In this document: piece by piece, positions 1 through 64,000 of the stretch
Layout of the letters: each line of letters starts with the position of its first letter
Position numbering within the stretch: position 1 is the first letter of the stretch
Virus record (IMG/VR): IMGVR_UViG_3300003323_000328
Span: 27,913 to 91,912 of that record
Length of the DNA stretch: 64,000 nucleotides
Strand: one strand, 5' to 3'
Source: a virus
The notes under the pieces: model-generated
What the model was told of the DNA's origin: nothing
Databases searched by the model: none
What the model saw: the letters and a program-made list of their open reading frames with translations, nothing else
Program-made: the position numbers and the translations under genes

Positions 1-59
1 AATACCATAAAACGTACAAAAAAGGCTGGCTATACCAGAGCTATTGGATGGGCAATATC

Positions 60-164
60 TTATGCTATTCCTAACACTGAATAAAAAGAGTGAATAGTAA
101 CAGCGAGTATAACAAAAGCACCTAATGCTGTAATGTTATAATAGAAGTTTGTAGAATATTTCAT
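60..164 (-). CDS. small hydrophobic protein (34 aa, not in ORF track)
   Basis: ATG at 164, 5 nt after the stop of 170..415; MKYSTNFYYNITALGAFVILAVTIHSFYSVLGIA*, one TM-like segment. Confidence 0.45.
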   Translation of the reverse strand: MKYSTNFYYNITALGAFVILAVTIHSFYSVLGIA

Positions 165-169
165 GATGT

Positions 170-415
170 TTAGTTGTTTATGTTTTTGTTAAGAGAATCG
201 AGTTTAGTAAGTATATCCCATTCAAATCTTTCATGGGATTTAATAGTAAGACTATCATTGATATGTCTAGTCTGTAGAGCTTTAATTCCTTCTTTTAGGA
301 TAGTTATTTCTTCTTTTTGTGTTTTTGTTTTATAAAGAAGATGTATCTCAGTGATAACTGCTAGTAATAAGCAAGCACAAAGAAATACTGACAGTGCAAA
401 CCAAGTGTTTTTCAT
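170..415 (-). CDS. hypothetical membrane-anchored protein
   Basis: N-terminal hydrophobic helix followed by coiled-coil-like region; tightly packed with neighbours. Confidence 0.7.
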   Translation of the reverse strand: MKNTWFALSVFLCACLLLAVITEIHLLYKTKTQKEEITILKEGIKALQTRHINDSLTIKSHERFEWDILTKLDSLNKNINN

Positions 416-420
416 AGGTA

Positions 421-870
421 TTAAATATTAGGTATCATGTTTGTTACTTCAGTTGTAATCTCAGGATCAATATATCTACTATAATAAGGATGTCTTTTAA
501 TGAGTTTATTATACTCATCAGCAGCACGTATTAAAGATGGTCCTGAATAAAAAGTCCACATTTCTTGTTCTTTAGTAGTAAACTCATGCTTACTGATTGT
601 CTGAAGAACTATCATTGGCATTAAATGATCAACGTAAACTTCATAGTATTTAGTTGTATCAGGATTGTATTTCCAGTTGTTATAATCGATTTCTTCTGGT
701 TTGTTTCTTTCTGTTTTAGTGGACAGAATAAAGACGCATAAGGGACCTAGAAGTAAGTAGTACAGAACTTTGAAGTTTATTACTTTGATGTATTTGAGCT
801 GTATTGCTATATCATAGGAGATGAGTCCTGAGATCAGCCAGTACAGTATGGAGTTTATGAGGATATTCAT
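421..870 (-). CDS. hypothetical membrane protein
   Basis: two N-terminal hydrophobic segments, then a soluble domain; 149 aa. Confidence 0.75.
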   Translation of the reverse strand: MNILINSILYWLISGLISYDIAIQLKYIKVINFKVLYYLLLGPLCVFILSTKTERNKPEEIDYNNWKYNPDTTKYYEVYVDHLMPMIVLQTISKHEFTTKEQEMWTFYSGPSLIRAADEYNKLIKRHPYYSRYIDPEITTEVTNMIPNI

Positions 871-1084
871 GGTAGTTTTGGTTAAGTAGAATAATATATA
901 TTAGGAAAAGGAAGAGTTTTATGAAGGTTTTAATAGTGTAAGTGAGTGAGATAGAGGAACTGTTCTTTCTACTTCTAGTAATAAACGAAAAGTTCTTTCT
1001 ACCTATCACCAAACAACTACAGTTTTATACCAAAAGCTCAATAATACTTATTATTATGAACGAAAATAGTAAAAGAAAAGGAGA

Positions 1085-1363
1085 CTATACAGTCTCCAAT
1101 TCATATACATTTGTAAGTTCAGTACCGTTTTTATCTGCAGGTATTTGTTTACCCCATTTAAAACCATCAACTGTTTTACCTAATGGTAATTCAGCTTTAG
1201 CTTCTTCAAGAGTAATTCCTTTAACCAAGTAAAGAGAACCATTTTTGGTTGCACGTACTTGAAAAAGAGGATTTTTACTTACAGCGTTTTTTACAATAAC
1301 ACAAACTTGACCTGTGCTTACAACTCTGTGTCCTGCTACTAAGATTTTTTCAGAAGTTTCCAT
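1085..1363 (-). CDS. hypothetical protein (small, beta-rich)
   Basis: 92 aa with natural codon usage; A/T-rich leader before ATG. Confidence 0.8.
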   Translation of the reverse strand: METSEKILVAGHRVVSTGQVCVIVKNAVSKNPLFQVRATKNGSLYLVKGITLEEAKAELPLGKTVDGFKWGKQIPADKNGTELTNVYELETV

Positions 1364-1395
1364 AATAATAGATGTTTAATTGTTAATGTTCTTTT

Positions 1396-1478
1396 GTCAT
1401 GACGGGTATGTTCCGTCCAAAATTTAGGAGGGGTTGTAGGTAGTAGGACCTCCATACCGATAACCACACCCAAATTTT
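1396..1478. repeat. inverted-repeat cluster at the strand divergence point
   Basis: GTCATGAC palindrome 1396-1403; GACGG/CCGTC hairpin 1401-1417; imperfect ~24-bp-arm inverted repeat 1419-1478. Confidence 0.6.
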
Positions 1479-1507
1479 TGGATATTTAAGTTTAATTTGT
1501 ATATTTA
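1477..1507 (+). promoter_or_regulatory. putative Bacteroidota sigma-A-type promoter of the GIY-YIG gene
   Basis: TTTG (1477-1480), 19-nt spacer, TATATTTA (1500-1507; one mismatch to TAnnTTTG). Confidence 0.4.
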
Positions 1508-1524
1508 TAAAAATTTTTAAATTT

Positions 1525-2169
1525 ATGATTTTATCTGGTGTATACTGTATTGAATGTATTGAAACTACTAAACGTTATATTGGAAGCACTAAAAACTTTT
1601 ATGAAAGATGGCGTGATCATAAAAGAAGACTTAGAAAAGGAATCCATCATTGTACTGAACTTCAGCAAGACTTTATAAAATATGGCGAAATTAAATTTAC
1701 ATTTATTGTTTTGCATAGAGAAGAAAATGATTTAAACTATAGAGAATTAGAACAAAAAGAAATTGATAAAACTATTAATAAGTATAATAAGAAGGATATA
1801 GAAAATAAATATATTAAAACTCATACTGCAGAAACAAAACAACTTTTATCAGAAATTGCTAAAAGCTATATAGAAGAAAATGGAAGTTTTAAACATACTG
1901 AACAAAGTAAAAGTAGATTGTCTAAAACGCTTAAACAAAGGTATTCTGAAGGACTTCACGATGTTCCATTTAAACTTGCTCCTATAGTTGCAGTTACTAG
2001 AACTTTTTGTACTAAATATTCTTCTATTAAAGAAGCTGCTGAAGATCTTAAAATCTCTAGATCTAAAATAACTGATGTTCTTAGATACCATAAAGCTATT
2101 AAAGATGGAACTACTATTACTAATGGACGTAGAAGTTATAGGGGGTATCAGTTTTATTACTTTGAGTAG
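1525..2169 (+). CDS. free-standing GIY-YIG homing endonuclease with NUMOD3/NUMOD1-like DNA-binding motifs
   Basis: GVYCI...RYIGST, catalytic R/E (RWRDH, ELEQ); HTAETKQLLS and HTEQSKSRLS repeats; C-terminal YSSIKEAAEDL HTH. Confidence 0.9.
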   Translation: MILSGVYCIECIETTKRYIGSTKNFYERWRDHKRRLRKGIHHCTELQQDFIKYGEIKFTFIVLHREENDLNYRELEQKEIDKTINKYNKKDIENKYIKTHTAETKQLLSEIAKSYIEENGSFKHTEQSKSRLSKTLKQRYSEGLHDVPFKLAPIVAVTRTFCTKYSSIKEAAEDLKISRSKITDVLRYHKAIKDGTTITNGRRSYRGYQFYYFE

Positions 2170-2171
2170 GG

Positions 2172-2182
2172 GTGCAAAGTTA
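2172..2182 (-). promoter_or_regulatory. leftward -7 promoter box (TAACTTTGCA)
   Basis: plus-strand TGCAAAGTTA equals minus-strand TAACTTTGCA; no canonical TTTG at normal spacing. Confidence 0.45.
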
Positions 2183-2249
2183 CAATATTTTACTTCCCTA
2201 GAAGCCTTTTCCAAACCTCAAAAATATTTTTAACTTTCTGCTTGACAAA

Positions 2250-2281
2250 TTTGGAAATGTCATTTTTTTCATATATATTTG
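2250..2281 (+). promoter_or_regulatory. consensus Bacteroidota sigma-A promoter
   Basis: TTTG (2250-2253), 20-nt spacer, TATATTTG (2274-2281). Confidence 0.7.
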
Positions 2282-2448
2282 TGAAGGTCTCCGGAACAAA
2301 TATATCCATCCAGCGGCTGTTAGCTGTCCGCAGGACGATAAGGCAAAAGGGGCTTCACATCGGGGTCCAAACCCGGCAAACGCTCCTCACGCCTCAACAT
2401 CTCCCTCATCCGTACCGCCCTTTACTACTGAGTTCACCCTGAAGGTCT
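2282..2448. ncRNA. candidate structured ncRNA or cis element (GC-rich non-coding island)
   Basis: ~54% GC by hand count against an AT-rich background; no convincing ORF; flanked by 9-bp direct repeats TGAAGGTCT; promoter boxes face it from both sides. Confidence 0.45.
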
Positions 2449-2486
2449 ATCTAATCAAATCTACAACGTTTGCATAAAACTATCCA

Positions 2487-2512
2487 TTTACTCTATATTA
2501 ATATGGAGTAAA
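2487..2512. promoter_or_regulatory. 26-bp palindrome, putative operator between divergent -7 boxes
   Basis: TTTACTCTATATTAATATGGAGTAAA (one mismatched pair); minus-strand TAGATTTG at 2456-2463 and plus-strand TATCTTTG at 2518-2525. Confidence 0.55.
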
Positions 2513-2569
2513 AATCGTATCTTTGAATAACGCTAATTACAAGAAGCGTTGCTCCTTTTGTGAATAATT

Positions 2570-2600
2570 GAGACTCTCTGGCAGGAGTCTCTTTTTATTT
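2570..2600 (+). terminator. intrinsic terminator
   Basis: GAGACTC-8 nt-GAGTCTC followed by TTTTTATTT. Confidence 0.75.
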
Positions 2601-2672
2601 TGTGTAAATTTATTCTCATAAATTATTGCTAATAAGAATCTGGTCTATTATTTTTACATAAAAATAAAGATC

Positions 2673-3107
2673 ATGATTAAGGTATTTCAAACTTCATTCC
2701 ATGATGAAACCTCTGGTACAAGAGGTGATTGTTTAAGAGCTAGTGTTGCTTCTATTCTTAATCTAGCAATAGAAGAAGTTCCTGAGTTTCATAAATACTT
2801 TGACACCACTGAATGGTTTCAATATGTGATAGACTTTATGCAAACTAAAGGATATGAATATGAAGGACTAGTAACTCCTATCAGTAGTCCTGAACCAAAA
2901 GAACAAGCTATTAGTAGGCTTATTCAAGCTTATTCTAAAGAAGGATATTCTATTGATGGTAATTTCCTAGTATTTGGTACTTCACCTAGAGGAATATATC
3001 ATTGTGTTATATTTGATTCTAATGGTATGGTACATGATCCTCATCCTGATGGAACTGGTGTCACACCAGATAAGATACTTTTATTTTCTAAATTAAATCA
3101 AAACTAA
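2673..3107 (+). CDS. papain-fold, C39-like cysteine peptidase (putative)
   Basis: Q...GDCLRASVASIL, GIYHCVIF and VHDPHP give a Cys-His-Asp arrangement like the C39 family. Confidence 0.6.
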   Translation: MIKVFQTSFHDETSGTRGDCLRASVASILNLAIEEVPEFHKYFDTTEWFQYVIDFMQTKGYEYEGLVTPISSPEPKEQAISRLIQAYSKEGYSIDGNFLVFGTSPRGIYHCVIFDSNGMVHDPHPDGTGVTPDKILLFSKLNQN

Positions 3108-3108
3108 A

Positions 3109-3519
3109 ATGAATAAAGATGAAATAAAGAAACAACTTTTAGATTCTGTACGCATTAAAGGATCTGTAGAACCAGAAGTTATAACAGGAGCTAGATCTAG
3201 TACTGCAGGGACTATTGTTTTTGGTAAACCACATAATAATGAACCTTCTGTTATTGGTTATACTTATGGAGGAGTTAAACGTTGTGATCCTCTTTATCTT
3301 ATTAATCTTTCTACACAGGAGAGATATGTAATGTATTATATACTAACGTCTACTGGATTAGATAATCCTTTTAAACTTGATGAAATAACCATAGCTCTTT
3401 CTCTACAAGCAGTGGGAATATCCGTTTCTACGTATACGATTAGAAAAGGTATCACTGAACTTATTAAAAAAGGTATTATTACTAAAGAGAAAGGAATGTA
3501 CTTATGGATAAAAGAGTAG
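3109..3519 (+). CDS. putative winged-helix DNA-binding protein
   Basis: C-terminal GISVSTYTIRKGITELIKKGIITKEKGMY wHTH pattern. Confidence 0.6.
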   Translation: MNKDEIKKQLLDSVRIKGSVEPEVITGARSSTAGTIVFGKPHNNEPSVIGYTYGGVKRCDPLYLINLSTQERYVMYYILTSTGLDNPFKLDEITIALSLQAVGISVSTYTIRKGITELIKKGIITKEKGMYLWIKE

Positions 3520-3809
3520 ATTTTGATCTTCCTTTTGAAATTCAGGCAGTGTATACTGATGGAGATGGAAGAGAACATGTATATAGACTTAATTTTCTTT
3601 GGGAAGATGTAAATACTGTAGAAGAATTTGGGATACCAAATAAATATACACAGTATCTTCCTGAAAGTAAAACTGTATTGGTCCTTAAACCAATATATAG
3701 ACAAGTTGTAGCTCTTCTACCGTATGAATTTAGTAGAGAAGTATGGTGGGAATATAAGTCATGGCAGAAAACACAAAGAGTTAAAGTAAATCCTCTTTCA
3801 GCACAATGA
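3504..3809 (+). CDS. hypothetical protein
   Basis: overlaps both neighbours in operon fashion. Confidence 0.75.
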   Translation: MDKRVDFDLPFEIQAVYTDGDGREHVYRLNFLWEDVNTVEEFGIPNKYTQYLPESKTVLVLKPIYRQVVALLPYEFSREVWWEYKSWQKTQRVKVNPLSAQ

Positions 3810-4363
3810 GAACTAAAACAGTACCAATAAAACACTTCAGGGGAGAGGTCTCTTTTGAAGCAGTTAAAGTTAAATATAGACAGTTAGCTAAACAACATCA
3901 TCCTGATGCTGGTGGTAGTACACAATTATTTCAAGAAATATTAGAAGAGTTTACTTATATAAAAGAAACTAGTCCTAGTTATCCTCTCGGACTTACTAAT
4001 ACTACTAGTTGGGAAGATCTACTAAATCAAGCTACTGATTTAGCTGCTAGACAAAGAAGACATGCTAACCAAAGACCACTAACTGAGGAAGAAAAATGGA
4101 ATAACCTTAAAAGAGGTGATAGTAAATATGTTATTATAGATGATACTTTAGAAATTGCTTTAAGAGGTACTAAAACAGCTAACTGGCTTTTAATGGAAGT
4201 ATATAAGTTAGAAGAGCTTTCATTAATGCACTTTAAGTATATAAAGTTTATGCTTGTAAGAGAGGCTAAAATAAAAGGTAATCCGGAATTTAATCTCTCT
4301 GATGCTTGGCTGCATAAAGTTTATAGTGATTATTGTAGTATTTGGAGAACTAAATGGACATAA
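3806..4363 (+). CDS. DnaJ (J-domain) protein
   Basis: VKVKYRQLAKQHHPDAGGSTQLFQEI with HPD motif. Confidence 0.85.
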   Translation: MRTKTVPIKHFRGEVSFEAVKVKYRQLAKQHHPDAGGSTQLFQEILEEFTYIKETSPSYPLGLTNTTSWEDLLNQATDLAARQRRHANQRPLTEEEKWNNLKRGDSKYVIIDDTLEIALRGTKTANWLLMEVYKLEELSLMHFKYIKFMLVREAKIKGNPEFNLSDAWLHKVYSDYCSIWRTKWT

Positions 4364-4366
4364 AAT

Positions 4367-4507
4367 ATGATATATTTGTTTAGAAATGGTAGCAGATACA
4401 GTTTAAGTATTCTTAACTTTATAGATACTACAGGAGACTGGCAATACAGTCAACCTATTATAGGAGAAGAAGGTAAATTTTATTATGATTTATGGCAAAC
4501 ATATTAA
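4367..4507 (+). CDS. small hypothetical protein (46 aa, not in ORF track)
   Basis: MIYLFRNGSRYSLSILNFIDTTGDWQYSQPIIGEEGKFYYDLWQTY* fills the gap between two operon genes. Confidence 0.55.
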   Translation: MIYLFRNGSRYSLSILNFIDTTGDWQYSQPIIGEEGKFYYDLWQTY

Positions 4508-4833
4508 CTAAAGGAAAAGGGATTAGAGCACAAATAGATAAACACATGGAAAAATCTGTTGAGTATTCTAATCCTAACTTAAAAACTGGTAAGAAAGTTA
4601 AATTTAAAAACCCTACTATTGAAGATGAAAGAAGAGTAAATAATTATAAGATAGTAGAAGCTAATATAGGTTCTATTAAAGAAAAAGTATCTATTACTGC
4701 TATTAAAATCGATCATAATTTTAAAGGTTTTATTACTTATAGAAGCAAACCATTTAGTTGGAATAACCCTGAAATTACTATTGAATTTAATGGTCAACAA
4801 GAATTTATGGATAAGATTATAACTAAATTATGA
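4492..4833 (+). CDS. hypothetical protein
   Basis: 113 aa, ATGA-coupled to next gene. Confidence 0.75.
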   Translation: MANILTKGKGIRAQIDKHMEKSVEYSNPNLKTGKKVKFKNPTIEDERRVNNYKIVEANIGSIKEKVSITAIKIDHNFKGFITYRSKPFSWNNPEITIEFNGQQEFMDKIITKL

Positions 4834-5060
4834 CCATAGAAGAAATAAAATCTAACTACACCCCTAAACCAGGTTTTACAGTTTATGCTTATCAATCTAC
4901 TCATACTGGAAACTATATAGCTGCTATTTATGAAAAAGTAGAAGTTAATAGATTTAGAAAAGAGTCTATGGAGGCATATAAGAAAATTATATCTGTAAAA
5001 AATATTGATGATTATTTTGAACAAGTTAAACCTTACTTAGATGAACGAACCCTTAATTAA
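4830..5060 (+). CDS. hypothetical protein
   Basis: coupled overlaps on both sides. Confidence 0.7.
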   Translation: MTIEEIKSNYTPKPGFTVYAYQSTHTGNYIAAIYEKVEVNRFRKESMEAYKKIISVKNIDDYFEQVKPYLDERTLN

Positions 5061-5604
5061 AGAAGTAGGCGAGGAGGAACTGAAGTTTCTTGCTGAGAAA
5101 AAATCTGAATACACTAGACAAGGTATGTCAGATAAAGATGCACATGAACTTGCTATGGAAGATTGGAAGAAACTAGAAGCAAATAAGAATCCTGAAATAG
5201 ATGAAGCAGCTTGGGATCAAATTACTAAGAATATTGGACTATTTGATTTTCTAGATGATCAAATCAGACGTGCTCTTGGTAAATATAAATCTGCTTGGGA
5301 AAAAGCTAATCCTGAACAAACCATGGATTTTAAACTTCATCTTAAAACACATGGTGGAGTAGGTACTGCTGGAAATAAACGTCTTATTTCTGGTGTTTCT
5401 CTAATACTGGAAAAAGCACAAAATGGTTCTTGGACTGTATGGAGAGAAAAGAAAATTGAGTTTACTCATATAAGAGAAATGAGAGAAGGGCATAAATGGA
5501 AACTGGCTTTGTATGAAGCTATGTTACATGATCTTATTGCATTTGGTATTAGTTATCTTGTTGAACTTGATAATATAAAAAATAATGCTAATACTTCCAG
5601 ATGA
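5041..5604 (+). CDS. hypothetical protein
   Basis: 187 aa with natural composition. Confidence 0.8.
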   Translation: MNEPLIKEVGEEELKFLAEKKSEYTRQGMSDKDAHELAMEDWKKLEANKNPEIDEAAWDQITKNIGLFDFLDDQIRRALGKYKSAWEKANPEQTMDFKLHLKTHGGVGTAGNKRLISGVSLILEKAQNGSWTVWREKKIEFTHIREMREGHKWKLALYEAMLHDLIAFGISYLVELDNIKNNANTSR

Positions 5605-5800
5605 AAAGCGCTATGTAGTAGCTTGGAATAAGGGAGAAAATAATAGAGAAATTGTTATAGTTTTTGATAAATATAGTCGTTCTGTTGTATATAAAGTTAA
5701 TACTTCAAATCACTCTAATGCCTACCCTTATATTAAAGAGTACTATGGAAAAGAAAACTGTGTACCGCCCCGGCAGGTAGATTTAAGAATCTATGAATAA
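5585..5800 (+). CDS. hypothetical protein
   Basis: overlaps upstream gene, followed by terminator. Confidence 0.65.
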   Translation: MLILPDEKRYVVAWNKGENNREIVIVFDKYSRSVVYKVNTSNHSNAYPYIKEYYGKENCVPPRQVDLRIYE

Positions 5801-5809
5801 TTATCCAGT

Positions 5810-5847
5810 AAAAAAGGAAAGATTAAAAAGTCTTTCCTTTTTTATTT
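5810..5847 (+). terminator. intrinsic terminator, possibly bidirectional
   Basis: AAAAAAGGAAAGA / TCTTTCCTTTTTT 13-bp stem; TATATTTG box follows at 5847-5854. Confidence 0.65.
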
Positions 5848-5860
5848 ATATTTGATCTTT

Positions 5861-6070
5861 ATGTTTAGAATAGTACATCTTCATGATACATATTATGATC
5901 TAATAGCATATAAGGAGATGGCTACTAGAACATACATTATTTCTAAAATACTTTTTTCATTTGATTATGGATTAGTATTTACAGATGATGGAATTGAAGC
6001 TGAAGATAGAATTAAATATAGGTCTGTTTTAGAAGTATATGGCACAAAACAACAAAAAAACATTAGTTGA
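5861..6070 (+). CDS. hypothetical protein
   Basis: ATG at 5861 preferred to TTG at 5852, which lies inside the -7 box. Confidence 0.6.
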   Translation: MFRIVHLHDTYYDLIAYKEMATRTYIISKILFSFDYGLVFTDDGIEAEDRIKYRSVLEVYGTKQQKNIS

Positions 6071-6308
6071 TTATGAAGCTCTTAATAAAGGAAAGAAGTT
6101 TTGTAATGAAGATGTAATTAGAGAAGTAGCAGAAGAATTTAATGTTCATGAATCTATTGTTAGAGGAATAGCTAATGTTCAATCTGAACATACTCTTAGA
6201 GTAATGAAATCAGGAACTATGAAATCTATTATCTATGTTTATTTAGGTAAGTTTAAAGTAAATGCCAGAAGAGTACAAAAGATGATGGCTAATCAGATGA
6301 AGATATGA
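6039..6308 (+). CDS. HU/IHF-like DNA-binding protein
   Basis: VIREVAEEFNV...IVRGI and YLGKFKV pattern; small and basic. Confidence 0.65.
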   Translation: MAQNNKKTLVDYEALNKGKKFCNEDVIREVAEEFNVHESIVRGIANVQSEHTLRVMKSGTMKSIIYVYLGKFKVNARRVQKMMANQMKI

Positions 6309-6997
6309 GTATAACAGATATATTTGAATTAAATCAAGATACATTTTTAGTAGAACTTCGAAAAGAAAATCTATCTACTATTAAAGAGTTTGCTACTCTT
6401 ATTAAAAGAGATAAAGGTGGACCTGGAGATACACAAGCCAGAAAAAAGATGAAAGCCACTAAAGAATTTACTTTTATTTATCATTATTGTAGTTATAAAA
6501 GTGAATTTATTAATTATTCTGAAAGAGATAGACGTAAAAAAGCTCTTATTAATGCTGAACTTGATCCTAATCTAAAGATTGAAGAGGATAATGATCTAAT
6601 GGCTGCTATTGAAGTATTTAAAGTACTTCAAGAAACTGCTTCTCTTAAAATGCTTAATGAGATTAGAGAAGGACTTCATGTATCTTATAAAGTTGTAAAG
6701 AAAATAAGACAGGATTTGGAGAAACAATTAGATGTATTAGATATAGATGAATTACAGGAAGTACAAGAAGGTGGTAAAATTAAATTAGTTGATCCTATTG
6801 CTAGGATTAAAGATAGATTAGATATGATTATATCCACTGCTAAAGAACTTCCTAAAACACTTAAAAGTATTGATGAATTAGAAGAAACAGTTAAGAAAGA
6901 ATTATCAAATGCTCCTAACCTACGTGGAGGATCAACTAAAGGAACTATGGAAGATCCTAAACCACTTCAAGTATCTAACCCACTGGATAATCTATAA
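6305..6997 (+). CDS. conserved crAss-like protein, terminase small subunit candidate
   Basis: helical protein TAATG-coupled directly upstream of TerL; function inferred from position only. Confidence 0.5.
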   Translation: MSITDIFELNQDTFLVELRKENLSTIKEFATLIKRDKGGPGDTQARKKMKATKEFTFIYHYCSYKSEFINYSERDRRKKALINAELDPNLKIEEDNDLMAAIEVFKVLQETASLKMLNEIREGLHVSYKVVKKIRQDLEKQLDVLDIDELQEVQEGGKIKLVDPIARIKDRLDMIISTAKELPKTLKSIDELEETVKKELSNAPNLRGGSTKGTMEDPKPLQVSNPLDNL

Positions 6998-9069
6998 TGT
7001 TAGTTAACTCAACTTATTTTAGAGAAGCAGCTATTCATTTTACTAAATACGGGTGTTATACTAAAGCACCTAAAGGTAGTAAGGATTGGTATGAGTATTG
7101 GAGAGAAGAAGAGAAAAGATGTTTACAGGGTTATAAAGTAGGTGATACTAAAATAACTGGTAAACATTATTTTTATCTTAACTATACTCCTATTAAAAGA
7201 GTAGTAGGAAAAGGTAAGACACAACGTAAAGTTGTTTCTTTTCCTGCTTTCTGGGAAATAGATTATAATTGGTGGTGGTATAAAGAAATAGCTTGGTATG
7301 GTTGTACTCCTGAACAATTATCCTCTTTAAAGTTATGGAAAGAACCTACATACTTAGGTGGTGCTCGTCATCTTAGCTGTCTTAAAACAAGACGTGCTGG
7401 TTTCTCTTATAAAGAAGCTGCTGATGGCACTTATAATTATAATTTTATTCCTGGTTCTATTAGTTACTTTCTTGCTGATAAAGAAGATTACTTAATTAAA
7501 GATGGTATTCTTAATAAAGTTGGGGATAATTTAGATTGGTTAAATAAATATACAGATGGATACTGGCTTAAAAATAGGCATAAGCATAATACCTTAATGC
7601 ACCAAGAAGCCAGTTATATAGATAATAAAGATAAGCAAGTTAAAGGTTTTAAATCGTCTATAATAGGGGTAACAGTTGCTGGTGATCCTGATAAAGCTCG
7701 TGGTAAAGATGGTCTAAAAATTACGTTTGAAGAAGCGGGTTCTTTTAATAATCTTAAAGCTGCTCTTGATATAGTTGTTCCCTCTGTTAGATCAGGCAGT
7801 ACTCTTACTGGTCAAATTTCTGTATTTGGTACTGGTGGTGAAGAAGGTGCAGACATTGAAGGTTTAGATGAAATCTTTAATGATCCTGAAACTTATGATA
7901 TGCTTCCATTTAAAAATGCTTGGGAAGATTATGAAGCTACAGAATGTGGTGTGTTTATACCATGTTATATGGCTAATACTACATTTATAGATGAGGAAAC
8001 AGGTAAAGTAGATATTCAAGCAGCTATAGAAGCTGATGATGTGGAGAGAGAGAAGAAAAGAAAGGCTACTGATCCTAAAGCTTTAGATAGAAGAATGGCA
8101 GAGTTTCCCAGAACTCCTACTGAAGCTCTCATTCGTGTTTCTGTTAATAACTTTCCTGCTGCTGAAGCTAAATATCAAAAAGCTAGAATTAAAAATTCAC
8201 TAGAATTTCAAGGTTTACTTAAACATGGTGAACTAGTTAGAGAACTTGAAGGACTTAGATTTTATGTTAAATCTAGAGTAGATGCTTGTCCAGTTGATTA
8301 CTATCCACATAAGAAAGATCATAATATACAAGGTTGTATTACTATAGTACAAGAACCTCAAAGAGATAGTAATGGTAAGATATCTGAAAATCTTTATATA
8401 GTTAATGTCGATCCTTACTATGATGATGAAGCAGAAGATACAACATCTTTAGGTTCTGTGTATGTGACTAAACGTTTTAATAATTTTACTCCTACTCATA
8501 GTATGGATGTAGCTTGGTTTAATGGTAGACCAAGATCTCTTACAACTTTTCATGAAAATGTAGTTAAACTAGCTGAATATTATAATGCAAAGATACAATC
8601 AGAAGTCGGTGGTGGTGGTAAAGGACTTTACGACTACTGTTATAAACATAAGAAGTTACATCTATTGGAATTTACTCCTATTAATATTAATAATCAAGAA
8701 ATTAAGAAAGAAAAAGGAAATAGAACATACTTGATGACAATGAGTACTGATGATAAAAGACAGGGTATTACTTATTATCAGGATTATTTAAAAGAGATAG
8801 TTGGTATTGATGAGAATGGAAATCAACTATTGAATATTCATTTTGTATATGACTTGGGACTTCTGGATGAAATTATTAAATTCAATCCGAAAAAGAATGC
8901 TGATAGAATTTCCGCTCAAATAGTGAAGCAATTTATGCTTAGGGAAAAATATCAAGTGGCTCTAAAAGATAGTAGTAAAAAGAACACTAGTCTTGCAGAC
9001 AGAGGACTCTTTGGAAAAACAACTGGACAACCATTATTACGATTAAAAGGAGATGACGTATTTATATGA
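6997..9069 (+). CDS. terL: terminase large subunit
   Basis: Walker A-like KTRRAGFSY, Walker B ITFEEAG, VFGTGG coupling motif, nuclease motifs VNVDPY and NADRISA. Confidence 0.93.
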   Translation: MLVNSTYFREAAIHFTKYGCYTKAPKGSKDWYEYWREEEKRCLQGYKVGDTKITGKHYFYLNYTPIKRVVGKGKTQRKVVSFPAFWEIDYNWWWYKEIAWYGCTPEQLSSLKLWKEPTYLGGARHLSCLKTRRAGFSYKEAADGTYNYNFIPGSISYFLADKEDYLIKDGILNKVGDNLDWLNKYTDGYWLKNRHKHNTLMHQEASYIDNKDKQVKGFKSSIIGVTVAGDPDKARGKDGLKITFEEAGSFNNLKAALDIVVPSVRSGSTLTGQISVFGTGGEEGADIEGLDEIFNDPETYDMLPFKNAWEDYEATECGVFIPCYMANTTFIDEETGKVDIQAAIEADDVEREKKRKATDPKALDRRMAEFPRTPTEALIRVSVNNFPAAEAKYQKARIKNSLEFQGLLKHGELVRELEGLRFYVKSRVDACPVDYYPHKKDHNIQGCITIVQEPQRDSNGKISENLYIVNVDPYYDDEAEDTTSLGSVYVTKRFNNFTPTHSMDVAWFNGRPRSLTTFHENVVKLAEYYNAKIQSEVGGGGKGLYDYCYKHKKLHLLEFTPININNQEIKKEKGNRTYLMTMSTDDKRQGITYYQDYLKEIVGIDENGNQLLNIHFVYDLGLLDEIIKFNPKKNADRISAQIVKQFMLREKYQVALKDSSKKNTSLADRGLFGKTTGQPLLRLKGDDVFI

Positions 9070-11435
9070 TAGAATCTAAAGATGTACAAAAAAGCTCTGT
9101 AGGTAGACCTCTTCAACTTCTTTCCTATAATGAAAAAGTTAAGAATGAAAATGCCTGGGGTAAAGAAGTAATAGATTATTATATTAGAACTGCTAGTTTT
9201 GGATCAATTGCTACAATAAGTGATAGATTAGCTATATCTAATATTAATCAATTATATGCTGCATATAACGGGGAATTACCTGCTAATATTTTTGATTCTG
9301 TTACTGATCCTCTAAAAGCTTCACAAGAAAAATATAAAGGATTTCCTGCTGAAATTCGTCCTTATAATATAATAAGACCTAGTATTGATCTTTTAATTGG
9401 AGAGTGGAATAAACGTCCATTTCAATATGATGTAGTTAATGCTGATGGAGAAGACGCTTTTAATAGTTTTGAATATTATAAAAGTGAAACTTATAGAAAT
9501 AATGTTATTCAAAGAGTTGTTAATACTATAAGTCAACAAAGAGGAGATAGCGAAGACACACAACTTCCTGTTTCCAATCCACAGACTATAATGTCTGAGT
9601 TAAATCTTAATTATAAAGATGTAAAAGCTCTTAAAGGTTATAGAGCCTTAAAAGTTTTAGATTTAGAATTAAAACTAAGAGAGGTTTGGAGACAGTTATT
9701 TAAAGATTGGTGTATAGGTGGAGAAGTTAATACTATTAAAATTCCTCTTCATGGAACTATTAAATATCTTAGACTCCCTGCTGGTTCTGTGTTTACAGAA
9801 CAAAGTAATCTTAGTAAAGATATAGAAGATAATGAATCTGCTGTAGTTAAATTTGTTGTTAGTACTTCTGAAATAGTAGATTTATTTTATGATAAAATAA
9901 AAGAAGAGGACTTAAAAGATCTTGATAGTAGTAATACAACTAGTATTTCTACTAGACTATTTACTACTTTTACTCTTGATACTGAAGGACAGTATATGGG
10001 TAAAGATAAACATGATCTCTTTTATATTACATGGAAAAGTAAAAAACTTATTGGATTTCTTACATATCCTGATCCTTTCAGTGGGATTGAACAATATGAT
10101 ATTGTTGATGAATCTTATAAAGTAGATAAAGAAGCTGGAGAATCTGTAGAATGGATGTGGGTAAATGAAGTATGGGAAGGATGGAGAATCGGAGATGATA
10201 AGTATATAGGAATACAACCTATTACTTGTCAAAGAAATGAAATGAATAATTTTTCTGCCTGTAAACTTCCTATTAATGGTAGAAAATTCTCAGATACTCA
10301 AACAAGTAATATTTCTATTGCTCTTCTGGGTATGCCTTATCAAATATTGTATATTATTTTAATGTATAGATTGGAACTTACTATTGCTAAATCAAAAGGT
10401 AAAATAGTTCTTTTAGATAAGAATGTTCTTCCAGATGCTGAAGATGGTGGTGAAGAACACTTCTTTTATTATGCGGAGGCTTTAGGATATGCACTAGTTG
10501 ATCCTAAAAAAGGAGCTGCCGGATTTAATCAATACACTGTATTAGATTTATCTCTATTTCAACATATACAAGAACTTATACGTATTATAGAATATGTAAA
10601 AGCTCAGTGGGATGAATTACTTGGTATCACAAGACAACGTAAAGGAGATATTACAGCTTCTGATGGTCTTGGTAACTCTGAACAAGCTATCTTTAGATCA
10701 TCTGTTATATCTGATCTTATATTTACTGGTTTTGAAGAGTTTCTTGAAAAAGAATTATCAGGTTTACTTGATTGTAGTAAATATGCTTGGGCTGATGGTA
10801 AAAAAGGAAGTTGGAGAAATGATGATGGTACTTTAGAAATGCTTTCTATTGAACCTGATGAATATTCTAATAGTAGTTTTGGAGTATATGTTAAAAATAT
10901 AAGTAAGTATTTAGATCAATTTAATGCACTTAAATCTAATATTAATGCTATTGCGCAACGTAAGGATGTTAAAACTTCTACTATAGTTGAGTTAATAACT
11001 ACTGAAAGTTTTACTGAACTCAAAGCACTAGTTAAAAAAGCTGAAGCTGCTGAACAAGAAATTATTAAGGCTACTGCTGAAAACGAACAAAAAGCCAAAG
11101 CACAACAAGAAGAAAGTCAAAAACAATGGGAGTACTTCTTGAAGAGTCTTGATATTGATTTCATGGAAAGAGAGTGGGATAGAAGAGATAATAATGAATA
11201 TATTAAAGCTGATGCTACTCCTAAAACTGATGGTACTACTGTAGATTTAGTAACACTACAGAAAAATTCTAATGATCGATTAGCTCAAATGGAAAAGAAT
11301 CGGCAAGAAGAGCAAAAGAATAGAACAGAAAAAGATTGGCAACAAATAGAAAGGGAAAAGATAGCTAGTCAAGAAAGAATTGCAAAGGATAAGAATAAAG
11401 TTGCATTGAAAAATAAAGTCGTGGGAGAGAAGTAA
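9066..11435 (+). CDS. portal protein
   Basis: 789 aa after TerL; crAss portal-like motifs WVNEVWEG, CKLPING, GITRQRKG; C-terminal coiled coil. Confidence 0.88.
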   Translation: MIESKDVQKSSVGRPLQLLSYNEKVKNENAWGKEVIDYYIRTASFGSIATISDRLAISNINQLYAAYNGELPANIFDSVTDPLKASQEKYKGFPAEIRPYNIIRPSIDLLIGEWNKRPFQYDVVNADGEDAFNSFEYYKSETYRNNVIQRVVNTISQQRGDSEDTQLPVSNPQTIMSELNLNYKDVKALKGYRALKVLDLELKLREVWRQLFKDWCIGGEVNTIKIPLHGTIKYLRLPAGSVFTEQSNLSKDIEDNESAVVKFVVSTSEIVDLFYDKIKEEDLKDLDSSNTTSISTRLFTTFTLDTEGQYMGKDKHDLFYITWKSKKLIGFLTYPDPFSGIEQYDIVDESYKVDKEAGESVEWMWVNEVWEGWRIGDDKYIGIQPITCQRNEMNNFSACKLPINGRKFSDTQTSNISIALLGMPYQILYIILMYRLELTIAKSKGKIVLLDKNVLPDAEDGGEEHFFYYAEALGYALVDPKKGAAGFNQYTVLDLSLFQHIQELIRIIEYVKAQWDELLGITRQRKGDITASDGLGNSEQAIFRSSVISDLIFTGFEEFLEKELSGLLDCSKYAWADGKKGSWRNDDGTLEMLSIEPDEYSNSSFGVYVKNISKYLDQFNALKSNINAIAQRKDVKTSTIVELITTESFTELKALVKKAEAAEQEIIKATAENEQKAKAQQEESQKQWEYFLKSLDIDFMEREWDRRDNNEYIKADATPKTDGTTVDLVTLQKNSNDRLAQMEKNRQEEQKNRTEKDWQQIEREKIASQERIAKDKNKVALKNKVVGEK

Positions 11436-11463
11436 AATTTAATAAAATAAACTATTTTTGAGT

Positions 11464-12636
11464 ATGCTAATTAAACATCCACATTTCGAACAGGGTAGCC
11501 CAAATGAACCAGCAGGAGGACAACAAGCTCCTGAAAAAGAAGTTGAAACTAAAGAGCTTGAAACTCTTAATAGTAAGGATCAAACTGCTCTTACAGAACA
11601 GGAAAAAGCAAGATTAACTGAGTTACAAGGTAAGTACGAACAAGTTTATAAAGATGCTAAAGGTAATGTTTTAACTAAAGAACAAGTTGCTGCTGCTAAA
11701 GAACTTGAAACTAAGGTTAATACTATTCTTAATAAACCTGAAGATCAGTGGACTCCTGAAGAAAAGAAGTTTATAGAAGAAAATACTGAACCAACTGAAG
11801 AAAATAAAAAATCTGTTTATCAACAAATAGATGAACAAAGAGGTTTAGATCTTGGAATTGATTATGGAGATGTTGATCCATTATCAGTTGAAGGTGTAGC
11901 TCTACGTGAAGAAGTATTAGAGAAAAGAGCTGTTAAAGAATATGATAACACTCTAAAGGCTAAGTATCCTAGAGCTTATCAGTTTATGGTACACGTTGCT
12001 CAAGGTGGTAAAGAAGAGGATTTCTTTAAACCTGAGAATGCAGATTTTAAATCATTGACTATTAATAAAGAAGATAAAGCTGGACAAGAAAAAATTCTTC
12101 GTATGGCTTTGGCTGCTAAAGGTAATTCTTCTGCAATTATTGAGGCTGTAATTACTAGTGTAAAAGATAAAGTTGCACTATATGAAACAGCGAAAGAGGA
12201 ACTAGAGAAGTTACAAGCAGAACAAAACCAGAAAGAACAAGCTAATCTTGCTAGAGCTAATGCTATGAAGCAAAAAGAAGAGCAAGACTATGCCAATCTA
12301 GCTGATTCTATCGAAACTGCTGTTTCTAAAGGATTTGAAGGAATTGTTGTTCCTGAAAAGGATAGACGTTCTTTCTTGGATTTCTTGGGTAGTAGATTAG
12401 ACTATAACAATGGTAGATTCTATGTTGCTAAAGAACTTAATCCTAAAGAAATAACAAAGGAACTTAAGTATCAATACTTTGAATTTAAAGGTGGGGATTT
12501 AAAAGGTCTTGTTGAAAGAGAAGCAAAAGCTCAAGTAGCAAGAAAGATTAAATCTGCTATTAAAGCAGAGATTGTACCTAAGAACGGTGGAACTGGTGGC
12601 TCTAGTAATTACAAACCACTTAAAGAAATCTTTTAA
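11464..12636 (+). CDS. putative scaffolding/head assembly protein
   Basis: acidic coiled-coil protein between portal and MCP; ATG at 11464 chosen over TTG at 11458. Confidence 0.6.
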   Translation: MLIKHPHFEQGSPNEPAGGQQAPEKEVETKELETLNSKDQTALTEQEKARLTELQGKYEQVYKDAKGNVLTKEQVAAAKELETKVNTILNKPEDQWTPEEKKFIEENTEPTEENKKSVYQQIDEQRGLDLGIDYGDVDPLSVEGVALREEVLEKRAVKEYDNTLKAKYPRAYQFMVHVAQGGKEEDFFKPENADFKSLTINKEDKAGQEKILRMALAAKGNSSAIIEAVITSVKDKVALYETAKEELEKLQAEQNQKEQANLARANAMKQKEEQDYANLADSIETAVSKGFEGIVVPEKDRRSFLDFLGSRLDYNNGRFYVAKELNPKEITKELKYQYFEFKGGDLKGLVEREAKAQVARKIKSAIKAEIVPKNGGTGGSSNYKPLKEIF

Positions 12637-12653
12637 ATTAATAGAATAAAACA

Positions 12654-14147
12654 ATGAGAAACTTTCAGTACCAAGTAAAAGAGATGGTGTTTGACGGTAA
12701 GAGTCTCTTGGATGAGCAGAATTTTTATAACCAGAATCAAGGGCAACCTTCTGAGTTAACAAAAAAGCTGACTTATATCATGGGCGATTACAATAGAAAT
12801 TATCCTATATCAATGATGACTATGGGTAATATTGCATCACCATCTGCAACTGTTGAACTCGATGATGTACAATTCACTTACCCCGTAATGGGTAGAGATG
12901 ATAAAGCTACCGGCTGTACATCTACCCCGTATACTTCCACTGATAAACCTGGAATTGGTCATAGCCAATTTTATATTTACTTTGGAGATAATTGGATTAA
13001 ACGTTTTTACACTATTGAATCTCCTAGAGGTGTTCAAGCTTATGTACTTGAAGATCCTCAACCTGAAGGAGATCAGTGGCGTTATACTGTACAACTTGAC
13101 CCTGCTGATGAAGATGACTACTGTCCAGTAACTGAACTTCAATATGGCTGTCAATGGGTTGAAGTTAATACACACGTTGCTGAATCTGAATCAAGAGGTA
13201 GCCGTTCTAAAATGGCGATGCCCGGTAAATGGAAAAACCAAATGGGTTTTATTCGTGCATCTATGGAATGGGCTGGTTCTGCTCCTAACAAGTTTATGAA
13301 TGTTAGTATTAAAACTGACAAAGGAGAAACCACTTCTTGGATGGACTTCTTTATGTGGCAGTTTGAAAAAAGATGGCTGAATGAATGTGAACATGCTTAT
13401 TGGTATTCACGTTATAACCGTCTTGCTGATGGCAGTATACCTCTTAAAGACTTGCTTACAGGAAAAGTGATTCCTCGTGGTTCTGGTCTTTTGGAACAAA
13501 TTCAAAATAAATCTACACACTCTAAACTGACTTACAATTCACTTGTTAATAAAATAGGTGATGCACTTTTTGGTCAGTCTGATTCAGGTGGAATGAGTAT
13601 TACTCTTCATACTGGTCTTGGAGGTATTAGAGATTTTGATAAAGCTATGAAAGAAGAAGGAGTTAAACTTCTTACTGATTTCACTGGTGTAGCTGATAAG
13701 TTTGTAACTGGTAGTGGTCGTGAGCTTATGTTAGGTGGTTTCTTTAATGGTTTCTATCATATTGATGGATACGTTATTAAAGTAAAACATAATCCTATCT
13801 TCGATCATGGACGTATTGCTCTTAAATCTCCTAAACATCCTGAAACTGGATTCCCTCTTGAATCTCACAGGTTGGTGTTTATAGATGATAATGACTATGA
13901 TGGACAACCTAATATTCAACACGTAGCACAAAAAGATCGTTCTTTCTTGCATGGTGTTGTAGCTGGTTTGGTTCAAATGCCTAGATCACTTGCTATTATG
14001 GGTGGATTTAATCTTAACAAAGAATCTATCCAACTGATTTCAGATGAGCAAGATAAAGGTAGCTATCATAGATTTAAATCTGCTGGTATTCAACAACTTC
14101 GCAGTACTAAGTCTTTCGATATGCAATGTGTAGCAGGAATTGTTTGA
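12654..14147 (+). CDS. major capsid protein
   Basis: 497 aa; GSGLLEQI, LHTGLGG, YHIDG, HNPIFD motifs; followed by strong terminator. Confidence 0.88.
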   Translation: MRNFQYQVKEMVFDGKSLLDEQNFYNQNQGQPSELTKKLTYIMGDYNRNYPISMMTMGNIASPSATVELDDVQFTYPVMGRDDKATGCTSTPYTSTDKPGIGHSQFYIYFGDNWIKRFYTIESPRGVQAYVLEDPQPEGDQWRYTVQLDPADEDDYCPVTELQYGCQWVEVNTHVAESESRGSRSKMAMPGKWKNQMGFIRASMEWAGSAPNKFMNVSIKTDKGETTSWMDFFMWQFEKRWLNECEHAYWYSRYNRLADGSIPLKDLLTGKVIPRGSGLLEQIQNKSTHSKLTYNSLVNKIGDALFGQSDSGGMSITLHTGLGGIRDFDKAMKEEGVKLLTDFTGVADKFVTGSGRELMLGGFFNGFYHIDGYVIKVKHNPIFDHGRIALKSPKHPETGFPLESHRLVFIDDNDYDGQPNIQHVAQKDRSFLHGVVAGLVQMPRSLAIMGGFNLNKESIQLISDEQDKGSYHRFKSAGIQQLRSTKSFDMQCVAGIV

Positions 14148-14173
14148 TCAACATAGGTTAGGTTTGGGTTTTC

Positions 14174-14202
14174 GAGGGAGGGAGTTTCTCCTTCCCTCTT
14201 TT
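14174..14202 (+). terminator. intrinsic terminator after MCP
   Basis: GAGGGAGGGAG-ttt-CTCCTTCCCTC followed by TTTT. Confidence 0.85.
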
Positions 14203-14226
14203 ATTGTAACCAATTTTATTAATTAT

Positions 14227-15195
14227 ATGCCAACAAAAAAGAAGTTTATTAAACGTAATCGTCCATTTGTACATGAACAACTAAAATCTGTCGAAGCTCA
14301 AGAACAATTAGGATTATCAAGACAAGGAATAGGTTCTTATTTTGTAAGTTCTGTTTCTGCTAGAAAAGGCACTGGATTAAGTGAGGAAGAAATAATATTA
14401 CTCTTACCTCAAATTTTAAGTCTCCAACCTACTGATCCTGATTTTAGAAAAGAAGTTGATAGGTTTTATACAGAAATAAATACATTTATTTCTTATGATC
14501 GTGGAAGAGAATTTGAAGTAGGTCTTAGTATTGATAATGATCTTCCTGTTACTCACTTTATTGAAGTTACACAAGGAGATAAGGCTGTAAAAGTATATAA
14601 TATGCCAATAGAATTGGAAGATTATGTACGTTTTAGACATGCACAATCACATCCTTGGACTGCTGGTAGTCCTGAGGATGCAAAAGGTAATACTACTATA
14701 CATTTTTATGTAGAAGATCCTGAATTAGTAGTTAAAAATAAACTTAGTAGTTCTGATCTCGCAGATAAAGCTATTACTGTTTATCAACAAGTTAAAGACG
14801 ATGAATTAAAAGTAAAAGCTATTCTTACTGTTCTTAGTCCTTTTATTAAAAAGAAAAGACCTGGAGAAGTGTTTGTAGCTGATAATCTTCCATTTGGAGA
14901 ACAAATTATTCATCTCAGAGAACTTGCTATTAGTAAACCTAAAAGTTTTTATGATGCAGCAACTGATGAAAGTTTAGCTGAAAAATATAGAATAATTGAA
15001 CTTATTCGTACAGGACTTTTAATGCGGGCTGGTACTAGTATTCTTGTTACAGAAAGTAAGGAATTACTTGGTGTAGGAGAAGAAGCTGCTGCTACTGCTT
15101 TATTTAAAAATCCTGCAAATGCTCAAACTCTTCAAATGCTTAAGCATCAATATGATTCTAGACGTAGAGAAGAAAAAGCATTAACACTTAAATGA
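14227..15195 (+). CDS. conserved virion-module protein downstream of MCP
   Basis: start reassigned to ATG 14227 because the track start runs through the terminator; PIELEDYVRFRHA motif; position. Confidence 0.7.
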   Translation: MPTKKKFIKRNRPFVHEQLKSVEAQEQLGLSRQGIGSYFVSSVSARKGTGLSEEEIILLLPQILSLQPTDPDFRKEVDRFYTEINTFISYDRGREFEVGLSIDNDLPVTHFIEVTQGDKAVKVYNMPIELEDYVRFRHAQSHPWTAGSPEDAKGNTTIHFYVEDPELVVKNKLSSSDLADKAITVYQQVKDDELKVKAILTVLSPFIKKKRPGEVFVADNLPFGEQIIHLRELAISKPKSFYDAATDESLAEKYRIIELIRTGLLMRAGTSILVTESKELLGVGEEAAATALFKNPANAQTLQMLKHQYDSRRREEKALTLK

Positions 15196-16238
15196 GAGCA
15201 CTTACAGTACGTGAATTAATTATTGAAGTACAACAACAGGTACAGAGACTCGGATCTTATAAAAGAGATAAGACTTCCGAGCCTCTTATCATTTGGAGAC
15301 TTAATACTGCACAGGATAGGTTTATACGCGATTGTATAAAACCTGACCCTAACCAGAATGACAAGTTTTCAATTAATGAAGAAAGTAGAACTAGTATTCA
15401 AGCTCTTATTGAAACAAATAAGAGCTTGTTAGTTTATAATGATATCAGTGGTACTTATTCTATACTTCCTTCTAATTTAGCTTATTTAGTTAATGACAGA
15501 AGTATAATTCTTCCTGATTGTAATGCACAATTTAGTTCTCCTTCTAGTAGTTATATAATTACGGCTACAGCTATTCCTTTTAACGAAAGTACTAAAGCAA
15601 ATGCTCCTTACTATTCCATCACAGCCACTGGTTCTTCTAGTAATAGTATTAGCTATAATCTTGCTAATAAAAAAGAAAGCTTTGAAATAATTGAAGTTGT
15701 TGCAAATCAATTAATTCAAGCAGGTGCATTAGATGTTTATTGGGAGAGTTTTAATGGTTGGTATGTGCCTAATAGTTTTATTGCAGTACATAGGATAGAA
15801 ACTGGACAATCTCCTCCACCTACTTTTGGTTTAACAATAGATGGAGTAGTTTCACAAACTTCTGTTAAAAACTTTACTGTTAATAAGTTTAAATCTTTTA
15901 GTGGCAATCAAGTACCTAATAGGAGTTATAAAAATGATTATGTACATGATGCAGTTAATTATAATTACTATGATCAACCTATTCCTGAAAGTCCTGTTAC
16001 TTATTTAGGAGGAAATAAGTTAAATATTCTTACTAGTAAAAGATTCCTAGTTTCCGAGATTATTTTAGACTACATTAGAAAGCCCCGAAGAATCAGTTTA
16101 TATTTGAATCAATCTTGTGAGTTAGATGGTTCTGTACATGAAAAGATTTGTAGTATTGCTACTGAGATGATTTTATCTAATATAGAAGCAGAAAACTACG
16201 CTATTAAAGTACAGGAAAATATAAATAGATTAGACTAA
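15192..16238 (+). CDS. putative tail ring / head-tail connector protein
   Basis: LNTAQDRFI, LDYIRKP, CELDGSVHEKIC motifs typical of adaptor rings. Confidence 0.65.
   Translation: MRALTVRELIIEVQQQVQRLGSYKRDKTSEPLIIWRLNTAQDRFIRDCIKPDPNQNDKFSINEESRTSIQALIETNKSLLVYNDISGTYSILPSNLAYLVNDRSIILPDCNAQFSSPSSSYIITATAIPFNESTKANAPYYSITATGSSSNSISYNLANKKESFEIIEVVANQLIQAGALDVYWESFNGWYVPNSFIAVHRIETGQSPPPTFGLTIDGVVSQTSVKNFTVNKFKSFSGNQVPNRSYKNDYVHDAVNYNYYDQPIPESPVTYLGGNKLNILTSKRFLVSEIILDYIRKPRRISLYLNQSCELDGSVHEKICSIATEMILSNIEAENYAIKVQENINRLD
16075..16106 (+). promoter_or_regulatory. putative internal promoter for 16253..17491
   Basis: TTAG, 20-nt spacer, TATATTTG (16099-16106); the downstream gene has its own terminator. 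Confidence 0.4.
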
Positions 16239-16252
16239 AATATAAAAATAAA

Positions 16253-17491
16253 ATGGCTATTAAACGATTTACACGAAAAACAAAAGGTTTTAATGCTCAA
16301 GTATTTGTAGCAAAAGCAATAGATTATACTACCGATGCTACATACGCTCTGTTTATACAGAATGCTCCTGTTGGAGAATTGGGAATTTTTGATGCTAATA
16401 ATGCTCTTCATACAGATGCTATTACTTCAACTGAGTCTCTTTTCTTTGCAATGAGAACTACTGAAGGTGTTAAAAAATCACCTCTTTACAAACTCACTGA
16501 TCTTACTTCACGTAAAAAACTTTATGTAGCTCCTGTAAAACAGGTAGCTTATGTAGGTTGGAACAGAACAGGTGGAGCTATCAATAATCCTACTATTGCT
16601 GCTGGTCAGACTTTTTTAGTAAGAGTTATTGAAACTACAGAAGGATATGCTCCATTTCCTACCTGGAGTTATGAATATACTACTAAACCTACTGATGCTA
16701 TTATTGATGTAATGAGAGCACTTGCTAAGAAGATTAATGATCCTAATGCTCCTGAGCATTCTCAAAATCTTCAGCTTGTTACAGCTAAAGTAACAGCAGA
16801 TGCTACTTATAGTAACTACTCTCTTACTGGAACTACTCCTACTCTTACTGTAACTAATGGTAGTACAGATGTAGTACTGGGTGGCACAACTCCTGCATCT
16901 GATATAGCTGTAAATGATTATATTTCATTTGCACCTAGTTCAACTCCTTCTGATTCTGTAGGTGATATTTATAAAGTAATATCTATTATAGGTACTGGTG
17001 ATGGTCAAATTTACCGTTTAGACCGTCCTTTTACTGGTGCCACTCAAACTTATTCTGAAGCAGAATCTGAAGGTACAAGAGTTAAGAAAGCAGCTACTTT
17101 TGTAAATGTAGGTCTTGAATTTACTACTATTGATAATGATGTAACTTTTAGACTTGCAGTAGATGAAAATATGGTAGATGCAGACATTACTTACAGTACT
17201 ACTTATACTAAAAGCAATGGTACTTATGAACAAGTACTTGCTATGGAAAAAGAAGGTCAGGTATTTAATGGTGATACTGCACAGAATGCTCAATTTGCAG
17301 CAGACTTTGGACAACAAGATACATTTGCTGTTTCTGGTGAAACTTATGATTTTTATCATTTTGATTTCCTTAAAGCAGAAAATGGTATAGCTCCTAAAGC
17401 TACTACTTCTCATAGAGGATATGTAGTAGTTCCTGTAGCTAAATCAGCAGGTAATGTTGATACTACATTGAATACTCTTTTCGGTTTATAA
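16253..17491 (+). CDS. abundant structural protein (auxiliary capsid/decoration-like)
   Basis: Thr/Ala-rich beta protein with own terminator; position in structural module. Confidence 0.6.
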   Translation: MAIKRFTRKTKGFNAQVFVAKAIDYTTDATYALFIQNAPVGELGIFDANNALHTDAITSTESLFFAMRTTEGVKKSPLYKLTDLTSRKKLYVAPVKQVAYVGWNRTGGAINNPTIAAGQTFLVRVIETTEGYAPFPTWSYEYTTKPTDAIIDVMRALAKKINDPNAPEHSQNLQLVTAKVTADATYSNYSLTGTTPTLTVTNGSTDVVLGGTTPASDIAVNDYISFAPSSTPSDSVGDIYKVISIIGTGDGQIYRLDRPFTGATQTYSEAESEGTRVKKAATFVNVGLEFTTIDNDVTFRLAVDENMVDADITYSTTYTKSNGTYEQVLAMEKEGQVFNGDTAQNAQFAADFGQQDTFAVSGETYDFYHFDFLKAENGIAPKATTSHRGYVVVPVAKSAGNVDTTLNTLFGL

Positions 17492-17511
17492 TAATTAATT
17501 GGATGTTTGCG

Positions 17512-17544
17512 GGGAAGGCTTTTGTGCCTTCCCTTAATTTTTTT
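17512..17544 (+). terminator. intrinsic terminator
   Basis: GGGAAGGC-6 nt-GCCTTCCC followed by TTAATTTTTTT. Confidence 0.75.
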
Positions 17545-17550
17545 ATTACT

Positions 17551-18204
17551 ATGGCAAGTTTATGGCAGGCTGCTTCTATCTTAGCTGATAGAGCTGGTAA
17601 GAGAACAGATATAACCTTCATTCAGCAAATGAAGGATTTAGTTGTTATTAAACGTGCTAGAATAATTGCTAATAGTCTTTCTAAGTCTAGTAATGCAGAT
17701 AGATTTTATCTACAATCTTTTGATATAGATTTAAAATTAATTGATAAAACTGATGAATGTAGTCAGGAGGTCCCTGAATGTTGTGATAAAGCTTGGAAAA
17801 CAATAGATAAAATACCACAACCAATTAGATATGGAGTGCATCCATTTAATTATGTAGGAGGACCAGGAGGAAACATGCCTTTTGGTTATACTACTTTTGG
17901 AACTGAATATTTTATGCAAAAACGACCTATTGCTGGAAAGAGAGGTCGTTATACATATTCTAATGATTATATTTATACCTTTAATAAAGAAGTTCCATTT
18001 ATTAGAATAGAAGGTGTTTTCTCTGATCCTAGAAAAGTTGCTAAGTTTAGAGCATGTGGAACTACCACACCTTGTTATTCTGATGAACAAGAATTTCCTA
18101 TTGATGAACAAAACCTAGAAATTATAATTAAAGATATAACTAACGAACTTCGCTTTAATCTTCCTGATCAACCTACCCAAGTTAAAATAGACCATGATCA
18201 ATAA
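17551..18204 (+). CDS. putative tail ring protein
   Basis: start moved to ATG 17551, downstream of terminator; IRIEGVFSDP and FPID motifs. Confidence 0.65.
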   Translation: MASLWQAASILADRAGKRTDITFIQQMKDLVVIKRARIIANSLSKSSNADRFYLQSFDIDLKLIDKTDECSQEVPECCDKAWKTIDKIPQPIRYGVHPFNYVGGPGGNMPFGYTTFGTEYFMQKRPIAGKRGRYTYSNDYIYTFNKEVPFIRIEGVFSDPRKVAKFRACGTTTPCYSDEQEFPIDEQNLEIIIKDITNELRFNLPDQPTQVKIDHDQ

Positions 18205-18778
18205 AATATCTACCGATCCTACCCGTGTTACAACTTCAGCATTAGATATGTACTATATGTATGCTAACCGGCTTATAGAGAAAGACCCAACTCTATCTCT
18301 AAGAGCTTGGAAATATATTACTGATGGCGAAATTATTAATAAAGAAGGAAAAGTAGTTATTAACTATAGACAGTTTAAAGAAATACTTTCTGCTTATAAT
18401 AGGAAAGCAGGAGATAGAGTTATTAAAGGATATACTCTAGATCTTCTTAATGGTTTAGGTAATTTATTCATGGCTAGAATACAAAGACCTACCAATTCTA
18501 ATAGAATAGACTATGGTACTAGCAAAAAACTACGAGCTAAGTTAGAAGCCGAAGGTAAACTTACTGATACTAATTGGCTTGTTCCTTATACTGATGATGA
18601 TTTTATCATGCTTCTTTGGCATAAAAGTAATAAAAAACAGCCGGGAGCACATATATATAAATTTAAAGTAGCAGGAGGTAAACCTGGGACTAGTTTTAAG
18701 TCTTCTATTAGTATGGCTAATAAACTTAACCCACATTTAAAAGCATTTTATCCATTCTTACCTACTAAAAGTATATGA
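18194..18778 (+). CDS. crAss-type IHF-like protein
   Basis: LLNGLGNLFMARIQR...IDYGTSKK; located just before the tail tubular gene. Confidence 0.6.
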   Translation: MINKISTDPTRVTTSALDMYYMYANRLIEKDPTLSLRAWKYITDGEIINKEGKVVINYRQFKEILSAYNRKAGDRVIKGYTLDLLNGLGNLFMARIQRPTNSNRIDYGTSKKLRAKLEAEGKLTDTNWLVPYTDDDFIMLLWHKSNKKQPGAHIYKFKVAGGKPGTSFKSSISMANKLNPHLKAFYPFLPTKSI

Positions 18779-19569
18779 TCTATTCTTATATATCTTCTGA
18801 AATTATTATAGCAGATTTTTTAAGTAAGACTAAACTGACTGATAGTACTTATGCAGATGATCTATTAGAATGGTTAAAAGAAGGTATAAATTTATTGAGA
18901 TTACGTCACATGACTACTCCATCTCATTGTTATATACCTATTAGTTCTAATATAGGTAAACTTCCTTGTGGACTTATATATTTAGATGGAATTGTATATA
19001 ATGGTAAAAGACTTAGAAAAGGTACAAGTGGTATAGATACAAGAGTAACTGATCTTCTTATAAAAGAACCTACTAAGGTCCAAACTTATTTTGCTACTGA
19101 TACTACTGATCCGGCTTATCAAAATATTCAGGATTATAAATTAGTTAGAGGAGATGATCTTAAACCTGTTACTGAAATTAATCAAACAGAATATTACATT
19201 ACATTTCCTAATCATATTCAAACATCTTTTAAAGAAGGATGTGTTTTAGTTCTTTATAGAAGTTTGCCAGTAGATAAAGAAGGTTATCCTTTAATACCTG
19301 ATGAAGGTAATATAAAACAAGCTCTTTTTTGGTGGTTAATGGCTCAAATAACTTTATCTGGTTATAGACATGCTGATCCTAAAATGGATTATGATTATTG
19401 TGAAGCTAAATTCACTCATTATAGTATAGAGGGTAAAGGTAATATGAAGTATCTTTCTGTTGATCAAAGAGAGTCACTTCTTAGACTCACTACTAATCTT
19501 ATACCTCCTAGAGGTTACTATGAAAAATTCTTTATTAATGGAGAAGAACCAAAATATGTTAAATCATGA
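18775..19569 (+). CDS. tail tubular/ring protein (P22 gp4-like family of crAss phages)
   Basis: GKLPCGL, IQTSFKEG, YRSLPVDKEGYPLIPD motifs. Confidence 0.75.
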   Translation: MIYSYISSEIIIADFLSKTKLTDSTYADDLLEWLKEGINLLRLRHMTTPSHCYIPISSNIGKLPCGLIYLDGIVYNGKRLRKGTSGIDTRVTDLLIKEPTKVQTYFATDTTDPAYQNIQDYKLVRGDDLKPVTEINQTEYYITFPNHIQTSFKEGCVLVLYRSLPVDKEGYPLIPDEGNIKQALFWWLMAQITLSGYRHADPKMDYDYCEAKFTHYSIEGKGNMKYLSVDQRESLLRLTTNLIPPRGYYEKFFINGEEPKYVKS

Positions 19570-22500
19570 TAAAGGGACTTACTCAACAATTTAGTGGAGA
19601 AGGTACACCTAAAGGATATGCTTTCTATGGTAAAAATATTATTATCAATAGTAAACTTGATGAAATTGTAAATGAAAAGGGTTTTAAATTAGTTCAAGCA
19701 TTAGAAAATAATGCTATTACTAACATAGTTGGAATAATTTCATTTGGTTCTAAAATTATATTCTTTTATAAAGCTATTGTAAGTAGTGCTGAAACTTCTT
19801 GTATTGGAGTTTATGATGAAAATACTGATACATTTTCAGTTAAATTAGTAAGAACTGATCTAAATTTTAATATAGACTATCCTGTCATTGGTAAGGCAAA
19901 GCTAAATTTAGCTGGTAATCTTATTGTAGCTTTTACAGATAATTTTAACCCTCCTAGATATATTAATTTAGATACAGCAAGCCCATCAGATTCTCTTAGT
20001 TTGTATGGTCTTTTTCCATTTTCTACTAACCCTGATATAAATCTAAGTCCAGTAGAAGGTAGTGGAGGTTTTCAAAGTGGTGCTTATTTAGTAGCTATTC
20101 AGTACATAGATCAAAATAAATCTGGTACTAGTTGGAGTCAATTAAGTAATCCTCTATATATAGTTCCTAATAATTTTGGTGATAGTTATTTAATTGTACA
20201 AGGAGATGGAGGTGGTATCAATACCTCTAAAGGTATTAGAATTGATCTAACTAATTTAGACACTTCTTATAAGAAACTTAAAATAGGACTTATATCTAAA
20301 ATAAAAGATGTAGTTTCTTTTAGAGTTTTTAAAGAAATTAGCTATGCTAGTAGTACATTTAGTACTGTAATTACTGGAGGTGAATTAACTACTACCCTTG
20401 ATATAAGTGAGGTCCTAACAAAAAATCCTGTATTTGATCGAGTGTCTGAAATAGAGTCACTTAATGATCAATTATTTTTAGCGGATTTTAGGACCACTCC
20501 TATCACTGATCTTCAAAAAGTAGCTAATAGAATCAGTATTAAATGGAGAAGTGATAAAACTATTAGTGGAGCTTTTGGAGCAGATGAGGCTAAAGATGGT
20601 AATATAAAAACATATCTCCATGATGAAGTATATGCTTTTTATGTTCAATTCGAATTACCTAATGGAAGTTGGTCTAACTGGTTTCATGTTCCAGGTAGGG
20701 AAATGGAAATTCCTAAATTAGCTGAATCTGATATAGCTAATAGTATTAACCTTAATGGTGTTACTCCTAAAAAGTTTCAATTAGAAGATACTGGGACAGT
20801 TATTTCTACAGATTCTATTTCTTATGGAGAGGGTTTAATGGGACTTTGGCAAAATGAAGACGAAGTTTATCCTGATAACTTTCCTGATTTTGCTGGACAA
20901 AAAGTTAGACATCATAGATTTCCTAGCTTAGGATTTATGAAAAGTCTAGTTTATACTAATAATGATATTAATACACAATATATATCAAGTACTTGGGATA
21001 TACTGACTGTTAAAACTCAATTAAGTTCGATACCTTCTGAACTTGTAGGAAGATTTACTGGATATAGACTTGGATATGCAAAAAGAGATGAAAGTAATAT
21101 TACTGTTTTAGGTTATGATGTTATACAAAATGCGGGCAATATTGCTCCAGTAGGTGGAGATTCTATTTCAGATACTTTTTTTGCTGGACTTGGTGGTAAT
21201 TGGAAATCAAGATTAAAAACTGGTCCTATAGATATGGTTGTTGGTAATCCTAGTAAAAGTATGCTTAGATTACATTCACCTGATCTTCTTTATTATAAAT
21301 TTACTTTACAGAATTTATATCTTAATAATATTAAAAGATTTAAAACTGATACAGTTAATGATACAGTAACTAGCGGAGACATAGAATTTGGTGAACTTAT
21401 ATATACAAATGTAGATGATTTTGGTAATACTGCAGATAGTATACCAAAAACTAAATCTAGTCATATTACAAATTTCAGATTAAATGTTCTTAATATGACT
21501 ATGCCAAGTAATCAGAAATACTTGGCATTAAGTAATGCTAAATATGTTCCACATGGAGTAGAAATATCCGACCCTAATGGTACTATATTTAATGTATATT
21601 CTGAAGAAATTATTTCTGCTAAAGTAGAAGCTGATCTTCAATTTGATAATTCAGGAGTAGAGAGTGGTGATCCTTATTATTTTGTTAATAAAGAAGATCA
21701 TTTAGATGACAGTTCTCCTAATATATTTGAAGAAACTTATTTTTCTGCAATAAAAACTCTTAGAACTAATTTATTTGTGTCTTATACAGATCAAACTGTA
21801 GTGGGTATAAATAACATAGTAAGAAATTTTACTACTGAAACTCAACATAAAGGAGGAGACGGTTTTGTATGTCTTTACTCTTTTGTCACTACTGGTTTTC
21901 CACATAAAACCATGTCTGATACTTCTTTTAATGCTGGTATACCACAATCAGGATGGAGAAATCTAAAAGTGTTTATGTGTGAAAGTCGTATTAATCTTAA
22001 TCAACGTTATATACAACAAGATTCTGTTAATACCTATTTTTATCCATTTTTAGGTAGTAAGTACTTAAGTAATCAGGAAGATTATTGGTTATGGAAGATA
22101 GACATATTTAATAACGATTTAAATAAATGGCTTTATAATAAAGATAATAATACTATTAATGATTTTGAACAATTTGGCATTTTTGATGCCTCTGTTCAGG
22201 AAATTAATGATTTACCATTCGCAATAGCTAGATCACAGAAAGCTAGTAGAGATTCTGACATTGATGATGGATGGAGGATATTTAAATCTAATGATATTTT
22301 TTATACAGTTAGAGATAGAGGTTATATTATTAATCTAGTAGCATTTGGTACTGATTCTCTTTTAATACATCATGAGAGAGGTTTATTTAAAACTCGTGAT
22401 AAAGCTGTACTTCAAACTGACATTACTTTAATATCATTAGGTAGTGGAGATTTATTTGAACTAGAACCACAAGAAGCTACCCCCACTGAATATGGTCATG

Positions 22501-23378
22501 GTGGAACACAGCATAGGTTTTCCTGTATGCTTACTGAAGCTGGTTACTTTTTTGTTGATGCTGAAACAGGAGAAATATTTTTATATAAAGGGGGAGAAAA
22601 TTTTACATCTGTTTCTAAAGGTTTTAGAAATTTCTTTTATGAAGCACTTAAAAGAAAAATATACGCTGATAATCCTATAAATGGAGAAGGACTTACTGTA
22701 GGTTTTGATAAACAAAATCTTCGCATAGTGCTTTCTCTAAAAGCAGATGTGTCATTTACCATGTCGTTTGATCTCTTAAAAGAAGAATGGGCGTCTTTCC
22801 ATGATTATATTCCTGACCTATATGTAACTACTAGAAAAAATCTCTATTCTATAAAAAATAATAGTTTTTATACTCACAATAAAGGAGTAACTGGTAATTT
22901 TTATGGTACTATTTATCCTTCATTTGTTGATATAATATTTAATGATGAGCCTCTTCAAGAAAAGATCTTATCTTCTATAGAGTGGGTTACTAAAGTGTTT
23001 AAAAACAATGTTAATGTTCCTGATGAGACTTTAACACATATAACTATCTGGAATGATTATTTTTGTACAGGTAAAATAGCAATTAATCCACTTACTAATA
23101 TATCAGAATATGAAGCTAAAAATGCAAGACAATCAGACAGATCATGGAGATATGATGATATTAAAGGAGCCGTTATTGATCCTACCTTACCTTTCATTGA
23201 TGGGATTTTTAATGATTACCGTCCGATCCCTTCTAATATTGATGTAAACCTGCCCTGGTTCGAACAAGAAGAAATAAGAGGTAAATACTTCATTATCCGG
23301 TTAGAGTATTCAAATTTCGAAGATAAATCGGTATCTTTAAGAGGATTCATAGCCAACTCAAAAAGGTCAGCACGATGA
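19566..23378 (+). CDS. tail stabilisation / muzzle protein
   Basis: 1270 aa; NEKG, FTDNFNPPRYIN, DEVYAFY, WASFHDYIP, IRGKYFIIRL motifs. Confidence 0.8.
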   Translation: MIKGLTQQFSGEGTPKGYAFYGKNIIINSKLDEIVNEKGFKLVQALENNAITNIVGIISFGSKIIFFYKAIVSSAETSCIGVYDENTDTFSVKLVRTDLNFNIDYPVIGKAKLNLAGNLIVAFTDNFNPPRYINLDTASPSDSLSLYGLFPFSTNPDINLSPVEGSGGFQSGAYLVAIQYIDQNKSGTSWSQLSNPLYIVPNNFGDSYLIVQGDGGGINTSKGIRIDLTNLDTSYKKLKIGLISKIKDVVSFRVFKEISYASSTFSTVITGGELTTTLDISEVLTKNPVFDRVSEIESLNDQLFLADFRTTPITDLQKVANRISIKWRSDKTISGAFGADEAKDGNIKTYLHDEVYAFYVQFELPNGSWSNWFHVPGREMEIPKLAESDIANSINLNGVTPKKFQLEDTGTVISTDSISYGEGLMGLWQNEDEVYPDNFPDFAGQKVRHHRFPSLGFMKSLVYTNNDINTQYISSTWDILTVKTQLSSIPSELVGRFTGYRLGYAKRDESNITVLGYDVIQNAGNIAPVGGDSISDTFFAGLGGNWKSRLKTGPIDMVVGNPSKSMLRLHSPDLLYYKFTLQNLYLNNIKRFKTDTVNDTVTSGDIEFGELIYTNVDDFGNTADSIPKTKSSHITNFRLNVLNMTMPSNQKYLALSNAKYVPHGVEISDPNGTIFNVYSEEIISAKVEADLQFDNSGVESGDPYYFVNKEDHLDDSSPNIFEETYFSAIKTLRTNLFVSYTDQTVVGINNIVRNFTTETQHKGGDGFVCLYSFVTTGFPHKTMSDTSFNAGIPQSGWRNLKVFMCESRINLNQRYIQQDSVNTYFYPFLGSKYLSNQEDYWLWKIDIFNNDLNKWLYNKDNNTINDFEQFGIFDASVQEINDLPFAIARSQKASRDSDIDDGWRIFKSNDIFYTVRDRGYIINLVAFGTDSLLIHHERGLFKTRDKAVLQTDITLISLGSGDLFELEPQEATPTEYGHGGTQHRFSCMLTEAGYFFVDAETGEIFLYKGGENFTSVSKGFRNFFYEALKRKIYADNPINGEGLTVGFDKQNLRIVLSLKADVSFTMSFDLLKEEWASFHDYIPDLYVTTRKNLYSIKNNSFYTHNKGVTGNFYGTIYPSFVDIIFNDEPLQEKILSSIEWVTKVFKNNVNVPDETLTHITIWNDYFCTGKIAINPLTNISEYEAKNARQSDRSWRYDDIKGAVIDPTLPFIDGIFNDYRPIPSNIDVNLPWFEQEEIRGKYFIIRLEYSNFEDKSVSLRGFIANSKRSAR

Positions 23379-24526
23379 AAAAATATAAGTTAAAAAGGAA
23401 TTATCAAATGGGAGGATATGTAGCTGATCCTATGGGAGTTGGTAATAGTACTGATGAACGTAAGGCAGATCAAGCTACTAAAGCTGGTATAGGAATAGTT
23501 ACTGCTATTAATCCAATAGTTGGAGGTGGATTAGCTTTAGGATCAGCTATAGGCAGCACTACTATGGATGATAACGGTATTTATAAAAGTAAATCAGGAG
23601 AAATAATAGATAATAATATAAATCCTGTTACTGGAGTAAGAAATGTTTTGGATCTTGCTAAACATCCAGATGGAAGTTCTTTATTAAATTTGGCTTCCGG
23701 TGGTATGTTTGGAAGTAATAGAAGACAAAGAGAAAAAGAAGCTGCTCTAGAAAAACAAAGACAAGATAATTTAAATAAGTTTAATTCTTTTATTACTGAC
23801 AGAAGTAATTCTATTCTAGCTGATTATGATGTTTATGGTAATAAAGAAGAAGCTAGTTTATATCAAATGGGTGGTAAATTAAAACCACTTAACTCAGATA
23901 CAGTAGAAGTAAAAGGTCCTAGTCATGCAGAAGGAGGAGTTAAGATAGGAGGAGGAACTGAGTTAGAAGGAAATGAAACTGTAGCTGATGATTTTGTTTT
24001 CTCTGATTATTTAGGTTTTGCAGATAAACATAAAAAATTAGCAAAACAGATAGGAGTAGTAGAGAAAAAACCGCTTAACAATGAAAGAAGAGTTACATTA
24101 GAAATTCTTCGCAAAAAAGAACAAGCTCTAAAAGAACAGCAGGAACAAACAAAACAGTCTTTAGGTATACCTTCTTCAGATACATATCAAATGGGCGGTA
24201 GATTAATGGATCTTACTACTGGAGAAGCTTATACTGAACCAGAAGGAACACCTCCTTATACTGTAGCAGGTGGATTTACGAAAGTTGAAAGAGACTTTAG
24301 TAAAGAACCTTTTACTTTAGATGAATGGAGGTATAAAAGTGATGCTATAGATAGAGATTATAATAAATATCCTATAACAGCAGACGAAATAAAAGGGTGG
24401 ACACAATCTCTTAAAGATAGAGATTTAGCTTATCAAAGAGAAGCTGTTAGACAATACGGCACTAAATTAGATTTGAGTAAACATTGGGCTAATTTTAAAA
24501 GTAATGGCAGCAGGAAAACTAAATAA
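23375..24526 (+). CDS. virion cargo/ejection protein with three YQMGG motifs
   Basis: follows muzzle gene; Gly-rich hydrophobic segment; GPSHAEGGV...ELEGNE motif. Confidence 0.7.
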   Translation: MKKYKLKRNYQMGGYVADPMGVGNSTDERKADQATKAGIGIVTAINPIVGGGLALGSAIGSTTMDDNGIYKSKSGEIIDNNINPVTGVRNVLDLAKHPDGSSLLNLASGGMFGSNRRQREKEAALEKQRQDNLNKFNSFITDRSNSILADYDVYGNKEEASLYQMGGKLKPLNSDTVEVKGPSHAEGGVKIGGGTELEGNETVADDFVFSDYLGFADKHKKLAKQIGVVEKKPLNNERRVTLEILRKKEQALKEQQEQTKQSLGIPSSDTYQMGGRLMDLTTGEAYTEPEGTPPYTVAGGFTKVERDFSKEPFTLDEWRYKSDAIDRDYNKYPITADEIKGWTQSLKDRDLAYQREAVRQYGTKLDLSKHWANFKSNGSRKTK

Positions 24527-25388
24527 ATACTACAAAAAATATCAATTTGGTGGTATTAATCAGAATATTGCTAATATAGATTGGCAATCAGTAATGGATG
24601 ATCAAAATCAGCCTAAAACTAATGGAGTTAATTGGAGTAATCTTGCTGGAACTGGTGTATCTCTACTTAGTAATTTAAGTAACATCAATAGAACTTTACC
24701 TACTCCTCAAGCACCAACTTTAGAAGACACTATTAATCCATCTTTAGTTAATTTTAATGCTGATAAACTTGGATTAGAGAAAGCATTAAGAGGAGTTAAT
24801 TCTGGTATAGATAGAGTATCTTCTAATTCTGGTAGAGCTAATGCACAAAAGGTAGCTAATTTTTCTAACTATCTGGAGGAACGTGGTAAATTAGCTCAGG
24901 CTGAAAATAATCTTAATGCTAGTATTATTAATAATACTAATCAATTTAATACTGGTGTTAAAGCAAGAAATGTTGAAAGACAAAATTCTTTTAAAGATGC
25001 TTTACTAGCTAGAAGTTTAAGACAAAATCAACTTGCGGCTGAGAATGTTTCTGATATAGGTAATAAAATACAAGCAAGTAGAAGAGATAATGCTTTAATG
25101 AATTTAGAAGAACAAAAACTTAGTATACTTCCCAGAGTTTATAAGGATAGTGGAGTTCTTAATAGAAATCTATCTGATTTATATGACCAACAATTAAATA
25201 ATTACGAAATGGGGGGTAAGATATATATAAAACCCGAAAATAGAGGAACATTTACAGAAGCTGCTACTGAACATGGTATGGGAGTACAAGGATTTGCTTC
25301 TAAAGTTTTAGCAAATAAAGGAAAGTATTCTCCTTCTATGGTTAAAAAAGCAGTATTTGCTAAAAATGCGTCTAAATGGAATCGTTAA
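24504..25388 (+). CDS. virion cargo/ejection protein with YQFGG and YEMGG motifs
   Basis: Asn/Gln-rich coiled coil; basic C-terminal module KIYIKPENRGTFT...AVFAKNASKW. Confidence 0.7.
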   Translation: MAAGKLNKYYKKYQFGGINQNIANIDWQSVMDDQNQPKTNGVNWSNLAGTGVSLLSNLSNINRTLPTPQAPTLEDTINPSLVNFNADKLGLEKALRGVNSGIDRVSSNSGRANAQKVANFSNYLEERGKLAQAENNLNASIINNTNQFNTGVKARNVERQNSFKDALLARSLRQNQLAAENVSDIGNKIQASRRDNALMNLEEQKLSILPRVYKDSGVLNRNLSDLYDQQLNNYEMGGKIYIKPENRGTFTEAATEHGMGVQGFASKVLANKGKYSPSMVKKAVFAKNASKWNR

Positions 25389-25391
25389 TTT

Positions 25392-27404
25392 ATGGCTACT
25401 AGTTCTTTATATGATTTAGTAAGTGGTTCTAATTCTGAATATGTTCCACAATTTATTGGTTCAAATTATAATGAACTTAATGATGCGGCAGCTAAATTAG
25501 ATCAAAGGTATAGAGAAAATAAAGACTATACTGATAAAATAGCTATTATGCTTGCTCAAGAAAAATATCTTGATGGGGATAAAGCTATTAAAGATAATCT
25601 GGCAAAATCTATTTACGGTTCTGTTAATAAGATAGCAGAATCTGATAAAAGTTTTGAAAATTCATCTGCTGCTGTTAGTCAATTAGCTAGAGACTTTTTT
25701 ACTAATGAACATAGAATAGCTGCACTGGATAACTACAAGAAAGTACAAGAAGCTAAAGAACTTAGAAATAAATTAGGAGCTAATGCTCTTAATTTTGGTG
25801 ATAACCCAGATACATTTTCTACTTTAGATCAACAAGGTAATATTCGTAATTTCAATAATGCTATAGAACAAAGGGGAGATTATTCTGGTAGAATGCAACA
25901 ACTTTTAGGAAAGGTTGCAGATGATGGTTATACTACTAGTCCAACTGGACAAAAAATCGAATTTGATAACTATGAACGTTATTTAATTAAATCTGGACAA
26001 GTAAATAAAATTAGTAAAGATAAACTTAATGCTTTAGTAGAAGGTTTACTTCCTTCTTATAAAAGTTCTGCTGAAGGAACTCAAGATTTACGTAGACTTC
26101 AACAACTAGAAGGATTAAAGAATACTCCAGTTACTATACCCATTTATGATAATAAAGGTAAAGTAATAGGACAAAGACAAACTACTCCTATTGATGAAGA
26201 TATAAGACAAAGATTTAGAGCTATTGCAGCTCCTCAACAATTTACAAATAGTAATACTCGTTGGGATGATTTTGGTCTTCCAGTAGGAACAAAAGGTAAA
26301 AATCCTTTAGAAGATGGAGAAGGAGTATATACTCCCACAGCACCTAGTGCTGTAACTGATAATACAACTTTAAATGCTATTCCAGATGCTGAATCTTTGT
26401 ATGATCCAGCTATAAGCACTAAGAATGAAGATGGAACTTATACACAATGGATAGATAAAACTACTGGACAACCAGTACAAAAAGCTTTATTACCCAAACC
26501 TCAGGGACAAAAAGGAGAGCCAAATGTTTTCTACGAAAGTGAAATAAATCGTTATAAACCAGTTAAAATTTCTCCTGAACAAATAGAAACTGAACTTCAA
26601 AGTCAGTATAATAAAACTAATAGTGCTATTCCAGGTCAATATAAAAACTTCCAAGATTTTAAAGATTCTTATAAAGCTGCTGTAACGAATCAAAAGAAAA
26701 TTACTCCTTCTGGAAATGTTATCGCACCTAATCAAGCAGATCAATATGACGATATGCTTAATAGATCAATAGGTAGTTCTCCTCTTTACTTTAAGGAAGG
26801 TTCTGAGCCAGTACAAGGATTAGATGCGTTAGCTGCTAAAATAGGTACTAGTCCTAGTAATATTAAAGTAAAAGCTACTAAAGTTTTATATGATAGTCCT
26901 AGAGCTGATCTTCCGGGAGGTTATGTAGAAGCCAAGATTGAAGTAAGTGATTCTAAAGTTAAAGAACATCCTACTACTGTATTTGTTCCACTTTCAGATC
27001 AATTTGTTGCTTTAGCTAAACCTATTGACGATCTATATAAAAATAGTTTTTATCAAGGCAAAGATACATTTACTCCTGATAACCCTTATGTACCTGAAGT
27101 TAATGGTAGACCAATGAAGGATAGTAATGGTTCTATTCTCTCTTTTTATACTGTAACTTCTCCTATTCCTAAAAGCCAGCAAAAAGCTGGTCAACCGGGA
27201 TTTAGAACTATAGTTTATACGAGTAAAATAGTTCCTAATGGTTCTGGAGGTTATGATGTAATTCCAGGTGAACAGCCACCTATGCCTATAGGACAGTGGA
27301 AACAAGAAATGACTAAAATTTTAGAACCTAGCTTTAAAGCTGTACTTAATTCTGGTCAGACATTTAACAGTAAAGATTATAAAGAACAAGGACTTGAATA
27401 CTAA
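25392..27404 (+). CDS. putative ejection/cargo protein
   Basis: 670 aa, N-terminal YVPQF plus helical region; position. Confidence 0.65.
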   Translation: MATSSLYDLVSGSNSEYVPQFIGSNYNELNDAAAKLDQRYRENKDYTDKIAIMLAQEKYLDGDKAIKDNLAKSIYGSVNKIAESDKSFENSSAAVSQLARDFFTNEHRIAALDNYKKVQEAKELRNKLGANALNFGDNPDTFSTLDQQGNIRNFNNAIEQRGDYSGRMQQLLGKVADDGYTTSPTGQKIEFDNYERYLIKSGQVNKISKDKLNALVEGLLPSYKSSAEGTQDLRRLQQLEGLKNTPVTIPIYDNKGKVIGQRQTTPIDEDIRQRFRAIAAPQQFTNSNTRWDDFGLPVGTKGKNPLEDGEGVYTPTAPSAVTDNTTLNAIPDAESLYDPAISTKNEDGTYTQWIDKTTGQPVQKALLPKPQGQKGEPNVFYESEINRYKPVKISPEQIETELQSQYNKTNSAIPGQYKNFQDFKDSYKAAVTNQKKITPSGNVIAPNQADQYDDMLNRSIGSSPLYFKEGSEPVQGLDALAAKIGTSPSNIKVKATKVLYDSPRADLPGGYVEAKIEVSDSKVKEHPTTVFVPLSDQFVALAKPIDDLYKNSFYQGKDTFTPDNPYVPEVNGRPMKDSNGSILSFYTVTSPIPKSQQKAGQPGFRTIVYTSKIVPNGSGGYDVIPGEQPPMPIGQWKQEMTKILEPSFKAVLNSGQTFNSKDYKEQGLEY

Positions 27405-30400
27405 TGGGAAAACAAACTAAAAAAGATTCTTCACTGTTTTCTGATTATTCATTTGATGACCCTGTAGTAAAACCTACAGGGTTTTCTGATTTTGTACAGG
27501 AACCATTAACTAAAGAAGAAGGTAGAAGTTTATTCAGACAAGCTGGATTTCAAGGAGATAGTCAATATGATAAAGGCTTAGTTTTTGGAAGTAATCAACA
27601 AAAACAAAGAGCACTTAATCAACCATGGTATGATCAATTAGGTAATCAAGCCACTAAAATTGTTCCCGGTATTGCTTTAGGATTAATAGAAAATGCTGGA
27701 TATATAGGAGAATTATTTGATGATACGAATGATTATAGAAATGCTTTTACAGATTTTGCTACTAGAAATAGACAAAATATGGAAGAAGCACTTCCTACTT
27801 ATAGAGAAAATCCAAATCAGGTTTTCGATTTAAAAGACCCTGCATGGTGGATGCAACATGGGGAAGGTTTAGTAGAATCCATAGGAGAATTTTTTGTAAC
27901 TGGTGCTGGAATTGGAGGAGCTTTAGGTAAATCTGCTAAAGGTCTTACTTCTGTACTTAAAGCTGGTAGATATGGAGAAGCTTTAGGTCAGGGTATTGCT
28001 CAGTTAGGTACAGCTTCTGCATTAGCATATACTGAAGGTGCCATGTCAGGTGCTCAAGTTTATCAAGATGTTTTAAGTCAAACAGGAGATAAAAAGAAAG
28101 CTGCTGATGCAGCTAGTACAACTGTTCAACTTAATACTATTATCAATACTGGATTAAATTTAACATCTGTTGTACCATTTTTTAAAACTGTTGATAATTT
28201 AGCTAGTACTAGTAAACTAGGTTTATCAAGAAAGGCTGGTGAAAAATTAGATGATTGGTTAGGAAGATTAAATGGTATAGAAGCTAATGGTGTACCTGAA
28301 GCTTCTTTTAGAAAGTCTCTTATAGCAGAAGCTGGACAAGAAGCATTAGAGGAAGATGTAAACTTATTTGCAGAATCTGAAGGTAGGATAAAAGGAGGTA
28401 TTGAAAAAGCAACTTCAGTTGATCCTTTTACACGATTTTTAAATAAGTCCTTTACAGAAGAAGGTGCTTTAAATGCAATTTTAGGTGCAGTAGGTGGTGT
28501 TGGACAAACTTTAGGTTCAGAATTAATTCCATATAGAGATTATACAGACGCTAACGGAAAAGAAACAAAAGTAAATAATAAGACTCTTGCAACTCTTTTA
28601 GATAATAAACAAGCTAGAGATTATATAACTACTTTAAAAGAAGATATAGGTTATGTTACAACTAAACAAAAAGAACTTAATACAGCTCTAGAAGCTAATA
28701 ATAAAGAAGGAGTAGAAAAGGCTAGAGAAGATCTTTTTAATATAGCTGCTTTAAAATCTATAAGAGAAGGTATAGGTGAAGAATTTGGAGAAGATTTAAA
28801 ACAAATAGCTAATACTGATAATTCTCAAATTGGAGAAGATGGCAATACAGATGCCATGAGGAAAGGATATGCCGACTCGCCAACTGACAATGCTTATAGG
28901 GAAAGAGCTGTTAAGAAAATAGCTGATTTACATACTCTTGGAAATGAGTATCAAAATATTAGACGTATTTTTCCTGATAAGTTTGTAGCTGATGAAGTTT
29001 TTAGACAAAGAATGAATGTTTATTCTAATCAGGAATTAGTTGATAATCTTGATAAACAAACGGCTATTCTTACCTCTGAAATACTTAAAACTGCACCTAA
29101 TCCTGAAATTAGCACTGTAATAGAAAACTATGCTAATGTAAATGCTTTAAATCAAGTTATTAGTAGTCTAAAAGAAAATAATTCTAATCCTACCATTATT
29201 AAAGGATTAGAAAATTCTTTGAGTATAGAACAAAAACTACTTGATGATTCTCTACAAGCCGATCCTAGTCTTAAAGAAACTCTTGATAAAAATAAAGGAA
29301 TAGCTAATCAACTAGTGCTTTCAAGAGCACCTCTTGTTCTTTATAGAGAAGAACTTAATGCTTTAAAAGCAGATTATAGTAAACTTCTCAATAATACTAA
29401 AGAAACTAGTGATAGATTACTTAAGAAAAGAGATGAAATAGTAGATACTATTAAGGCTAATGAAGAACAGAAGACTATCAATCAAGAAAAACTTCAAGAA
29501 ACTAAAGACCTTAATACAACTAAACAAGAAAAAGTAACTAAGTTTAGAGAGCCAGCAGGCGAAGGAGTATCTATTATATCCTCTCCTGAAGGAGGTTTTG
29601 ATGTCGTAGATGATGAAGCTCAAGCAGCTTTATCTAATCATCCAACAGTTGAAGAAGCTAGAGTTGCTGCTAAACAGTTAAGTCAACCTAAAGTTAAAGA
29701 AACAATAACTCCAATCAAAGAAGTTCCTCCTGAACCTACTATAATACAAACTAAGCCAGAACCAGATTTCAGTAATCATGGAACAACTGGAAAAGAATAT
29801 AAAGAATTAACTACGACTACAGAAGAAAGTATTGAGGTAATTCCAGATAATAATACTAATAGATCATTCAAAATAGCTTATAGAGCTAAAGAGAATGATA
29901 ACTCTCCTATAAATCCTACTTATTTAGAGTTACATTCTCCTTCTATAAATACTGGTACACCTTTAGTGTTACAAGTGGCTAAAGAAACTTCTTTTTACAA
30001 AGAAGATTTATCAAATGATAAACTTCCTATTGGTATTTATATTAAAGGAGAACTAAAAGGTTATGTATCTCTTCCTAAAGAAGGAGATAAAAATCTTAAG
30101 TTAATTAGAGAATACATTATTAAAAATGGTCCAGTTAATACAACTATTTCTGATAAGGATATGGGGGTGTTAAATAAATCTCAAAATAAACTTACTACTA
30201 CACAAGCTATGCCAGTAGTTAAAGATATTGTAGTGGGAAGAGATAATAAATTTCTTAAGGGTCCTGCTAATGAATATGCTAGTGATTTATTAGTTAATAA
30301 AACCAATACTATACAAAATGGTATTACGTATGCTGTTGTAACTTCTCCTAATGGAAAAGATATGGCAATACCATTAGATACTAAGAAACTTGATAAAGAA

Positions 30401-31186
30401 ATTGTAGATTCTATTGTATTAGCTACTAGAATATTTATTAATCCTGATTCTATCTTAGACCAAGATCAAAAACTACTTGATGAATTATTTGATAAATATG
30501 AAATTGATTTAAGAACTCCTGCTGGATATGAAAGGTATTTTAAATTTTTCTTATATAATTATAGTGGATTAAAGGACCCTATTAAAGTAGCTGAGTTTAA
30601 CCAAGATAAAAAAGACAAATATTGGGTTAATTTTACTGGTAATGGTATTCAGTATATGAAATCTGGTGGAGCTGTTACTGTTAATAATCTTCTTCAAGCT
30701 AAAGAAGTTGGAAGAAATACACCACCAGAAGTTGTAGATCATTACATAGATGAATTAGGTATTCATCTTAGTCACATGCACTATAATATCGATTTAACTG
30801 ATTTACAGAATAATCAAAAAGTTTCTTTACCTATTTTATCTTATAATGAAAAGGCAGATAAATTAGAATATACAGAATATAAACAAAGTGATTATAAAAA
30901 TCATGTTAAAGCTAGTACTGAAACTAATATTATAGGTGCTGCTATTAAAGAAAATGAGTATACATATTTTATACAACCTAAGATATTTTTCAATACCGAT
31001 TTTATGGGAACAGTTGCAGAACAAAATAATGGAAAACCTTTAGATAAAAGAGAAGAAAAACCTATATTGAGTACAAAAGAAACTGGATTACCTTCTATAG
31101 CAAAAAGATTAGGAAAATCAAAAGTTGATCCAGATCAAGTAACTGATGAAGTTATAGAAGAACGTCAAAAATATTGTAATAAATGA
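27404..31186 (+). CDS. large ejection protein, partner of virion RNA polymerase
   Basis: 1260 aa; Gly/Ala-rich hydrophobic segments, EAGQEALEE motif, long coiled coils; directly upstream of RNAP. Confidence 0.7.
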   Translation: MGKQTKKDSSLFSDYSFDDPVVKPTGFSDFVQEPLTKEEGRSLFRQAGFQGDSQYDKGLVFGSNQQKQRALNQPWYDQLGNQATKIVPGIALGLIENAGYIGELFDDTNDYRNAFTDFATRNRQNMEEALPTYRENPNQVFDLKDPAWWMQHGEGLVESIGEFFVTGAGIGGALGKSAKGLTSVLKAGRYGEALGQGIAQLGTASALAYTEGAMSGAQVYQDVLSQTGDKKKAADAASTTVQLNTIINTGLNLTSVVPFFKTVDNLASTSKLGLSRKAGEKLDDWLGRLNGIEANGVPEASFRKSLIAEAGQEALEEDVNLFAESEGRIKGGIEKATSVDPFTRFLNKSFTEEGALNAILGAVGGVGQTLGSELIPYRDYTDANGKETKVNNKTLATLLDNKQARDYITTLKEDIGYVTTKQKELNTALEANNKEGVEKAREDLFNIAALKSIREGIGEEFGEDLKQIANTDNSQIGEDGNTDAMRKGYADSPTDNAYRERAVKKIADLHTLGNEYQNIRRIFPDKFVADEVFRQRMNVYSNQELVDNLDKQTAILTSEILKTAPNPEISTVIENYANVNALNQVISSLKENNSNPTIIKGLENSLSIEQKLLDDSLQADPSLKETLDKNKGIANQLVLSRAPLVLYREELNALKADYSKLLNNTKETSDRLLKKRDEIVDTIKANEEQKTINQEKLQETKDLNTTKQEKVTKFREPAGEGVSIISSPEGGFDVVDDEAQAALSNHPTVEEARVAAKQLSQPKVKETITPIKEVPPEPTIIQTKPEPDFSNHGTTGKEYKELTTTTEESIEVIPDNNTNRSFKIAYRAKENDNSPINPTYLELHSPSINTGTPLVLQVAKETSFYKEDLSNDKLPIGIYIKGELKGYVSLPKEGDKNLKLIREYIIKNGPVNTTISDKDMGVLNKSQNKLTTTQAMPVVKDIVVGRDNKFLKGPANEYASDLLVNKTNTIQNGITYAVVTSPNGKDMAIPLDTKKLDKEIVDSIVLATRIFINPDSILDQDQKLLDELFDKYEIDLRTPAGYERYFKFFLYNYSGLKDPIKVAEFNQDKKDKYWVNFTGNGIQYMKSGGAVTVNNLLQAKEVGRNTPPEVVDHYIDELGIHLSHMHYNIDLTDLQNNQKVSLPILSYNEKADKLEYTEYKQSDYKNHVKASTETNIIGAAIKENEYTYFIQPKIFFNTDFMGTVAEQNNGKPLDKREEKPILSTKETGLPSIAKRLGKSKVDPDQVTDEVIEERQKYCNK

Positions 31187-34100
31187 AGTGTCCTGTTAAG
31201 AGTACTCCTGATTGGAAAGCATTAGTAGATTTAGTTGGAGAAGATACTGCTTATGCTATTTATGTAAAAAATAATGAAGAAATTCCTGATCCTAAGGATT
31301 TTCAAAATTACATTAATTATAATCTTAGAGTAGTAACTGCTCTTAATTCTGATAAAGTTAGAGAACCTAAAAATAATAAAGAAGGTTTTCTTAACGATTT
31401 AATTAAACAAGGAGTACCTAAGGATCAACTTAATTTAGTTGAAAATTCTTTAGATAGTGTAGAAACTAAAGAGGATTTAAAGGAACAACTTATATTATCA
31501 ACAGTTTCTGGTATAGAGACAGCAGTTACTACTGATAAATCTGGTAATCCAACAAGTGTTTATAAAGATTTAAATGTTCCAGGAGGAAAAAATTATAAAG
31601 AAGTTGAGATAAGAACTCCTGATTTAATTTCTCCTATTAGAGGACATGCCGAATTTAGCACTAAAAAAGGTATTGGCTGGTTTAGAGCAGATGAAAAAGA
31701 AAATGATTCAAGTATTAGACGTGTACTAGAAGTACAATCTGATCTTTTTCAAAAAAGAAGAAAGAGTTTAAAGAACTCATTATTAAACTTGTTGAATAAT
31801 GATAATAATTGGGTAAGTTTTTTTGTTCGATCTATTATTCAAGACAGTTTTAAAAAAGGGTACAATAAAGTATTATTTCCTAGTGGTAATACTGCTAATA
31901 AAGTAGAAGGACAAGAAACTGTAGATGGATTTGTTGAAACTACAACTAAAAGGCTTAATGATATAAAAGAACGTAAATCTGCTTTTGAACAGACTTATAA
32001 AAAAGAAATAAAACAAAATGATGTTTCTACATTTACTCACAATAATGAGTATTATATGAGGAAACCGCGTAGTAAAACAAATAGTAAAATTACTTACGAG
32101 AAAAACTCAAATAATAAAACTATTAGTATTACTGCAGATCAATTCGCAAATGCTTATAAAGAATTTGTAGTAAGTCAATTTGATACTGAAATAGAAGCTT
32201 TAGAAAAGGAATTAAAAGATGTACAAGAAGGTAGAGTACCTTTTGTAGCTATTAATAAATTTTATCAAGATACTATTAAAAACACTCTAAAGAAAAGAGG
32301 GTACAATCCTACAGAAATTACAGATGAACATGCTAACACATGGTTTGAAGTAAATACAAATAATACTCCTATAGCTTTCTCTCCAAGCGAACAAACTATT
32401 GAACAGATTTACAGTGATTTAGTTATTCCGGGATTTAGTGCATATACTCAGAATGAAGCTGTTAATCATATAGCTGAACAAGTTATTATTTCTATAGATA
32501 CAACTCCTGGTATTTCATTCAATCAGGCTATTAGTAAGTTTGTAAACTATGCTGAAGATCAAATATTAACAGGAAATGAAAAGTATGAACCTATAGTAGA
32601 AAATATTGATAAATTTAGACAATTAGTTTTAGAAAGACTTAATAGAATAGGACTTTTACATAAAACTCCTATTGATGAAAATGATCAACTTACTATAGAA
32701 GGGGATGATGTATCTGATAGTTTTTATTGGGAGGATGATTGGGTATTTAAGTATAATAGTAAAATGAATGCACAAGAAACTATTAAAAAGTTTCTTACTT
32801 TTATACCTAAAACTACTTATGAGGATGGGGAGTACTACGAAGTAGAAAACTATCTTGGTACTTTATCATTTATACCTTATGATGAAGTATTTGAAGATCT
32901 TAAAGCTATTTTAGCTGATACTCCTAATAATTGGGAGGCAATGAGAACTAAGTTAGAGGATATCCAGACTACTAAACCTTGGATATTCAATCTACTCTTT
33001 CAAATGAATAACTATGAAGGAGATAGACAACAACTTATTAATCAATTTGTAACTTCCTTTTCTTCTACCTATAGTAATTTTAAAACTCTTCTTTGGGATG
33101 AAGATAATGGAACTTATGAATTTAAATTAATTGATACAGATCAAAACTCAGTTGTTAAAAATCTTTTATTTAAATGGCAAAACAATTTTTATACAGTAAA
33201 TGTAGAAGTAGGAGAAGTTATATCTGAGTTAGAAAAACTTAAGGATAATAAAGATGTAAATAGAATAAGAAAGTTTTTTACATCAATAGGTATAGATATT
33301 ACTACTCAAACTGTACAAGATTTAATTGACGGTAAAGTAGGAAATCTAACTTATGAACAACATTTTACGAGTACTGACAAAGGGCTTTTCAATCTTATCA
33401 AGAGTAGGTTGGCAGGACGAAATTCAAACGGGCTTGATCAAGAAGATGTTATTAATCCTGTTATTAACAATTCTGCCATTAGAAATCTTGCTAATACAGA
33501 GTACCTCTACAATAATACATTATACTCTAATAGTCTACGTAATGGTGAAGGTAATACTGTTTACAGTTATTCTTTTAATAAGTTTATAACTAAGCAGTTT
33601 CAAAGGCTTCAAGATAATGATTATGTTACTAAATATAGTAATATAACTTTTAATAGTCCTATTATTAGAGATGGTCAACCATTATATAAAACATGGTTAT
33701 ATGAATTGAAACACAATCCTTCGTTCAAGGATACTTTCTCTATAAGCCCTTTCGACACCGTTAAGGAGTCTGGTCGAGAAGGGACCAAACTAAGTAAAAT
33801 GACTGATATAGACTTAGAACTAACTAAGTTACAATTATTTCAGAACAAAGGTAATACTAAAAAAGGTGTAGGAAGAATAGCTAATTATTTATTTACTGTT
33901 CCTGGTAAAACTACTTCTTATATATTTACAGCTCCAGTACTAGATATTGTAGTATCTAATAAAAAATTAGGCAAAACAACTAAAGATGCTATTTATTCTA
34001 TTGCTCTAACAGAACTAAGTAGAATTAATAATTCTTTTGGAAAAGATATTACAAATACTAGATATAAGAATGGTTCTAAGTTTTTTTACTTCTTTCCAAG

Positions 34101-37100
34101 TTTAAATAAGAAAACTACTCCTGAAATATGGAATACTGATGGAACAGTTAAGCTACCTACTACAAATGTTAATGGTAAGACAGTAGAAAGTATTATTAGA
34201 GAAAAGATAGAAGCTGCTATAACCAATGATATTAATAATAAAATATCAGAATGGAATGATATAGGTTTTATAAAAGATGGTGAATTAATTTATACAGATA
34301 AGTCTTATAAACAGGGAACTAAAACTGATCCCTTTTTAGCTGCTGCTGATTATATTGTTAATAACACTTTATTTGAATTTAATTTACATCAAACTTTTAT
34401 TGGTGATCCAGCTTTATATTATAAAAAGAGTCCTGAAGATACATGGGATGAAATAGGAAAAAGACTTGCGGCTCAAATAGCTCCTGGAAAGGATTTATCT
34501 TTATTTTCTCCTACTGAAGATTTTATATCTGTTAAAGTTAAAGATAGAGAAGGAGATATAGCTTTAAATATTGCTGAGTTAAAGAAAATACTTAAAGATG
34601 AAGCTGCACCTTATGAATCTCTTAATGGTACAGATGCACAAGAATTTACTACTCTTCCAGAAGCTTTATTAGTTAAATATAGATTAGGTAATATTACTTC
34701 TGAAGTTTATAATAATATACTTAATAGAATCAAGAAAGATAAGGATAATTTAGTTCTTACAGAACAAGAATTAAATACTGTTTTACAACCTGATAAACCA
34801 GTATATGTAAGTACAGATATACTTACTGATCAGGATGTTGTTTCTTTAGAATATGTAAAATCTTCTTCTATTCCTTTATTACCTCAATTTACTAAAGGAT
34901 TAGAGCTAGATAAATTACGTAAAGCTATGGAAAAACTGGAAACTGAAAAAGGTAAACCAGTTAGACTGGCTTTTGATTCTGCTACTAAAGTAGGTGGAGT
35001 TCCCTCTATATCTATTTTTAATGAAGATGGTACAATCAAATCTGATTTAGATCTAAGTAATAATTATAAAGTTCTTACTAGAGATGGATTTAGAATACAA
35101 CAGGATGTTCCTTATGACCCTAATTATGAAGAAGTAGTTAAATCTACTCAAGCCACTAAACTTCTTTTTGACTCTATATTAGAAACTTCTGGATTTAATT
35201 ATAAAGGAAGCGATTATACAGGAAAACAATTAAAAGATGTCTGGAACAATCTTCATAAACAATTATTTGAAGGTAGTGCTGCTACATTACAAAAAGATAT
35301 TACACTTCCTGATGGTTCTTTAGATAGTCAAAAAATTCAACAAATTTTAGCAGAAGAAGCAGTTAAAAGAGAGTATACTCCTGCTGAAATTGCTTCTTTA
35401 TCTATACTTCCTGATGGCAGGTTTGAATTTCCTTTTTGGGCTTTAAATAGCAGTAAAAAATTTGAATCTATTATTACATCTCTTTATACTAATAGAGTTG
35501 TAAAACAAAAGATGCATGGAAGCTCTTATGTTCTTGTATCAGAAGAAGGAACTCAGGGTAAGTCTAAAGGTATAGTTTATACTTCCAATTATGAAGGTAA
35601 ACTTAAACCAATGAGAGTTGAAAATGGAGTTGTAAAAGGAGCACAAGTTTTAATTCCATGGAAATTTAAGGCTGATATAAATAAATTTATTACTGACGGT
35701 GTTATAGATAATACTAAAGTACCAGAAGAAGTATTAGAGCAATTTGGATTTCGTATTCCTAATCAAGGACATAATTCAATGTCTCTCATAGAAGTGGTTG
35801 GTTTTTTACCACCAGTAATGGGAGATATAGTAGTAGCATCTCGGAATTTTATTACTCAGATGGGTTCTGACTTTGACGTTGATAAACTTTATGTATACGA
35901 CTATTTTGTAAACATAGATGATAAAGTAAGTAAACAAGATAATATAAAGAATGATATTTTAGATATTCATAAAACTGTTCTTAAAAATCCTAAAGTATTT
36001 AAAAGTGCAGTTACTCCTCTAGGTAATGTTAAAGATAGTGAGTCTGCTAAATATCTTAAAAGTATTTATAAACAATCTATAGAAAATAGATTATCACCTG
36101 ATTATAAAAAAGCTAAATATCTTGAATCTATTGATGGTAAAGCAATGGTTGGTATAGAATCATTAGCTTCTACTCTAAATACAATTCTTCAAGAAAAAGA
36201 TATTTATATACAAAAACCGATTAAAGCCGATAGAAAAACAGTTTATGTAAAAGATTATATTACTTTTGGAGATGACAAAGGAAGTACTATACTATTAAAT
36301 AATCTGTCTTCTCCGCTTACTTGGAGAGGTAATAGTAAAAACTCTGTTATTTCCGCTGATCAATCTGCTGCTGTTGATAATGAAAAAGATCCAACTCTTT
36401 CTTATATTAATAGTAATCCTATAACTGCTCCTGCTAGAACTGCTTTACGTCAGCTTGGTCTTGAAGCAGATCATTTGAACTATTTTATGGCACAGGATGT
36501 AGTACGTTCTTTTACTAAACAAGTAAGAGCTAAGAGAAGCTTTTTATCTTCTTTTAGTAATAATATAGAAGAAACTATATTAGCTAATTTAATTAACGAT
36601 ACTAGAAAAGCTTATTTAAATACTCTGAGTGATTCTGATAAAGTATCTTATACAGATGATAGTTTATTAGATACTAAACTAACACAGAATCAGTTAAAAA
36701 AGAATCTTACTGAAAAAAGTTTATATATAGACTTACAAGTATTACTTCGTTTTGCTAAAGCATATAAAATTGGTAAGGACTTAAACACTATACAAAATGC
36801 TATCAATATAGAAAGTGGAGGAGTTGGTAAATCTGTTTTAGAGGTAGCTAATAAAAATAAAAGAATTAATAATCTTTCTAATATTAATTATGTAGCTAAT
36901 GTGACTACATTATTAGGAGACATGAAAGAAAGTGGATTAGTTCCTAACACATATTCTGGTTATGCAGTTACAAATAGTGTTCTTTTGGCTAATGATACTT
37001 TTAGTAAGCCCAATGATTTCTTTAAGTACGGTACTAGATCATTTAAACAAGTACTTGAAGAATTTACAGATATTACTGATAATATTCCTTCTGTAGATCA

Positions 37101-40100
37101 AACAGAAGTACTTTGGAATGGTCTTAAGAGTTTTGTTTTTGCTAATAAAATATCAGATAGAAGAAAAGACTTATTTTTAGGTAAAGAGGCTTTAGCTCAT
37201 AAAATAAAAGAATTTATTAAAACTAAAGAAGGTAGAACTAATCAATTTTTATTAAGACTTTCTTTTGATACTAAACCTAATCAACCCCAATTAATTAGCT
37301 ACAATGCGGCTAAAGAAGAATATGTAGATGAAATTAATATTTATAGAGGATTTTTAGATTTACTTGTTTCTCCTAACGAAACTACTAAACAACTTGGAAG
37401 AGATTTAGTAGATTATTTTTATCTTAATGGTGGTATACAACAAGCTAGGGAATGGGGTAAATATATACATCCTAGTTATTTAAAAGGAACTGTATATTAT
37501 AGTATTTTTAACGAAACTGATTTTGAAAATTTAGATACTATTGGATATGAAGAAGGTATTAGTAAATATACTAAACAATTTTTTCAGCATAATCCATGGT
37601 ATTTACCTACTTTAAATCTGCAATCTAATGAGTATAAAATTACTGAAGATACAATAGAATTAACTGATCCTCTTAATGTTAAAAAAGAATACCCTTTAGA
37701 ATTAAATGCTAAAGGTGAGTATCCTGTTATATTTAGTATTAAGGATAGTAAAAGTCCTAAAGGACATAAGATTTATGTTTCTATTGGTAATAATAAGTAT
37801 CAACAAATTAATGTTTTAGGAGCTACTAATTTTACTGAATATAATTGGACTGGAGAATCTATTATCCACAAAAATTATAATAAACCTACTAAAAAAGTAG
37901 CTGAGGTTAAAAATAAACCTATTAATGATACTAAAAGTGTACCAACTTTTTCTTTAGCAGAGTATACAGGAGATGTAAATAAAGTATTGAATAATATAAA
38001 AGATCCTAAGTATAAAGCTTTAGTTGATATACTAAAACAAAGAACTTATGATAATAATATAGAGTTTAATACATCTCTTCCACAGGGAGGAGAATATAGT
38101 TTAAATAATAAAACTATTTATATTAATCCTAATAAAGTAAAAAGTGTAGAAAGAACTATTCTTCATGAAGTAGTTCATGCTGCTACTATGAGAGCTTTTT
38201 ATTCTACTGATGGATTAACTGAGTCTCAAATAAATGCCGTGGAATCTTTAAGAAAAGTTAGATCATCCTTAAGGGATAAACTTATAGCTGGAGATTTTGA
38301 GGATATTGGATTAAAAGCTAGTGAATTAGAGGAATTTGAAACTTTATTTAAGGAAACTGCCAAAAGTAAAGAACAAGAAAAAAGAATGGTCGAATTAGTT
38401 CCTAAATATTATGGTTTTTATTCTGATGTAGAATTTATTAGTGAGCTATTTACAAGAGAAGAGTTTCAAAATACTCTTAATAATATTAAGTATGATAGTA
38501 ATAGATCTATATTAGATAGAATTGTTAATTTTATTACTACTATATTAAAAGAACTAGGAGTAAGTTCTAACACTGCTCTAGAAGCTTCTATTAAAGATGC
38601 AGTACTTCTTATTACCGATAAAAAAGAAAAGAAGAGTATTTTTGATCTTAGTAGATTAAATGATGTAACTGCAATGTCTCTTTCTGATTTTACTAATCAA
38701 GAATATAGAACACTGATTAATAAATTTGAAGAAAGATTAGCATTTATTGATAGCAGTATAGTTAAAGCTGTAATAGGAAATGAACCTGTTAGAGCTGAAC
38801 AATTAAGAGCTAGAAGGACTGAAGTAGAACAAGAATTTAATGAATTTAAAGATAACGCAGTTTTTGAAGGAGTTATTAAATTAGCTAACAATGATCTTAA
38901 AAATGTAGAAGAAATTCTAAAGCAACCTAGTATAAGTCATAATGATATTAATTATACAATACGTATAATTAAACAGTGGCAAGAAGCAAGTGATTTTGTT
39001 TTAGAAGAATCTGATGTTACAGATAGAAATACTCGCTATAAAGATATTAAAAAGATAGAAGCCGATGCTAGTGAGTTATATGATTTATGGATTCGAGTCG
39101 CTAGAAATAGTTTACTTTTAGCAGTTAAAGAAGAATCTGGACTTCAAAATCTTACACAAGAAGTATTAACTGCACAAAGTAAGATTAATACTCTTACTGC
39201 TAACTTAATGGATATATCTAGAACTGGTAATATTATATTATCAGTTATGGATAAATGGATGAGAGAATCAAGTAAAAGAGCTTCTCTAGAAGCAAATGCT
39301 ATTCATGAAGAAACTGCTAAACTTGTAGAAGGTATTAAAAATACTGATTTATTTAAAAAAGAAGGATATTATCTTTTTGCACAAAGAGACAATGAAGATA
39401 ATTTAACAGGTGAATTAGTTCGTCCTTTAAATGTAGAGTACTATAAAAATAGAAATCTGCTTCTAGAGAAAGCATCAAGGGAGGATAATAAAGAACTGAG
39501 AAGTATTTACTGGAAAGACTATTTCAATTGGATGAGAGAAAACCATACTTTCTTTGATATAAGAAAATTATACAAAGAAAATAATGATGGTACTTATACT
39601 TATAGTCCTGATACTGAATATGTAGATACTCTAAAGAAACAATTTAAAGAAAAGTTTAATAACCTGATAGAAGAACAAAAAAAGAAGATTGAGTTATATA
39701 ATGAAAAGTTAGGTTACAAAATACAATCTGTAGAAGGTGATCCTGAGGCTAATAGAGAAATAGAAAAGTGGAAAGCAGCTAATGATCCTACTATTTATTT
39801 AAGAAATGTTGTTAGTGGAGATTATAAGCAATCTATTATTGATGGAATATTTGTAAAAAATGAAGGACAGGAATATGTTGTAAAAAGAGCTAATAAAACT
39901 TGGGAAGATATTAGATATAACAAAATTCAAAATCAGCCAGAACTAAAAGCTTTTTACGATTATACAGTTCAAACTCTAAATAGACTTTACTCATTTATAC
40001 CGACTGGATTTAAAGAAGGTATAACAAATGCTACTATTCCTTCTATAAAGAAAAATCTTATAGAAGAATATAATGAGAAAGGAATGAATGCTGCTGTAAC

Positions 40101-41970
40101 TAAAACTAACAATAATTTTATAGAGGGTATTTCAGTTTTAGATACAGAATCTATAACTAATAAATTACAAGATCCTATTACAGGTAAACCTCTTTTAAAT
40201 CTTAATGTTAGATATTTAAATTCTTTAAGTCCTGAAGAAAGAACTTATGACTTAGAAAAAGTACTTAATACTTTTGCTACGGAAGCATTAAACTTTAAAC
40301 ATAAGTCTACAGTTGAAGATAGTATTAGACTAGCTCAATCTATTCTGGAACAAAGTCTTGAAGTTGTTAAATCTCCTAGAGGAGATGCAATGATTAATAG
40401 ATTTGGTGAAGTTATTAAAGTTAAGGATGGAAAAGCTCTCCAAGAACAAATGGAGTATGCTATTGAAGCTTTTTACGGACAACGTAAAGTTACTCAAGGT
40501 ATAACAAGTAAAAAAGTTTATACTAACAAAGCTAAGACTAAAGTAGATAAACTTAATAAAGAAATAGAATCTAAAGAGAAATATAGTACTGAAACTAAAG
40601 AGTTTATAAATGAATTAAAAGTTAAATATCCTCATTTAGTAACTCAAGATTTAGATGCTATACCTCTAAAAGAAGCTGCTAATAAATATTTAAAAGATAA
40701 TACAAGATTTATAGCAGGAAGTAAATTAGGAGATTCTTTATTGCAGTATATGCAATTAAAAGGTATGGGTTGGAATATATTTAGTTCTATTACTAACGTT
40801 GTTTTCGGTTGGATGTCTAATCTAACCTATGCTTCTGGTGGAGTTGATTTTACAGTAGATCAAATGCTTAAAGCTAATAGAATTATGCTTGGAGCCACTG
40901 GTAGAGCATTTGGTGTAAGTAATCCAATTGGAAGAAAAGTTAATAGATTAATGGATAAGTATAATGTTCTAGGAGAACTTAATGATGCAAGTTATAATGG
41001 AGTAACTAATTTTAAGAGAGTTAAAAAAGGTATTGAAAATTTATCACCCTATGAATTACAAAGAAAAGGTGAGTATTTTGTTCAAGGTATGACTATGGTA
41101 GCTACTATGCTTAATACTAAAGTAATGGTTAATGGTGTAGAAACTACTTTATGGAATGCTTATGATAATGATGGAAATTTCTTAGGAGATAATAAGAGTG
41201 ATTGGGAAGGCGATCTTAATAATAAAGCACATAATAAAGAATATTTTAAATTTTCTAACAAAGTCGATCAAATTAATAAAACTATTCATGGTAATTATGA
41301 TGTTAATTCACCTGTAAGAATTAAAAAAGGTGTTTTAGGTAGAGCACTTTTACAATTTAGATCATGGATTGCCGAAGGAGTTGCTTCAAGATTAGAAAAT
41401 GAAAAATATGATTTACTTTTAGGTAGAAAAAGAAAAGGTAGATGGAGAACTTATAGTGATCTAGGTTTTAAAGAAAGTCTTAGAGGTTTATTACGTATAG
41501 CTAGAGGTAAGAAACTAGATAATTTACGTAGTGATATCGATGCTACTATTGCTACTGAAAATATGAAAAGAAACTTAGCTGAAATCTATCAGTATAGTAT
41601 TCTTCTTGCTCTAGCTTATACTCTTATGGGCTTAGATTTAGACGATGATGATGAATATGGTAAAAAAGCTGTTAATCTTACTGTTAACCAGTTGCTTAGA
41701 TTACAAGATGATATAGAATTTTATTATAGTCCATTAGCTATAGAAAATATAGCTCAAAATGCATTACCTGTATTTACTTTAGTAAGAGATGGTGCTAGAT
41801 TTTTAGATGCTATTGAGAAAGGATTTATTGAGGGAGAATGGGATTATAAAACAGGTAAAAAAGCTGGTGAAAGTAGAATACTATGGACAGGAGCTAAAGT
41901 ATTTCCTTTTGGTAGTAGTATGGCTTCATTTATCAACAAAACAGAAAACGAAGAAAGTTTTAGAAACTAG
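31183..41970 (+). CDS. virion-packaged double-barrel RNA polymerase polyprotein with zincin-like domain
   Basis: catalytic MGSDFDVDK (35869-35883) preceded by GFRIPNQG; TDAQEF; HEVVH at 38164; 3595 aa. Confidence 0.9.
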   Translation: MKCPVKSTPDWKALVDLVGEDTAYAIYVKNNEEIPDPKDFQNYINYNLRVVTALNSDKVREPKNNKEGFLNDLIKQGVPKDQLNLVENSLDSVETKEDLKEQLILSTVSGIETAVTTDKSGNPTSVYKDLNVPGGKNYKEVEIRTPDLISPIRGHAEFSTKKGIGWFRADEKENDSSIRRVLEVQSDLFQKRRKSLKNSLLNLLNNDNNWVSFFVRSIIQDSFKKGYNKVLFPSGNTANKVEGQETVDGFVETTTKRLNDIKERKSAFEQTYKKEIKQNDVSTFTHNNEYYMRKPRSKTNSKITYEKNSNNKTISITADQFANAYKEFVVSQFDTEIEALEKELKDVQEGRVPFVAINKFYQDTIKNTLKKRGYNPTEITDEHANTWFEVNTNNTPIAFSPSEQTIEQIYSDLVIPGFSAYTQNEAVNHIAEQVIISIDTTPGISFNQAISKFVNYAEDQILTGNEKYEPIVENIDKFRQLVLERLNRIGLLHKTPIDENDQLTIEGDDVSDSFYWEDDWVFKYNSKMNAQETIKKFLTFIPKTTYEDGEYYEVENYLGTLSFIPYDEVFEDLKAILADTPNNWEAMRTKLEDIQTTKPWIFNLLFQMNNYEGDRQQLINQFVTSFSSTYSNFKTLLWDEDNGTYEFKLIDTDQNSVVKNLLFKWQNNFYTVNVEVGEVISELEKLKDNKDVNRIRKFFTSIGIDITTQTVQDLIDGKVGNLTYEQHFTSTDKGLFNLIKSRLAGRNSNGLDQEDVINPVINNSAIRNLANTEYLYNNTLYSNSLRNGEGNTVYSYSFNKFITKQFQRLQDNDYVTKYSNITFNSPIIRDGQPLYKTWLYELKHNPSFKDTFSISPFDTVKESGREGTKLSKMTDIDLELTKLQLFQNKGNTKKGVGRIANYLFTVPGKTTSYIFTAPVLDIVVSNKKLGKTTKDAIYSIALTELSRINNSFGKDITNTRYKNGSKFFYFFPSLNKKTTPEIWNTDGTVKLPTTNVNGKTVESIIREKIEAAITNDINNKISEWNDIGFIKDGELIYTDKSYKQGTKTDPFLAAADYIVNNTLFEFNLHQTFIGDPALYYKKSPEDTWDEIGKRLAAQIAPGKDLSLFSPTEDFISVKVKDREGDIALNIAELKKILKDEAAPYESLNGTDAQEFTTLPEALLVKYRLGNITSEVYNNILNRIKKDKDNLVLTEQELNTVLQPDKPVYVSTDILTDQDVVSLEYVKSSSIPLLPQFTKGLELDKLRKAMEKLETEKGKPVRLAFDSATKVGGVPSISIFNEDGTIKSDLDLSNNYKVLTRDGFRIQQDVPYDPNYEEVVKSTQATKLLFDSILETSGFNYKGSDYTGKQLKDVWNNLHKQLFEGSAATLQKDITLPDGSLDSQKIQQILAEEAVKREYTPAEIASLSILPDGRFEFPFWALNSSKKFESIITSLYTNRVVKQKMHGSSYVLVSEEGTQGKSKGIVYTSNYEGKLKPMRVENGVVKGAQVLIPWKFKADINKFITDGVIDNTKVPEEVLEQFGFRIPNQGHNSMSLIEVVGFLPPVMGDIVVASRNFITQMGSDFDVDKLYVYDYFVNIDDKVSKQDNIKNDILDIHKTVLKNPKVFKSAVTPLGNVKDSESAKYLKSIYKQSIENRLSPDYKKAKYLESIDGKAMVGIESLASTLNTILQEKDIYIQKPIKADRKTVYVKDYITFGDDKGSTILLNNLSSPLTWRGNSKNSVISADQSAAVDNEKDPTLSYINSNPITAPARTALRQLGLEADHLNYFMAQDVVRSFTKQVRAKRSFLSSFSNNIEETILANLINDTRKAYLNTLSDSDKVSYTDDSLLDTKLTQNQLKKNLTEKSLYIDLQVLLRFAKAYKIGKDLNTIQNAINIESGGVGKSVLEVANKNKRINNLSNINYVANVTTLLGDMKESGLVPNTYSGYAVTNSVLLANDTFSKPNDFFKYGTRSFKQVLEEFTDITDNIPSVDQTEVLWNGLKSFVFANKISDRRKDLFLGKEALAHKIKEFIKTKEGRTNQFLLRLSFDTKPNQPQLISYNAAKEEYVDEINIYRGFLDLLVSPNETTKQLGRDLVDYFYLNGGIQQAREWGKYIHPSYLKGTVYYSIFNETDFENLDTIGYEEGISKYTKQFFQHNPWYLPTLNLQSNEYKITEDTIELTDPLNVKKEYPLELNAKGEYPVIFSIKDSKSPKGHKIYVSIGNNKYQQINVLGATNFTEYNWTGESIIHKNYNKPTKKVAEVKNKPINDTKSVPTFSLAEYTGDVNKVLNNIKDPKYKALVDILKQRTYDNNIEFNTSLPQGGEYSLNNKTIYINPNKVKSVERTILHEVVHAATMRAFYSTDGLTESQINAVESLRKVRSSLRDKLIAGDFEDIGLKASELEEFETLFKETAKSKEQEKRMVELVPKYYGFYSDVEFISELFTREEFQNTLNNIKYDSNRSILDRIVNFITTILKELGVSSNTALEASIKDAVLLITDKKEKKSIFDLSRLNDVTAMSLSDFTNQEYRTLINKFEERLAFIDSSIVKAVIGNEPVRAEQLRARRTEVEQEFNEFKDNAVFEGVIKLANNDLKNVEEILKQPSISHNDINYTIRIIKQWQEASDFVLEESDVTDRNTRYKDIKKIEADASELYDLWIRVARNSLLLAVKEESGLQNLTQEVLTAQSKINTLTANLMDISRTGNIILSVMDKWMRESSKRASLEANAIHEETAKLVEGIKNTDLFKKEGYYLFAQRDNEDNLTGELVRPLNVEYYKNRNLLLEKASREDNKELRSIYWKDYFNWMRENHTFFDIRKLYKENNDGTYTYSPDTEYVDTLKKQFKEKFNNLIEEQKKKIELYNEKLGYKIQSVEGDPEANREIEKWKAANDPTIYLRNVVSGDYKQSIIDGIFVKNEGQEYVVKRANKTWEDIRYNKIQNQPELKAFYDYTVQTLNRLYSFIPTGFKEGITNATIPSIKKNLIEEYNEKGMNAAVTKTNNNFIEGISVLDTESITNKLQDPITGKPLLNLNVRYLNSLSPEERTYDLEKVLNTFATEALNFKHKSTVEDSIRLAQSILEQSLEVVKSPRGDAMINRFGEVIKVKDGKALQEQMEYAIEAFYGQRKVTQGITSKKVYTNKAKTKVDKLNKEIESKEKYSTETKEFINELKVKYPHLVTQDLDAIPLKEAANKYLKDNTRFIAGSKLGDSLLQYMQLKGMGWNIFSSITNVVFGWMSNLTYASGGVDFTVDQMLKANRIMLGATGRAFGVSNPIGRKVNRLMDKYNVLGELNDASYNGVTNFKRVKKGIENLSPYELQRKGEYFVQGMTMVATMLNTKVMVNGVETTLWNAYDNDGNFLGDNKSDWEGDLNNKAHNKEYFKFSNKVDQINKTIHGNYDVNSPVRIKKGVLGRALLQFRSWIAEGVASRLENEKYDLLLGRKRKGRWRTYSDLGFKESLRGLLRIARGKKLDNLRSDIDATIATENMKRNLAEIYQYSILLALAYTLMGLDLDDDDEYGKKAVNLTVNQLLRLQDDIEFYYSPLAIENIAQNALPVFTLVRDGARFLDAIEKGFIEGEWDYKTGKKAGESRILWTGAKVFPFGSSMASFINKTENEESFRN

Positions 41971-41999
41971 TATTCTTTTTTTGAAAAAATAGATAAAAG

Positions 42000-42030
42000 T
42001 AGGTTTTCCGCAGTGGAAAGCCTATTTTTA
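42000..42030 (+). terminator. intrinsic terminator after RNAP gene
   Basis: TAGGTTTTCC-gcagt-GGAAAGCCTA followed by TTTTT. Confidence 0.8.
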
Positions 42031-42034
42031 TTTT

Positions 42035-42757
42035 ATGGCAGTAACAAAAGTCCTTTGTTTAAGTGAACGCTACCAAGATTGTAGTAAGTTTACTATTACT
42101 GATGAATCAGTATATACTACTAGTGCTCCTGATAGACGTCAAGATATTGCTAATATTTTAGTAGGTGCTAAAATGGACGAAAATCAAGTTCTTGATTATA
42201 TTACTGGACTTGATAATAGCGAACCTTTAAGTCAGATAAGTTGGTTAATAACTAGCAAAGGAGATGGAGCATATAGATTCTTTTTAGTTGGGGTTCCTCT
42301 ATTTAATCCTGAAACTACTTATGTAAATCAAATAGTAAATGGTTCTGGAGCTATAACTCGCTATCCTAATATTATATATCATGTTGCATCTGAAACATAC
42401 TACAGAGCTATTTTTAGTTCTTTTAATGGTATAGAGCCTACAGTAACAGACGGATGGCAGACTTATTGGGAAGCTTATGATTTACTTACTAATATTCAAA
42501 CTTATTTAGCAAGTGATAAGTTTAGTACTTTAATACATGATGATGGTTTTTATTGTAATTATGAATCTTGCTTATTAAAAAAGATTGATTCTATTACTGA
42601 TAAAGAACTTTGTGGTATTTGTCCAGATAACGAAGCTTTTAATACTGTATTAAGAATGCAGTTTATGTTGGATGCAGCTAATAGTAATAACTGGCAAGAT
42701 AAAGCTACTAGAAGTGAAGTAATTATTAAAGAAGCCACTAAAAAATACTGCTGCTAA
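42035..42757 (+). CDS. putative tail hub / fibre-attachment protein
   Basis: first gene of fibre module; Cys-rich C-terminus (CGIC...KKYCC). Confidence 0.55.
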   Translation: MAVTKVLCLSERYQDCSKFTITDESVYTTSAPDRRQDIANILVGAKMDENQVLDYITGLDNSEPLSQISWLITSKGDGAYRFFLVGVPLFNPETTYVNQIVNGSGAITRYPNIIYHVASETYYRAIFSSFNGIEPTVTDGWQTYWEAYDLLTNIQTYLASDKFSTLIHDDGFYCNYESCLLKKIDSITDKELCGICPDNEAFNTVLRMQFMLDAANSNNWQDKATRSEVIIKEATKKYCC

Positions 42758-43863
42758 TGCTTGATCCTAAGTTAAAAGATAAACTTAATCAAGCCTATTC
42801 TAAAATAGGAGAGATTGGTTATCAATCTGCTCTCTCTTTAAGAAAAGGTAAAGATTTTACTACCAAGCAAAGAGAACTTTGGGAAAAAGGTATTAAAATC
42901 TGGACTATACTAAAGATACTTTTTAGACATGTAGATTTAGAAACAACTCCCCCTACTCTCTATAATATAACAGAAAAACAAGTTAATGAACTTGTTAGAT
43001 GTTTAGAAAAATTAGGTCAATTAGATGCTTTACCTATTGTACCTAAAATATTTCCAGGCTGTAAGCCAAATACTATTAATACTGGTGGAGGTAGTGGTAC
43101 AACTGGACCTGCCGGACCTGCTGGTAGTGATGCAAATATAGTTGTTCAACTTCAACCAGGTGAAACAGAATTAGAATTAGCTCAAACTACAGTGGGTGGA
43201 GTTAAAACATATACATTAGGATTTACTTTATATAAAGCTCCAGATGTATCTATTAGTTTTGCTGATCCACAAATTCATGAGAAAGGTACTGTAGTTTCTA
43301 CTAAAAATGTTACTTTAACTAGTGATAAAGGCAGTGAGAGTGTAACTGCTATGACTATTTTTGATTCTACTTTAAATGCACTTTTACAATCAATTATTAA
43401 TTTAACAACTATAAATGGTAACATACAACCAGTTATAAATGTTTTACCAGTTCCAGATGTATCTGATAGTCTATTAGTACAGGTTACTATTACAGACGGA
43501 ATAAATCCTTTTACTATAAGCAAAACACTACCATTTGTATATCCTATTTTGCATGGTAATAATGATAATACTAGTATAACTTATTATACTTCTTTAACTA
43601 AATTAATAGAAGAAAAAGGAACTAAGAATATATCTTTTAATGGTGATTATAAATATTTCTTTGTCTGTTATCCCGCTTCTTATGGAGATATTAAGATTTA
43701 TGACCATAATGAAATAGAAGTAACTAGTGAGTTTACTATAACTACTACAGATATTACAAGTACTGGATTAACTAATAACTGGACTACTAGTTATAAAATA
43801 TATAGAACTACTGATAAAACTACTATTAATAATAGATTATTTAGAATAGAATTTACAAGCTAA
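42757..43863 (+). CDS. tail fibre-associated adaptor (short collagen-like linker plus beta domains)
   Basis: GPAGPAG linker; C-terminus paralogous to 45713..46477. Confidence 0.6.
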   Translation: MLDPKLKDKLNQAYSKIGEIGYQSALSLRKGKDFTTKQRELWEKGIKIWTILKILFRHVDLETTPPTLYNITEKQVNELVRCLEKLGQLDALPIVPKIFPGCKPNTINTGGGSGTTGPAGPAGSDANIVVQLQPGETELELAQTTVGGVKTYTLGFTLYKAPDVSISFADPQIHEKGTVVSTKNVTLTSDKGSESVTAMTIFDSTLNALLQSIINLTTINGNIQPVINVLPVPDVSDSLLVQVTITDGINPFTISKTLPFVYPILHGNNDNTSITYYTSLTKLIEEKGTKNISFNGDYKYFFVCYPASYGDIKIYDHNEIEVTSEFTITTTDITSTGLTNNWTTSYKIYRTTDKTTINNRLFRIEFTS

Positions 43864-45716
43864 TGGCTGGAGAAATAATAAATCAGTGGGACCTAAAAAG
43901 AAAACTGCCTTTAGACAAAAGGCAGAGAGTTGCTGATCAAACTGCACGATTAGCCATTCAATATCTTTATAAAGGTCTTATTGTTAGACAAGCTGATACT
44001 GGACAACTATATTTATATATTGGAGATGAAACTAGTAATCTTACTGGAGATTGGGAGTTAATACAAAAACTATATACAGGAACTGGTGCTCCTTCCACAA
44101 CATTAGGAACTATTGGAGATATTCATATACATGAAACCACTAAAGTTCTTTCTAAAAAAACAGGTGCTACTACTTGGACAGCTTTATTTACCATAACTGG
44201 TGCTCAAATTTTTACAGGAACTGGTGCTCCTAGTGGAGGTACTGGCTTAGATGGAGATATGTACTTTAGAAGTAATGGAGATGTTTATCAAAAAGAGTCT
44301 GGAAGTTGGGCATTAAAATTTAATATAAAAGGAAGTAATGGAACTAATGGAGATACCTATGCAAGTACTTCTACAACTTCTATTAATTTAGGAACTGCTA
44401 CGGCTCCTCTTAGTTTAACTATTGGAACTGGAAAAGCTTATACAGTTGGACAAGATGTAGTAGTCGTAAGTAGAGCTGATAATGCAAATAAAGTAACTGG
44501 TTCTGTTGTAAGTTATAATTCTGGAACTGGAGCTTTAGTACTTAATGGGTTAACTATTACTGGAACTGGAACTCATACAGATTGGGATGTTAATTTATCA
44601 GGAGCACCAGGAGCTACTGGTTCTCAAGGAAAAGCCTTTATTCATATTGAATCTGATATTAATTTAACTCAAGCTAAAATAGTAACTATACAAGGAGGAA
44701 GTTGGACTCCTCAAGCACCTTGGTCAGCTTCAGTACTTAATGATACTAGAAGTCCAAGTGAATTAACAGCTACTGCTGGTATTCAAGGAAATAAGGCTGG
44801 ACATAGTATAGCTTATGATGGTACTAATTGGTATGATAATGGTACTTGGAGAGGAGCTACAGGAGCAACTGGTGCTACAGGAGCTGCTGGGGCAGATGGA
44901 GCAACTATAACTAATAACTATCTTCCTTTTGTTTATATGAGTACAGCAGTATTCAATACACAAACAAGAAGTATTATAGTTAATAGACCTCCTGGAGGTA
45001 GTCTTGAAATAGGTGGAAAATGTGATGTAGGAACTATTTTAATAGTAAATCCTCCTTCAGTCACTAGTATTGCAATTAGTACTAATGCAAATGCAGCTAT
45101 AATTGGAAGTGGAGATATTAGTACTATAAATCCTAGTACAATAAATGGATTATCTATAGGAGTTAATGAGAAAATAACTAGAATTGTATTTATTTGTGCT
45201 ACTAGAAGTGGAGATAACAATACATGGGAAATTTTATCTGCTGATAGACATAATCAATATAACACTCTAACAGTTAATTTACCTTCTCCTGTAGATTTTA
45301 GAAGCAAAGTTGTAGCAAATACACTTATAGGAACTAAACAAGGTATTAGATATAGTAATTCTTTTACTTGGACAAAACCAGCTACTAAGTTTGAAGAATC
45401 CAATATATTTTATGCTAGAATAATGTATACATTCTATGTAAATAGAGGTACAGTTACAGATACATCTGCTTTTGAGGCTCATTTAGAAGCTGATACAGAT
45501 AGTAGTGGCGTATGGACAGAAATTCCTACGAGTAAAATATACTTTACTGCTACGGATGATTATCAACAATATATGTTAGCACATAGTGATAATAGTGTAC
45601 CAGCAGGATCAACTAGAGCTTATAGATTAGTTTTAACAGCTCAAGGTGGTAGTGATGCTGCAACAATAAATGTATCTGCACAAGCTTATGGTGAATTATT
45701 AGTAATAAGAAAATGA
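43863..45716 (+). CDS. tail fibre protein
   Basis: two TGTGAPS..G..GD repeats; GATGATGATGAAGADG collagen-like run. Confidence 0.75.
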   Translation: MAGEIINQWDLKRKLPLDKRQRVADQTARLAIQYLYKGLIVRQADTGQLYLYIGDETSNLTGDWELIQKLYTGTGAPSTTLGTIGDIHIHETTKVLSKKTGATTWTALFTITGAQIFTGTGAPSGGTGLDGDMYFRSNGDVYQKESGSWALKFNIKGSNGTNGDTYASTSTTSINLGTATAPLSLTIGTGKAYTVGQDVVVVSRADNANKVTGSVVSYNSGTGALVLNGLTITGTGTHTDWDVNLSGAPGATGSQGKAFIHIESDINLTQAKIVTIQGGSWTPQAPWSASVLNDTRSPSELTATAGIQGNKAGHSIAYDGTNWYDNGTWRGATGATGATGAAGADGATITNNYLPFVYMSTAVFNTQTRSIIVNRPPGGSLEIGGKCDVGTILIVNPPSVTSIAISTNANAAIIGSGDISTINPSTINGLSIGVNEKITRIVFICATRSGDNNTWEILSADRHNQYNTLTVNLPSPVDFRSKVVANTLIGTKQGIRYSNSFTWTKPATKFEESNIFYARIMYTFYVNRGTVTDTSAFEAHLEADTDSSGVWTEIPTSKIYFTATDDYQQYMLAHSDNSVPAGSTRAYRLVLTAQGGSDAATINVSAQAYGELLVIRK

Positions 45717-46477
45717 GTTGTAAGAAAAAATATATAATTAAGGCTGATCCTCTTACAGGTATAGGACCTCAAGGTCCACAGGGTCCACAAGGACCTGCTG
45801 GTCCAGGTGTTATTCTTCCTTTATCTACAGATGATGTAGATTATAGAGGTTCTGTTTTAACTGATATTTTAGATCAACTTACTTATACAGCCTTAGTAAT
45901 AAATAGTTTTACAGCTAGTCCTACTAATTATGAAAAAGGACAGGTATTAACATCTGTTGCACTGGCTTGGGCTTATAATAAAGCTGTTACAAGTCAAGGT
46001 ATCACTGGAACCAACGTAGTTCCTCCAACTTTAAATGTTGGAGATAGAAATAAAGTAGTTACATTAAATAATGTTAGTGTTAATACTACTATTACTTTAA
46101 CAGCCGATGATAATGAAACTGATAGTCACTCTCCAAAAACTAGACAACTTACATTAGCATTTTTAGATAAACTTTATTGGGGAGTATCTACTATACCTGG
46201 ATCATATAACAGTGCCTTTGTTTTGGGACTTGCAAATAAAGTATTAGCATCTAGTAGACAAACTTCTTTTAGTTTATCTACTGGAGCTTCTGAGTATATT
46301 TATGTAGCAATACCTGCTGCTATGGGTACACCTACATTTAAGACCAATGGATTCTTTGGAGGTCTTTCTCTAGAAGCAAGTTTTAATTTGACCAATGCTT
46401 CTGGATACACAAGTAGCTATAATTTATATAGAACAGATAACGAAAGTTTAGGATTAACTGCTGTAGAGATTTTATAA
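45713..46477 (+). CDS. collagen-repeat tail fibre adaptor
   Basis: GPQGPQGPQGPAGP; YIYVAIP...YNLYRT domain. Confidence 0.65.
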   Translation: MSCKKKYIIKADPLTGIGPQGPQGPQGPAGPGVILPLSTDDVDYRGSVLTDILDQLTYTALVINSFTASPTNYEKGQVLTSVALAWAYNKAVTSQGITGTNVVPPTLNVGDRNKVVTLNNVSVNTTITLTADDNETDSHSPKTRQLTLAFLDKLYWGVSTIPGSYNSAFVLGLANKVLASSRQTSFSLSTGASEYIYVAIPAAMGTPTFKTNGFFGGLSLEASFNLTNASGYTSSYNLYRTDNESLGLTAVEIL

Positions 46478-46478
46478 T

Positions 46479-49379
46479 ATGGGAATAGCAATAACCAGTA
46501 GATTAACCAGGGGTACTGATAACACGGCACCTTTTTCTCTATTTGAGGAACAAGATGCAGCTCTTAGTCATAGTACAGTAAATACTATCTCTGATAGAGA
46601 TGCTATTCCAGAATGGCGTAGAAGAGCTAAAATGTTAGTATACGTTATTGAAAATGATAATTACTATAGATTAGGAACAAATTTAACAATAGCTGGACAA
46701 GTTTGGACTTTATATACTTTCGGTATTCCAGATAATGTTGTTACAGAAGATGAAATTTTTGATATGGATGGTTATATAAAACCAGACTTAATCAGAAATG
46801 TATTTTTAAATGATAGTTATGTAGTGGATAGTGAAGCAGAAATGTTAGCTTTATCTACTGTTACAGGTAACTTTGTTATAAGAAGTGATACAAATTCAAT
46901 TTTTGTTAAACTTAATAATGATAATCCTTCTGATATAGGAGATTTTGCAGAAATAACCTATCCTGCTGCTGTACTATCTGTTAATGGACTTACAGGAGCA
47001 GTGGTTATCTCTATTACAAGTCTTATTGCTGCAGATGTTAGTGGATTTAATACTAAAATCTCTGAAAGTGCTAAAATATTAGAGATAGAGGCTTCTATTT
47101 CAGATTTACAGGATCAAATAGATTCTGCTGGTTTAACTTTTACTAATGGTATTACAGATACAGGAGGAGTAATTAGTCTAGGTGGTACAACAACTGCAAA
47201 TATAGCAATAAATGCAGACAGTGCTGGTGCAAGAGCTTTCACAGTAGGAGCTGCAACTGCTTTCAATTCTATAACAATGAGAGCTTCTAATGTTGGTAGT
47301 ACTAATTATGGTACATTTACTATAAACAGTAGTACAACTTCTATTAGTAGAGTTGTAAGTGGACTAGCGTTTAGTCTTCAATTAAGTTCTACTGGTGGAT
47401 TAGTTACAGATGGTTTAAGTACAGGAGGTTTACAAAATGCTGCTGATTATAGAGCTAATTATACTTCAAGAAGTTTGGCAGATTGGGGTAATGTAATAAG
47501 CCAATTAGGTGGTAAGAATTTAGATACAACTGTTACAGCTCCTGGTTCTGGACAAAATGGATACGTACTTTCTTGGAATAATATAAATCAAGAATATGAA
47601 TTAATTGTTCCTCCAACTGGAACAGGTACAGTAACTGGAACTGGAGTTTCAGGAAGAGTAGCTTTTTGGAGTGGTACTTCTGCTATAGATAGTGATTCTA
47701 CTTTTACATTTACCAACAGTATATTAAAAGTTCCTAGATTTAATAATTCTTTAGCCACAGCCCCATCCACTAATGTTACCGATGGTGATTTATATTATGA
47801 TTCTGTAATAGATGATTATAGATTACGTGGAAACGGAGTATGGACTAATATAACCAGACCTGGTGATTCTAGTATAGATGATACTAATTCTCCTTACTCA
47901 CTTTCAGAAGCAAATAGAAACTTTATTACTTATGTAAATACAAGTGCTGGAGATGTGACTATAGACTTATCAAGTACATCCCTAAGTAAACATTGGATTC
48001 AAACATTTGTAAATGTTGGTACTGGTTCTATTATATTAGATGCAGGTACTAACACATTAAATGCAGTTTCTAATACATGTAGCACACAATACGGTGCTTT
48101 TACAGTAACTTATGCTGGAAGTGGTATTTATTTTGCAATTGGAGCTTTAGGTGCGGCAGGAGGAAATTTACCTAATGGAAATGGTACAACTGTAAATGAA
48201 GCTGGTGGAGTTGATGTTGGAGGTTTACTTGTTGCTGATATAGTAATTGATGCAGACAATCTTCAAGTCAATTTTACTAATATAGGTAACTTTATAGTAG
48301 GAGTTACTGGAAATGATACCTTCATGGTGTCACATACTAGTGGAATAGAAAGAATATATGCTAATGCTCCATTAATATTAAATTCAGTAATAACTGGTAG
48401 TATTCCAACAGCCTCTAATTATGAAGGAGGAGTTTTATATGATACTACTTTAAATGTTATTAAATATAGTGATGGATTAACTTGGCATACATTACAAAAT
48501 GCACTGAGTAGTGGTAATGGTACTAGCATAAGTGGAACATCAGTTAACTTAGGTGGTACAATTACAAGTGATATTTCTTTTACTACAACTGGTCATAATG
48601 TGGCATTTGCAGGTGGAGTATTCGCTGCAACGGCTGGTAGTTATCAGTTTGCAGTCGATCCTACGGCAGGTGTAATCATAGATTTACCTTCTGGAGCTAC
48701 TGGGGATCTTTATTATAGAAAAAATACGGGTTATTTAGCACGATTACCAATAGGTACAACTGGACAAGTATTAAAAGTATCTGGAGGTTTACCTGCTTGG
48801 GGTACAGATAATACAGGTGGAGGCGGTCTTTCTGATGGAGATTATGGAGATGTTGTAGTTGGAGGTAGTGGAACTACAATGACAATAGATAATCAAGCTG
48901 TTGGTTTTTCCAAAATAGTAAACTCAGCTTCTGCTGGCTTATCTGTAATAGGAAGATCAACAAATAGTGCTGGTTCTTTTGCCGAAATTGCAGCAACTAC
49001 TGATGGAACAGCTTTGGTATTAAATGGCACAACTTTAGGATTTGGTACAATAGTAACTGCTGGTATTGCAAACTCTGCTGTAACTTATGCTAAAATGCAA
49101 AATGCTTCAGGAGGTACTCGTATATTAGGTAGAGCTTCTGGTTCTTCTGGTGTATATGCTGAGATAGCGGCTACTACTAATGGACAAGTATTGAAACGTT
49201 CTGGAGGTTCATTACTATTTGGTAATGTTGAAACTGTATCATTTACTGTAAGTACTTTACCATCTGCTTCTACTGCTGGTCAAATGATTTATGTAAGTGA
49301 TGAATCAGGAGGAGCTGTAATTGCTTTTGCTGATGGTACTAATTGGAGAAGATTAACAGATAGAGCAATAGTTTCATAA
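46479..49379 (+). CDS. long tail fibre protein
   Basis: 966 aa, Gly/Thr/Ser-rich; repeated NG(I/T)T...(L/V)GG and AEIAATT(D/N)G units; GDLYY and RLPIGTTGQVL fibre motifs. Confidence 0.8.
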   Translation: MGIAITSRLTRGTDNTAPFSLFEEQDAALSHSTVNTISDRDAIPEWRRRAKMLVYVIENDNYYRLGTNLTIAGQVWTLYTFGIPDNVVTEDEIFDMDGYIKPDLIRNVFLNDSYVVDSEAEMLALSTVTGNFVIRSDTNSIFVKLNNDNPSDIGDFAEITYPAAVLSVNGLTGAVVISITSLIAADVSGFNTKISESAKILEIEASISDLQDQIDSAGLTFTNGITDTGGVISLGGTTTANIAINADSAGARAFTVGAATAFNSITMRASNVGSTNYGTFTINSSTTSISRVVSGLAFSLQLSSTGGLVTDGLSTGGLQNAADYRANYTSRSLADWGNVISQLGGKNLDTTVTAPGSGQNGYVLSWNNINQEYELIVPPTGTGTVTGTGVSGRVAFWSGTSAIDSDSTFTFTNSILKVPRFNNSLATAPSTNVTDGDLYYDSVIDDYRLRGNGVWTNITRPGDSSIDDTNSPYSLSEANRNFITYVNTSAGDVTIDLSSTSLSKHWIQTFVNVGTGSIILDAGTNTLNAVSNTCSTQYGAFTVTYAGSGIYFAIGALGAAGGNLPNGNGTTVNEAGGVDVGGLLVADIVIDADNLQVNFTNIGNFIVGVTGNDTFMVSHTSGIERIYANAPLILNSVITGSIPTASNYEGGVLYDTTLNVIKYSDGLTWHTLQNALSSGNGTSISGTSVNLGGTITSDISFTTTGHNVAFAGGVFAATAGSYQFAVDPTAGVIIDLPSGATGDLYYRKNTGYLARLPIGTTGQVLKVSGGLPAWGTDNTGGGGLSDGDYGDVVVGGSGTTMTIDNQAVGFSKIVNSASAGLSVIGRSTNSAGSFAEIAATTDGTALVLNGTTLGFGTIVTAGIANSAVTYAKMQNASGGTRILGRASGSSGVYAEIAATTNGQVLKRSGGSLLFGNVETVSFTVSTLPSASTAGQMIYVSDESGGAVIAFADGTNWRRLTDRAIVS

Positions 49380-50398
49380 TGTTTCAATCTTACATAGGGT
49401 CTATTGCGAATCAATTTTATAGAGGAACACCTCCTCCTATTCCCAGCATTACTGTTGATAATATTATAGTTAATACTAGTGGAACTAGAATAATAACTAG
49501 TTATACTACTAGTGGTTCTAGCGAAAAAAATCAACTTCCAATAGCTTTTGGAGTACAAATAAATGGTCGTATAAATGTAGGACAGGCTGTTACCACTTCA
49601 TGGCAATATTTTCATGTTAATAATAGCGCTCAGGGAAGTAGTGTAGCTATATTACAACAAGCTGATGATATTGATTTCACAGTTAACGTAACTCAACTTA
49701 GTACTACTTTTCCCTACACATTTCTTTCTGGAAGCAGAGGAAAATATGTTAGATCAAAAATTACTCCTATAACCATAGATGGAACTCCTGGAGATGATGT
49801 ATATTCTGCTGTTAAACTAGTAGGAAATACTATAGTACAAAGAAAAATCAATGTTTCATTAGGAAGTGCAGGAAGTCCTACAGTTACAAGTTCTGAAACA
49901 TGGAATCATTGTTATACTGATAATCCAGATGCTACTTATTCTTTTAGTCCATTAGTAAGAAGTGATGGAGTTACTACAAGCTTTTCATTAGCTGTGGATG
50001 TAGCAATGTCAGATAATAATACTGGTTCTACTCTAGCCGGTATTAATAATGCAAGTGAATTTGGTGCTGGTGCTGCTAGAGGTTATTGGTATCCTGCTGG
50101 TTCTCCTGCTCGTGGTTTTAAAGTATTAGTAGGATCTGGCATGGGTATTGGAACGGGAGAAGTAAAGATTCTTTCTAATATAGCTTCAGGAACTAATGAA
50201 GCTTTTTTAAGTGTACAAAATATGCCTGTAGGATATTTACATCTTTCTAATGTAACTGCTAGTCCTCCAAGTAATGGAAATATAGCTTCATTTACAGAAG
50301 TAAATATGACTACTGATATATTATTTAGGTCTAATGATGGTACTGGATTATCTCCTATAAATGCTTTTATAATATATTATTACGAAGAATTACCATGA
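49379..50398 (+). CDS. fibre-associated beta-sandwich protein (Ig/carbohydrate-binding-like)
   Basis: beta-rich; GKYVRSKITP Ig-like motif; TAATG-coupled. Confidence 0.55.
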   Translation: MFQSYIGSIANQFYRGTPPPIPSITVDNIIVNTSGTRIITSYTTSGSSEKNQLPIAFGVQINGRINVGQAVTTSWQYFHVNNSAQGSSVAILQQADDIDFTVNVTQLSTTFPYTFLSGSRGKYVRSKITPITIDGTPGDDVYSAVKLVGNTIVQRKINVSLGSAGSPTVTSSETWNHCYTDNPDATYSFSPLVRSDGVTTSFSLAVDVAMSDNNTGSTLAGINNASEFGAGAARGYWYPAGSPARGFKVLVGSGMGIGTGEVKILSNIASGTNEAFLSVQNMPVGYLHLSNVTASPPSNGNIASFTEVNMTTDILFRSNDGTGLSPINAFIIYYYEELP

Positions 50399-50625
50399 TA
50401 ACACTTGAAGATGAATACGAAAATGGATATACTCTTTATGGAAATAATGATAAAGTAGTTATATCAAATCAAAAAGTATCAAAAAGAGTTACTTTTTATC
50501 ATACAGAAGCTTATCAAAAAACTATTCATCCCACAGGAGCTTTTGAGTTTATTAATTGTACTGATGAAGAATTAATAGAACTAAGTAATAAAGTTAAAAA
50601 TTTACCTCCTCATATAGAAGAGTAA
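50395..50625 (+). CDS. hypothetical protein
   Basis: ATGA-coupled, 76 aa. Confidence 0.65.
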   Translation: MITLEDEYENGYTLYGNNDKVVISNQKVSKRVTFYHTEAYQKTIHPTGAFEFINCTDEELIELSNKVKNLPPHIEE

Positions 50626-50626
50626 T

Positions 50627-52789
50627 ATGTATTGGTATTTTTTCGATAGTGGTTTTACTATTAGTGGTCCAAATAGGGTTAATTATCAACCTCAAGAGAC
50701 TATTATATTTAATTGTGTATATCTTCAGTCATTAGGCTTAGAAAGATCAGTTACTTGGAGGTTTTATAAAAGTGATGATTATACCGAAATAGGTGATCCA
50801 GCTCATCCACTTACAGGTATAAGTGCTGGAAGAAGTTTTACTTATGCAGAAGGTAAAAATGGTATAGAAGTTGAAATGACTTTAGATTTTGGTCTACATA
50901 GAACAAAATTTAGAAAACGTACTAGAGTAGTTATTATAAAAGATAAAACTACTCCTACATATACTTTAGACATTTCTACTATTCCTATGTTATCTGGTGG
51001 AGTAGTATTTAGTAATTCTGCTACTGCCTCTGTAACTAATAATTCTACAACTGTAACTACATCTGCTGCTCATGGAGCTTCTGTAGGAGATATTATTGTT
51101 TTAGTTCAAGGAAGTATATCAAGAACATTTGAAGCTAAAACAGGTACTATTGGTTCTACTATTATATTAGATAGAGTATGGGATGGAACTACAGGTACTA
51201 TTGCTAATGCAAGTACTAGAAGAGGCTTAGACATTCAGCATAGATTTAATGCTTCAGGAGTATGGTCACCAGGAGATATAGTTCATTTTACTGGTAGATT
51301 ATACACTGCCAGATGTAGATTTATTAATATTAATGGTACGGCTGGGAATGAAATATGGCTAACTGTTTCTAATAATACAGATACTTGTGAATTTTATAGA
51401 GCAGGTACAGTACAAGATGATGTATTTCAATTTAATGATAGTTGCAGCCATATAAGATTAATAGGAGATAAAGATAGTAGTGGTGTATATAGGTTTAAAT
51501 TAACTAATGGAGGATTTTCAGCTCAACACTTTAGTTCTGGAAATACTCATGATTGTGATAATATTAGAATAGCAACCATAAAAGTATATAATGCACATAG
51601 TACTGGAATAAAACCAAAACTTGATGCCGTTAGTAGATCAGTTGGAGCTTGGGATGATTGTTGGGTATATGATTGTGATGTTAGAAATAGTACTAATGAA
51701 GGTATTTATGCAGGTTATTTTAGATATAATTATGATAGTGGCTTTAATGGTGGAGATTATCACCATGCAATGCTTAGATATAAAAATTGGGCTAATTATA
51801 CTGCTTTTTGTGGATGGGATGGTAATCAAGGCTCTGGATGTGAGTTAGAAGCTGAAATGTATTATAATTTTGCTGAAGGAAATGCTACAAGTAATACTGG
51901 TAGTCAAAACTTTGGTATGGTTATGAATGGAGGCTGGAGAGGGCATTTTTATAATAATATAGTAAAAGGTAATACAGTTCAGTGTCTTGGTAATGGAGAT
52001 AGTTATATTTATAATAATATAATTTATAATACTACTTATGGAAATGCATTATTTGTCCGTAGAGCAGATAATAATTCTAGTTTAGGATCACCTTTTTATC
52101 CTCCTTATGATCCTGAAGCCAAATTATTTGTATGGCAAAATATACTTACATCATTAAATGATTCAGTATATATTCTTGATATTAGTGATGATGGAACTGC
52201 TGTTGTACCTTTTAGAGAAATTAATATTATAAATAATACTTTAGTTTATGTTGGAACTCCTGTAGAAGGGTATATAAGATATAATGAACCTGCAAGTGGT
52301 CAAACTAGAGTAACTACTCCTAATATTACTAGTAGTCCTAGTGCAGCAGTAGTTGATTTTCAAGATTATGCTTCAGGAGATACCAGACTAAAACCAACTA
52401 GTATAGTATTTGGTAGTTATGGAACTGATATGTCAACTATTATTGATAGATCTATTCTTCCAATAAGAATGTATACTGATATTACAGATCAAATAGTTCC
52501 TGAAAACGGTGATTGGAGGATGTCTCCACATCATGAATATGTAGGTCATGAGTCAGAGTTAGCTGCTTATATGGGTAGAACACAGATACAAAAATATCAA
52601 ACAGCTCAACTTGATAATAGTAGTGGTTGGAGTGATAGAGAAAAAATATGTAGGTTTTTTGGAGGAGATAGCAATAGAATGGCTGCTATTGGAAGTAGTA
52701 CTAAACCTCGTTATTTAAGCAGCGTTAAAGCTTATCCTAATTCTGGTGTACCTGCTATTGAAACTTTTGACGATGAAAGTCTCTTATAA
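50627..52789 (+). CDS. putative tailspike/depolymerase with right-handed beta-helix
   Basis: stacked Asn repeats (FYNNIVKGN, IYNNIIYN, IINNT), NEGIYAG, GWDG. Confidence 0.7.
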   Translation: MYWYFFDSGFTISGPNRVNYQPQETIIFNCVYLQSLGLERSVTWRFYKSDDYTEIGDPAHPLTGISAGRSFTYAEGKNGIEVEMTLDFGLHRTKFRKRTRVVIIKDKTTPTYTLDISTIPMLSGGVVFSNSATASVTNNSTTVTTSAAHGASVGDIIVLVQGSISRTFEAKTGTIGSTIILDRVWDGTTGTIANASTRRGLDIQHRFNASGVWSPGDIVHFTGRLYTARCRFININGTAGNEIWLTVSNNTDTCEFYRAGTVQDDVFQFNDSCSHIRLIGDKDSSGVYRFKLTNGGFSAQHFSSGNTHDCDNIRIATIKVYNAHSTGIKPKLDAVSRSVGAWDDCWVYDCDVRNSTNEGIYAGYFRYNYDSGFNGGDYHHAMLRYKNWANYTAFCGWDGNQGSGCELEAEMYYNFAEGNATSNTGSQNFGMVMNGGWRGHFYNNIVKGNTVQCLGNGDSYIYNNIIYNTTYGNALFVRRADNNSSLGSPFYPPYDPEAKLFVWQNILTSLNDSVYILDISDDGTAVVPFREINIINNTLVYVGTPVEGYIRYNEPASGQTRVTTPNITSSPSAAVVDFQDYASGDTRLKPTSIVFGSYGTDMSTIIDRSILPIRMYTDITDQIVPENGDWRMSPHHEYVGHESELAAYMGRTQIQKYQTAQLDNSSGWSDREKICRFFGGDSNRMAAIGSSTKPRYLSSVKAYPNSGVPAIETFDDESLL

Positions 52790-52838
52790 AATTGTGGTTT
52801 TCAACACTTTAAGCTATATTAGATAAAAATATTCAATT

Positions 52839-53276
52839 ATGGCATTAGGAATCGAAACAAAAATTTCTTTACAAAAAGCAATCAATTATTATGAAGCTAT
52901 CTCGTTAATTGAAGACGAGGATTTAAGACCTGATTCTACAGGTTCAGTTAGACTTAACATTACAAACAAACTCTCTGCCAAGACAATCTACAAGCTTGGA
53001 CGTTTTAAAGATGTACTTGCTCCTATTAGTAAAAGACTTGATGAAACAAAAAGAAAATTACGTGATGATCATGTTGTTGAAAGAACAGAGCAAGGAAAAG
53101 TATTAAAAGTTGATATGGTTACTTATACTCAAGCAGTTGAATCCTTTATTGCTGGAGAAGAAGAAACAATTACTATACCTGAATTTAAAATGAGTGATTT
53201 TATTGACAAAGATAAATTCATAGTTCCTCTTAAATTTATTTCTTTATTTGGTGATTTAATAAAAGAAGATGAATAA
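52839..53276 (+). CDS. hypothetical protein (possible fibre chaperone)
   Basis: helical; SAKTIYKLGR motif; ATTG-N20-TATATTAG promoter-like sequence upstream (52791-52822). Confidence 0.6.
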   Translation: MALGIETKISLQKAINYYEAISLIEDEDLRPDSTGSVRLNITNKLSAKTIYKLGRFKDVLAPISKRLDETKRKLRDDHVVERTEQGKVLKVDMVTYTQAVESFIAGEEETITIPEFKMSDFIDKDKFIVPLKFISLFGDLIKEDE

Positions 53277-53718
53277 AATCCTACTTGCTCTACTCGGTTT
53301 AATTTGTATTAGTTTAGAAGTTTATAGAAATTACTACTTAATAATTAAACAAAAGATTCGTCCTAATTATAGAAACTCTAATATCTTTAGAGCCTATCTT
53401 TTATTTGCTCTTAATATTTTATATACAGGTAAGATAGCAATATCAATAGAATATACATTTTTATTAATAATGATGTTTGCTGTATTTTTTGATCCAGCTT
53501 TAGCTAAAGCTGAAGGAAAGCCTTTATTCTATATTAATAGAACGGCTCAATCTAGTTGGTATGATAGAATACTTAATAAAATAGGTCCATTTTATCAATT
53601 ATACCTTTTTGCAGAGTTTATATTTCTGTTGATGGCAATAGATATGTATATAATAGGATGGGATAATTTTAAAGATCAAGTAACAGGAAATTATAACTGG
53701 AATAACTGGATATGGTAG
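53269..53718 (+). CDS. multi-pass membrane protein
   Basis: 3-4 hydrophobic segments; next to endolysin candidate. Confidence 0.7.
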   Translation: MNKILLALLGLICISLEVYRNYYLIIKQKIRPNYRNSNIFRAYLLFALNILYTGKIAISIEYTFLLIMMFAVFFDPALAKAEGKPLFYINRTAQSSWYDRILNKIGPFYQLYLFAEFIFLLMAIDMYIIGWDNFKDQVTGNYNWNNWIW

Positions 53719-54203
53719 AAAACAGAGAATTAGTATTACGTAGAATCTTTGACAATGGAGATACTACTGTAGGATATATGATTGAAAAAGGTCCTCATCA
53801 AGCTTTTATTGGATATACTTGTGAAGATCAGAAACAAATAGGTCCTAAAATAAAAGGAGAAACCAGGATACCTGGAAATAAACGTTATAGATTAACTATT
53901 AATAAAGCTCTTACTGGTAAAACAGAAGAATATAGAAAAAATTATACTTGGTTTAAATTTCACATTATGTTAATGGATGTGGAAGGATTTGCCGGTATAT
54001 ATATTCACATAGGAAATGATGATGATGATACTGATGGTTGTCTCCTTATAGGAGACAAACAAAGTAATATTTCTCTTACTCCTGCTATAGCTAAACCAAT
54101 AGAAAATAGTACTAATTGTTTCAAAAGATTCTATCAAAAATATTATCCTCTTCTTGATGCAGGAGTACCTGTTTATCTTACTATTATAGACGAAGAATTT
54201 TAA
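53712..54203 (+). CDS. putative endolysin, DUF5675 / L,D-transpeptidase-like
   Basis: GYTCED, GETRIP, GIYIHIGN..DTDGCLLIG (His/Cys pattern); flanked by membrane and spanin-like genes. Confidence 0.7.
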   Translation: MVENRELVLRRIFDNGDTTVGYMIEKGPHQAFIGYTCEDQKQIGPKIKGETRIPGNKRYRLTINKALTGKTEEYRKNYTWFKFHIMLMDVEGFAGIYIHIGNDDDDTDGCLLIGDKQSNISLTPAIAKPIENSTNCFKRFYQKYYPLLDAGVPVYLTIIDEEF

Positions 54204-54568
54204 TGACCTCTTTTGATTATTGGTATGTAGGATTTATTATTAGTACAACCATGTTGTTCTCAATAATATTTATAGTCCTACATACCCATGTTTGGGTAAG
54301 AAATGGTTATGCAGGTAAGAATAAAATATTAGAGCCACATGAAGTTGATAAACTTGTAGCTCATATTATTGCTGAAGCTTGTTTAGTAATGTTGTGGTTA
54401 GTTGTAGTTATAGAACCTTTGGTCTATCTTCATTATAGATGGACATTTAGTTGGGATTCAAAGGCTCTTATTGCTGGGGGATTTTTAGGGTCTGGAATAT
54501 ATATTGCATTTAAGGGTAAAATACATAAAGTTCTTAATTTAGATGAAAGCACTAAGTCAAATAAATAA
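54203..54568 (+). CDS. three-TM membrane protein (holin candidate)
   Basis: three hydrophobic segments, charged C-terminus; lysis cassette. Confidence 0.55.
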   Translation: MTSFDYWYVGFIISTTMLFSIIFIVLHTHVWVRNGYAGKNKILEPHEVDKLVAHIIAEACLVMLWLVVVIEPLVYLHYRWTFSWDSKALIAGGFLGSGIYIAFKGKIHKVLNLDESTKSNK

Positions 54569-54923
54569 TGGAAGAAGTTGTAAAGTATTTTATCGTATGG
54601 TGCTTCGGTGCATTGTGCGCTTCCGTAGGTTTTTTAATACTGCGATACTACGAACTGAAGCGTTTAAATACACTTCTAAAAGATATGGAAGAGTTCTACA
54701 GGCAAAAATTCGAAGAAATGATCTACAGGATAAATCACAATGGAGCCATTCCAGACAGCGCTTCTCTACGTGGGTTGATAAAATTGATTATATTGGTGAT
54801 AAAGAGTTGTATAACCTCATTGTGGAACTTATGGGGAAAGCAGGAATGGAATACGAAATTAGTTATAGAAGAACTGCAAACGATAATCCATACAGAGTTC
54901 AAATTTCTGGAAAAAGAGTTTGA
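54543..54923 (+). CDS. overlapping out-of-frame basic protein (putative nested gene)
   Basis: 126 codons open in the -1 frame of 54568..55005; synonymous codons of the other frame avoid stops here. Confidence 0.5.
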   Translation: MKALSQINNGRSCKVFYRMVLRCIVRFRRFFNTAILRTEAFKYTSKRYGRVLQAKIRRNDLQDKSQWSHSRQRFSTWVDKIDYIGDKELYNLIVELMGKAGMEYEISYRRTANDNPYRVQISGKRV

Positions 54924-55005
54924 GGAATTTAGTGAATCAGTACATACTATATTAAAGGACTATGACAAGTATCAGCACAACAAAGATAAGAACAGAATGG
55001 AGTAA
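54568..55005 (+). CDS. membrane-anchored coiled-coil protein in lysis cassette
   Basis: TAATG-coupled start; N-terminal TM followed by helical region. Confidence 0.65.
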   Translation: MEEVVKYFIVWCFGALCASVGFLILRYYELKRLNTLLKDMEEFYRQKFEEMIYRINHNGAIPDSASLRGLIKLIILVIKSCITSLWNLWGKQEWNTKLVIEELQTIIHTEFKFLEKEFEEFSESVHTILKDYDKYQHNKDKNRME

Positions 55006-55306
55006 ACCTTTTATAGATTTTTTAGAATCTTTTAAATCTACTAAAGGTGGATTTTCCTATAAAAGATTAGCTGCTTTTGGTGGTCAAATAACTGCTACTT
55101 ATATAACTGTTAGATATGTAACACCAGACAACCTATTATACGTATTAATAGTATGGCTGTTATTTATTCTTTTATGTATGGCTGTTATAGAATTTAAAGA
55201 TGTAGTTCAACTTAAAAATGGAACTACTGTAGAAAAAGTTTTTAAGGAAGCTGAATATAAAGAAACTACAACTTCTGTACAAGATGAGTCTGAAAGTATC
55301 AAATAG
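54962..55306 (+). CDS. two-TM holin-like protein
   Basis: GFSYKRLAAFGG followed by two hydrophobic segments and a charged tail. Confidence 0.55.
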   Translation: MTSISTTKIRTEWSKPFIDFLESFKSTKGGFSYKRLAAFGGQITATYITVRYVTPDNLLYVLIVWLLFILLCMAVIEFKDVVQLKNGTTVEKVFKEAEYKETTTSVQDESESIK

Positions 55307-55655
55307 TCTAGTAATATTTATATTAATAATACTAGTAATAGCGTTACAATATTACCTGCAAAGTAAATATGTAACAGCTAAAACAAAAATACAGCTTTAT
55401 GAAAAAGAACTGAAGATACTAGAAGATACTATAAAAAGTAGAGATAAACAACTTCTAATAGAAATTAATAGAAGAAAAGAAGATAGGAAAAGAGATTCTC
55501 TTACTATAGCAGATATTAAAAGTCTCAAAAAGAAAGATAGTATACTACATATAGTTACTATTAATAAGCTTATTACTAAGTATAAATCATATACAGATGA
55601 AAAAATTGATTCTCTTATCACTAAGGAATATTATACTAGTACTCATAACCCTTAA
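55284..55655 (+). CDS. i-spanin-like protein
   Basis: single N-terminal TM plus long coiled coil. Confidence 0.55.
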   Translation: MSLKVSNSLVIFILIILVIALQYYLQSKYVTAKTKIQLYEKELKILEDTIKSRDKQLLIEINRRKEDRKRDSLTIADIKSLKKKDSILHIVTINKLITKYKSYTDEKIDSLITKEYYTSTHNP

Positions 55656-56016
55656 TTGTACTTTCTCTATAAGCCGGTGTCAAGATCGTAATAATCTTCA
55701 GATGCCCACAGTCAGACAAATTAAGGAATGGGCACTTTCCTTAAATGAACAGAATAAAGTATATAGTAAAAAATTACTTATTAAAGATAGTATTATACAA
55801 GAACAAGATACTCTTAATAAATCATATCTTAATAGAATTAAATCTTATGAAAGAGATTCTATAAGTTATGAAGTTCAGAAAGCTGCTTATAGAGAAAGTA
55901 TTATGGTGAGGGATTCTGTGATCCAAGATAAAAACAAGATTATTAAACTACGTACTATACAACGTAATAGTCTAGGACTATTAACTATAATAGTAATAGT
56001 CCTAGCCATACTTTAA
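55597..56016 (+). CDS. spanin-like protein (signal/lipobox-like N-terminus, coiled coil, C-terminal TM)
   Basis: MKKLILL...LITLNC; overlaps preceding gene; C-terminal LGLLTIIVIVLAIL. Confidence 0.55.
   Translation: MKKLILLSLRNIILVLITLNCTFSISRCQDRNNLQMPTVRQIKEWALSLNEQNKVYSKKLLIKDSIIQEQDTLNKSYLNRIKSYERDSISYEVQKAAYRESIMVRDSVIQDKNKIIKLRTIQRNSLGLLTIIVIVLAIL
55972..56005. terminator. perfect 12-bp hairpin at the convergence of the two transcription blocks
   Basis: CTAGGACTATTA-10 nt-TAATAGTCCTAG; no clear U tract. Confidence 0.4.
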
Positions 56017-56210
56017 GAATTGCTATAAATAGCAGAAAGTAAAGTAGAAGACTTTTTAATTCTATCAACTTCTTCTAGCAACTGTTTCCAATTAGCTTCA
56101 TTAAGTTGAGTAGTATTTTTACCAAGATGATTATATAGTTCATTAGTATTATTACTGATAACTTTTAATGCATCTAGTATTTGTGTCTTATAATCCTCTA
56201 ACTCCTCCAT
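56013..56210 (-). CDS. hypothetical protein
   Basis: TAATG-coupled to upstream gene; stop overlaps the convergent gene's stop. Confidence 0.65.
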   Translation of the reverse strand: MEELEDYKTQILDALKVISNNTNELYNHLGKNTTQLNEANWKQLLEEVDRIKKSSTLLSAIYSNS

Positions 56211-56746
56211 TATTTTTCCAGTTCTTTACGTTCTTCCTCTACATTTCTATTAATAGCTTGCTCATCACTATAAGTGGCATTCTTATATCTAATTTTATGT
56301 AACTTATTAATATTTCTTTCCCACGCTGCTTCTATATCTACCTTTCTTTGAACATTGGGATTTTCATAAAAATTACAGATAATATCAAATAATACATTAG
56401 CTTTTTCTATTTCTTGTTCCCTATTAATTTCTTTACCATATACAAGAAACTTTTTAAGAATATCAGATAACTGACTAGCTTCATATACTAAAGAATTATA
56501 AGTATAACCACCTTCAAAAGTGGTACGAACTGGTGTAATCTTTCTAATTACAGTATAATTAGCAAAATACCATGAAAAATCTCCAAGTTCTTCAGCTATA
56601 TTAACAGAATCTTGATTAGTAAGAGCATCAGCTAATTCATTAAGTTCTGAAAACATTCCAATAATCATGTGAACACAATCCATTTGTTCACTACCTAAAG
56701 GCTTAATAGTTTTAGGTGCCTCAATTACATATTCTTCAAATTTCAT
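56210..56746 (-). CDS. MazG-like nucleoside triphosphate pyrophosphohydrolase
   Basis: GMFSELNELAD, AEELGDFSWY, NINKLHKIRY; tandem degenerate second helical unit. Confidence 0.8.
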   Translation of the reverse strand: MKFEEYVIEAPKTIKPLGSEQMDCVHMIIGMFSELNELADALTNQDSVNIAEELGDFSWYFANYTVIRKITPVRTTFEGGYTYNSLVYEASQLSDILKKFLVYGKEINREQEIEKANVLFDIICNFYENPNVQRKVDIEAAWERNINKLHKIRYKNATYSDEQAINRNVEEERKELEK

Positions 56747-56750
56747 ATTA

Positions 56751-57092
56751 TTATTTATTATAAGTTCCTAAAACTCCTCTACTTTCTCTGTTATTTTTAC
56801 GTTCTTCTATTAGATCGCTTATAGCATCAAGATGTTCAATCATTTTAGTAGTAAAAGGATTTTTTAAATCTCCTATATTATTGTCATCTAAATACATTTT
56901 AACTACCTCTATTAAACTTTCAGTAACTAAACCTTCTTGTCTAAATTGAGTAGTATCAGCTTTATTACCTTTAACAAAGCGGATAATTTCTACTCCACAA
57001 AACTCAAGTCCTTTTTCAGTTACCTTATATTTAGGTACTTCATAACTAGCCTTAGGATTTAAGACTTCAATTTCTGTTGGTTTTCTCATCAT
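56751..57092 (-). CDS. Tad1-like anti-defence signalling-molecule sponge (divergent)
   Basis: IRFVKG...QEGLVTESLIEVV...EHLD...ERKNNRESRGVLGTY matches my recollection of Tad1 (IKFQKG...HGVIDSDLLEIV...THVE...RRVEDRIERNVLGT). Confidence 0.65.
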   Translation of the reverse strand: MMRKPTEIEVLNPKASYEVPKYKVTEKGLEFCGVEIIRFVKGNKADTTQFRQEGLVTESLIEVVKMYLDDNNIGDLKNPFTTKMIEHLDAISDLIEERKNNRESRGVLGTYNK

Positions 57093-57334
57093 TATTTTTT
57101 CGTTTTAGTTATTAAATTAAGTTCCTCTAGTTGCTCTACTATTTTACTCATAGGAGTAGTTAGTTCTCTAAATAAATTATCCCCGTCTTTATCTACTTCT
57201 TTATATACAAGTTCTATATATTCTAAAGGAGTTCCTTTATTAATAATAGCAAAATGTTCTATAGTATCAAGATTAATTAGAACAGGAATAGAAGTATTAT
57301 CTTTACCTTTAAAAGATACTTTTATAAAGCTCAT
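57092..57334 (-). CDS. hypothetical protein
   Basis: FIKV...PVLINLDTIEH pattern of small phage proteins; coupled. Confidence 0.7.
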   Translation of the reverse strand: MSFIKVSFKGKDNTSIPVLINLDTIEHFAIINKGTPLEYIELVYKEVDKDGDNLFRELTTPMSKIVEQLEELNLITKTKK

Positions 57335-57426
57335 TAAAAGATCATTATTGTTGCTACTATTACTATTACAAAAAGCACTATAACTCCAATAGGAGTTAAG
57401 TTACCAATTAATTTCTTTTCTTCCAT
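57334..57426 (-). CDS. 30-aa single-TM microprotein (not in ORF track)
   Basis: MEEKKLIGNLTPIGVIVLFVIVIVATIMIF*; starts inside the ung 3' end; its TAA overlaps the next ATG (TAATG). Confidence 0.65.
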   Translation of the reverse strand: MEEKKLIGNLTPIGVIVLFVIVIVATIMIF

Positions 57427-57943
57427 GTTGTTTTAAAAAATTGTTTGTTTTACTAAAATATTTACCACCACTAAAAGTTTTAGGATAATCAGGAATTACC
57501 ATACCGAATTGATCTCTATTATAAAGATCAGCAGCAGGATGTTTACCTTTTAAAACTAAATGATTATTAGTCTCAACTTTAGTTTTATTATAAACAGTTA
57601 CTACATCATTAAAAAGACTTTGAGATTCATTACCCCATAATATAAATACTTTAGGTAAATGATCATCCCACAACTCATATACGATTTTTTTAACTATACG
57701 TTCCCAACCTATTATTTCTTTATGTGAATTAGGTTTGCCTTTGCGTACAGTTAAACAACTATTTAATAGTAATACTCCTTGTTTAGCCCAATGTTCAAGA
57801 CTAAAATCATAATCTAATTTTAGTCCATTATAAAGATCATTTTCAACTTCTTTATATATAATATCTAAAGATTTACCATAAGGTTTAGTAGCTCCATTGA
57901 GGTAACCAAAAGCTAGTCCATTAGCAGTACCGTCATTATAAGG
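57401..57943 (-). CDS. ung: uracil-DNA glycosylase, exon 2
   Basis: PYN...ANGLAF, LEHWAKQGVLLLNSCLTV, SH...GWE, FILWG, HP, F...N..L...I.W family-1 UNG motifs. Confidence 0.92.
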   Translation of the reverse strand, partial: PYNDGTANGLAFGYLNGATKPYGKSLDIIYKEVENDLYNGLKLDYDFSLEHWAKQGVLLLNSCLTVRKGKPNSHKEIIGWERIVKKIVYELWDDHLPKVFILWGNESQSLFNDVVTVYNKTKVETNNHLVLKGKHPAADLYNRDQFGMVIPDYPKTFSGGKYFSKTNNFLKQHGRKEINW

Positions 57944-58819
57944 CAATTTTGTTATCGTATAAATTCTTTATTTTATACTTCTAATACTTTATCATCGTAT
58001 TAGTTCAGACTATATCATCACTTATATTAAGTGTTGGACGCTCGTGTTGAGTTTATTGCTTCGCTTGCTCACTCATTAGTCGTTGAACGTTCATGGTACT
58101 TTTCCAGCGTTCCCATGCTTCGCTGCTGATTGCCCTTAATTCCAGATGGGTTTCCAGCAATTCATCCAATTTATACAGGACTCCTTCATAGATAAAAATC
58201 ATATTTTTATACACAAAAGACTTCATATAATTTCCTCTAGCTGCTGCAGCTAAACTGATAGCACTTAAATTAAGTGTTTGTGCAGCATCTTTAGCAGAAA
58301 TATATTTTTTAATAAACTTACCAGAAATAGAAAATTGATATACAGTCTTATTTAATCTTTCGGCAGTCATTTGAGTTGTTTTAATTTTTTCAAGCATTGT
58401 TGCTCTATAGATAGGGTCTTTCCATTTTTCTTTTCTAATTGCACTCATCTTATCTTTGAAATCTTGAGTACTAGAACTACCTTCTCTAATAGCTCCAAAT
58501 TGATTAACTATTTTAAAACTATTATCAAGTTTATAAATATTTATCCAATGTTGCTCTCTTTCTATATAATTATCACAAACTTCAATAACTTCAAAAGTTA
58601 TATAATCTCCATTAATAAAAGCATCAATAATTGATTTACACCCTTTACCTATTAAATTATTTTTAATATTATAAAGATGTACTGCCTTTCTTTTACTTAG
58701 GTTATTAGTAGAACCTATATAAATAAGACGTTGATTATGTGCTTTTAGAGCGTATACTCCGGGTAAATTTGGAACTTTCATGTCCAAAAATAATTAATTT
58801 AACCAAAAATAAAAATTTA
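57944..58819 (-). mobile_element. group I self-splicing intron (IA-like) in ung, 876 nt
   Basis: 5' exon ends in U; intron ends in G; IGS GUCCUGU pairs with exon ACAGGAU giving the U.G; P AAUUGCUGGAAA, Q AAUCAGCAG, R GUUCAACGACUA, S GAUAUAGUC; P3, P7 and P8 pair; splicing restores GQD-PY. Confidence 0.93.
58053..58781 (-). CDS. intron-encoded GIY-YIG homing endonuclease
   Basis: PGVYAL...IYIGST, EREQHWI, NUMOD1-like VYQFSISGKFIKKYISAKDAA; ATG 58781 (TTG 58787 alternative). Confidence 0.88.
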   Translation of the reverse strand: MKVPNLPGVYALKAHNQRLIYIGSTNNLSKRKAVHLYNIKNNLIGKGCKSIIDAFINGDYITFEVIEVCDNYIEREQHWINIYKLDNSFKIVNQFGAIREGSSSTQDFKDKMSAIRKEKWKDPIYRATMLEKIKTTQMTAERLNKTVYQFSISGKFIKKYISAKDAAQTLNLSAISLAAAARGNYMKSFVYKNMIFIYEGVLYKLDELLETHLELRAISSEAWERWKSTMNVQRLMSEQAKQ

Positions 58820-59431
58820 ATCCTGTCCAATTATTACTACTTTAGTATGATCAAAAGTACAAAGTTTTAATGCTCTAAATACTCTTTCAGGAGAAGGATA
58901 GATAGTATAAACTTTTCTTTCAGCTTGTACTCTAGCCCTTATACCTTTCATTAAATCACTTGTAAAAACTTTTTCTAGTAGCTCATACCAATTAGTACCA
59001 ACTTTATTCATCCAAGTAAATCCATCTGGATTAATAGATCGCATTCCTTTATGACGTCTATCCCAATGGTATAAAGGAACATATACTTTTAGTTCAGTTG
59101 TATCCTCAAAATGAAAGAATTGTCCAAACTCTAAAGCTCTTTGTTTAGTGATTACATAATCATGAGTTCTAGTCTCATAATGTATATCATCTACATTTTG
59201 TAAGATAGTGTAATTAATACTCCAAGCATTAGTTTTTCTGAATATATTCTTTTCATCTTCAAACTTAGTATATAAAATATTATTTTGACCCAAAAGTATA
59301 TGCCCAATACACCTAATCTCCCCATCAATATCAATAAAAACTCTACCACCTTCTTCTGGCTTATATATAATCTGTCTGCCATTTTTATCGGTATAATTAA
59401 GAAGCTTTTGTAACTTTTCCTCTACGCTCAT
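58820..59431 (-). CDS. ung: uracil-DNA glycosylase exon 1, fused to an unknown ~125-aa N-terminal domain
   Basis: W..LL...F, IYPSPERVFRAL, TKVVIIGQD ending exactly at the splice site; spliced product 384 aa. Confidence 0.9.
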
Positions 59432-59693
59432 ATCTTAATTTTATTTCACTAAGAGGAACAGTTTGATCAACATTACGAATAGATAGTTTATCATATCCTA
59501 ATTCTTTGGCATGTTTAACAACAAGATCATATTCTTTATGAAGTCCTTTATTATAAACAGCATATAAAAGTAATCCAGCTATATTCTGTAAAAAAGTTTT
59601 ATCTTCCTCATCATTAGCTAATTTGCTAACACTAGCTTTTCTTTTTAGTTGTTTATATTCCGATTCAGGTATTAATATCATTCTTTCAGACAT
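59397..59693 (-). CDS. hypothetical protein
   Basis: overlapping operon arrangement. Confidence 0.7.
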   Translation of the reverse strand: MSERMILIPESEYKQLKRKASVSKLANDEEDKTFLQNIAGLLLYAVYNKGLHKEYDLVVKHAKELGYDKLSIRNVDQTVPLSEIKLRYERRGKVTKAS

Positions 59694-59908
59694 AATAATT
59701 CATTTAAACGTTCAATTAAATTATATAACACTCCTACAGCAGATTCAATAAGTTCTATTATTCTTTGATGATCATAAAAACTATATAAAGAACTTTTAAT
59801 TTCTTTCATAGAAACTTCAAAATTTAATATATTCCATTTATGTTGAATGTAATCTACTTGTTTAGGAAGTCTTCTTAAAATAATAGCAATTTCTTCATTG
59901 GTTGTCAT
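59678..59908 (-). CDS. hypothetical protein
   Basis: ATGA-coupled. Confidence 0.65.
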   Translation of the reverse strand: MTTNEEIAIILRRLPKQVDYIQHKWNILNFEVSMKEIKSSLYSFYDHQRIIELIESAVGVLYNLIERLNELLCLKE

Positions 59909-60225
59909 AAACTATCAATAATACTTTTAGCTCTATGTAAATCATATCCTGTACGTTCTTTAAGAATTTTTACTGCTTGTAATTTATGTTGTCTTTCTAA
60001 AGCATCTAAAATTTCTCCCATAACTACTTTATTTAAGTTTGTTTTACTATACAATAGATTCTCTCTATGCTGTCTAATATTAAAATGATTTGTTTTTAAA
60101 CTATTATTAATAGTATCTAAAGTAGTTATAAGCTTATGTAGAGATTCAGTAGAAGCTGGAGTATTTAAATACTCCATTATTACTTCTAACGCTTTAAATT
60201 GATCACTTAATTTTAATTCTTCCAT
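59905..60225 (-). CDS. protein with ribosomal L7/L12 C-terminal-like domain
   Basis: KLQAVKILKERTGYDLHRAKSIID resembles KI.AIK..R..TGLGLKEAK..VE. Confidence 0.6.
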   Translation of the reverse strand: MEELKLSDQFKALEVIMEYLNTPASTESLHKLITTLDTINNSLKTNHFNIRQHRENLLYSKTNLNKVVMGEILDALERQHKLQAVKILKERTGYDLHRAKSIIDSL

Positions 60226-60227
60226 AA

Positions 60228-61226
60228 TTATAAACCTAAGTATTCTCTATATTGTATCCACCCATTAGTAAAATTTCTACTACTTTTGCTCATACTATCT
60301 GCCAAAGCACAATGTTCAAAAGGTGAAGCATGAACAGGAACAGCTTTTTGTAGTTCTTCTGCTTTTTCTACATATTTATTAAAGGTCCAAGGTTTTTGAT
60401 CTTCCCCAACAATAGTATATGAAGTTCTAGCAGCTATCATACTTGATGCTTTTAATTTATAAGAAGTAGACCAAGTATGATTATCAGTTCCTTCTATTTC
60501 TTCTTCATATAAATCGTTATTATAATTTCCATCAGCCTTCATTAAATCAACTATTTCTTTATTATATGGAATATGCCATTCACCATCTTTAAGTTGATTA
60601 GGAGTAGATTCATTATAAGCATCCCACATAGCTTCTGCAAGAGCCATTATGTGAATTTCAGCTTGACCTTCATTAATTTCCAACCACTCAACAGTATTTT
60701 GTGGTACATCTAGAGGTATTTCTTCTTCTGTATGTATATGTAACCAATCTTTTTTACTTCTATATCTTTCAGTACCTAATACATAACTAGGACAACGTAA
60801 AGCAAAGAAATTTTCCCATTCTGTAGCAGTTACAATGACAGTTTGCCACATAAAAGGTTCAAGAAGTCTATTACAAAGTTGCTTAGTAACTATTAATTGT
60901 GCTAATTCTTTAGCTTTGCTAAAAGCTACCCATTTAGCTTCCAGCCATTTAGTTCTTGCCTTAATATCATCATCTCCTTGTAAATATTCAATACCTTGCA
61001 TTCCTTTATGATCTTTTTGAAAAGCTATAGGTACAAAAGGATTAGACTCAACTGCTTTTAACATTTTTTCAAATGGTATAGCTCTACTACTAGCACTATT
61101 TCGACTAAATGCTCTATGCGTATTAAATTCAGCCAAGATAATACGAGGAAATGTAACTACCATAGTAGTAATACGATCTCCAATATTATTAAGACTATCG
61201 GCAATAACTTTAGCTTCTATTATCAT
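60228..61226 (-). CDS. thyX: flavin-dependent thymidylate synthase (phage ThyX/Thy1-like)
   Basis: AEFNTHRAFSRNSASSRAIP, KQLCNRLLEPF, NFFALR, HASPFEH. Confidence 0.85.
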   Translation of the reverse strand: MIIEAKVIADSLNNIGDRITTMVVTFPRIILAEFNTHRAFSRNSASSRAIPFEKMLKAVESNPFVPIAFQKDHKGMQGIEYLQGDDDIKARTKWLEAKWVAFSKAKELAQLIVTKQLCNRLLEPFMWQTVIVTATEWENFFALRCPSYVLGTERYRSKKDWLHIHTEEEIPLDVPQNTVEWLEINEGQAEIHIMALAEAMWDAYNESTPNQLKDGEWHIPYNKEIVDLMKADGNYNNDLYEEEIEGTDNHTWSTSYKLKASSMIAARTSYTIVGEDQKPWTFNKYVEKAEELQKAVPVHASPFEHCALADSMSKSSRNFTNGWIQYREYLGL

Positions 61227-61228
61227 AT

Positions 61229-61849
61229 TTAATCTATTGTTTCGTAATATAATAAGGTCGGATTGTTTTTATGTATCTCTATATTTGGATATTCTGCTGT
61301 AAAAGCTTGTAGATTAAAAGGATTACTGATAATATGATAACCATTTTTAGTAGGTAAAACAGTTAAAATTTCATACTCTTTATTAAGTACTTTCTTGTGT
61401 TGAAGATTAATAAAGTGTCCTACTTTATTTACTGTTATCCTATCTTTAGTATCAATATCAATAATCCAACGTTTATCAACTTCAGAATGGTAATTACCAC
61501 ATACAGAATCATAAGATTTTCTTATATTATAAAAATCTTTATTCATCATTTGATTAGCCACTTTTTGTAGTAACTGAAAAGCAGTTTTCTCAAAACTTCT
61601 AGGATTAAGATTAATACCTACTCTTGCATTAAATATCTTAGATAACTCAATCATTTCTTTTTTATAAAGATTAAGTTTATCTACACTATTTATATAGTAG
61701 GCTTTAATAAGCCTACTATTGTTATTGCTTCCTCCAACTTGTCCATCAGTATGATCCTTTTTTCTTTGTAGTATTTGTACAAAATAAAAATTATCATTAC
61801 TAGGAAATTCCAGTAGAGGAATAATAAGATCAAAATTATCTATTATCAT
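61229..61849 (-). CDS. conserved protein with AEP/Prim-Pol-like motifs
   Basis: WIIDID and PTKNGYHII motifs. Confidence 0.5.
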   Translation of the reverse strand: MIIDNFDLIIPLLEFPSNDNFYFVQILQRKKDHTDGQVGGSNNNSRLIKAYYINSVDKLNLYKKEMIELSKIFNARVGINLNPRSFEKTAFQLLQKVANQMMNKDFYNIRKSYDSVCGNYHSEVDKRWIIDIDTKDRITVNKVGHFINLQHKKVLNKEYEILTVLPTKNGYHIISNPFNLQAFTAEYPNIEIHKNNPTLLYYETID

Positions 61850-61851
61850 TA

Positions 61852-62094
61852 TTAACTTATTTGTAAAGGAGGACTAACAAGATATTCACTATTCCATGCA
61901 GAGTCTAATACATCTTCTAAAGTTTCTTTATCTATCTCATTCCACCAATCATTTAGATCGCTTTCATAATTATTTTCTTTATAAAGACAAATAAAAGCTT
62001 CTCTACAAGCTTCTATTTCATTAGAAGCTTGTACTTTATAAAGTTTGTTATGATTATCAAACATATTTGCTATTCCTACTACGTATGTATTCAT
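61852..62094 (-). CDS. hypothetical protein
   Basis: acidic, 80 aa, coupled. Confidence 0.7.
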   Translation of the reverse strand: MNTYVVGIANMFDNHNKLYKVQASNEIEACREAFICLYKENNYESDLNDWWNEIDKETLEDVLDSAWNSEYLVSPPLQIS

Positions 62095-62339
62095 TCTAAT
62101 ATTGCTTTAATTTTCTTATATCCATTTTCTTTATAATACTCATATCTAATAGAAGCTTTACCTCTTAATACACAATGAGGATTTCTTTTCCTTTCATAAG
62201 TATTAACAGTAGTTCTAATAGAAACAGAATCAACTATAACTTGTTTTCCTTTAATTTGGATACACCATTTAATTCTTTTATATTTTCTTAAGTAGTGTTT
62301 CCAAAAAAACATCCAAAAGATTTTCCTTTTCTTTGTCAT
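62091..62339 (-). CDS. hypothetical basic protein
   Basis: coupled on both sides. Confidence 0.7.
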   Translation of the reverse strand: MTKKRKIFWMFFWKHYLRKYKRIKWCIQIKGKQVIVDSVSIRTTVNTYERKRNPHCVLRGKASIRYEYYKENGYKKIKAILE

Positions 62340-62701
62340 TAGGTAAAATCTAAATGATCTGTAGCTTCTACTTCATTAATAGGAGTACTAACGGATTGTT
62401 TATCTACAATAATTCCTTGAAGTAATACAAGATAATTAATCATATCCTTAATACGTTCTGAAATAGGTTCACTTTCAGATTGTCCTTCAGTTTTTACATA
62501 ATTAGTAATAGCCTGATAGTGTTTATTCATAAAAACCCAACACACTTTTTCAGGAGGAATATTAAGAGCTTTTCCACCTTCTTTAAAGTTAGAAAGAGCA
62601 TCTTCACTACCTTTAGTATAATCAGCTCCTTTTGCTTTAGCTATTTCTTCTGCAGAAGAAAATGTCTTCTGCATCAATTCATAAAATTCTTTATTAGTCA
62701 T
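62339..62701 (-). CDS. nucleotide-modification-associated domain (Nmad1/DUF1599-like) protein
   Basis: KGADY...DALSNF...KH...EPISERIKDMINYLVLL. Confidence 0.65.
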   Translation of the reverse strand: MTNKEFYELMQKTFSSAEEIAKAKGADYTKGSEDALSNFKEGGKALNIPPEKVCWVFMNKHYQAITNYVKTEGQSESEPISERIKDMINYLVLLQGIIVDKQSVSTPINEVEATDHLDFT

Positions 62702-63881
62702 TAGTAGGTTTGTTAAATTTTAAAAATCCTTTATTAACTCTTTCTTCTAAAGAATAAGTATATTCTTTGTTATATATGTGCCAAGCTAACCTAGATAAAA
62801 GTTCTCTACATTCTACAGAGCCTTTATTAAGCCATTCTTCACTAACTTCATAAGGAGCAGTAAGAAAGTTACCAAATGTTTCTACAGGAATAACATTAAC
62901 TTTAAGTGTATATTCTGAAAAAATCTTATCTGGAAACACAGCTTTAAACCAAAAACTTATAGCTCTTTTATAAAAAGCCATTTGCCGATAGGTTCTGTAA
63001 AATTCAAAAGACTTTTGATAAGTATAAATAGAATGACCAGTTGATTTTAAATCATTATAAGTAATTACTTTAGTTCTGTGATTAATATGAAGATTATCAA
63101 GAAGAGCTTTACATGGAATAGTAACTACTGCGCCTCCAACAAAAGGTATTTTTATCTTCTCAGACCAAAATATGGGGAGTTCTTTAAATCTTTGACATTC
63201 TGTATCAACAACTAATCCATCAATATCATCAGTTTTAAGCCCTAAAAGAACACTTACCACAGGATGAAGAGTAATAGCAGTAATAGCTCCTACAACTTTC
63301 TCCTTAGTTTCAGCATTAATAACATGCTTATTAGAAGCTTGTTCTAAAAAAGTTAAGTACTTTAACGCTGAGTCTTCTGTAATTATATTAGAAAGAACTT
63401 TTAATTCTCCATAACTAGTATAAGAATTAGTTTCTATTCTACTAGCTCTAAAAACTCTAATAGTATCCTCTATATTTAAATTAAGGATACTAGCTAGTTT
63501 TTCAAAATAAAGTTTAATTTCAGCTATTTCAGCATCTCTTGTAGAAACTGTTTTAGTTTTACTAGTAATAGCAGTATTTACTGTATCTAAAGAATTTAAA
63601 GAAAGATGAGACTTGTTCAATATTACTCTCTCTAGAAGCCGACTCATCATTTCCGTAGGCTTATCAAAATCTTCTATTGCAAAATTATCAGGATCTTCTT
63701 GATAACTATGAATAAGTTTACCATTATTAAGAGAAGTTTTTATCTTAACTTCTTCTCTATCGGCAAAAAACTGTTTAAATTTAATAATACTGCCACCTGT
63801 AGTTGGATCAAGACTAACTAAAGAACTGCTAGATACTACAGGTTCATCTGGTGTTCCTATTTCATAATAGTTTAAAGACAT
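62694..63881 (-). CDS. PD-(D/E)XK exonuclease (RecE/ExoVIII-like)
   Basis: VSSSSL, GKLIH, KELPIFW, CKALLD, DLKST, YRQMAFY. Confidence 0.8.
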   Translation of the reverse strand: MSLNYYEIGTPDEPVVSSSSLVSLDPTTGGSIIKFKQFFADREEVKIKTSLNNGKLIHSYQEDPDNFAIEDFDKPTEMMSRLLERVILNKSHLSLNSLDTVNTAITSKTKTVSTRDAEIAEIKLYFEKLASILNLNIEDTIRVFRASRIETNSYTSYGELKVLSNIITEDSALKYLTFLEQASNKHVINAETKEKVVGAITAITLHPVVSVLLGLKTDDIDGLVVDTECQRFKELPIFWSEKIKIPFVGGAVVTIPCKALLDNLHINHRTKVITYNDLKSTGHSIYTYQKSFEFYRTYRQMAFYKRAISFWFKAVFPDKIFSEYTLKVNVIPVETFGNFLTAPYEVSEEWLNKGSVECRELLSRLAWHIYNKEYTYSLEERVNKGFLKFNKPTND

Positions 63882-64000
63882 AGTAAGTTTAGATTAATTA
63901 CTAATTTTTTAAGTTTATTATAACAAAATTCTTCTAAATCTTCATAACTTTTAGTTTCATCATTATATTTCCTATCTTCTTCACCACTACACCAAAGTGG
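63872..64000 (-). CDS. 3' end of a gene truncated by the window edge
   Basis: open frame PLWCSGEEDRKY...NLNLLCL* overlapping the next start. Confidence 0.6.
   Translation of the reverse strand, partial: PLWCSGEEDRKYNDETKSYEDLEEFCYNKLKKLVINLNLLCL

Follow-up and report, generated by a model that had tools for sequence, protein, structure and literature searches.

A 356-nt segment in the genome of an uncultured crAss-like phage stays open in two reading frames of the same strand, and it is probably the shared portion of two real genes, each with its own start, in a lysis-like cassette. Gene 2 (54543–54923) would encode a 126-aa basic soluble protein, most likely initiated independently at its own ATG. 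Gene 1 (54568–55005) would encode a 145-aa membrane-anchored helical protein, probably through coupled re-initiation because its ATG overlaps the upstream stop codon (TAATG). Both products appear to be under purifying selection; accordingly, gene 1 third positions behave like first positions and contain no T-ending codon that would close gene 2. Selection on the second frame is indicated by the same register being open in a relative and by homologues of its C-terminal domain that are called as separate genes of 118–138 aa.

Layout of the two reading frames

The source is a metagenome-assembled record of an extremely AT-rich, 92-kb dsDNA phage, and the window is the 64,000-nt stretch of that record that was analyzed. 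Gene 2 is read in frame 0 (codon starts at 0 mod 3) and gene 1 in frame 1 (codon starts at 1 mod 3); frame 0 is the -1 frame relative to frame 1 on the same strand. The features of the locus are as follows.

53712–54203, + strand: DUF5675 protein, candidate cell-wall peptidase (endolysin); Pfam PF18925, E 4.7e-17
54203–54568, + strand: membrane protein of 121 aa, holin-like in size and position only, with at least two hydrophobic segments
54543–54545, + strand: candidate frame-0 start codon, an ATG directly after the frame-0 stop TAG (54540–54542) and within the 3'-terminal 26 nt of the gene before it
54543–54923, + strand: frame-0 gene (gene 2), 126 aa, basic, soluble; from the ORF and homologues
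54566–54570, + strand: TAATG junction, in which the frame-1 ATG shares one base with the stop codon of the preceding membrane-protein gene
54568–54923, + strand: dual-coded segment, 356 nt, two frames one base apart; from stop avoidance and a relative with the same overlap
54568–55005, + strand: frame-1 gene (gene 1), 145 aa, N-terminal membrane anchor and helical tail; from the ORF and homologue P0002
54630–54636, + strand: T_TTT_TTA heptamer, candidate -1 slippery site in frame-1 phase; GGT TTT TTA (54628–54636) encodes G21 F22 L23
54768–54920, + strand: frame-0 C-terminal domain, residues 76–126; from alignment A2 and pairwise BLASTP
54962–55306, + strand: 114-aa membrane protein that shares its first 44 nt with the frame-1 gene
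55284–56016, + strand: candidate overlapped spanin pair; from hydropathy, sequence, and PHROG

The first-pass annotation described two same-strand frames jointly open for about 355 nt, and the ORFs on the sequence give 356 nt. The flanking genes (54203–54568 and 54962–55306) are in the third frame (2 mod 3), as it stated, and stops do appear at once after 54923: frame 0 ends with TGA 54921–54923, and four further frame-0 stops lie within 22 codons beyond. Its proposal of a nested gene agrees with the likely start at 54543 but fails as strict nesting. The frame-0 ATG lies 25 nt ahead of the frame-1 ATG, and the frame-0 stop falls 82 nt short of the frame-1 stop. Gene finders called only frame 1 in the IMG/VR record, and a word-based protein search found no database entry for the frame-0 ORF of the window. 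Stop-codon recoding was rejected; a TAG lies two codons past the frame-0 TGA, and long standard-code ORFs make up 83% of the genome.

The locus belongs to the last part of the late operon, in a stretch that resembles a lysis cassette. The DUF5675 lysin has been grouped by structure with C82-type peptidases (preprint 10.64898/2026.04.11.717860). The first gene of the candidate spanin pair (55284–55655) is Rz-like, with a TM segment, a coiled coil, and a weak match to the PHROG Rz-like spanin model (E 0.003). The second (55597–56016, +1 frame) has a signal-peptide-like N-terminus with a Cys. No tRNAs were found within the window. It is position only that suggests a lysis role for the frame-0 gene.

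Hydropathy places a TM segment at residues 4–27 of the frame-1 protein, followed by a weak second hydrophobic segment (residues 64–88) and a charged helical C-terminus. The charge distribution suggests a C-in topology. Its size, TM segments, and DUF5675 neighbor fit a holin; the only family hint is a sub-threshold ESM Atlas lead (score 0.77, a cluster with 10% Holin_BhlA) that is below any trust level. As a candidate i-spanin, a type with an N-terminal TM segment and a periplasmic coiled coil, the frame-1 protein offers the TM segment and a helical tail, but we did not detect a spanin match to it in PHROG or Pfam. The frame-0 product was also considered as an Rz1-type lipoprotein, and this was rejected on the basis of its upstream start, the wrong frame, and the lack of a signal peptide or lipobox.

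An indel, or two compensating indels, could split one gene into two apparent frames, and the record is a metagenome assembly of modest depth (~10.6). Such an assembly or sequencing artefact is extremely improbable. The Logan independent assembly of the source run is identical across 53700–56100 (2401 nt; 0 differences, 0 gaps, depth ~10.6), and this contig-level comparison gives no sign of an indel. The alignments to proteins from another sample are gap-free over 142 aa for frame 1 (P0002) and 121 aa for frame 0 (P0003), and this second phage has both full-length frames. The stretch was listed only in its source run, no RNA run was listed, and two sister runs gave no cover.

Codon choice and conservation of both frames

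The genome strongly prefers T-ending codons, with TAT, TTT, CAT, and GAT making up 87–91% of their pyrimidine-ending codon pairs. The seven C-ending pairs that had been singled out as avoiding stops in the other frame (TAC GAA, TAC AGG twice, TTC GAA, CAC AAT, GAC AGC, and TTC AAA) are all present. In the overlap downstream of the heptamer, T is avoided at 19 of 19 sites where the T-ending synonym would create a frame-0 stop (12.1 T expected, sd 1.9), and rare codons such as ACG and CTG occupy such sites. The probability that frame 0 is free of stops given the frame-1 protein is 2.2e-10 by exact DP with genome codon usage and 3.9e-12 by a simpler product. The converse probability, that frame 1 is open given the frame-0 protein, is 2.9e-4. 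The longest frame-0 run in 5000 synonymous resamplings was 57 codons compared to 117 observed. The dual-coded run is also the longest alternative-frame opening genome-wide; the runner-up has 80 codons and lies in a far longer gene. Chance opening of frame 0 is excluded, and the extreme AT-richness of the genome is the reason that an open second frame does not arise by chance.

Base composition points beyond the avoidance of stops. Within the overlap, frame-1 position 3 contains 19% T, 27% G, and 16% C, compared to 50% T, 8% G, and 5% C at position 3 genome-wide, and its composition approximates that of genome position 1. Sites that carry no stop risk are T-poor as well, with 17 T-ending codons observed versus 26.4 expected, which indicates that the amino acid identity of the frame-0 product is selected in addition to its open frame.

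A single close relative was found, in a sample other than that of the window. P0002 is the frame-1 homologue (146 aa, 69% identity, gap-free over 142 aa; word-based search), and P0003 is the frame-0 homologue (53% identity, E 2.9e-31, gap-free over 121 aa; exhaustive HMMER search). The DNA of the relative was reconstructed from these two proteins. P0002 and P0003 plus its stop can be encoded together only at an offset of +8 codons, which is the register of the window, over all 115 codons; thus, the relative keeps both frames open. A homologue with one frame closed, the counterevidence that the first-pass annotation had named, was not what this reconstruction gave. T is avoided at 21 of 21 stop-risk sites in the relative (P ~5e-10, with the DNA inferred from two proteins), and 13 of the 21 lie at codons or contexts unlike those of the window; examples are ACC versus ACG and an additional ATC|AA site. 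Nucleotide differences between the window and the relative number 21, 21, and 38–51 at frame-1 positions 1, 2, and 3. The greater variability of position 3, the 70% frame-1 identity downstream of the overlap, and the conserved hydrophobic N-terminus indicate that frame 1 is under selection. DNA and tblastn searches of GenBank phages found no relative of either frame, and none was found in IMG/VR, JGI metagenomes, or GTDB genomes using protein queries, alignment A1, and back-translated motifs. A scan of IMG/VR with the frame-0 motif returned 10 loci, all of which proved false once translated.

Two more distant homologues, also from the exhaustive HMMER search, extend the frame-0 family. P0005 (138 aa) and P0006 (118 aa) share 30–43% identity with the frame-0 protein over the ~50-aa C-terminal domain, and pairwise BLASTP for the frame-0 homologues P0003, P0005, and P0006 gives E values of 2e-12 to 2e-7. 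The domain carries the motif W-x-D-x2-[DY]-[YHF]-[IV]-G ... G-[ML]-[EQ]-Y-x3-Y-x2-T-A-x5-R, and residues D79, G85, G101, Y104, Y108, T111, A112, and R118 are invariant in alignment A2. When P0005 and P0006 were searched against the genome with tblastn, the matches fell in frame 0 only. Both are called as separate genes, each with its own Met and a non-hydrophobic N-terminus of 62–75 aa. Because they share the frame-0 domain, they are not explicable as off-frame translation of a diverged frame-1 gene. The changes between the window and P0003 did not significantly avoid the positions conserved between P0005 and P0006 (P = 0.47).

The family has four or five known members and is without a name or a Pfam or PHROG model. 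A word-based search with alignment A2 added no members, frame 0 had no match in Pfam or PHROGs, and no frame-0 paralogue was found in the phage genome. Hydropathy analysis shows no hydrophobic 19-mer in the frame-0 protein. Its N-terminal half is basic (pI 11.7) and is predicted with low confidence to be a long helix, and the C-terminal ~50 aa may adopt a beta-alpha-beta-beta fold. The AF2 models had pLDDT values of 46 and 52. Foldseek returned nothing at E ≤ 0.001, the best hits being ACT-like half-domains at E ~0.2, and VIA-align with the model gave only generic long helices (Z ~6). A sequence profile search of the PDB gave only noise (Bcl-x, E > 0.08), and the ESM Atlas contained nothing usable for frame 0.

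The exclusive calling of frame 1 by gene finders and the missing database entry for frame 0 would fit a reading in which only one frame is translated and the other is a by-product or relic, such as a recently inactivated ancestral frame, or reflects constraint from an RNA or DNA element. This reading is highly improbable. Two phages, which differ by ~18% at frame-1 positions 1 and 2 and by at least a third at position 3, have both frames open, and their stop-avoiding codon choices are independent. Frame 0 has distant homologues at the protein level; in frame 1, position 3 is the variable one, as in a selected coding frame, and the TM segment is conserved. Four stretches within 54520–54740 had no significant RNA structure in pseudoknot-free folding.

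These data favor two translated genes, and gene 2 is probably the older of them. The C-terminal ~95 codons of gene 1 would then have been overprinted on gene 2, an order suggested by codon usage and by the wider distribution of gene 2. The codon-usage scores per codon in the overlap are -3.97 for frame 0 and -4.27 for frame 1, compared to a gene average of -3.61 and -4.24 for +1 off-frames. The apparently narrow distribution of frame 1 is a weak argument for frame age; the frame-1 homology search was word-based only, and the exhaustive profile search was applied to frame 0. Translation of both genes, the place where gene 2 starts, the order in which the frames arose, and any role in lysis are inferences.

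Start sites and the candidate slippery heptamer

ATG 54543 has a start-context score of 1.72, which is in the 91st percentile of all ATGs and falls among the scores of presumed true starts. The start of P0003 has this register too. The start-like context, the shared register in the relative, and the homologues' own non-membrane N-termini of similar length favor initiation of frame 0 at its own start. Residues 1–31 of the frame-0 protein are scarcely conserved between the window and P0003 (8 of 31 identical, mean BLOSUM62 0.6), so translation from ATG 54543 is favored rather than proven. The N-terminal 70 residues have no significant similarity to P0005 or P0006, a result that favors neither an own start nor a frameshift. 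Upstream of gene 1, the TAATG layout is typical of translational coupling, and coupling of gene 1 to the upstream membrane-protein gene is the likely consequence.

Ribosomes translating frame 1 could instead, or in addition, slip -1 at T_TTT_TTA and continue in frame 0. The product would have ~118 aa, with anchor residues 1–23 joined to the basic region and C-terminal domain that frame 0 encodes. The heptamer is correctly phased at the end of the TM segment, as first reported and as the hydrophobic residues 4–27 bear out, and all seven C-ending stop-avoiding codons lie 3' of it. T_TTT_TTA is the slippery sequence of HIV-1 gag-pol. Frame-0 identity between the window and the relative climbs from 26% before the heptamer to 63% after it, but frame 1 accounts for this jump equally well, since its GFLILRYYELKRLNT block begins there. 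The relative has GGG TTT TTA at this position (one relative, inferred DNA). TTT_TTA is thus retained, but the first base differs and the canonical X_XXY_YYZ form is not conserved in G_TTT_TTA; first-position mismatches are tolerated in some viral slippery sites. No convincing downstream stimulator had been seen, and pseudoknot-free folding agrees: for a stimulatory structure 5–9 nt downstream, the minimum free energies of -6.6 and -10.2 kcal/mol do not beat shuffled sequences (z = 0.08 and 0.25). In-phase X_XXY_YYZ heptamers are common here, with 125 in 25,168 codons genome-wide, and T_TTT_TTA itself occurs six more times. Neither P0005 nor P0006 is a membrane-anchored fusion; both are stand-alone ORFs, and their N-termini are non-hydrophobic. 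A -1 frameshift at T_TTT_TTA is weakly supported by these data and rather unlikely. One original reading was a nested lysis gene that starts at 54543, and the other was a single membrane anchor with two alternative soluble domains. The translated and selected second frame common to both is strongly supported, and an own start at ATG 54543 fits the sequences better than a frameshift fusion.

Comparison with known systems

The lambda Rz/Rz1 and T7 18.5/18.7 spanin genes are embedded pairs (see PMC6139136, PMC5295617). Like these pairs, the genes described here lie on the same strand of a lysis-like cassette in different frames, probably have separate starts, and include one partner that is an N-terminally anchored helical protein. 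Rz1, a short lipoprotein that carries a signal peptide and a lipobox Cys, is encoded in the +1 frame entirely within Rz. In contrast, the frame-0 protein is a basic, soluble product of the -1 frame that begins upstream of its partner and has neither a hydrophobic segment nor a lipobox. Candidate spanin genes are present as a separate pair 300 nt downstream, and the overlap is longer here, at 118 codons.

In PhiX174, a 5.4-kb ssDNA phage under strong size constraint, scaffold gene D fully contains lysis gene E, which was overprinted on it in the +1 frame. The likeness is a gene with an N-terminal TM segment in the +1 frame of what appears to be an older soluble-protein gene, with codon usage marking the soluble frame as ancestral. 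The differences are the 92-kb dsDNA genome, a membrane-protein gene that outruns the older gene at its 3' end, and a locus that is known from sequence alone.

Phage -1 frameshifting is exemplified by lambda G/GT and T7 10A/10B, and the HIV-1 site is U_UUU_UUA. Known -1 sites are conserved and lie near the end of the upstream ORF. The locus shares with these systems an in-phase X_XXY_YYZ heptamer followed by a long open -1 frame and a potential shared N-terminus. It differs in that the heptamer is 23 codons into the gene, has no detectable stimulator, is non-canonical in the relative, and is preceded by an ATG of the -1 frame itself. The dual starts of the lambda S105/S107 holin/antiholin are in one frame and give products that differ by a few residues. 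The locus resembles them in having two starts close together (25 nt) at the head of a lysis-cassette membrane-protein gene, which could fix a product ratio, but each of its starts opens a different frame, and the two proteins bear no relation to each other.

Tiny phages and RNA viruses are well known for long overlaps between frames. Such overlaps are rare in large tailed phages, where gene finders routinely miss them. The overlapping pair joins the known class of overprinted phage genes and reveals no new principle. It is an unusually clean case that combines an AT-rich genome, an overlap kept open by independent codon choices, and distant frame-0 homologues that look like stand-alone genes. 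These properties make it a good model for how an existing gene of a dsDNA phage can come to carry an overprinted membrane-protein gene. It is conceivable, but quite unlikely, that the locus is a lineage-specific unit in which a holin-like protein and a basic soluble regulator are made at a fixed ratio from starts 25 nt apart, with slippage also tethering a fraction of the soluble domain to the membrane anchor. If true, such a unit would be a lysis-timing device that operates by frame choice and not by the same-frame dual starts of holin and antiholin. The locus offers a concrete place for testing whether frame choice, through two starts or slippage, sets protein ratios, and with the probable gene 2, the lysis region of crAss-like phages, which is poorly understood, gains a hidden gene.

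Two open frames in a putative lysis module

The first-pass annotation described two overlapping open frames on one strand, flanking genes in the third frame and prompt stops after 54923, and the sequence and ORF list bear out each of these. The frames, designated frame 0 and frame 1, lie one base apart and are open together over 356 nt. The neighboring genes on either side (54203-54568 and 54962-55306) are read in the third frame, and four further frame-0 stops occur in the 22 codons downstream of the frame-0 stop.

Features of the locus (window coordinates)
53269-53718, + strand: small membrane protein
53712-54203, + strand: DUF5675 match (E 4.7e-17)
54203-54568, + strand: small membrane protein
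54543-54923, + strand: frame-0 ORF, ATG 54543 to TGA 54921-54923, 126 aa
54568-55005, + strand: frame-1 ORF, ATG 54568 to 55005, 145 aa
54962-55306, + strand: small membrane protein
55284-55655, + strand: candidate overlapped spanin, Rz-like, with a TM segment and coiled coil (weak PHROG Rz-like match, E 0.003)
55597-56016, + strand: candidate spanin partner in the +1 frame, 59-nt overlap, signal-peptide-like N-terminus ending ...LITLNC

The window makes up the final 64 kb of a 91,912-bp IMG/VR virus record that is rated complete, has a GC content of about 30%, and comes from a root metagenome. The dual-coded pair is at the 3' end of a long plus-strand late operon, and strand and GC skew change near 56,000. 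ARAGORN found no tRNA genes in window 1-64000. Stop-codon reassignment is not indicated, as ORFs of 120 aa or more under the standard code occupy 83% of the genome. The label lysis cassette, drawn from weak family matches, appears reasonable because a DUF5675 match, small membrane proteins, and a candidate spanin pair occur at the locus. A DUF5675 lysin was grouped with C82-type peptidases by structure in a 2026 preprint (10.64898/2026.04.11.717860). The eight conventionally called genes in 53269-56016, a count that leaves out the frame-0 ORF, all abut or overlap (by 7, 1, 1, 44, 23 and 59 nt), and five of them, grouped around a single peptidase-like DUF5675 gene, encode small membrane proteins. 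This putative lysis module is unusually membrane-protein-rich for a putative crAss-like phage. An unusual feature of the 55597-56016 product is a further hydrophobic segment at the C-terminus (residues 120-139).

An assembly indel, raised in the first pass, was checked at the contig level and none was seen. The source run was assembled independently by Logan, and 53700-56100 is contained there in one 75.8-kb contig (depth about 10.6) with 0 differences and 0 gaps. The frame-0 and frame-1 proteins both align gap-free to proteins of another sample.

Stop avoidance and dual coding in a relative

Seven C-ending frame-1 codons had been reported at places where the T-ending synonym creates a frame-0 stop. 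All are present, and the genome prefers the T-ending synonym in 87-91% of cases (Tyr, Phe, His, Asp). From the T_TTT_TTA heptamer (54630-54636) to the frame-0 stop, 0 of 19 such risk sites are T-ending compared to 12.1 expected (sd 1.9), and rare codons, such as ACG and CTG, stand in their place. Exact dynamic programming on synonymous codons gave a probability of 2.2e-10 that frame 0 is stop-free over frame-1 codons 1-118, and a simpler product gave 3.9e-12. The longest -1-frame run in 5000 resamplings had a mean of 25 codons and a maximum of 57, compared to 117 observed; the second-longest alternative-frame run among the 67 long ORFs of the genome is 80 codons, in the +1 frame of a 498-codon gene. 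The probability that frame 1 is stop-free given the frame-0 protein is 2.9e-4. Chance is ruled out as the cause of the dual openness.

The base composition of the overlap also points to real frame-0 coding. Frame-1 third positions (A 38%, C 16%, G 27%, T 19%) are nearly identical to genome first positions (A 37%, C 13%, G 31%, T 19%), compared to A 37%, C 5%, G 8%, and T 50% at genome third positions. T-ending frame-1 codons are scarce even at sites that cannot make a stop (17 versus 26.4 expected, about -3 sd); therefore, selection acts on frame-0 amino acid choice, beyond mere openness. Scored under genome codon usage, frame 0 has a per-codon log-likelihood of -3.97 in the overlap and frame 1 one of -4.27, compared to means of -3.61 for genes and -4.24 for +1 off-frames.

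Related DNA was not found in GenBank phages, IMG/VR, JGI metagenomes, or GTDB genomes. The sole match of a word-indexed protein search was P0002, a frame-1 homologue (146 aa, 69% identity, gap-free over 142 aa) from a second phage. The frame-0 ORF was searched exhaustively with HMMER against 1.84 billion representatives. This search identified P0003 from the same relative (122 aa, 53% identity, E 2.9e-31) and the distant homologues P0005 (138 aa, 30%, E 1.2e-4) and P0006 (118 aa, 35%, E 4.7e-4); a repeat protein also matched and was regarded as spurious. Pairwise BLASTP confirmed a C-terminal domain of about 50 aa common to the frame-0 proteins (window versus P0006, E 2e-12, 43% identity; P0003 versus P0005, E 1e-10; P0005 versus P0006, E 2e-7), with invariant residues D79, G85, G101, Y104, Y108, T111, A112, and R118. 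Such a motif could not survive at 30-43% identity if these proteins were off-frame readings of a diverged frame-1 gene, and frame 0 therefore encodes a distinct protein family.

P0002 and P0003 (plus stop) were tested for their ability to share one DNA in overlapping frames, with the relative's DNA inferred from the proteins. The sole compatible offset among those tried was +8 codons, the register of the window, across all 115 codons; every other offset fails within six. Therefore, the P0002 locus has P0003 as its frame-0 ORF. The start of this ORF has the same spacing from the frame-1 ATG as in the window, and its end comes four codons sooner. Together, P0002 and P0003 determine 332 of the 345 bases of the relative's overlap, and all 21 of its risk sites avoid T (P about 5e-10 under the window genome's codon usage). 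Thirteen of the 21 are at codons or contexts unlike those of the window: Thr96 is ACC versus ACG, Leu30 is CTA versus CTG, and a Thr-to-Asn change gains the risk site ATC|AA. Stop avoidance has therefore been upheld since the two phages diverged. A homologue with only one open frame, named in the first pass as evidence against dual coding, is not what was found, as the relative co-encodes both proteins. Its matching overlap and the distant frame-0 homologues strongly support translation of the second frame, and it is very improbable that either frame goes untranslated. The segment is a real, conserved dual-coding segment with an unannotated gene.

Selection, age, and properties of the two proteins

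Nucleotide differences between the window and the relative at frame-1 positions 1, 2, and 3 number 21, 21, and 38-51 (of 115). Frame 1 is clearly selected, by the usual third-position excess. The second position, which is the frame-0 third, is no less variable than the first; such a pattern is uncommon and is consistent with a second constraint. Across the stretch that spans the frame-0 domain (frame-1 residues 67-113), identity (64% for frame 1, 60% for frame 0) and mean BLOSUM62 score (3.2 and 3.3) are nearly the same in both frames. Frame 1 is ahead over residues 24-66 (81% versus 65%), and frame 0 is near random over residues 1-23 (6/23 identical, mean BLOSUM62 0.6). Codon usage and homologue spread are the usual criteria for the ancestral frame in overprinted genes. 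Codon usage is nearer to the genome's in frame 0, and frame-0 homologues reach more distant sequences; the frame-1 homologues, from a word-based search alone, are limited to the close relative. Frame 0 is probably ancestral, with the C-terminal 95 or so codons of the membrane-protein gene overprinted on it.

In the frame-1 protein, residues 4-27 form a strong TM segment and residues 64-88 a weaker hydrophobic one, and the C-terminus is charged; the protein may be called holin-like in outline only. Residues 64-88 (54757-54831, ASLRGLIKLIILVIKSCITSLWNLW) are weakly hydrophobic (KD 1.77), are kept in the relative, and could form an additional TM helix or an amphipathic one; the same bases encode the start of the conserved frame-0 domain. 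The frame-0 protein has a pI of 10.4 (11.7 for the N-terminal 75 residues) and no hydrophobic segment. Its low-confidence model (pLDDT 52) predicts a long helix and then a beta-alpha-beta-beta unit, and family, PDB sequence, Foldseek, VIA-align, and Atlas searches gave no usable match. Its position points to a possible role in lysis.

Probable route to frame 0 and significance of the pair

The first pass offered two routes to frame 0, a start at 54543 or a -1 frameshift, and the former is the favored reading: frame 0 is probably translated from its own start. A frame-0 stop (TAG 54540-54542) immediately precedes ATG 54543. Judged by context with a weight matrix of 67 presumed gene starts, this ATG scores 1.72, which places it in the 91st percentile of the 2831 ATGs and close to the upstream gene's start (1.96); internal ATG 54597 scores -2.66. 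The relative's frame-0 ORF begins at the same register, and the family members (118-138 aa) each have their own Met and a non-hydrophobic N-terminus. Frameshifting at the heptamer, alone or in addition to the own start, is unlikely. The heptamer is indeed in frame-1 phase (GGT TTT TTA), but the relative carries G_TTT_TTA in its place, and 125 in-phase X_XXY_YYZ heptamers occur in 25,168 codons, with T_TTT_TTA six times elsewhere. Frame-0 conservation sets in just 3' of the heptamer, but this rise coincides with an invariant frame-1 block, GFLILRYYELKRLNT. Folding of the 64 and 104 nt downstream gave no structure beyond shuffles (z = 0.08 and 0.25), in agreement with the earlier failure to see a stimulator, and among the criteria for a -1 frameshift site the segment has the heptamer only. 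The N-terminal 70 residues of frame 0 have no significant similarity to P0005 or P0006 and so favor neither route.

The pair works like other overlapping phage gene pairs, including lambda Rz/Rz1, T7 18.5/18.7, and phiX174 D/E. An Rz/Rz1-type pair was considered and rejected: the frame-0 gene lies in the -1 frame, is not nested within its partner, and does not encode a lipoprotein. As in phiX174 D/E, a gene for a soluble protein is overlain in the +1 frame by one for a TM protein, but here the genome is that of a 92-kb dsDNA phage. Such pairs are already known, and this one adds one more of that sort. Its moderate interest lies in the rarity of long, conserved out-of-frame overlaps among large tailed phages and in the very clean statistics of the present case. 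Across the whole 91,912-bp record, open runs in the -1 frames of genes are normally very short, and every other top alternative-frame run (53-80 codons) is in a +1 frame; thus, in AT-rich phages like this one, looking for open -1 frames is a sensitive way to detect hidden genes.

Follow-up and report, generated by a model that had tools for sequence, protein, structure and literature searches.

A group I intron with a GIY-YIG endonuclease gene lies within the catalytic motif of a uracil-DNA glycosylase gene in a crAss-like phage

Results

The UDG gene is interrupted between GQD and PY

By its sequence, the uracil-DNA glycosylase (UDG) gene studied here is cut inside its catalytic GQDPY motif, between GQD and PY, by a group I intron of 876 bases. 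GQDPY is the water-activating motif of family-1 UDG. The gene was found in a window of 64,000 nucleotides, which is the whole stretch of DNA analysed (positions 27,913 to 91,912 of IMG/VR record IMGVR_UViG_3300003323_000328), from a phage of about 92 kb in a root metagenome. We consider it highly probable that a mobile group I intron, lacking P2 and possessing P7.1, separates the Asp codon of this motif from the Pro codon and is spliced out to give a UDG of 384 amino acids. The gene and its intron have the following parts.

58820..59431, minus strand: UDG exon 1, 204 codons; its 3' end codes for IIGQD and its final base is U
58817..58819, minus strand: in-frame TAA, which ends the exon-1 frame at the first intron codon
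57944..58819, minus strand: group I intron of 876 nt; its first codon is the in-frame TAA and its last base the omega-G at 57944
57401..57943, minus strand: UDG exon 2, 180 codons plus TAA; its first residues are PYND

The original prediction had placed the splice sites between GGA CAG GAT (58820) and the intron's TAA, and between AAAATTG, whose last base is 57944, and CCT TAT AAT; every one of these coordinates was verified. The 3' end of exon 1 is GGACAGGAT at 58820 and the 5' end of exon 2 is CCTTATAAT from 57943. Since the flanking bases differ between the two sites (T versus G and T versus C), the junction is fixed and no sliding is possible. In related introns, a TAA or TGA likewise stands directly after the 5' splice site.

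Exon 1 codes for an N-terminal domain of about 130 amino acids, of no assigned family, and then for the beginning of the family-1 UDG fold. Exon 2 contains the motifs GLAF, LLLN and HPAADL and matched PF03167 in Pfam (E 2.8e-8). When the exons were joined, GQDPY, GLAF, LLLN and HPAADL fell in register with those of homologs in the alignment, and the hallmarks of family-1 UNGs were present, namely the GQDPY loop, the Phe and Asn of the uracil pocket and the His of the HPS/Leu loop. A search for intron-less alleles, as had been suggested, yielded 21 uninterrupted homologs of 378-405 amino acids, all with PF03167 and 43-70% identical to exon 1, and the 384 amino acids of the joined exons fall within this length range. 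One of these homologs (P0001) matches solved family-1 UNGs with an E value of 1e-35. In an alignment with ten of the 21, the two exons abut exactly at the boundary between GQD and PY with zero gap and zero overlap, which bears out the claim that joining them restores GQDPY. The split allele is the only one among about 23 homologs, a distribution that points to a recent gain of the intron. It comes from one genome and one sample, and as regards long-term maintenance this was counted against our preferred explanation.

The N-terminal domain gave nothing significant in Pfam (best DUF4367, E 0.066, below threshold), no PHROG, only sub-threshold rows in the Atlas and no Foldseek match at E <= 0.001. 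When IMG/VR was queried for related loci, exon 1 alone returned no match, and an alignment query (A2) returned one N-domain relative and nothing else. The original prediction had also held that automated annotation would break the gene, and this was the case: the 204-aa product of exon 1 is listed in the protein collection as a stand-alone protein without a Pfam domain, and it occurs on two contigs.

As to the phage, comparison of its virion and packaging proteins indicates that it is crAss-like (Crassvirales). Its MCP is 31-32% identical over 97% of the length to those of cr3_1, crAss002 and Carjivirus, its TerL, portal and MCP match PHROGs, and the genome contains an ORF of 3595 amino acids (a candidate gene for a giant virion protein).

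The intron has a covarying group I core

The Rfam model Intron_gpI (RF00028) matched the intron at 58234-57981 over its full length (model positions 1-253) with 80.1 bits and an E value of 2e-20, against a curated gathering score of 50 bits, and the assignment to group I is thereby confirmed. An Rfam run over the whole window at the gathering threshold with default filters gave no match and missed the intron. The blank result is explained by the speed filters, as searches of the sub-region and of the genome both scored 80.1 bits. The genome search found this one intron only. Among deposited phages, megablast found nothing that matched the locus. The elements of the ribozyme are as follows.

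57944..58169, minus strand: ribozyme core and 3' domain
58169-58163/58040-58034, minus strand: P3, TTGGATG/CGTCCAA; 96% paired, with five of seven pairs changed on both sides
58159-58154/58129-58124, minus strand: P4, invariant in 15 related introns
58117-58113/58096-58092, minus strand: P6a, covarying
58081-58077/58012-58008, minus strand: P7, GACTA/TAGTC; invariant in the 15 related introns
58075-58071/58052-58048, minus strand: P7.1, covarying
58033-58028/58024-58019, minus strand: P8, CACTTA/TAAGTG; covarying
58003-57997/57987-57981, minus strand: P9, covarying
57978-57972/57963-57957, minus strand: P9.1, covarying

P1, P10, the helices from P3 to P9.1, the P3/P7 pseudoknot and the P, Q, R and S elements are all present, and the minimum free energy fold recovers P3-P6a, P8, P9 and P9.1. 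The letters of the pairings that had been predicted for the guide sequence and P1, P10, P3, P7 and P8 were verified, and the structure was supported on the 15 related introns. The named structure was paired at 81.7% in these introns versus 30-47% in slid controls, and none of 500 shuffles reached the same pairing. Pairs changed on both sides numbered 34 of 54, with compensatory changes in P3, P5, P6/P6a, P7.1, P8, P9 and P9.1.

The intron had been described as IA-like because of extra sequence between P7 and P3'. An insert of 34 nt is indeed present there and consists of one covarying 5-bp hairpin (P7.1) with a 2-bp inner stem. No second full helix (P7.2) is apparent at this position, and this intron and the related introns all lack P2. 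With one hairpin instead of the P7.1/P7.2 pair and without P2, the term denotes a resemblance to IA introns and not a subgroup assignment.

The guide sequence matches the ends of both exons

Two short elements upstream of P3 are complementary to the exon ends.

58175..58181, minus strand: guide sequence (IGS) GUCCUGU, the 3' strand of P1, which pairs with exon ACAGGAU with a U.G at the splice site
58183..58186, minus strand: P10 guide AAGG, which pairs with CCUU, the four opening bases of exon 2

P1 comprises 7 bp including the U.G pair, with a duplex energy of -11.2 kcal/mol. The IGS is the only site in the intron with a match of 6-7 bp to the end of exon 1; a 7-bp IGS somewhere in the intron turns up in 13% of shuffles. 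It sits 5 nt before P3, a spacing equal to that in phage FpV1 and in IMG/VR relatives. A single unpaired A separates P10 and P1, and the guide as a whole forms 11 bp with the ligated exons, with one bulge and an energy of -15.2 kcal/mol.

The endonuclease gene extends into the ribozyme core

The intron contains one intact gene.

58053..58781, minus strand: ORF of a homing endonuclease (242 codons and a stop; domains GIY-YIG and NUMOD1)

Pfam assigned its domains to PF01541 (GIY-YIG, E 6.8e-7) and PF07453 (NUMOD1, E 3.5e-6). The profile of the endonuclease family matches the catalytic domain of I-TevI (1MK0/1LN0, E 7e-6), and the GVY, YIG, R and E of the profile are aligned with the GIY, YIG, Arg and Glu positions of I-TevI. 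The family profile was required for this result, as the single sequence found no match in the PDB with phmmer. A tblastn search of phages with the endonuclease found no match.

Since the family lacks P2, the ORF is located in the P1 loop. Relatives with an L1 of 8-14 nt share the layout of IGS, UAAA and P3, and the ORF here is thus an insertion into L1. Its last 45 or so codons (VLYKLDELLETH..AISS..NVQRL) are at the same time the IGS, P3, P4-P6 and P7, and the overlap of ORF and core amounts to about 130 nt. Among the homologs, conservation is by far the highest in the C-terminal 45 residues, a pattern that constraint by the RNA would predict. An overlap of this extent could impair folding during translation, and it was counted against our preferred explanation.

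Discussion

Proposed mechanism

Around the observed intron, with its boundaries, covarying core, intact ORFs and intron-less alleles, the following course of events may be proposed. Folding of the pre-mRNA would bring the guide, which lies 640 nt from the start of the intron, to the last seven bases of exon 1, and P1 would form with its U.G at the cleavage site. Exogenous guanosine would attack at this site; the 3'-OH freed on exon 1 would in turn attack just past the terminal G, aided by the 4-bp P10. The expected product, in which ...GGACAGGAU is joined to CCUUAUAAU..., would encode the UDG of 384 amino acids. We infer that the intron splices in this manner and that UDG depends on its splicing. 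The GIY-YIG/NUMOD1 gene in the 640-nt P1 loop is intact; its product presumably cuts UDG alleles that lack the intron in co-infecting relatives, and such cutting would spread the intron by homing. Translation of the 3' end of the endonuclease gene and folding of the ribozyme would use the same bases, and the two would probably compete.

An alternative is that the group I intron is real while its splicing has been lost or is too poor, leaving UDG effectively a pseudogene and the endonuclease either functional or selfishly maintained. It would agree with the overlap of the ORF with the core, with a related intron that lacks the terminal G (that of phage L059, below) and with the GQSPY found in place of GQDPY in one homolog lineage (P0009/L003), by which UDG catalysis is not kept everywhere in the protein family. 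On the other hand, the P, Q, R and S elements, P7, the U.G pair, the omega-G and P10 of this intron are intact and its Rfam score is high; both exons have stayed open and retain the residues conserved in the homologs, with the TAA at the intron start as their sole stop. We regard a loss of splicing as quite unlikely. It is also known that phage genes can be split with endonuclease genes in the gap, and the two UDG pieces might be translated apart and assemble into an enzyme of two chains; the endonuclease gene between them would then be free-standing and the RNA would not be spliced. However, for a start at PYND exon 2 would have only a TTG, itself within the last bases of the intron, and it has no upstream region of its own; the gap is filled by a complete ribozyme whose P1 and P10 match exactly these exon ends, and the break falls in the catalytic loop, all of which makes such a fractured gene very unlikely. 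That the intron of another phage was joined into the UDG gene during assembly is hardly credible even for a metagenome assembly, for which the sole run containing the genome (root metagenome DNA) may be the source, as the IGS and the P10 guide are complementary to their own exon ends, the G+C of the intron (0.29) agrees with that of the exons (0.28-0.30) and the exon-1 protein is on two contigs.

Comparison with known introns

The spliced, mobile intron that we favor is of a well-known kind. The td intron of phage T4, with its endonuclease I-TevI, is a group I intron of subgroup IA2. Like the UDG intron, it belongs to a phage gene of nucleotide or DNA metabolism, where it interrupts a conserved catalytic region. 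In both introns a stop codon in frame closely follows the 5' splice site, an additional element stands between P7 and P3', and the encoded GIY-YIG endonuclease has a DNA-binding tail of modular build. They differ in that the host gene here is UDG, P2 is absent here and one hairpin takes the P7.1/P7.2 position. The ORF is in the P1 loop here and reaches about 130 nt into the core, whereas that of td is in P6a. The td intron and I-TevI are covered in reviews (PMC3984707, PMC3943268).

The closest core in deposited phage genomes is that of an unannotated group I intron in the Flavobacterium psychrophilum phages FpV1, FpV2, FpV20 and FpV21 (Fipvunavirus; NC_031914.1, about 74.1-74.4 kb), with 72.5% identity over 171 nt and an Rfam score of 59.3 bits. 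It shares the P2-less layout (IGS, UAAAA, P3) and the P7.1 and P9.1 motifs of the UDG intron. In contrast, it lies upstream of the Sak4-like gp63, and the UDG of these phages is uninterrupted; its L1 is 11 nt long and a GIY-YIG-like ORF (gp64) starts after the core rather than in L1.

In the original prediction, UDG was not among the known host genes of such introns. Our literature search for introns in UDG or ung, incomplete in its coverage, found no report; on the other side, comparison of the flanking codons indicates that the insertion site is not unique to this phage. L059 (IMGVR_UViG_3300009873_000002), an uncultured phage of 128.8 kb, has an intron in its UDG gene at the same codon boundary, between IIGQD and PY, with the IGS GUCCUG, a related core and an L1 endonuclease ORF whose frame continues into the core. 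The 18 exon-1 bases beside the site are identical in the two genes, although the UDG of L059 is only 25-35% identical to the one here and is without the N-terminal extra domain. The ORF of the L059 intron is of the HNH rather than the GIY-YIG type, the last base of the intron is A and not G, and exon 2 opens with a doubled CCTTAT. The 18 identical bases in so distant a UDG would fit co-conversion during homing. The terminal A, by contrast, is a feature expected to impair the second splicing step; its occurrence within this group of introns was counted against our preferred explanation. A search with the flank pattern ATHATHGGNCARGAYTAAAT found L059 and four unrelated sites, and nothing more.

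Among crAss-like phages, core genes of the Delta and Zeta groups are reported to contain introns that encode endonuclease domains (Yutin et al. 2021, PMC7886860). The UDG-intron phage is likewise crAss-like, with a single intron in its genome. In the part of the supplements of PMC7886860 that is in text form, a word search linked UDG to no intron.

Implications

UDG joins the phage genes whose catalytic motifs act as homing sites, and together with L059 one site is seen to be used in very distant UDGs by different endonuclease types, a useful case for how endonuclease genes and ribozymes assemble. Gene callers give a 204-aa orphan and a truncated UDG at this locus, and a standard Rfam run over the window missed the intron; the presence or absence of UDG in crAss-like and other uncultured phages will therefore be miscounted. 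Some 45 codons, which are conserved throughout the endonuclease family, act both as the protein's C-terminus and as the ribozyme's catalytic core, and they make the locus a tractable case of dual coding in which translation and splicing may conflict.

A further, joint reading appears doubtful to us. It holds that the boundary between G[QM]D and PY is a general, undescribed homing hotspot that was invaded independently, by a GIY-YIG element here and an HNH element in L059, that ribosomes translating the endonuclease block core folding, so that UDG production is switched by how endonuclease translation and splicing balance, and that UDG is fused to a nuclease-like N-terminal domain. If it were true, the gated product could be an enzyme that cuts uracil-DNA and not a simple repair glycosylase.

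The conserved residues VL (IGS GUCCUG) in endonuclease homologs were tried as a mark of UDG introns and rejected; most introns with this IGS in IMG/VR lie in a different gene, one ending ...LQD|TAA.

A uracil-DNA glycosylase gene interrupted in its catalytic motif

The UDG gene is encoded in two parts, and the stretch between them contains an ORF of its own. The features are as follows.

59431-58820, minus strand: UDG exon 1, 204 codons, ending ...VVIIGQD (last bases GGACAGGAT), followed by TAA
58819-57944, minus strand: inter-exon stretch, 876 nt, last bases ...AAAATTG (57944)
58781-58053, minus strand: endonuclease ORF in the intron, 242 codons, with GIY-YIG (PF01541) and NUMOD1 (PF07453) domains by Pfam
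57943-57401, minus strand: UDG exon 2, 180 codons, opening CCTTATAAT (PYN...), with TAA at 57403-57401

By Pfam, exon 2 belongs to the UDG superfamily (PF03167, E 2.8e-8), and exon 1 has no domain match. The original prediction had suggested looking for intron-less alleles, and when exon 1 was searched against 5.8 billion proteins, 21 uninterrupted homologs of 378-405 aa were returned, 43-70% identical to it and all containing PF03167. In an alignment with 10 of the 21, the end of exon 1 (GQD) and the start of exon 2 (PY) fell in adjacent columns with neither gap nor overlap. The coordinates, the in-frame TAA and the restored GQDPY agree with what had been predicted. The joined exons encode 384 aa, within the size range of the homologs, and GQDPY, GLAF, LLLN and HPAADL are all in register. 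One homolog, P0001, matched solved structures of family-1 UNG (E 1e-35). The junction cannot be shifted because the bases differ at both splice sites: exon 1 ends in T and the intron in G, while the intron begins with T and exon 2 with C.

Core structure of the intron

The Rfam model Intron_gpI matched 58234-57981 with 80.1 bits (E 2e-20; gathering score 50), as anticipated, and this was the sole match, at the same score, in the whole 91,912-bp phage genome. A default Rfam run at the gathering threshold over the entire 64-kb window (1-64000) gave no match; the intron stood 30 bits over the gathering score once a shorter stretch was searched. The blank result is a filter loss, and pipelines with default filters will overlook this intron.

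Helices P3, P4, P5, P6/P6a, P7, P7.1, P8, P9 and P9.1 were assigned and then tested against 15 aligned introns related to this one, taken from Flavobacterium phage FpV1 and, by core pattern, from IMG/VR contigs. Paired cells amounted to 81.7%, compared with 30-47% when the partners were slid by one to three columns, and none of 500 shuffles reached the observed pairing values. Both sides had changed in 34 of the 54 pairs. The P3, P7 and P8 pairings proposed earlier were found at their coordinates; P3 covaries, with compensatory changes in five of its seven pairs, and P7, like P4, is invariant. Most helices were also recovered by an unconstrained minimum free energy fold.

The internal guide sequence (IGS) GUCCUGU at 58181-58175 is the sole 6- or 7-bp complement of the exon end that places a G opposite the terminal U. 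Directly upstream of it, AAGG is complementary to the exon 2 start CCUU; against the ligated exons, the guide forms 11 bp and leaves a single A bulged (-15.2 kcal/mol). The predicted P1 and P10 are both borne out. The IGS lies 640 nt into the intron and 5 nt upstream of P3. In the FpV1 intron, the exon end GAAGGAU is followed by an 11-nt loop, the IGS GUCCUUC, UAAAA and P3; in most IMG/VR relatives the IGS lies 8-14 nt downstream of the 5' splice site. These layouts therefore define an intron family without P2 in which the P1 hairpin is normally tiny. The window's 640 nt are an endonuclease-bearing insertion in the P1 loop (L1).

An endonuclease frame that runs into the ribozyme

The final ~45 codons of the endonuclease ORF (VLYKLDELLETHLELRAISSEAWERWKSTMNVQRL...) are also the IGS, P3, the P and Q elements (P4/P4'), P6 and the R element (P7), and its stop codon lies inside the P7.1 loop. 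A profile of the endonuclease family matched I-TevI in its catalytic domain (1MK0/1LN0; E 7e-6), and GIY, YIG, Arg and Glu fell in aligned positions. Exhaustive searching with phmmer gave 60 relatives (E <= 1e-10), and among the closest the C-terminal stretch is conserved far above the catalytic domain. This is the pattern that constraint at the RNA level would predict. Its presence among the relatives shows that ORFs placed in L1 and continuing into the core are a recurring arrangement, and the family offers a clear new case in which the endonuclease frame also serves as ribozyme core. Ribosomes at the end of the ORF would be predicted to hinder folding of the core.

On a 90-kb IMG/VR contig (L015:2088-3325), a GHKL-type ATPase-like ORF ending ...IGGFGFVTN is followed by a 282-aa GIY-YIG ORF, whose end (KLDELLET...RAISSQ) is another endonuclease frame continuing into a ribozyme core. 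Rfam gave nothing at E <= 1e-4 in this region.

Interpretation and novelty

All the sequence-level features of a group I intron that could be tested were found, and we consider it very probable that the intron is splicing-competent and mobile. That it is dead is unlikely. Less probable still is a "fractured" UDG whose exons act as two separate chains, and an assembly artefact is scarcely credible.

Group I introns that interrupt a catalytic motif in a phage gene and encode a GIY-YIG endonuclease are textbook elements. Apparently new is UDG as the host gene: no report of a UDG intron was found in the literature searched, and the words uracil and glycosylase occur neither in a review of group I introns from bacteria and phages (PMC3984707) nor in a 2025 intron database paper (PMC11835236).

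Distribution of UDG introns

The window's allele is the sole split form among about 23 homologs of the two-domain UDG, and among 50,697 deposited phage genomes, the 60 best-matching UDGs were all unsplit. UDGs of the FpV phages are uninterrupted, though their introns are the closest relatives of the window's. Of 48 IMG/VR loci that carry a related core, one has it flanked by UDG exons. In this contig (L059; 128.8 kb, 43% G+C), exon 1 ends ...VVIIGQD, GGACAGGAT followed by TAAATG, exon 2 lies 3' of the core, and L1 is occupied by an HNH-type ORF likewise reading into the core. The two UDGs share 25-35% identity, yet all 18 exon bases adjoining the site are identical, which fits co-conversion during homing. 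Judged by these sequences, the GQD/PY site appears to be a recurrent target rather than a one-off, and this is new evidence that introns with different endonucleases share one UDG site across distant phages.

The L059 intron (2826-3617) ends ...CAAATTA, lacking the terminal G of the window's ...AAAATTG, and CCTTAT is doubled at the start of its exon 2 (PYPYPN). The difference may reflect an error in the sequence; alternatively, the second step of splicing may be impaired in this intron.

FpV1 and relatives carry an unannotated group I intron (L013:5624-5857; NC_031914.1, about 74.1-74.4 kb, minus strand; Rfam 59.3 bits). A small unannotated exon (MSDTKIRTICVD...HDKWKD) lies upstream and gp64, with a GIY-YIG-like motif at its start, downstream; the intron probably interrupts the Sak4-like gp63. 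Related introns, mostly without an ORF, occur on many IMG/VR contigs of 85-170 kb (L020, L021, L025, L029, L030, L033, L040, L049, L054, L057, L058, L062, L064 and others). They share the IGS GUCCUG with the window's intron and interrupt another conserved gene, with exon 1 ending ...FFLDKNG.P.S....T.DLQD before TAA.

Host phage and UDG variants

By PHROGs, the window contains terL, portal and major capsid protein genes, the last 31-32% identical to those of crAss-like phages across 97% of its length. ThyX- and MazG-like genes adjoin UDG. A 3595-codon ORF (31183-41970, plus strand), with ORFs of 1260 and 670 codons upstream, is consistent with the giant virion proteins that crAss-like phages encode. 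The sole sequencing run containing the window's DNA was a root metagenome.

The UDG begins with a conserved extra domain of ~130 aa (59431-59040, minus strand) that belongs to no Pfam or PHROG family. Its AF2 model (pLDDT 80.7) best matched PD-(D/E)XK nuclease folds, D212 first (Z 6.5), then NhoI, Hjc, PvuII, NaeI and DpnI, all weakly; D81, E113 and K115 show little or no variation. Free-standing copies of the domain are found in ORFs of 132-141 aa (L009:4433-4831, L006:682-1107), once beside a C5 DNA methyltransferase-like gene. The domain is possibly a nuclease-like fusion partner of UDG. In one uninterrupted homolog lineage (P0009, L003:5001-6176), GQSPY replaces GQDPY, changing the catalytic Asp to Ser; this protein may bind uracil-DNA and leave it uncut.
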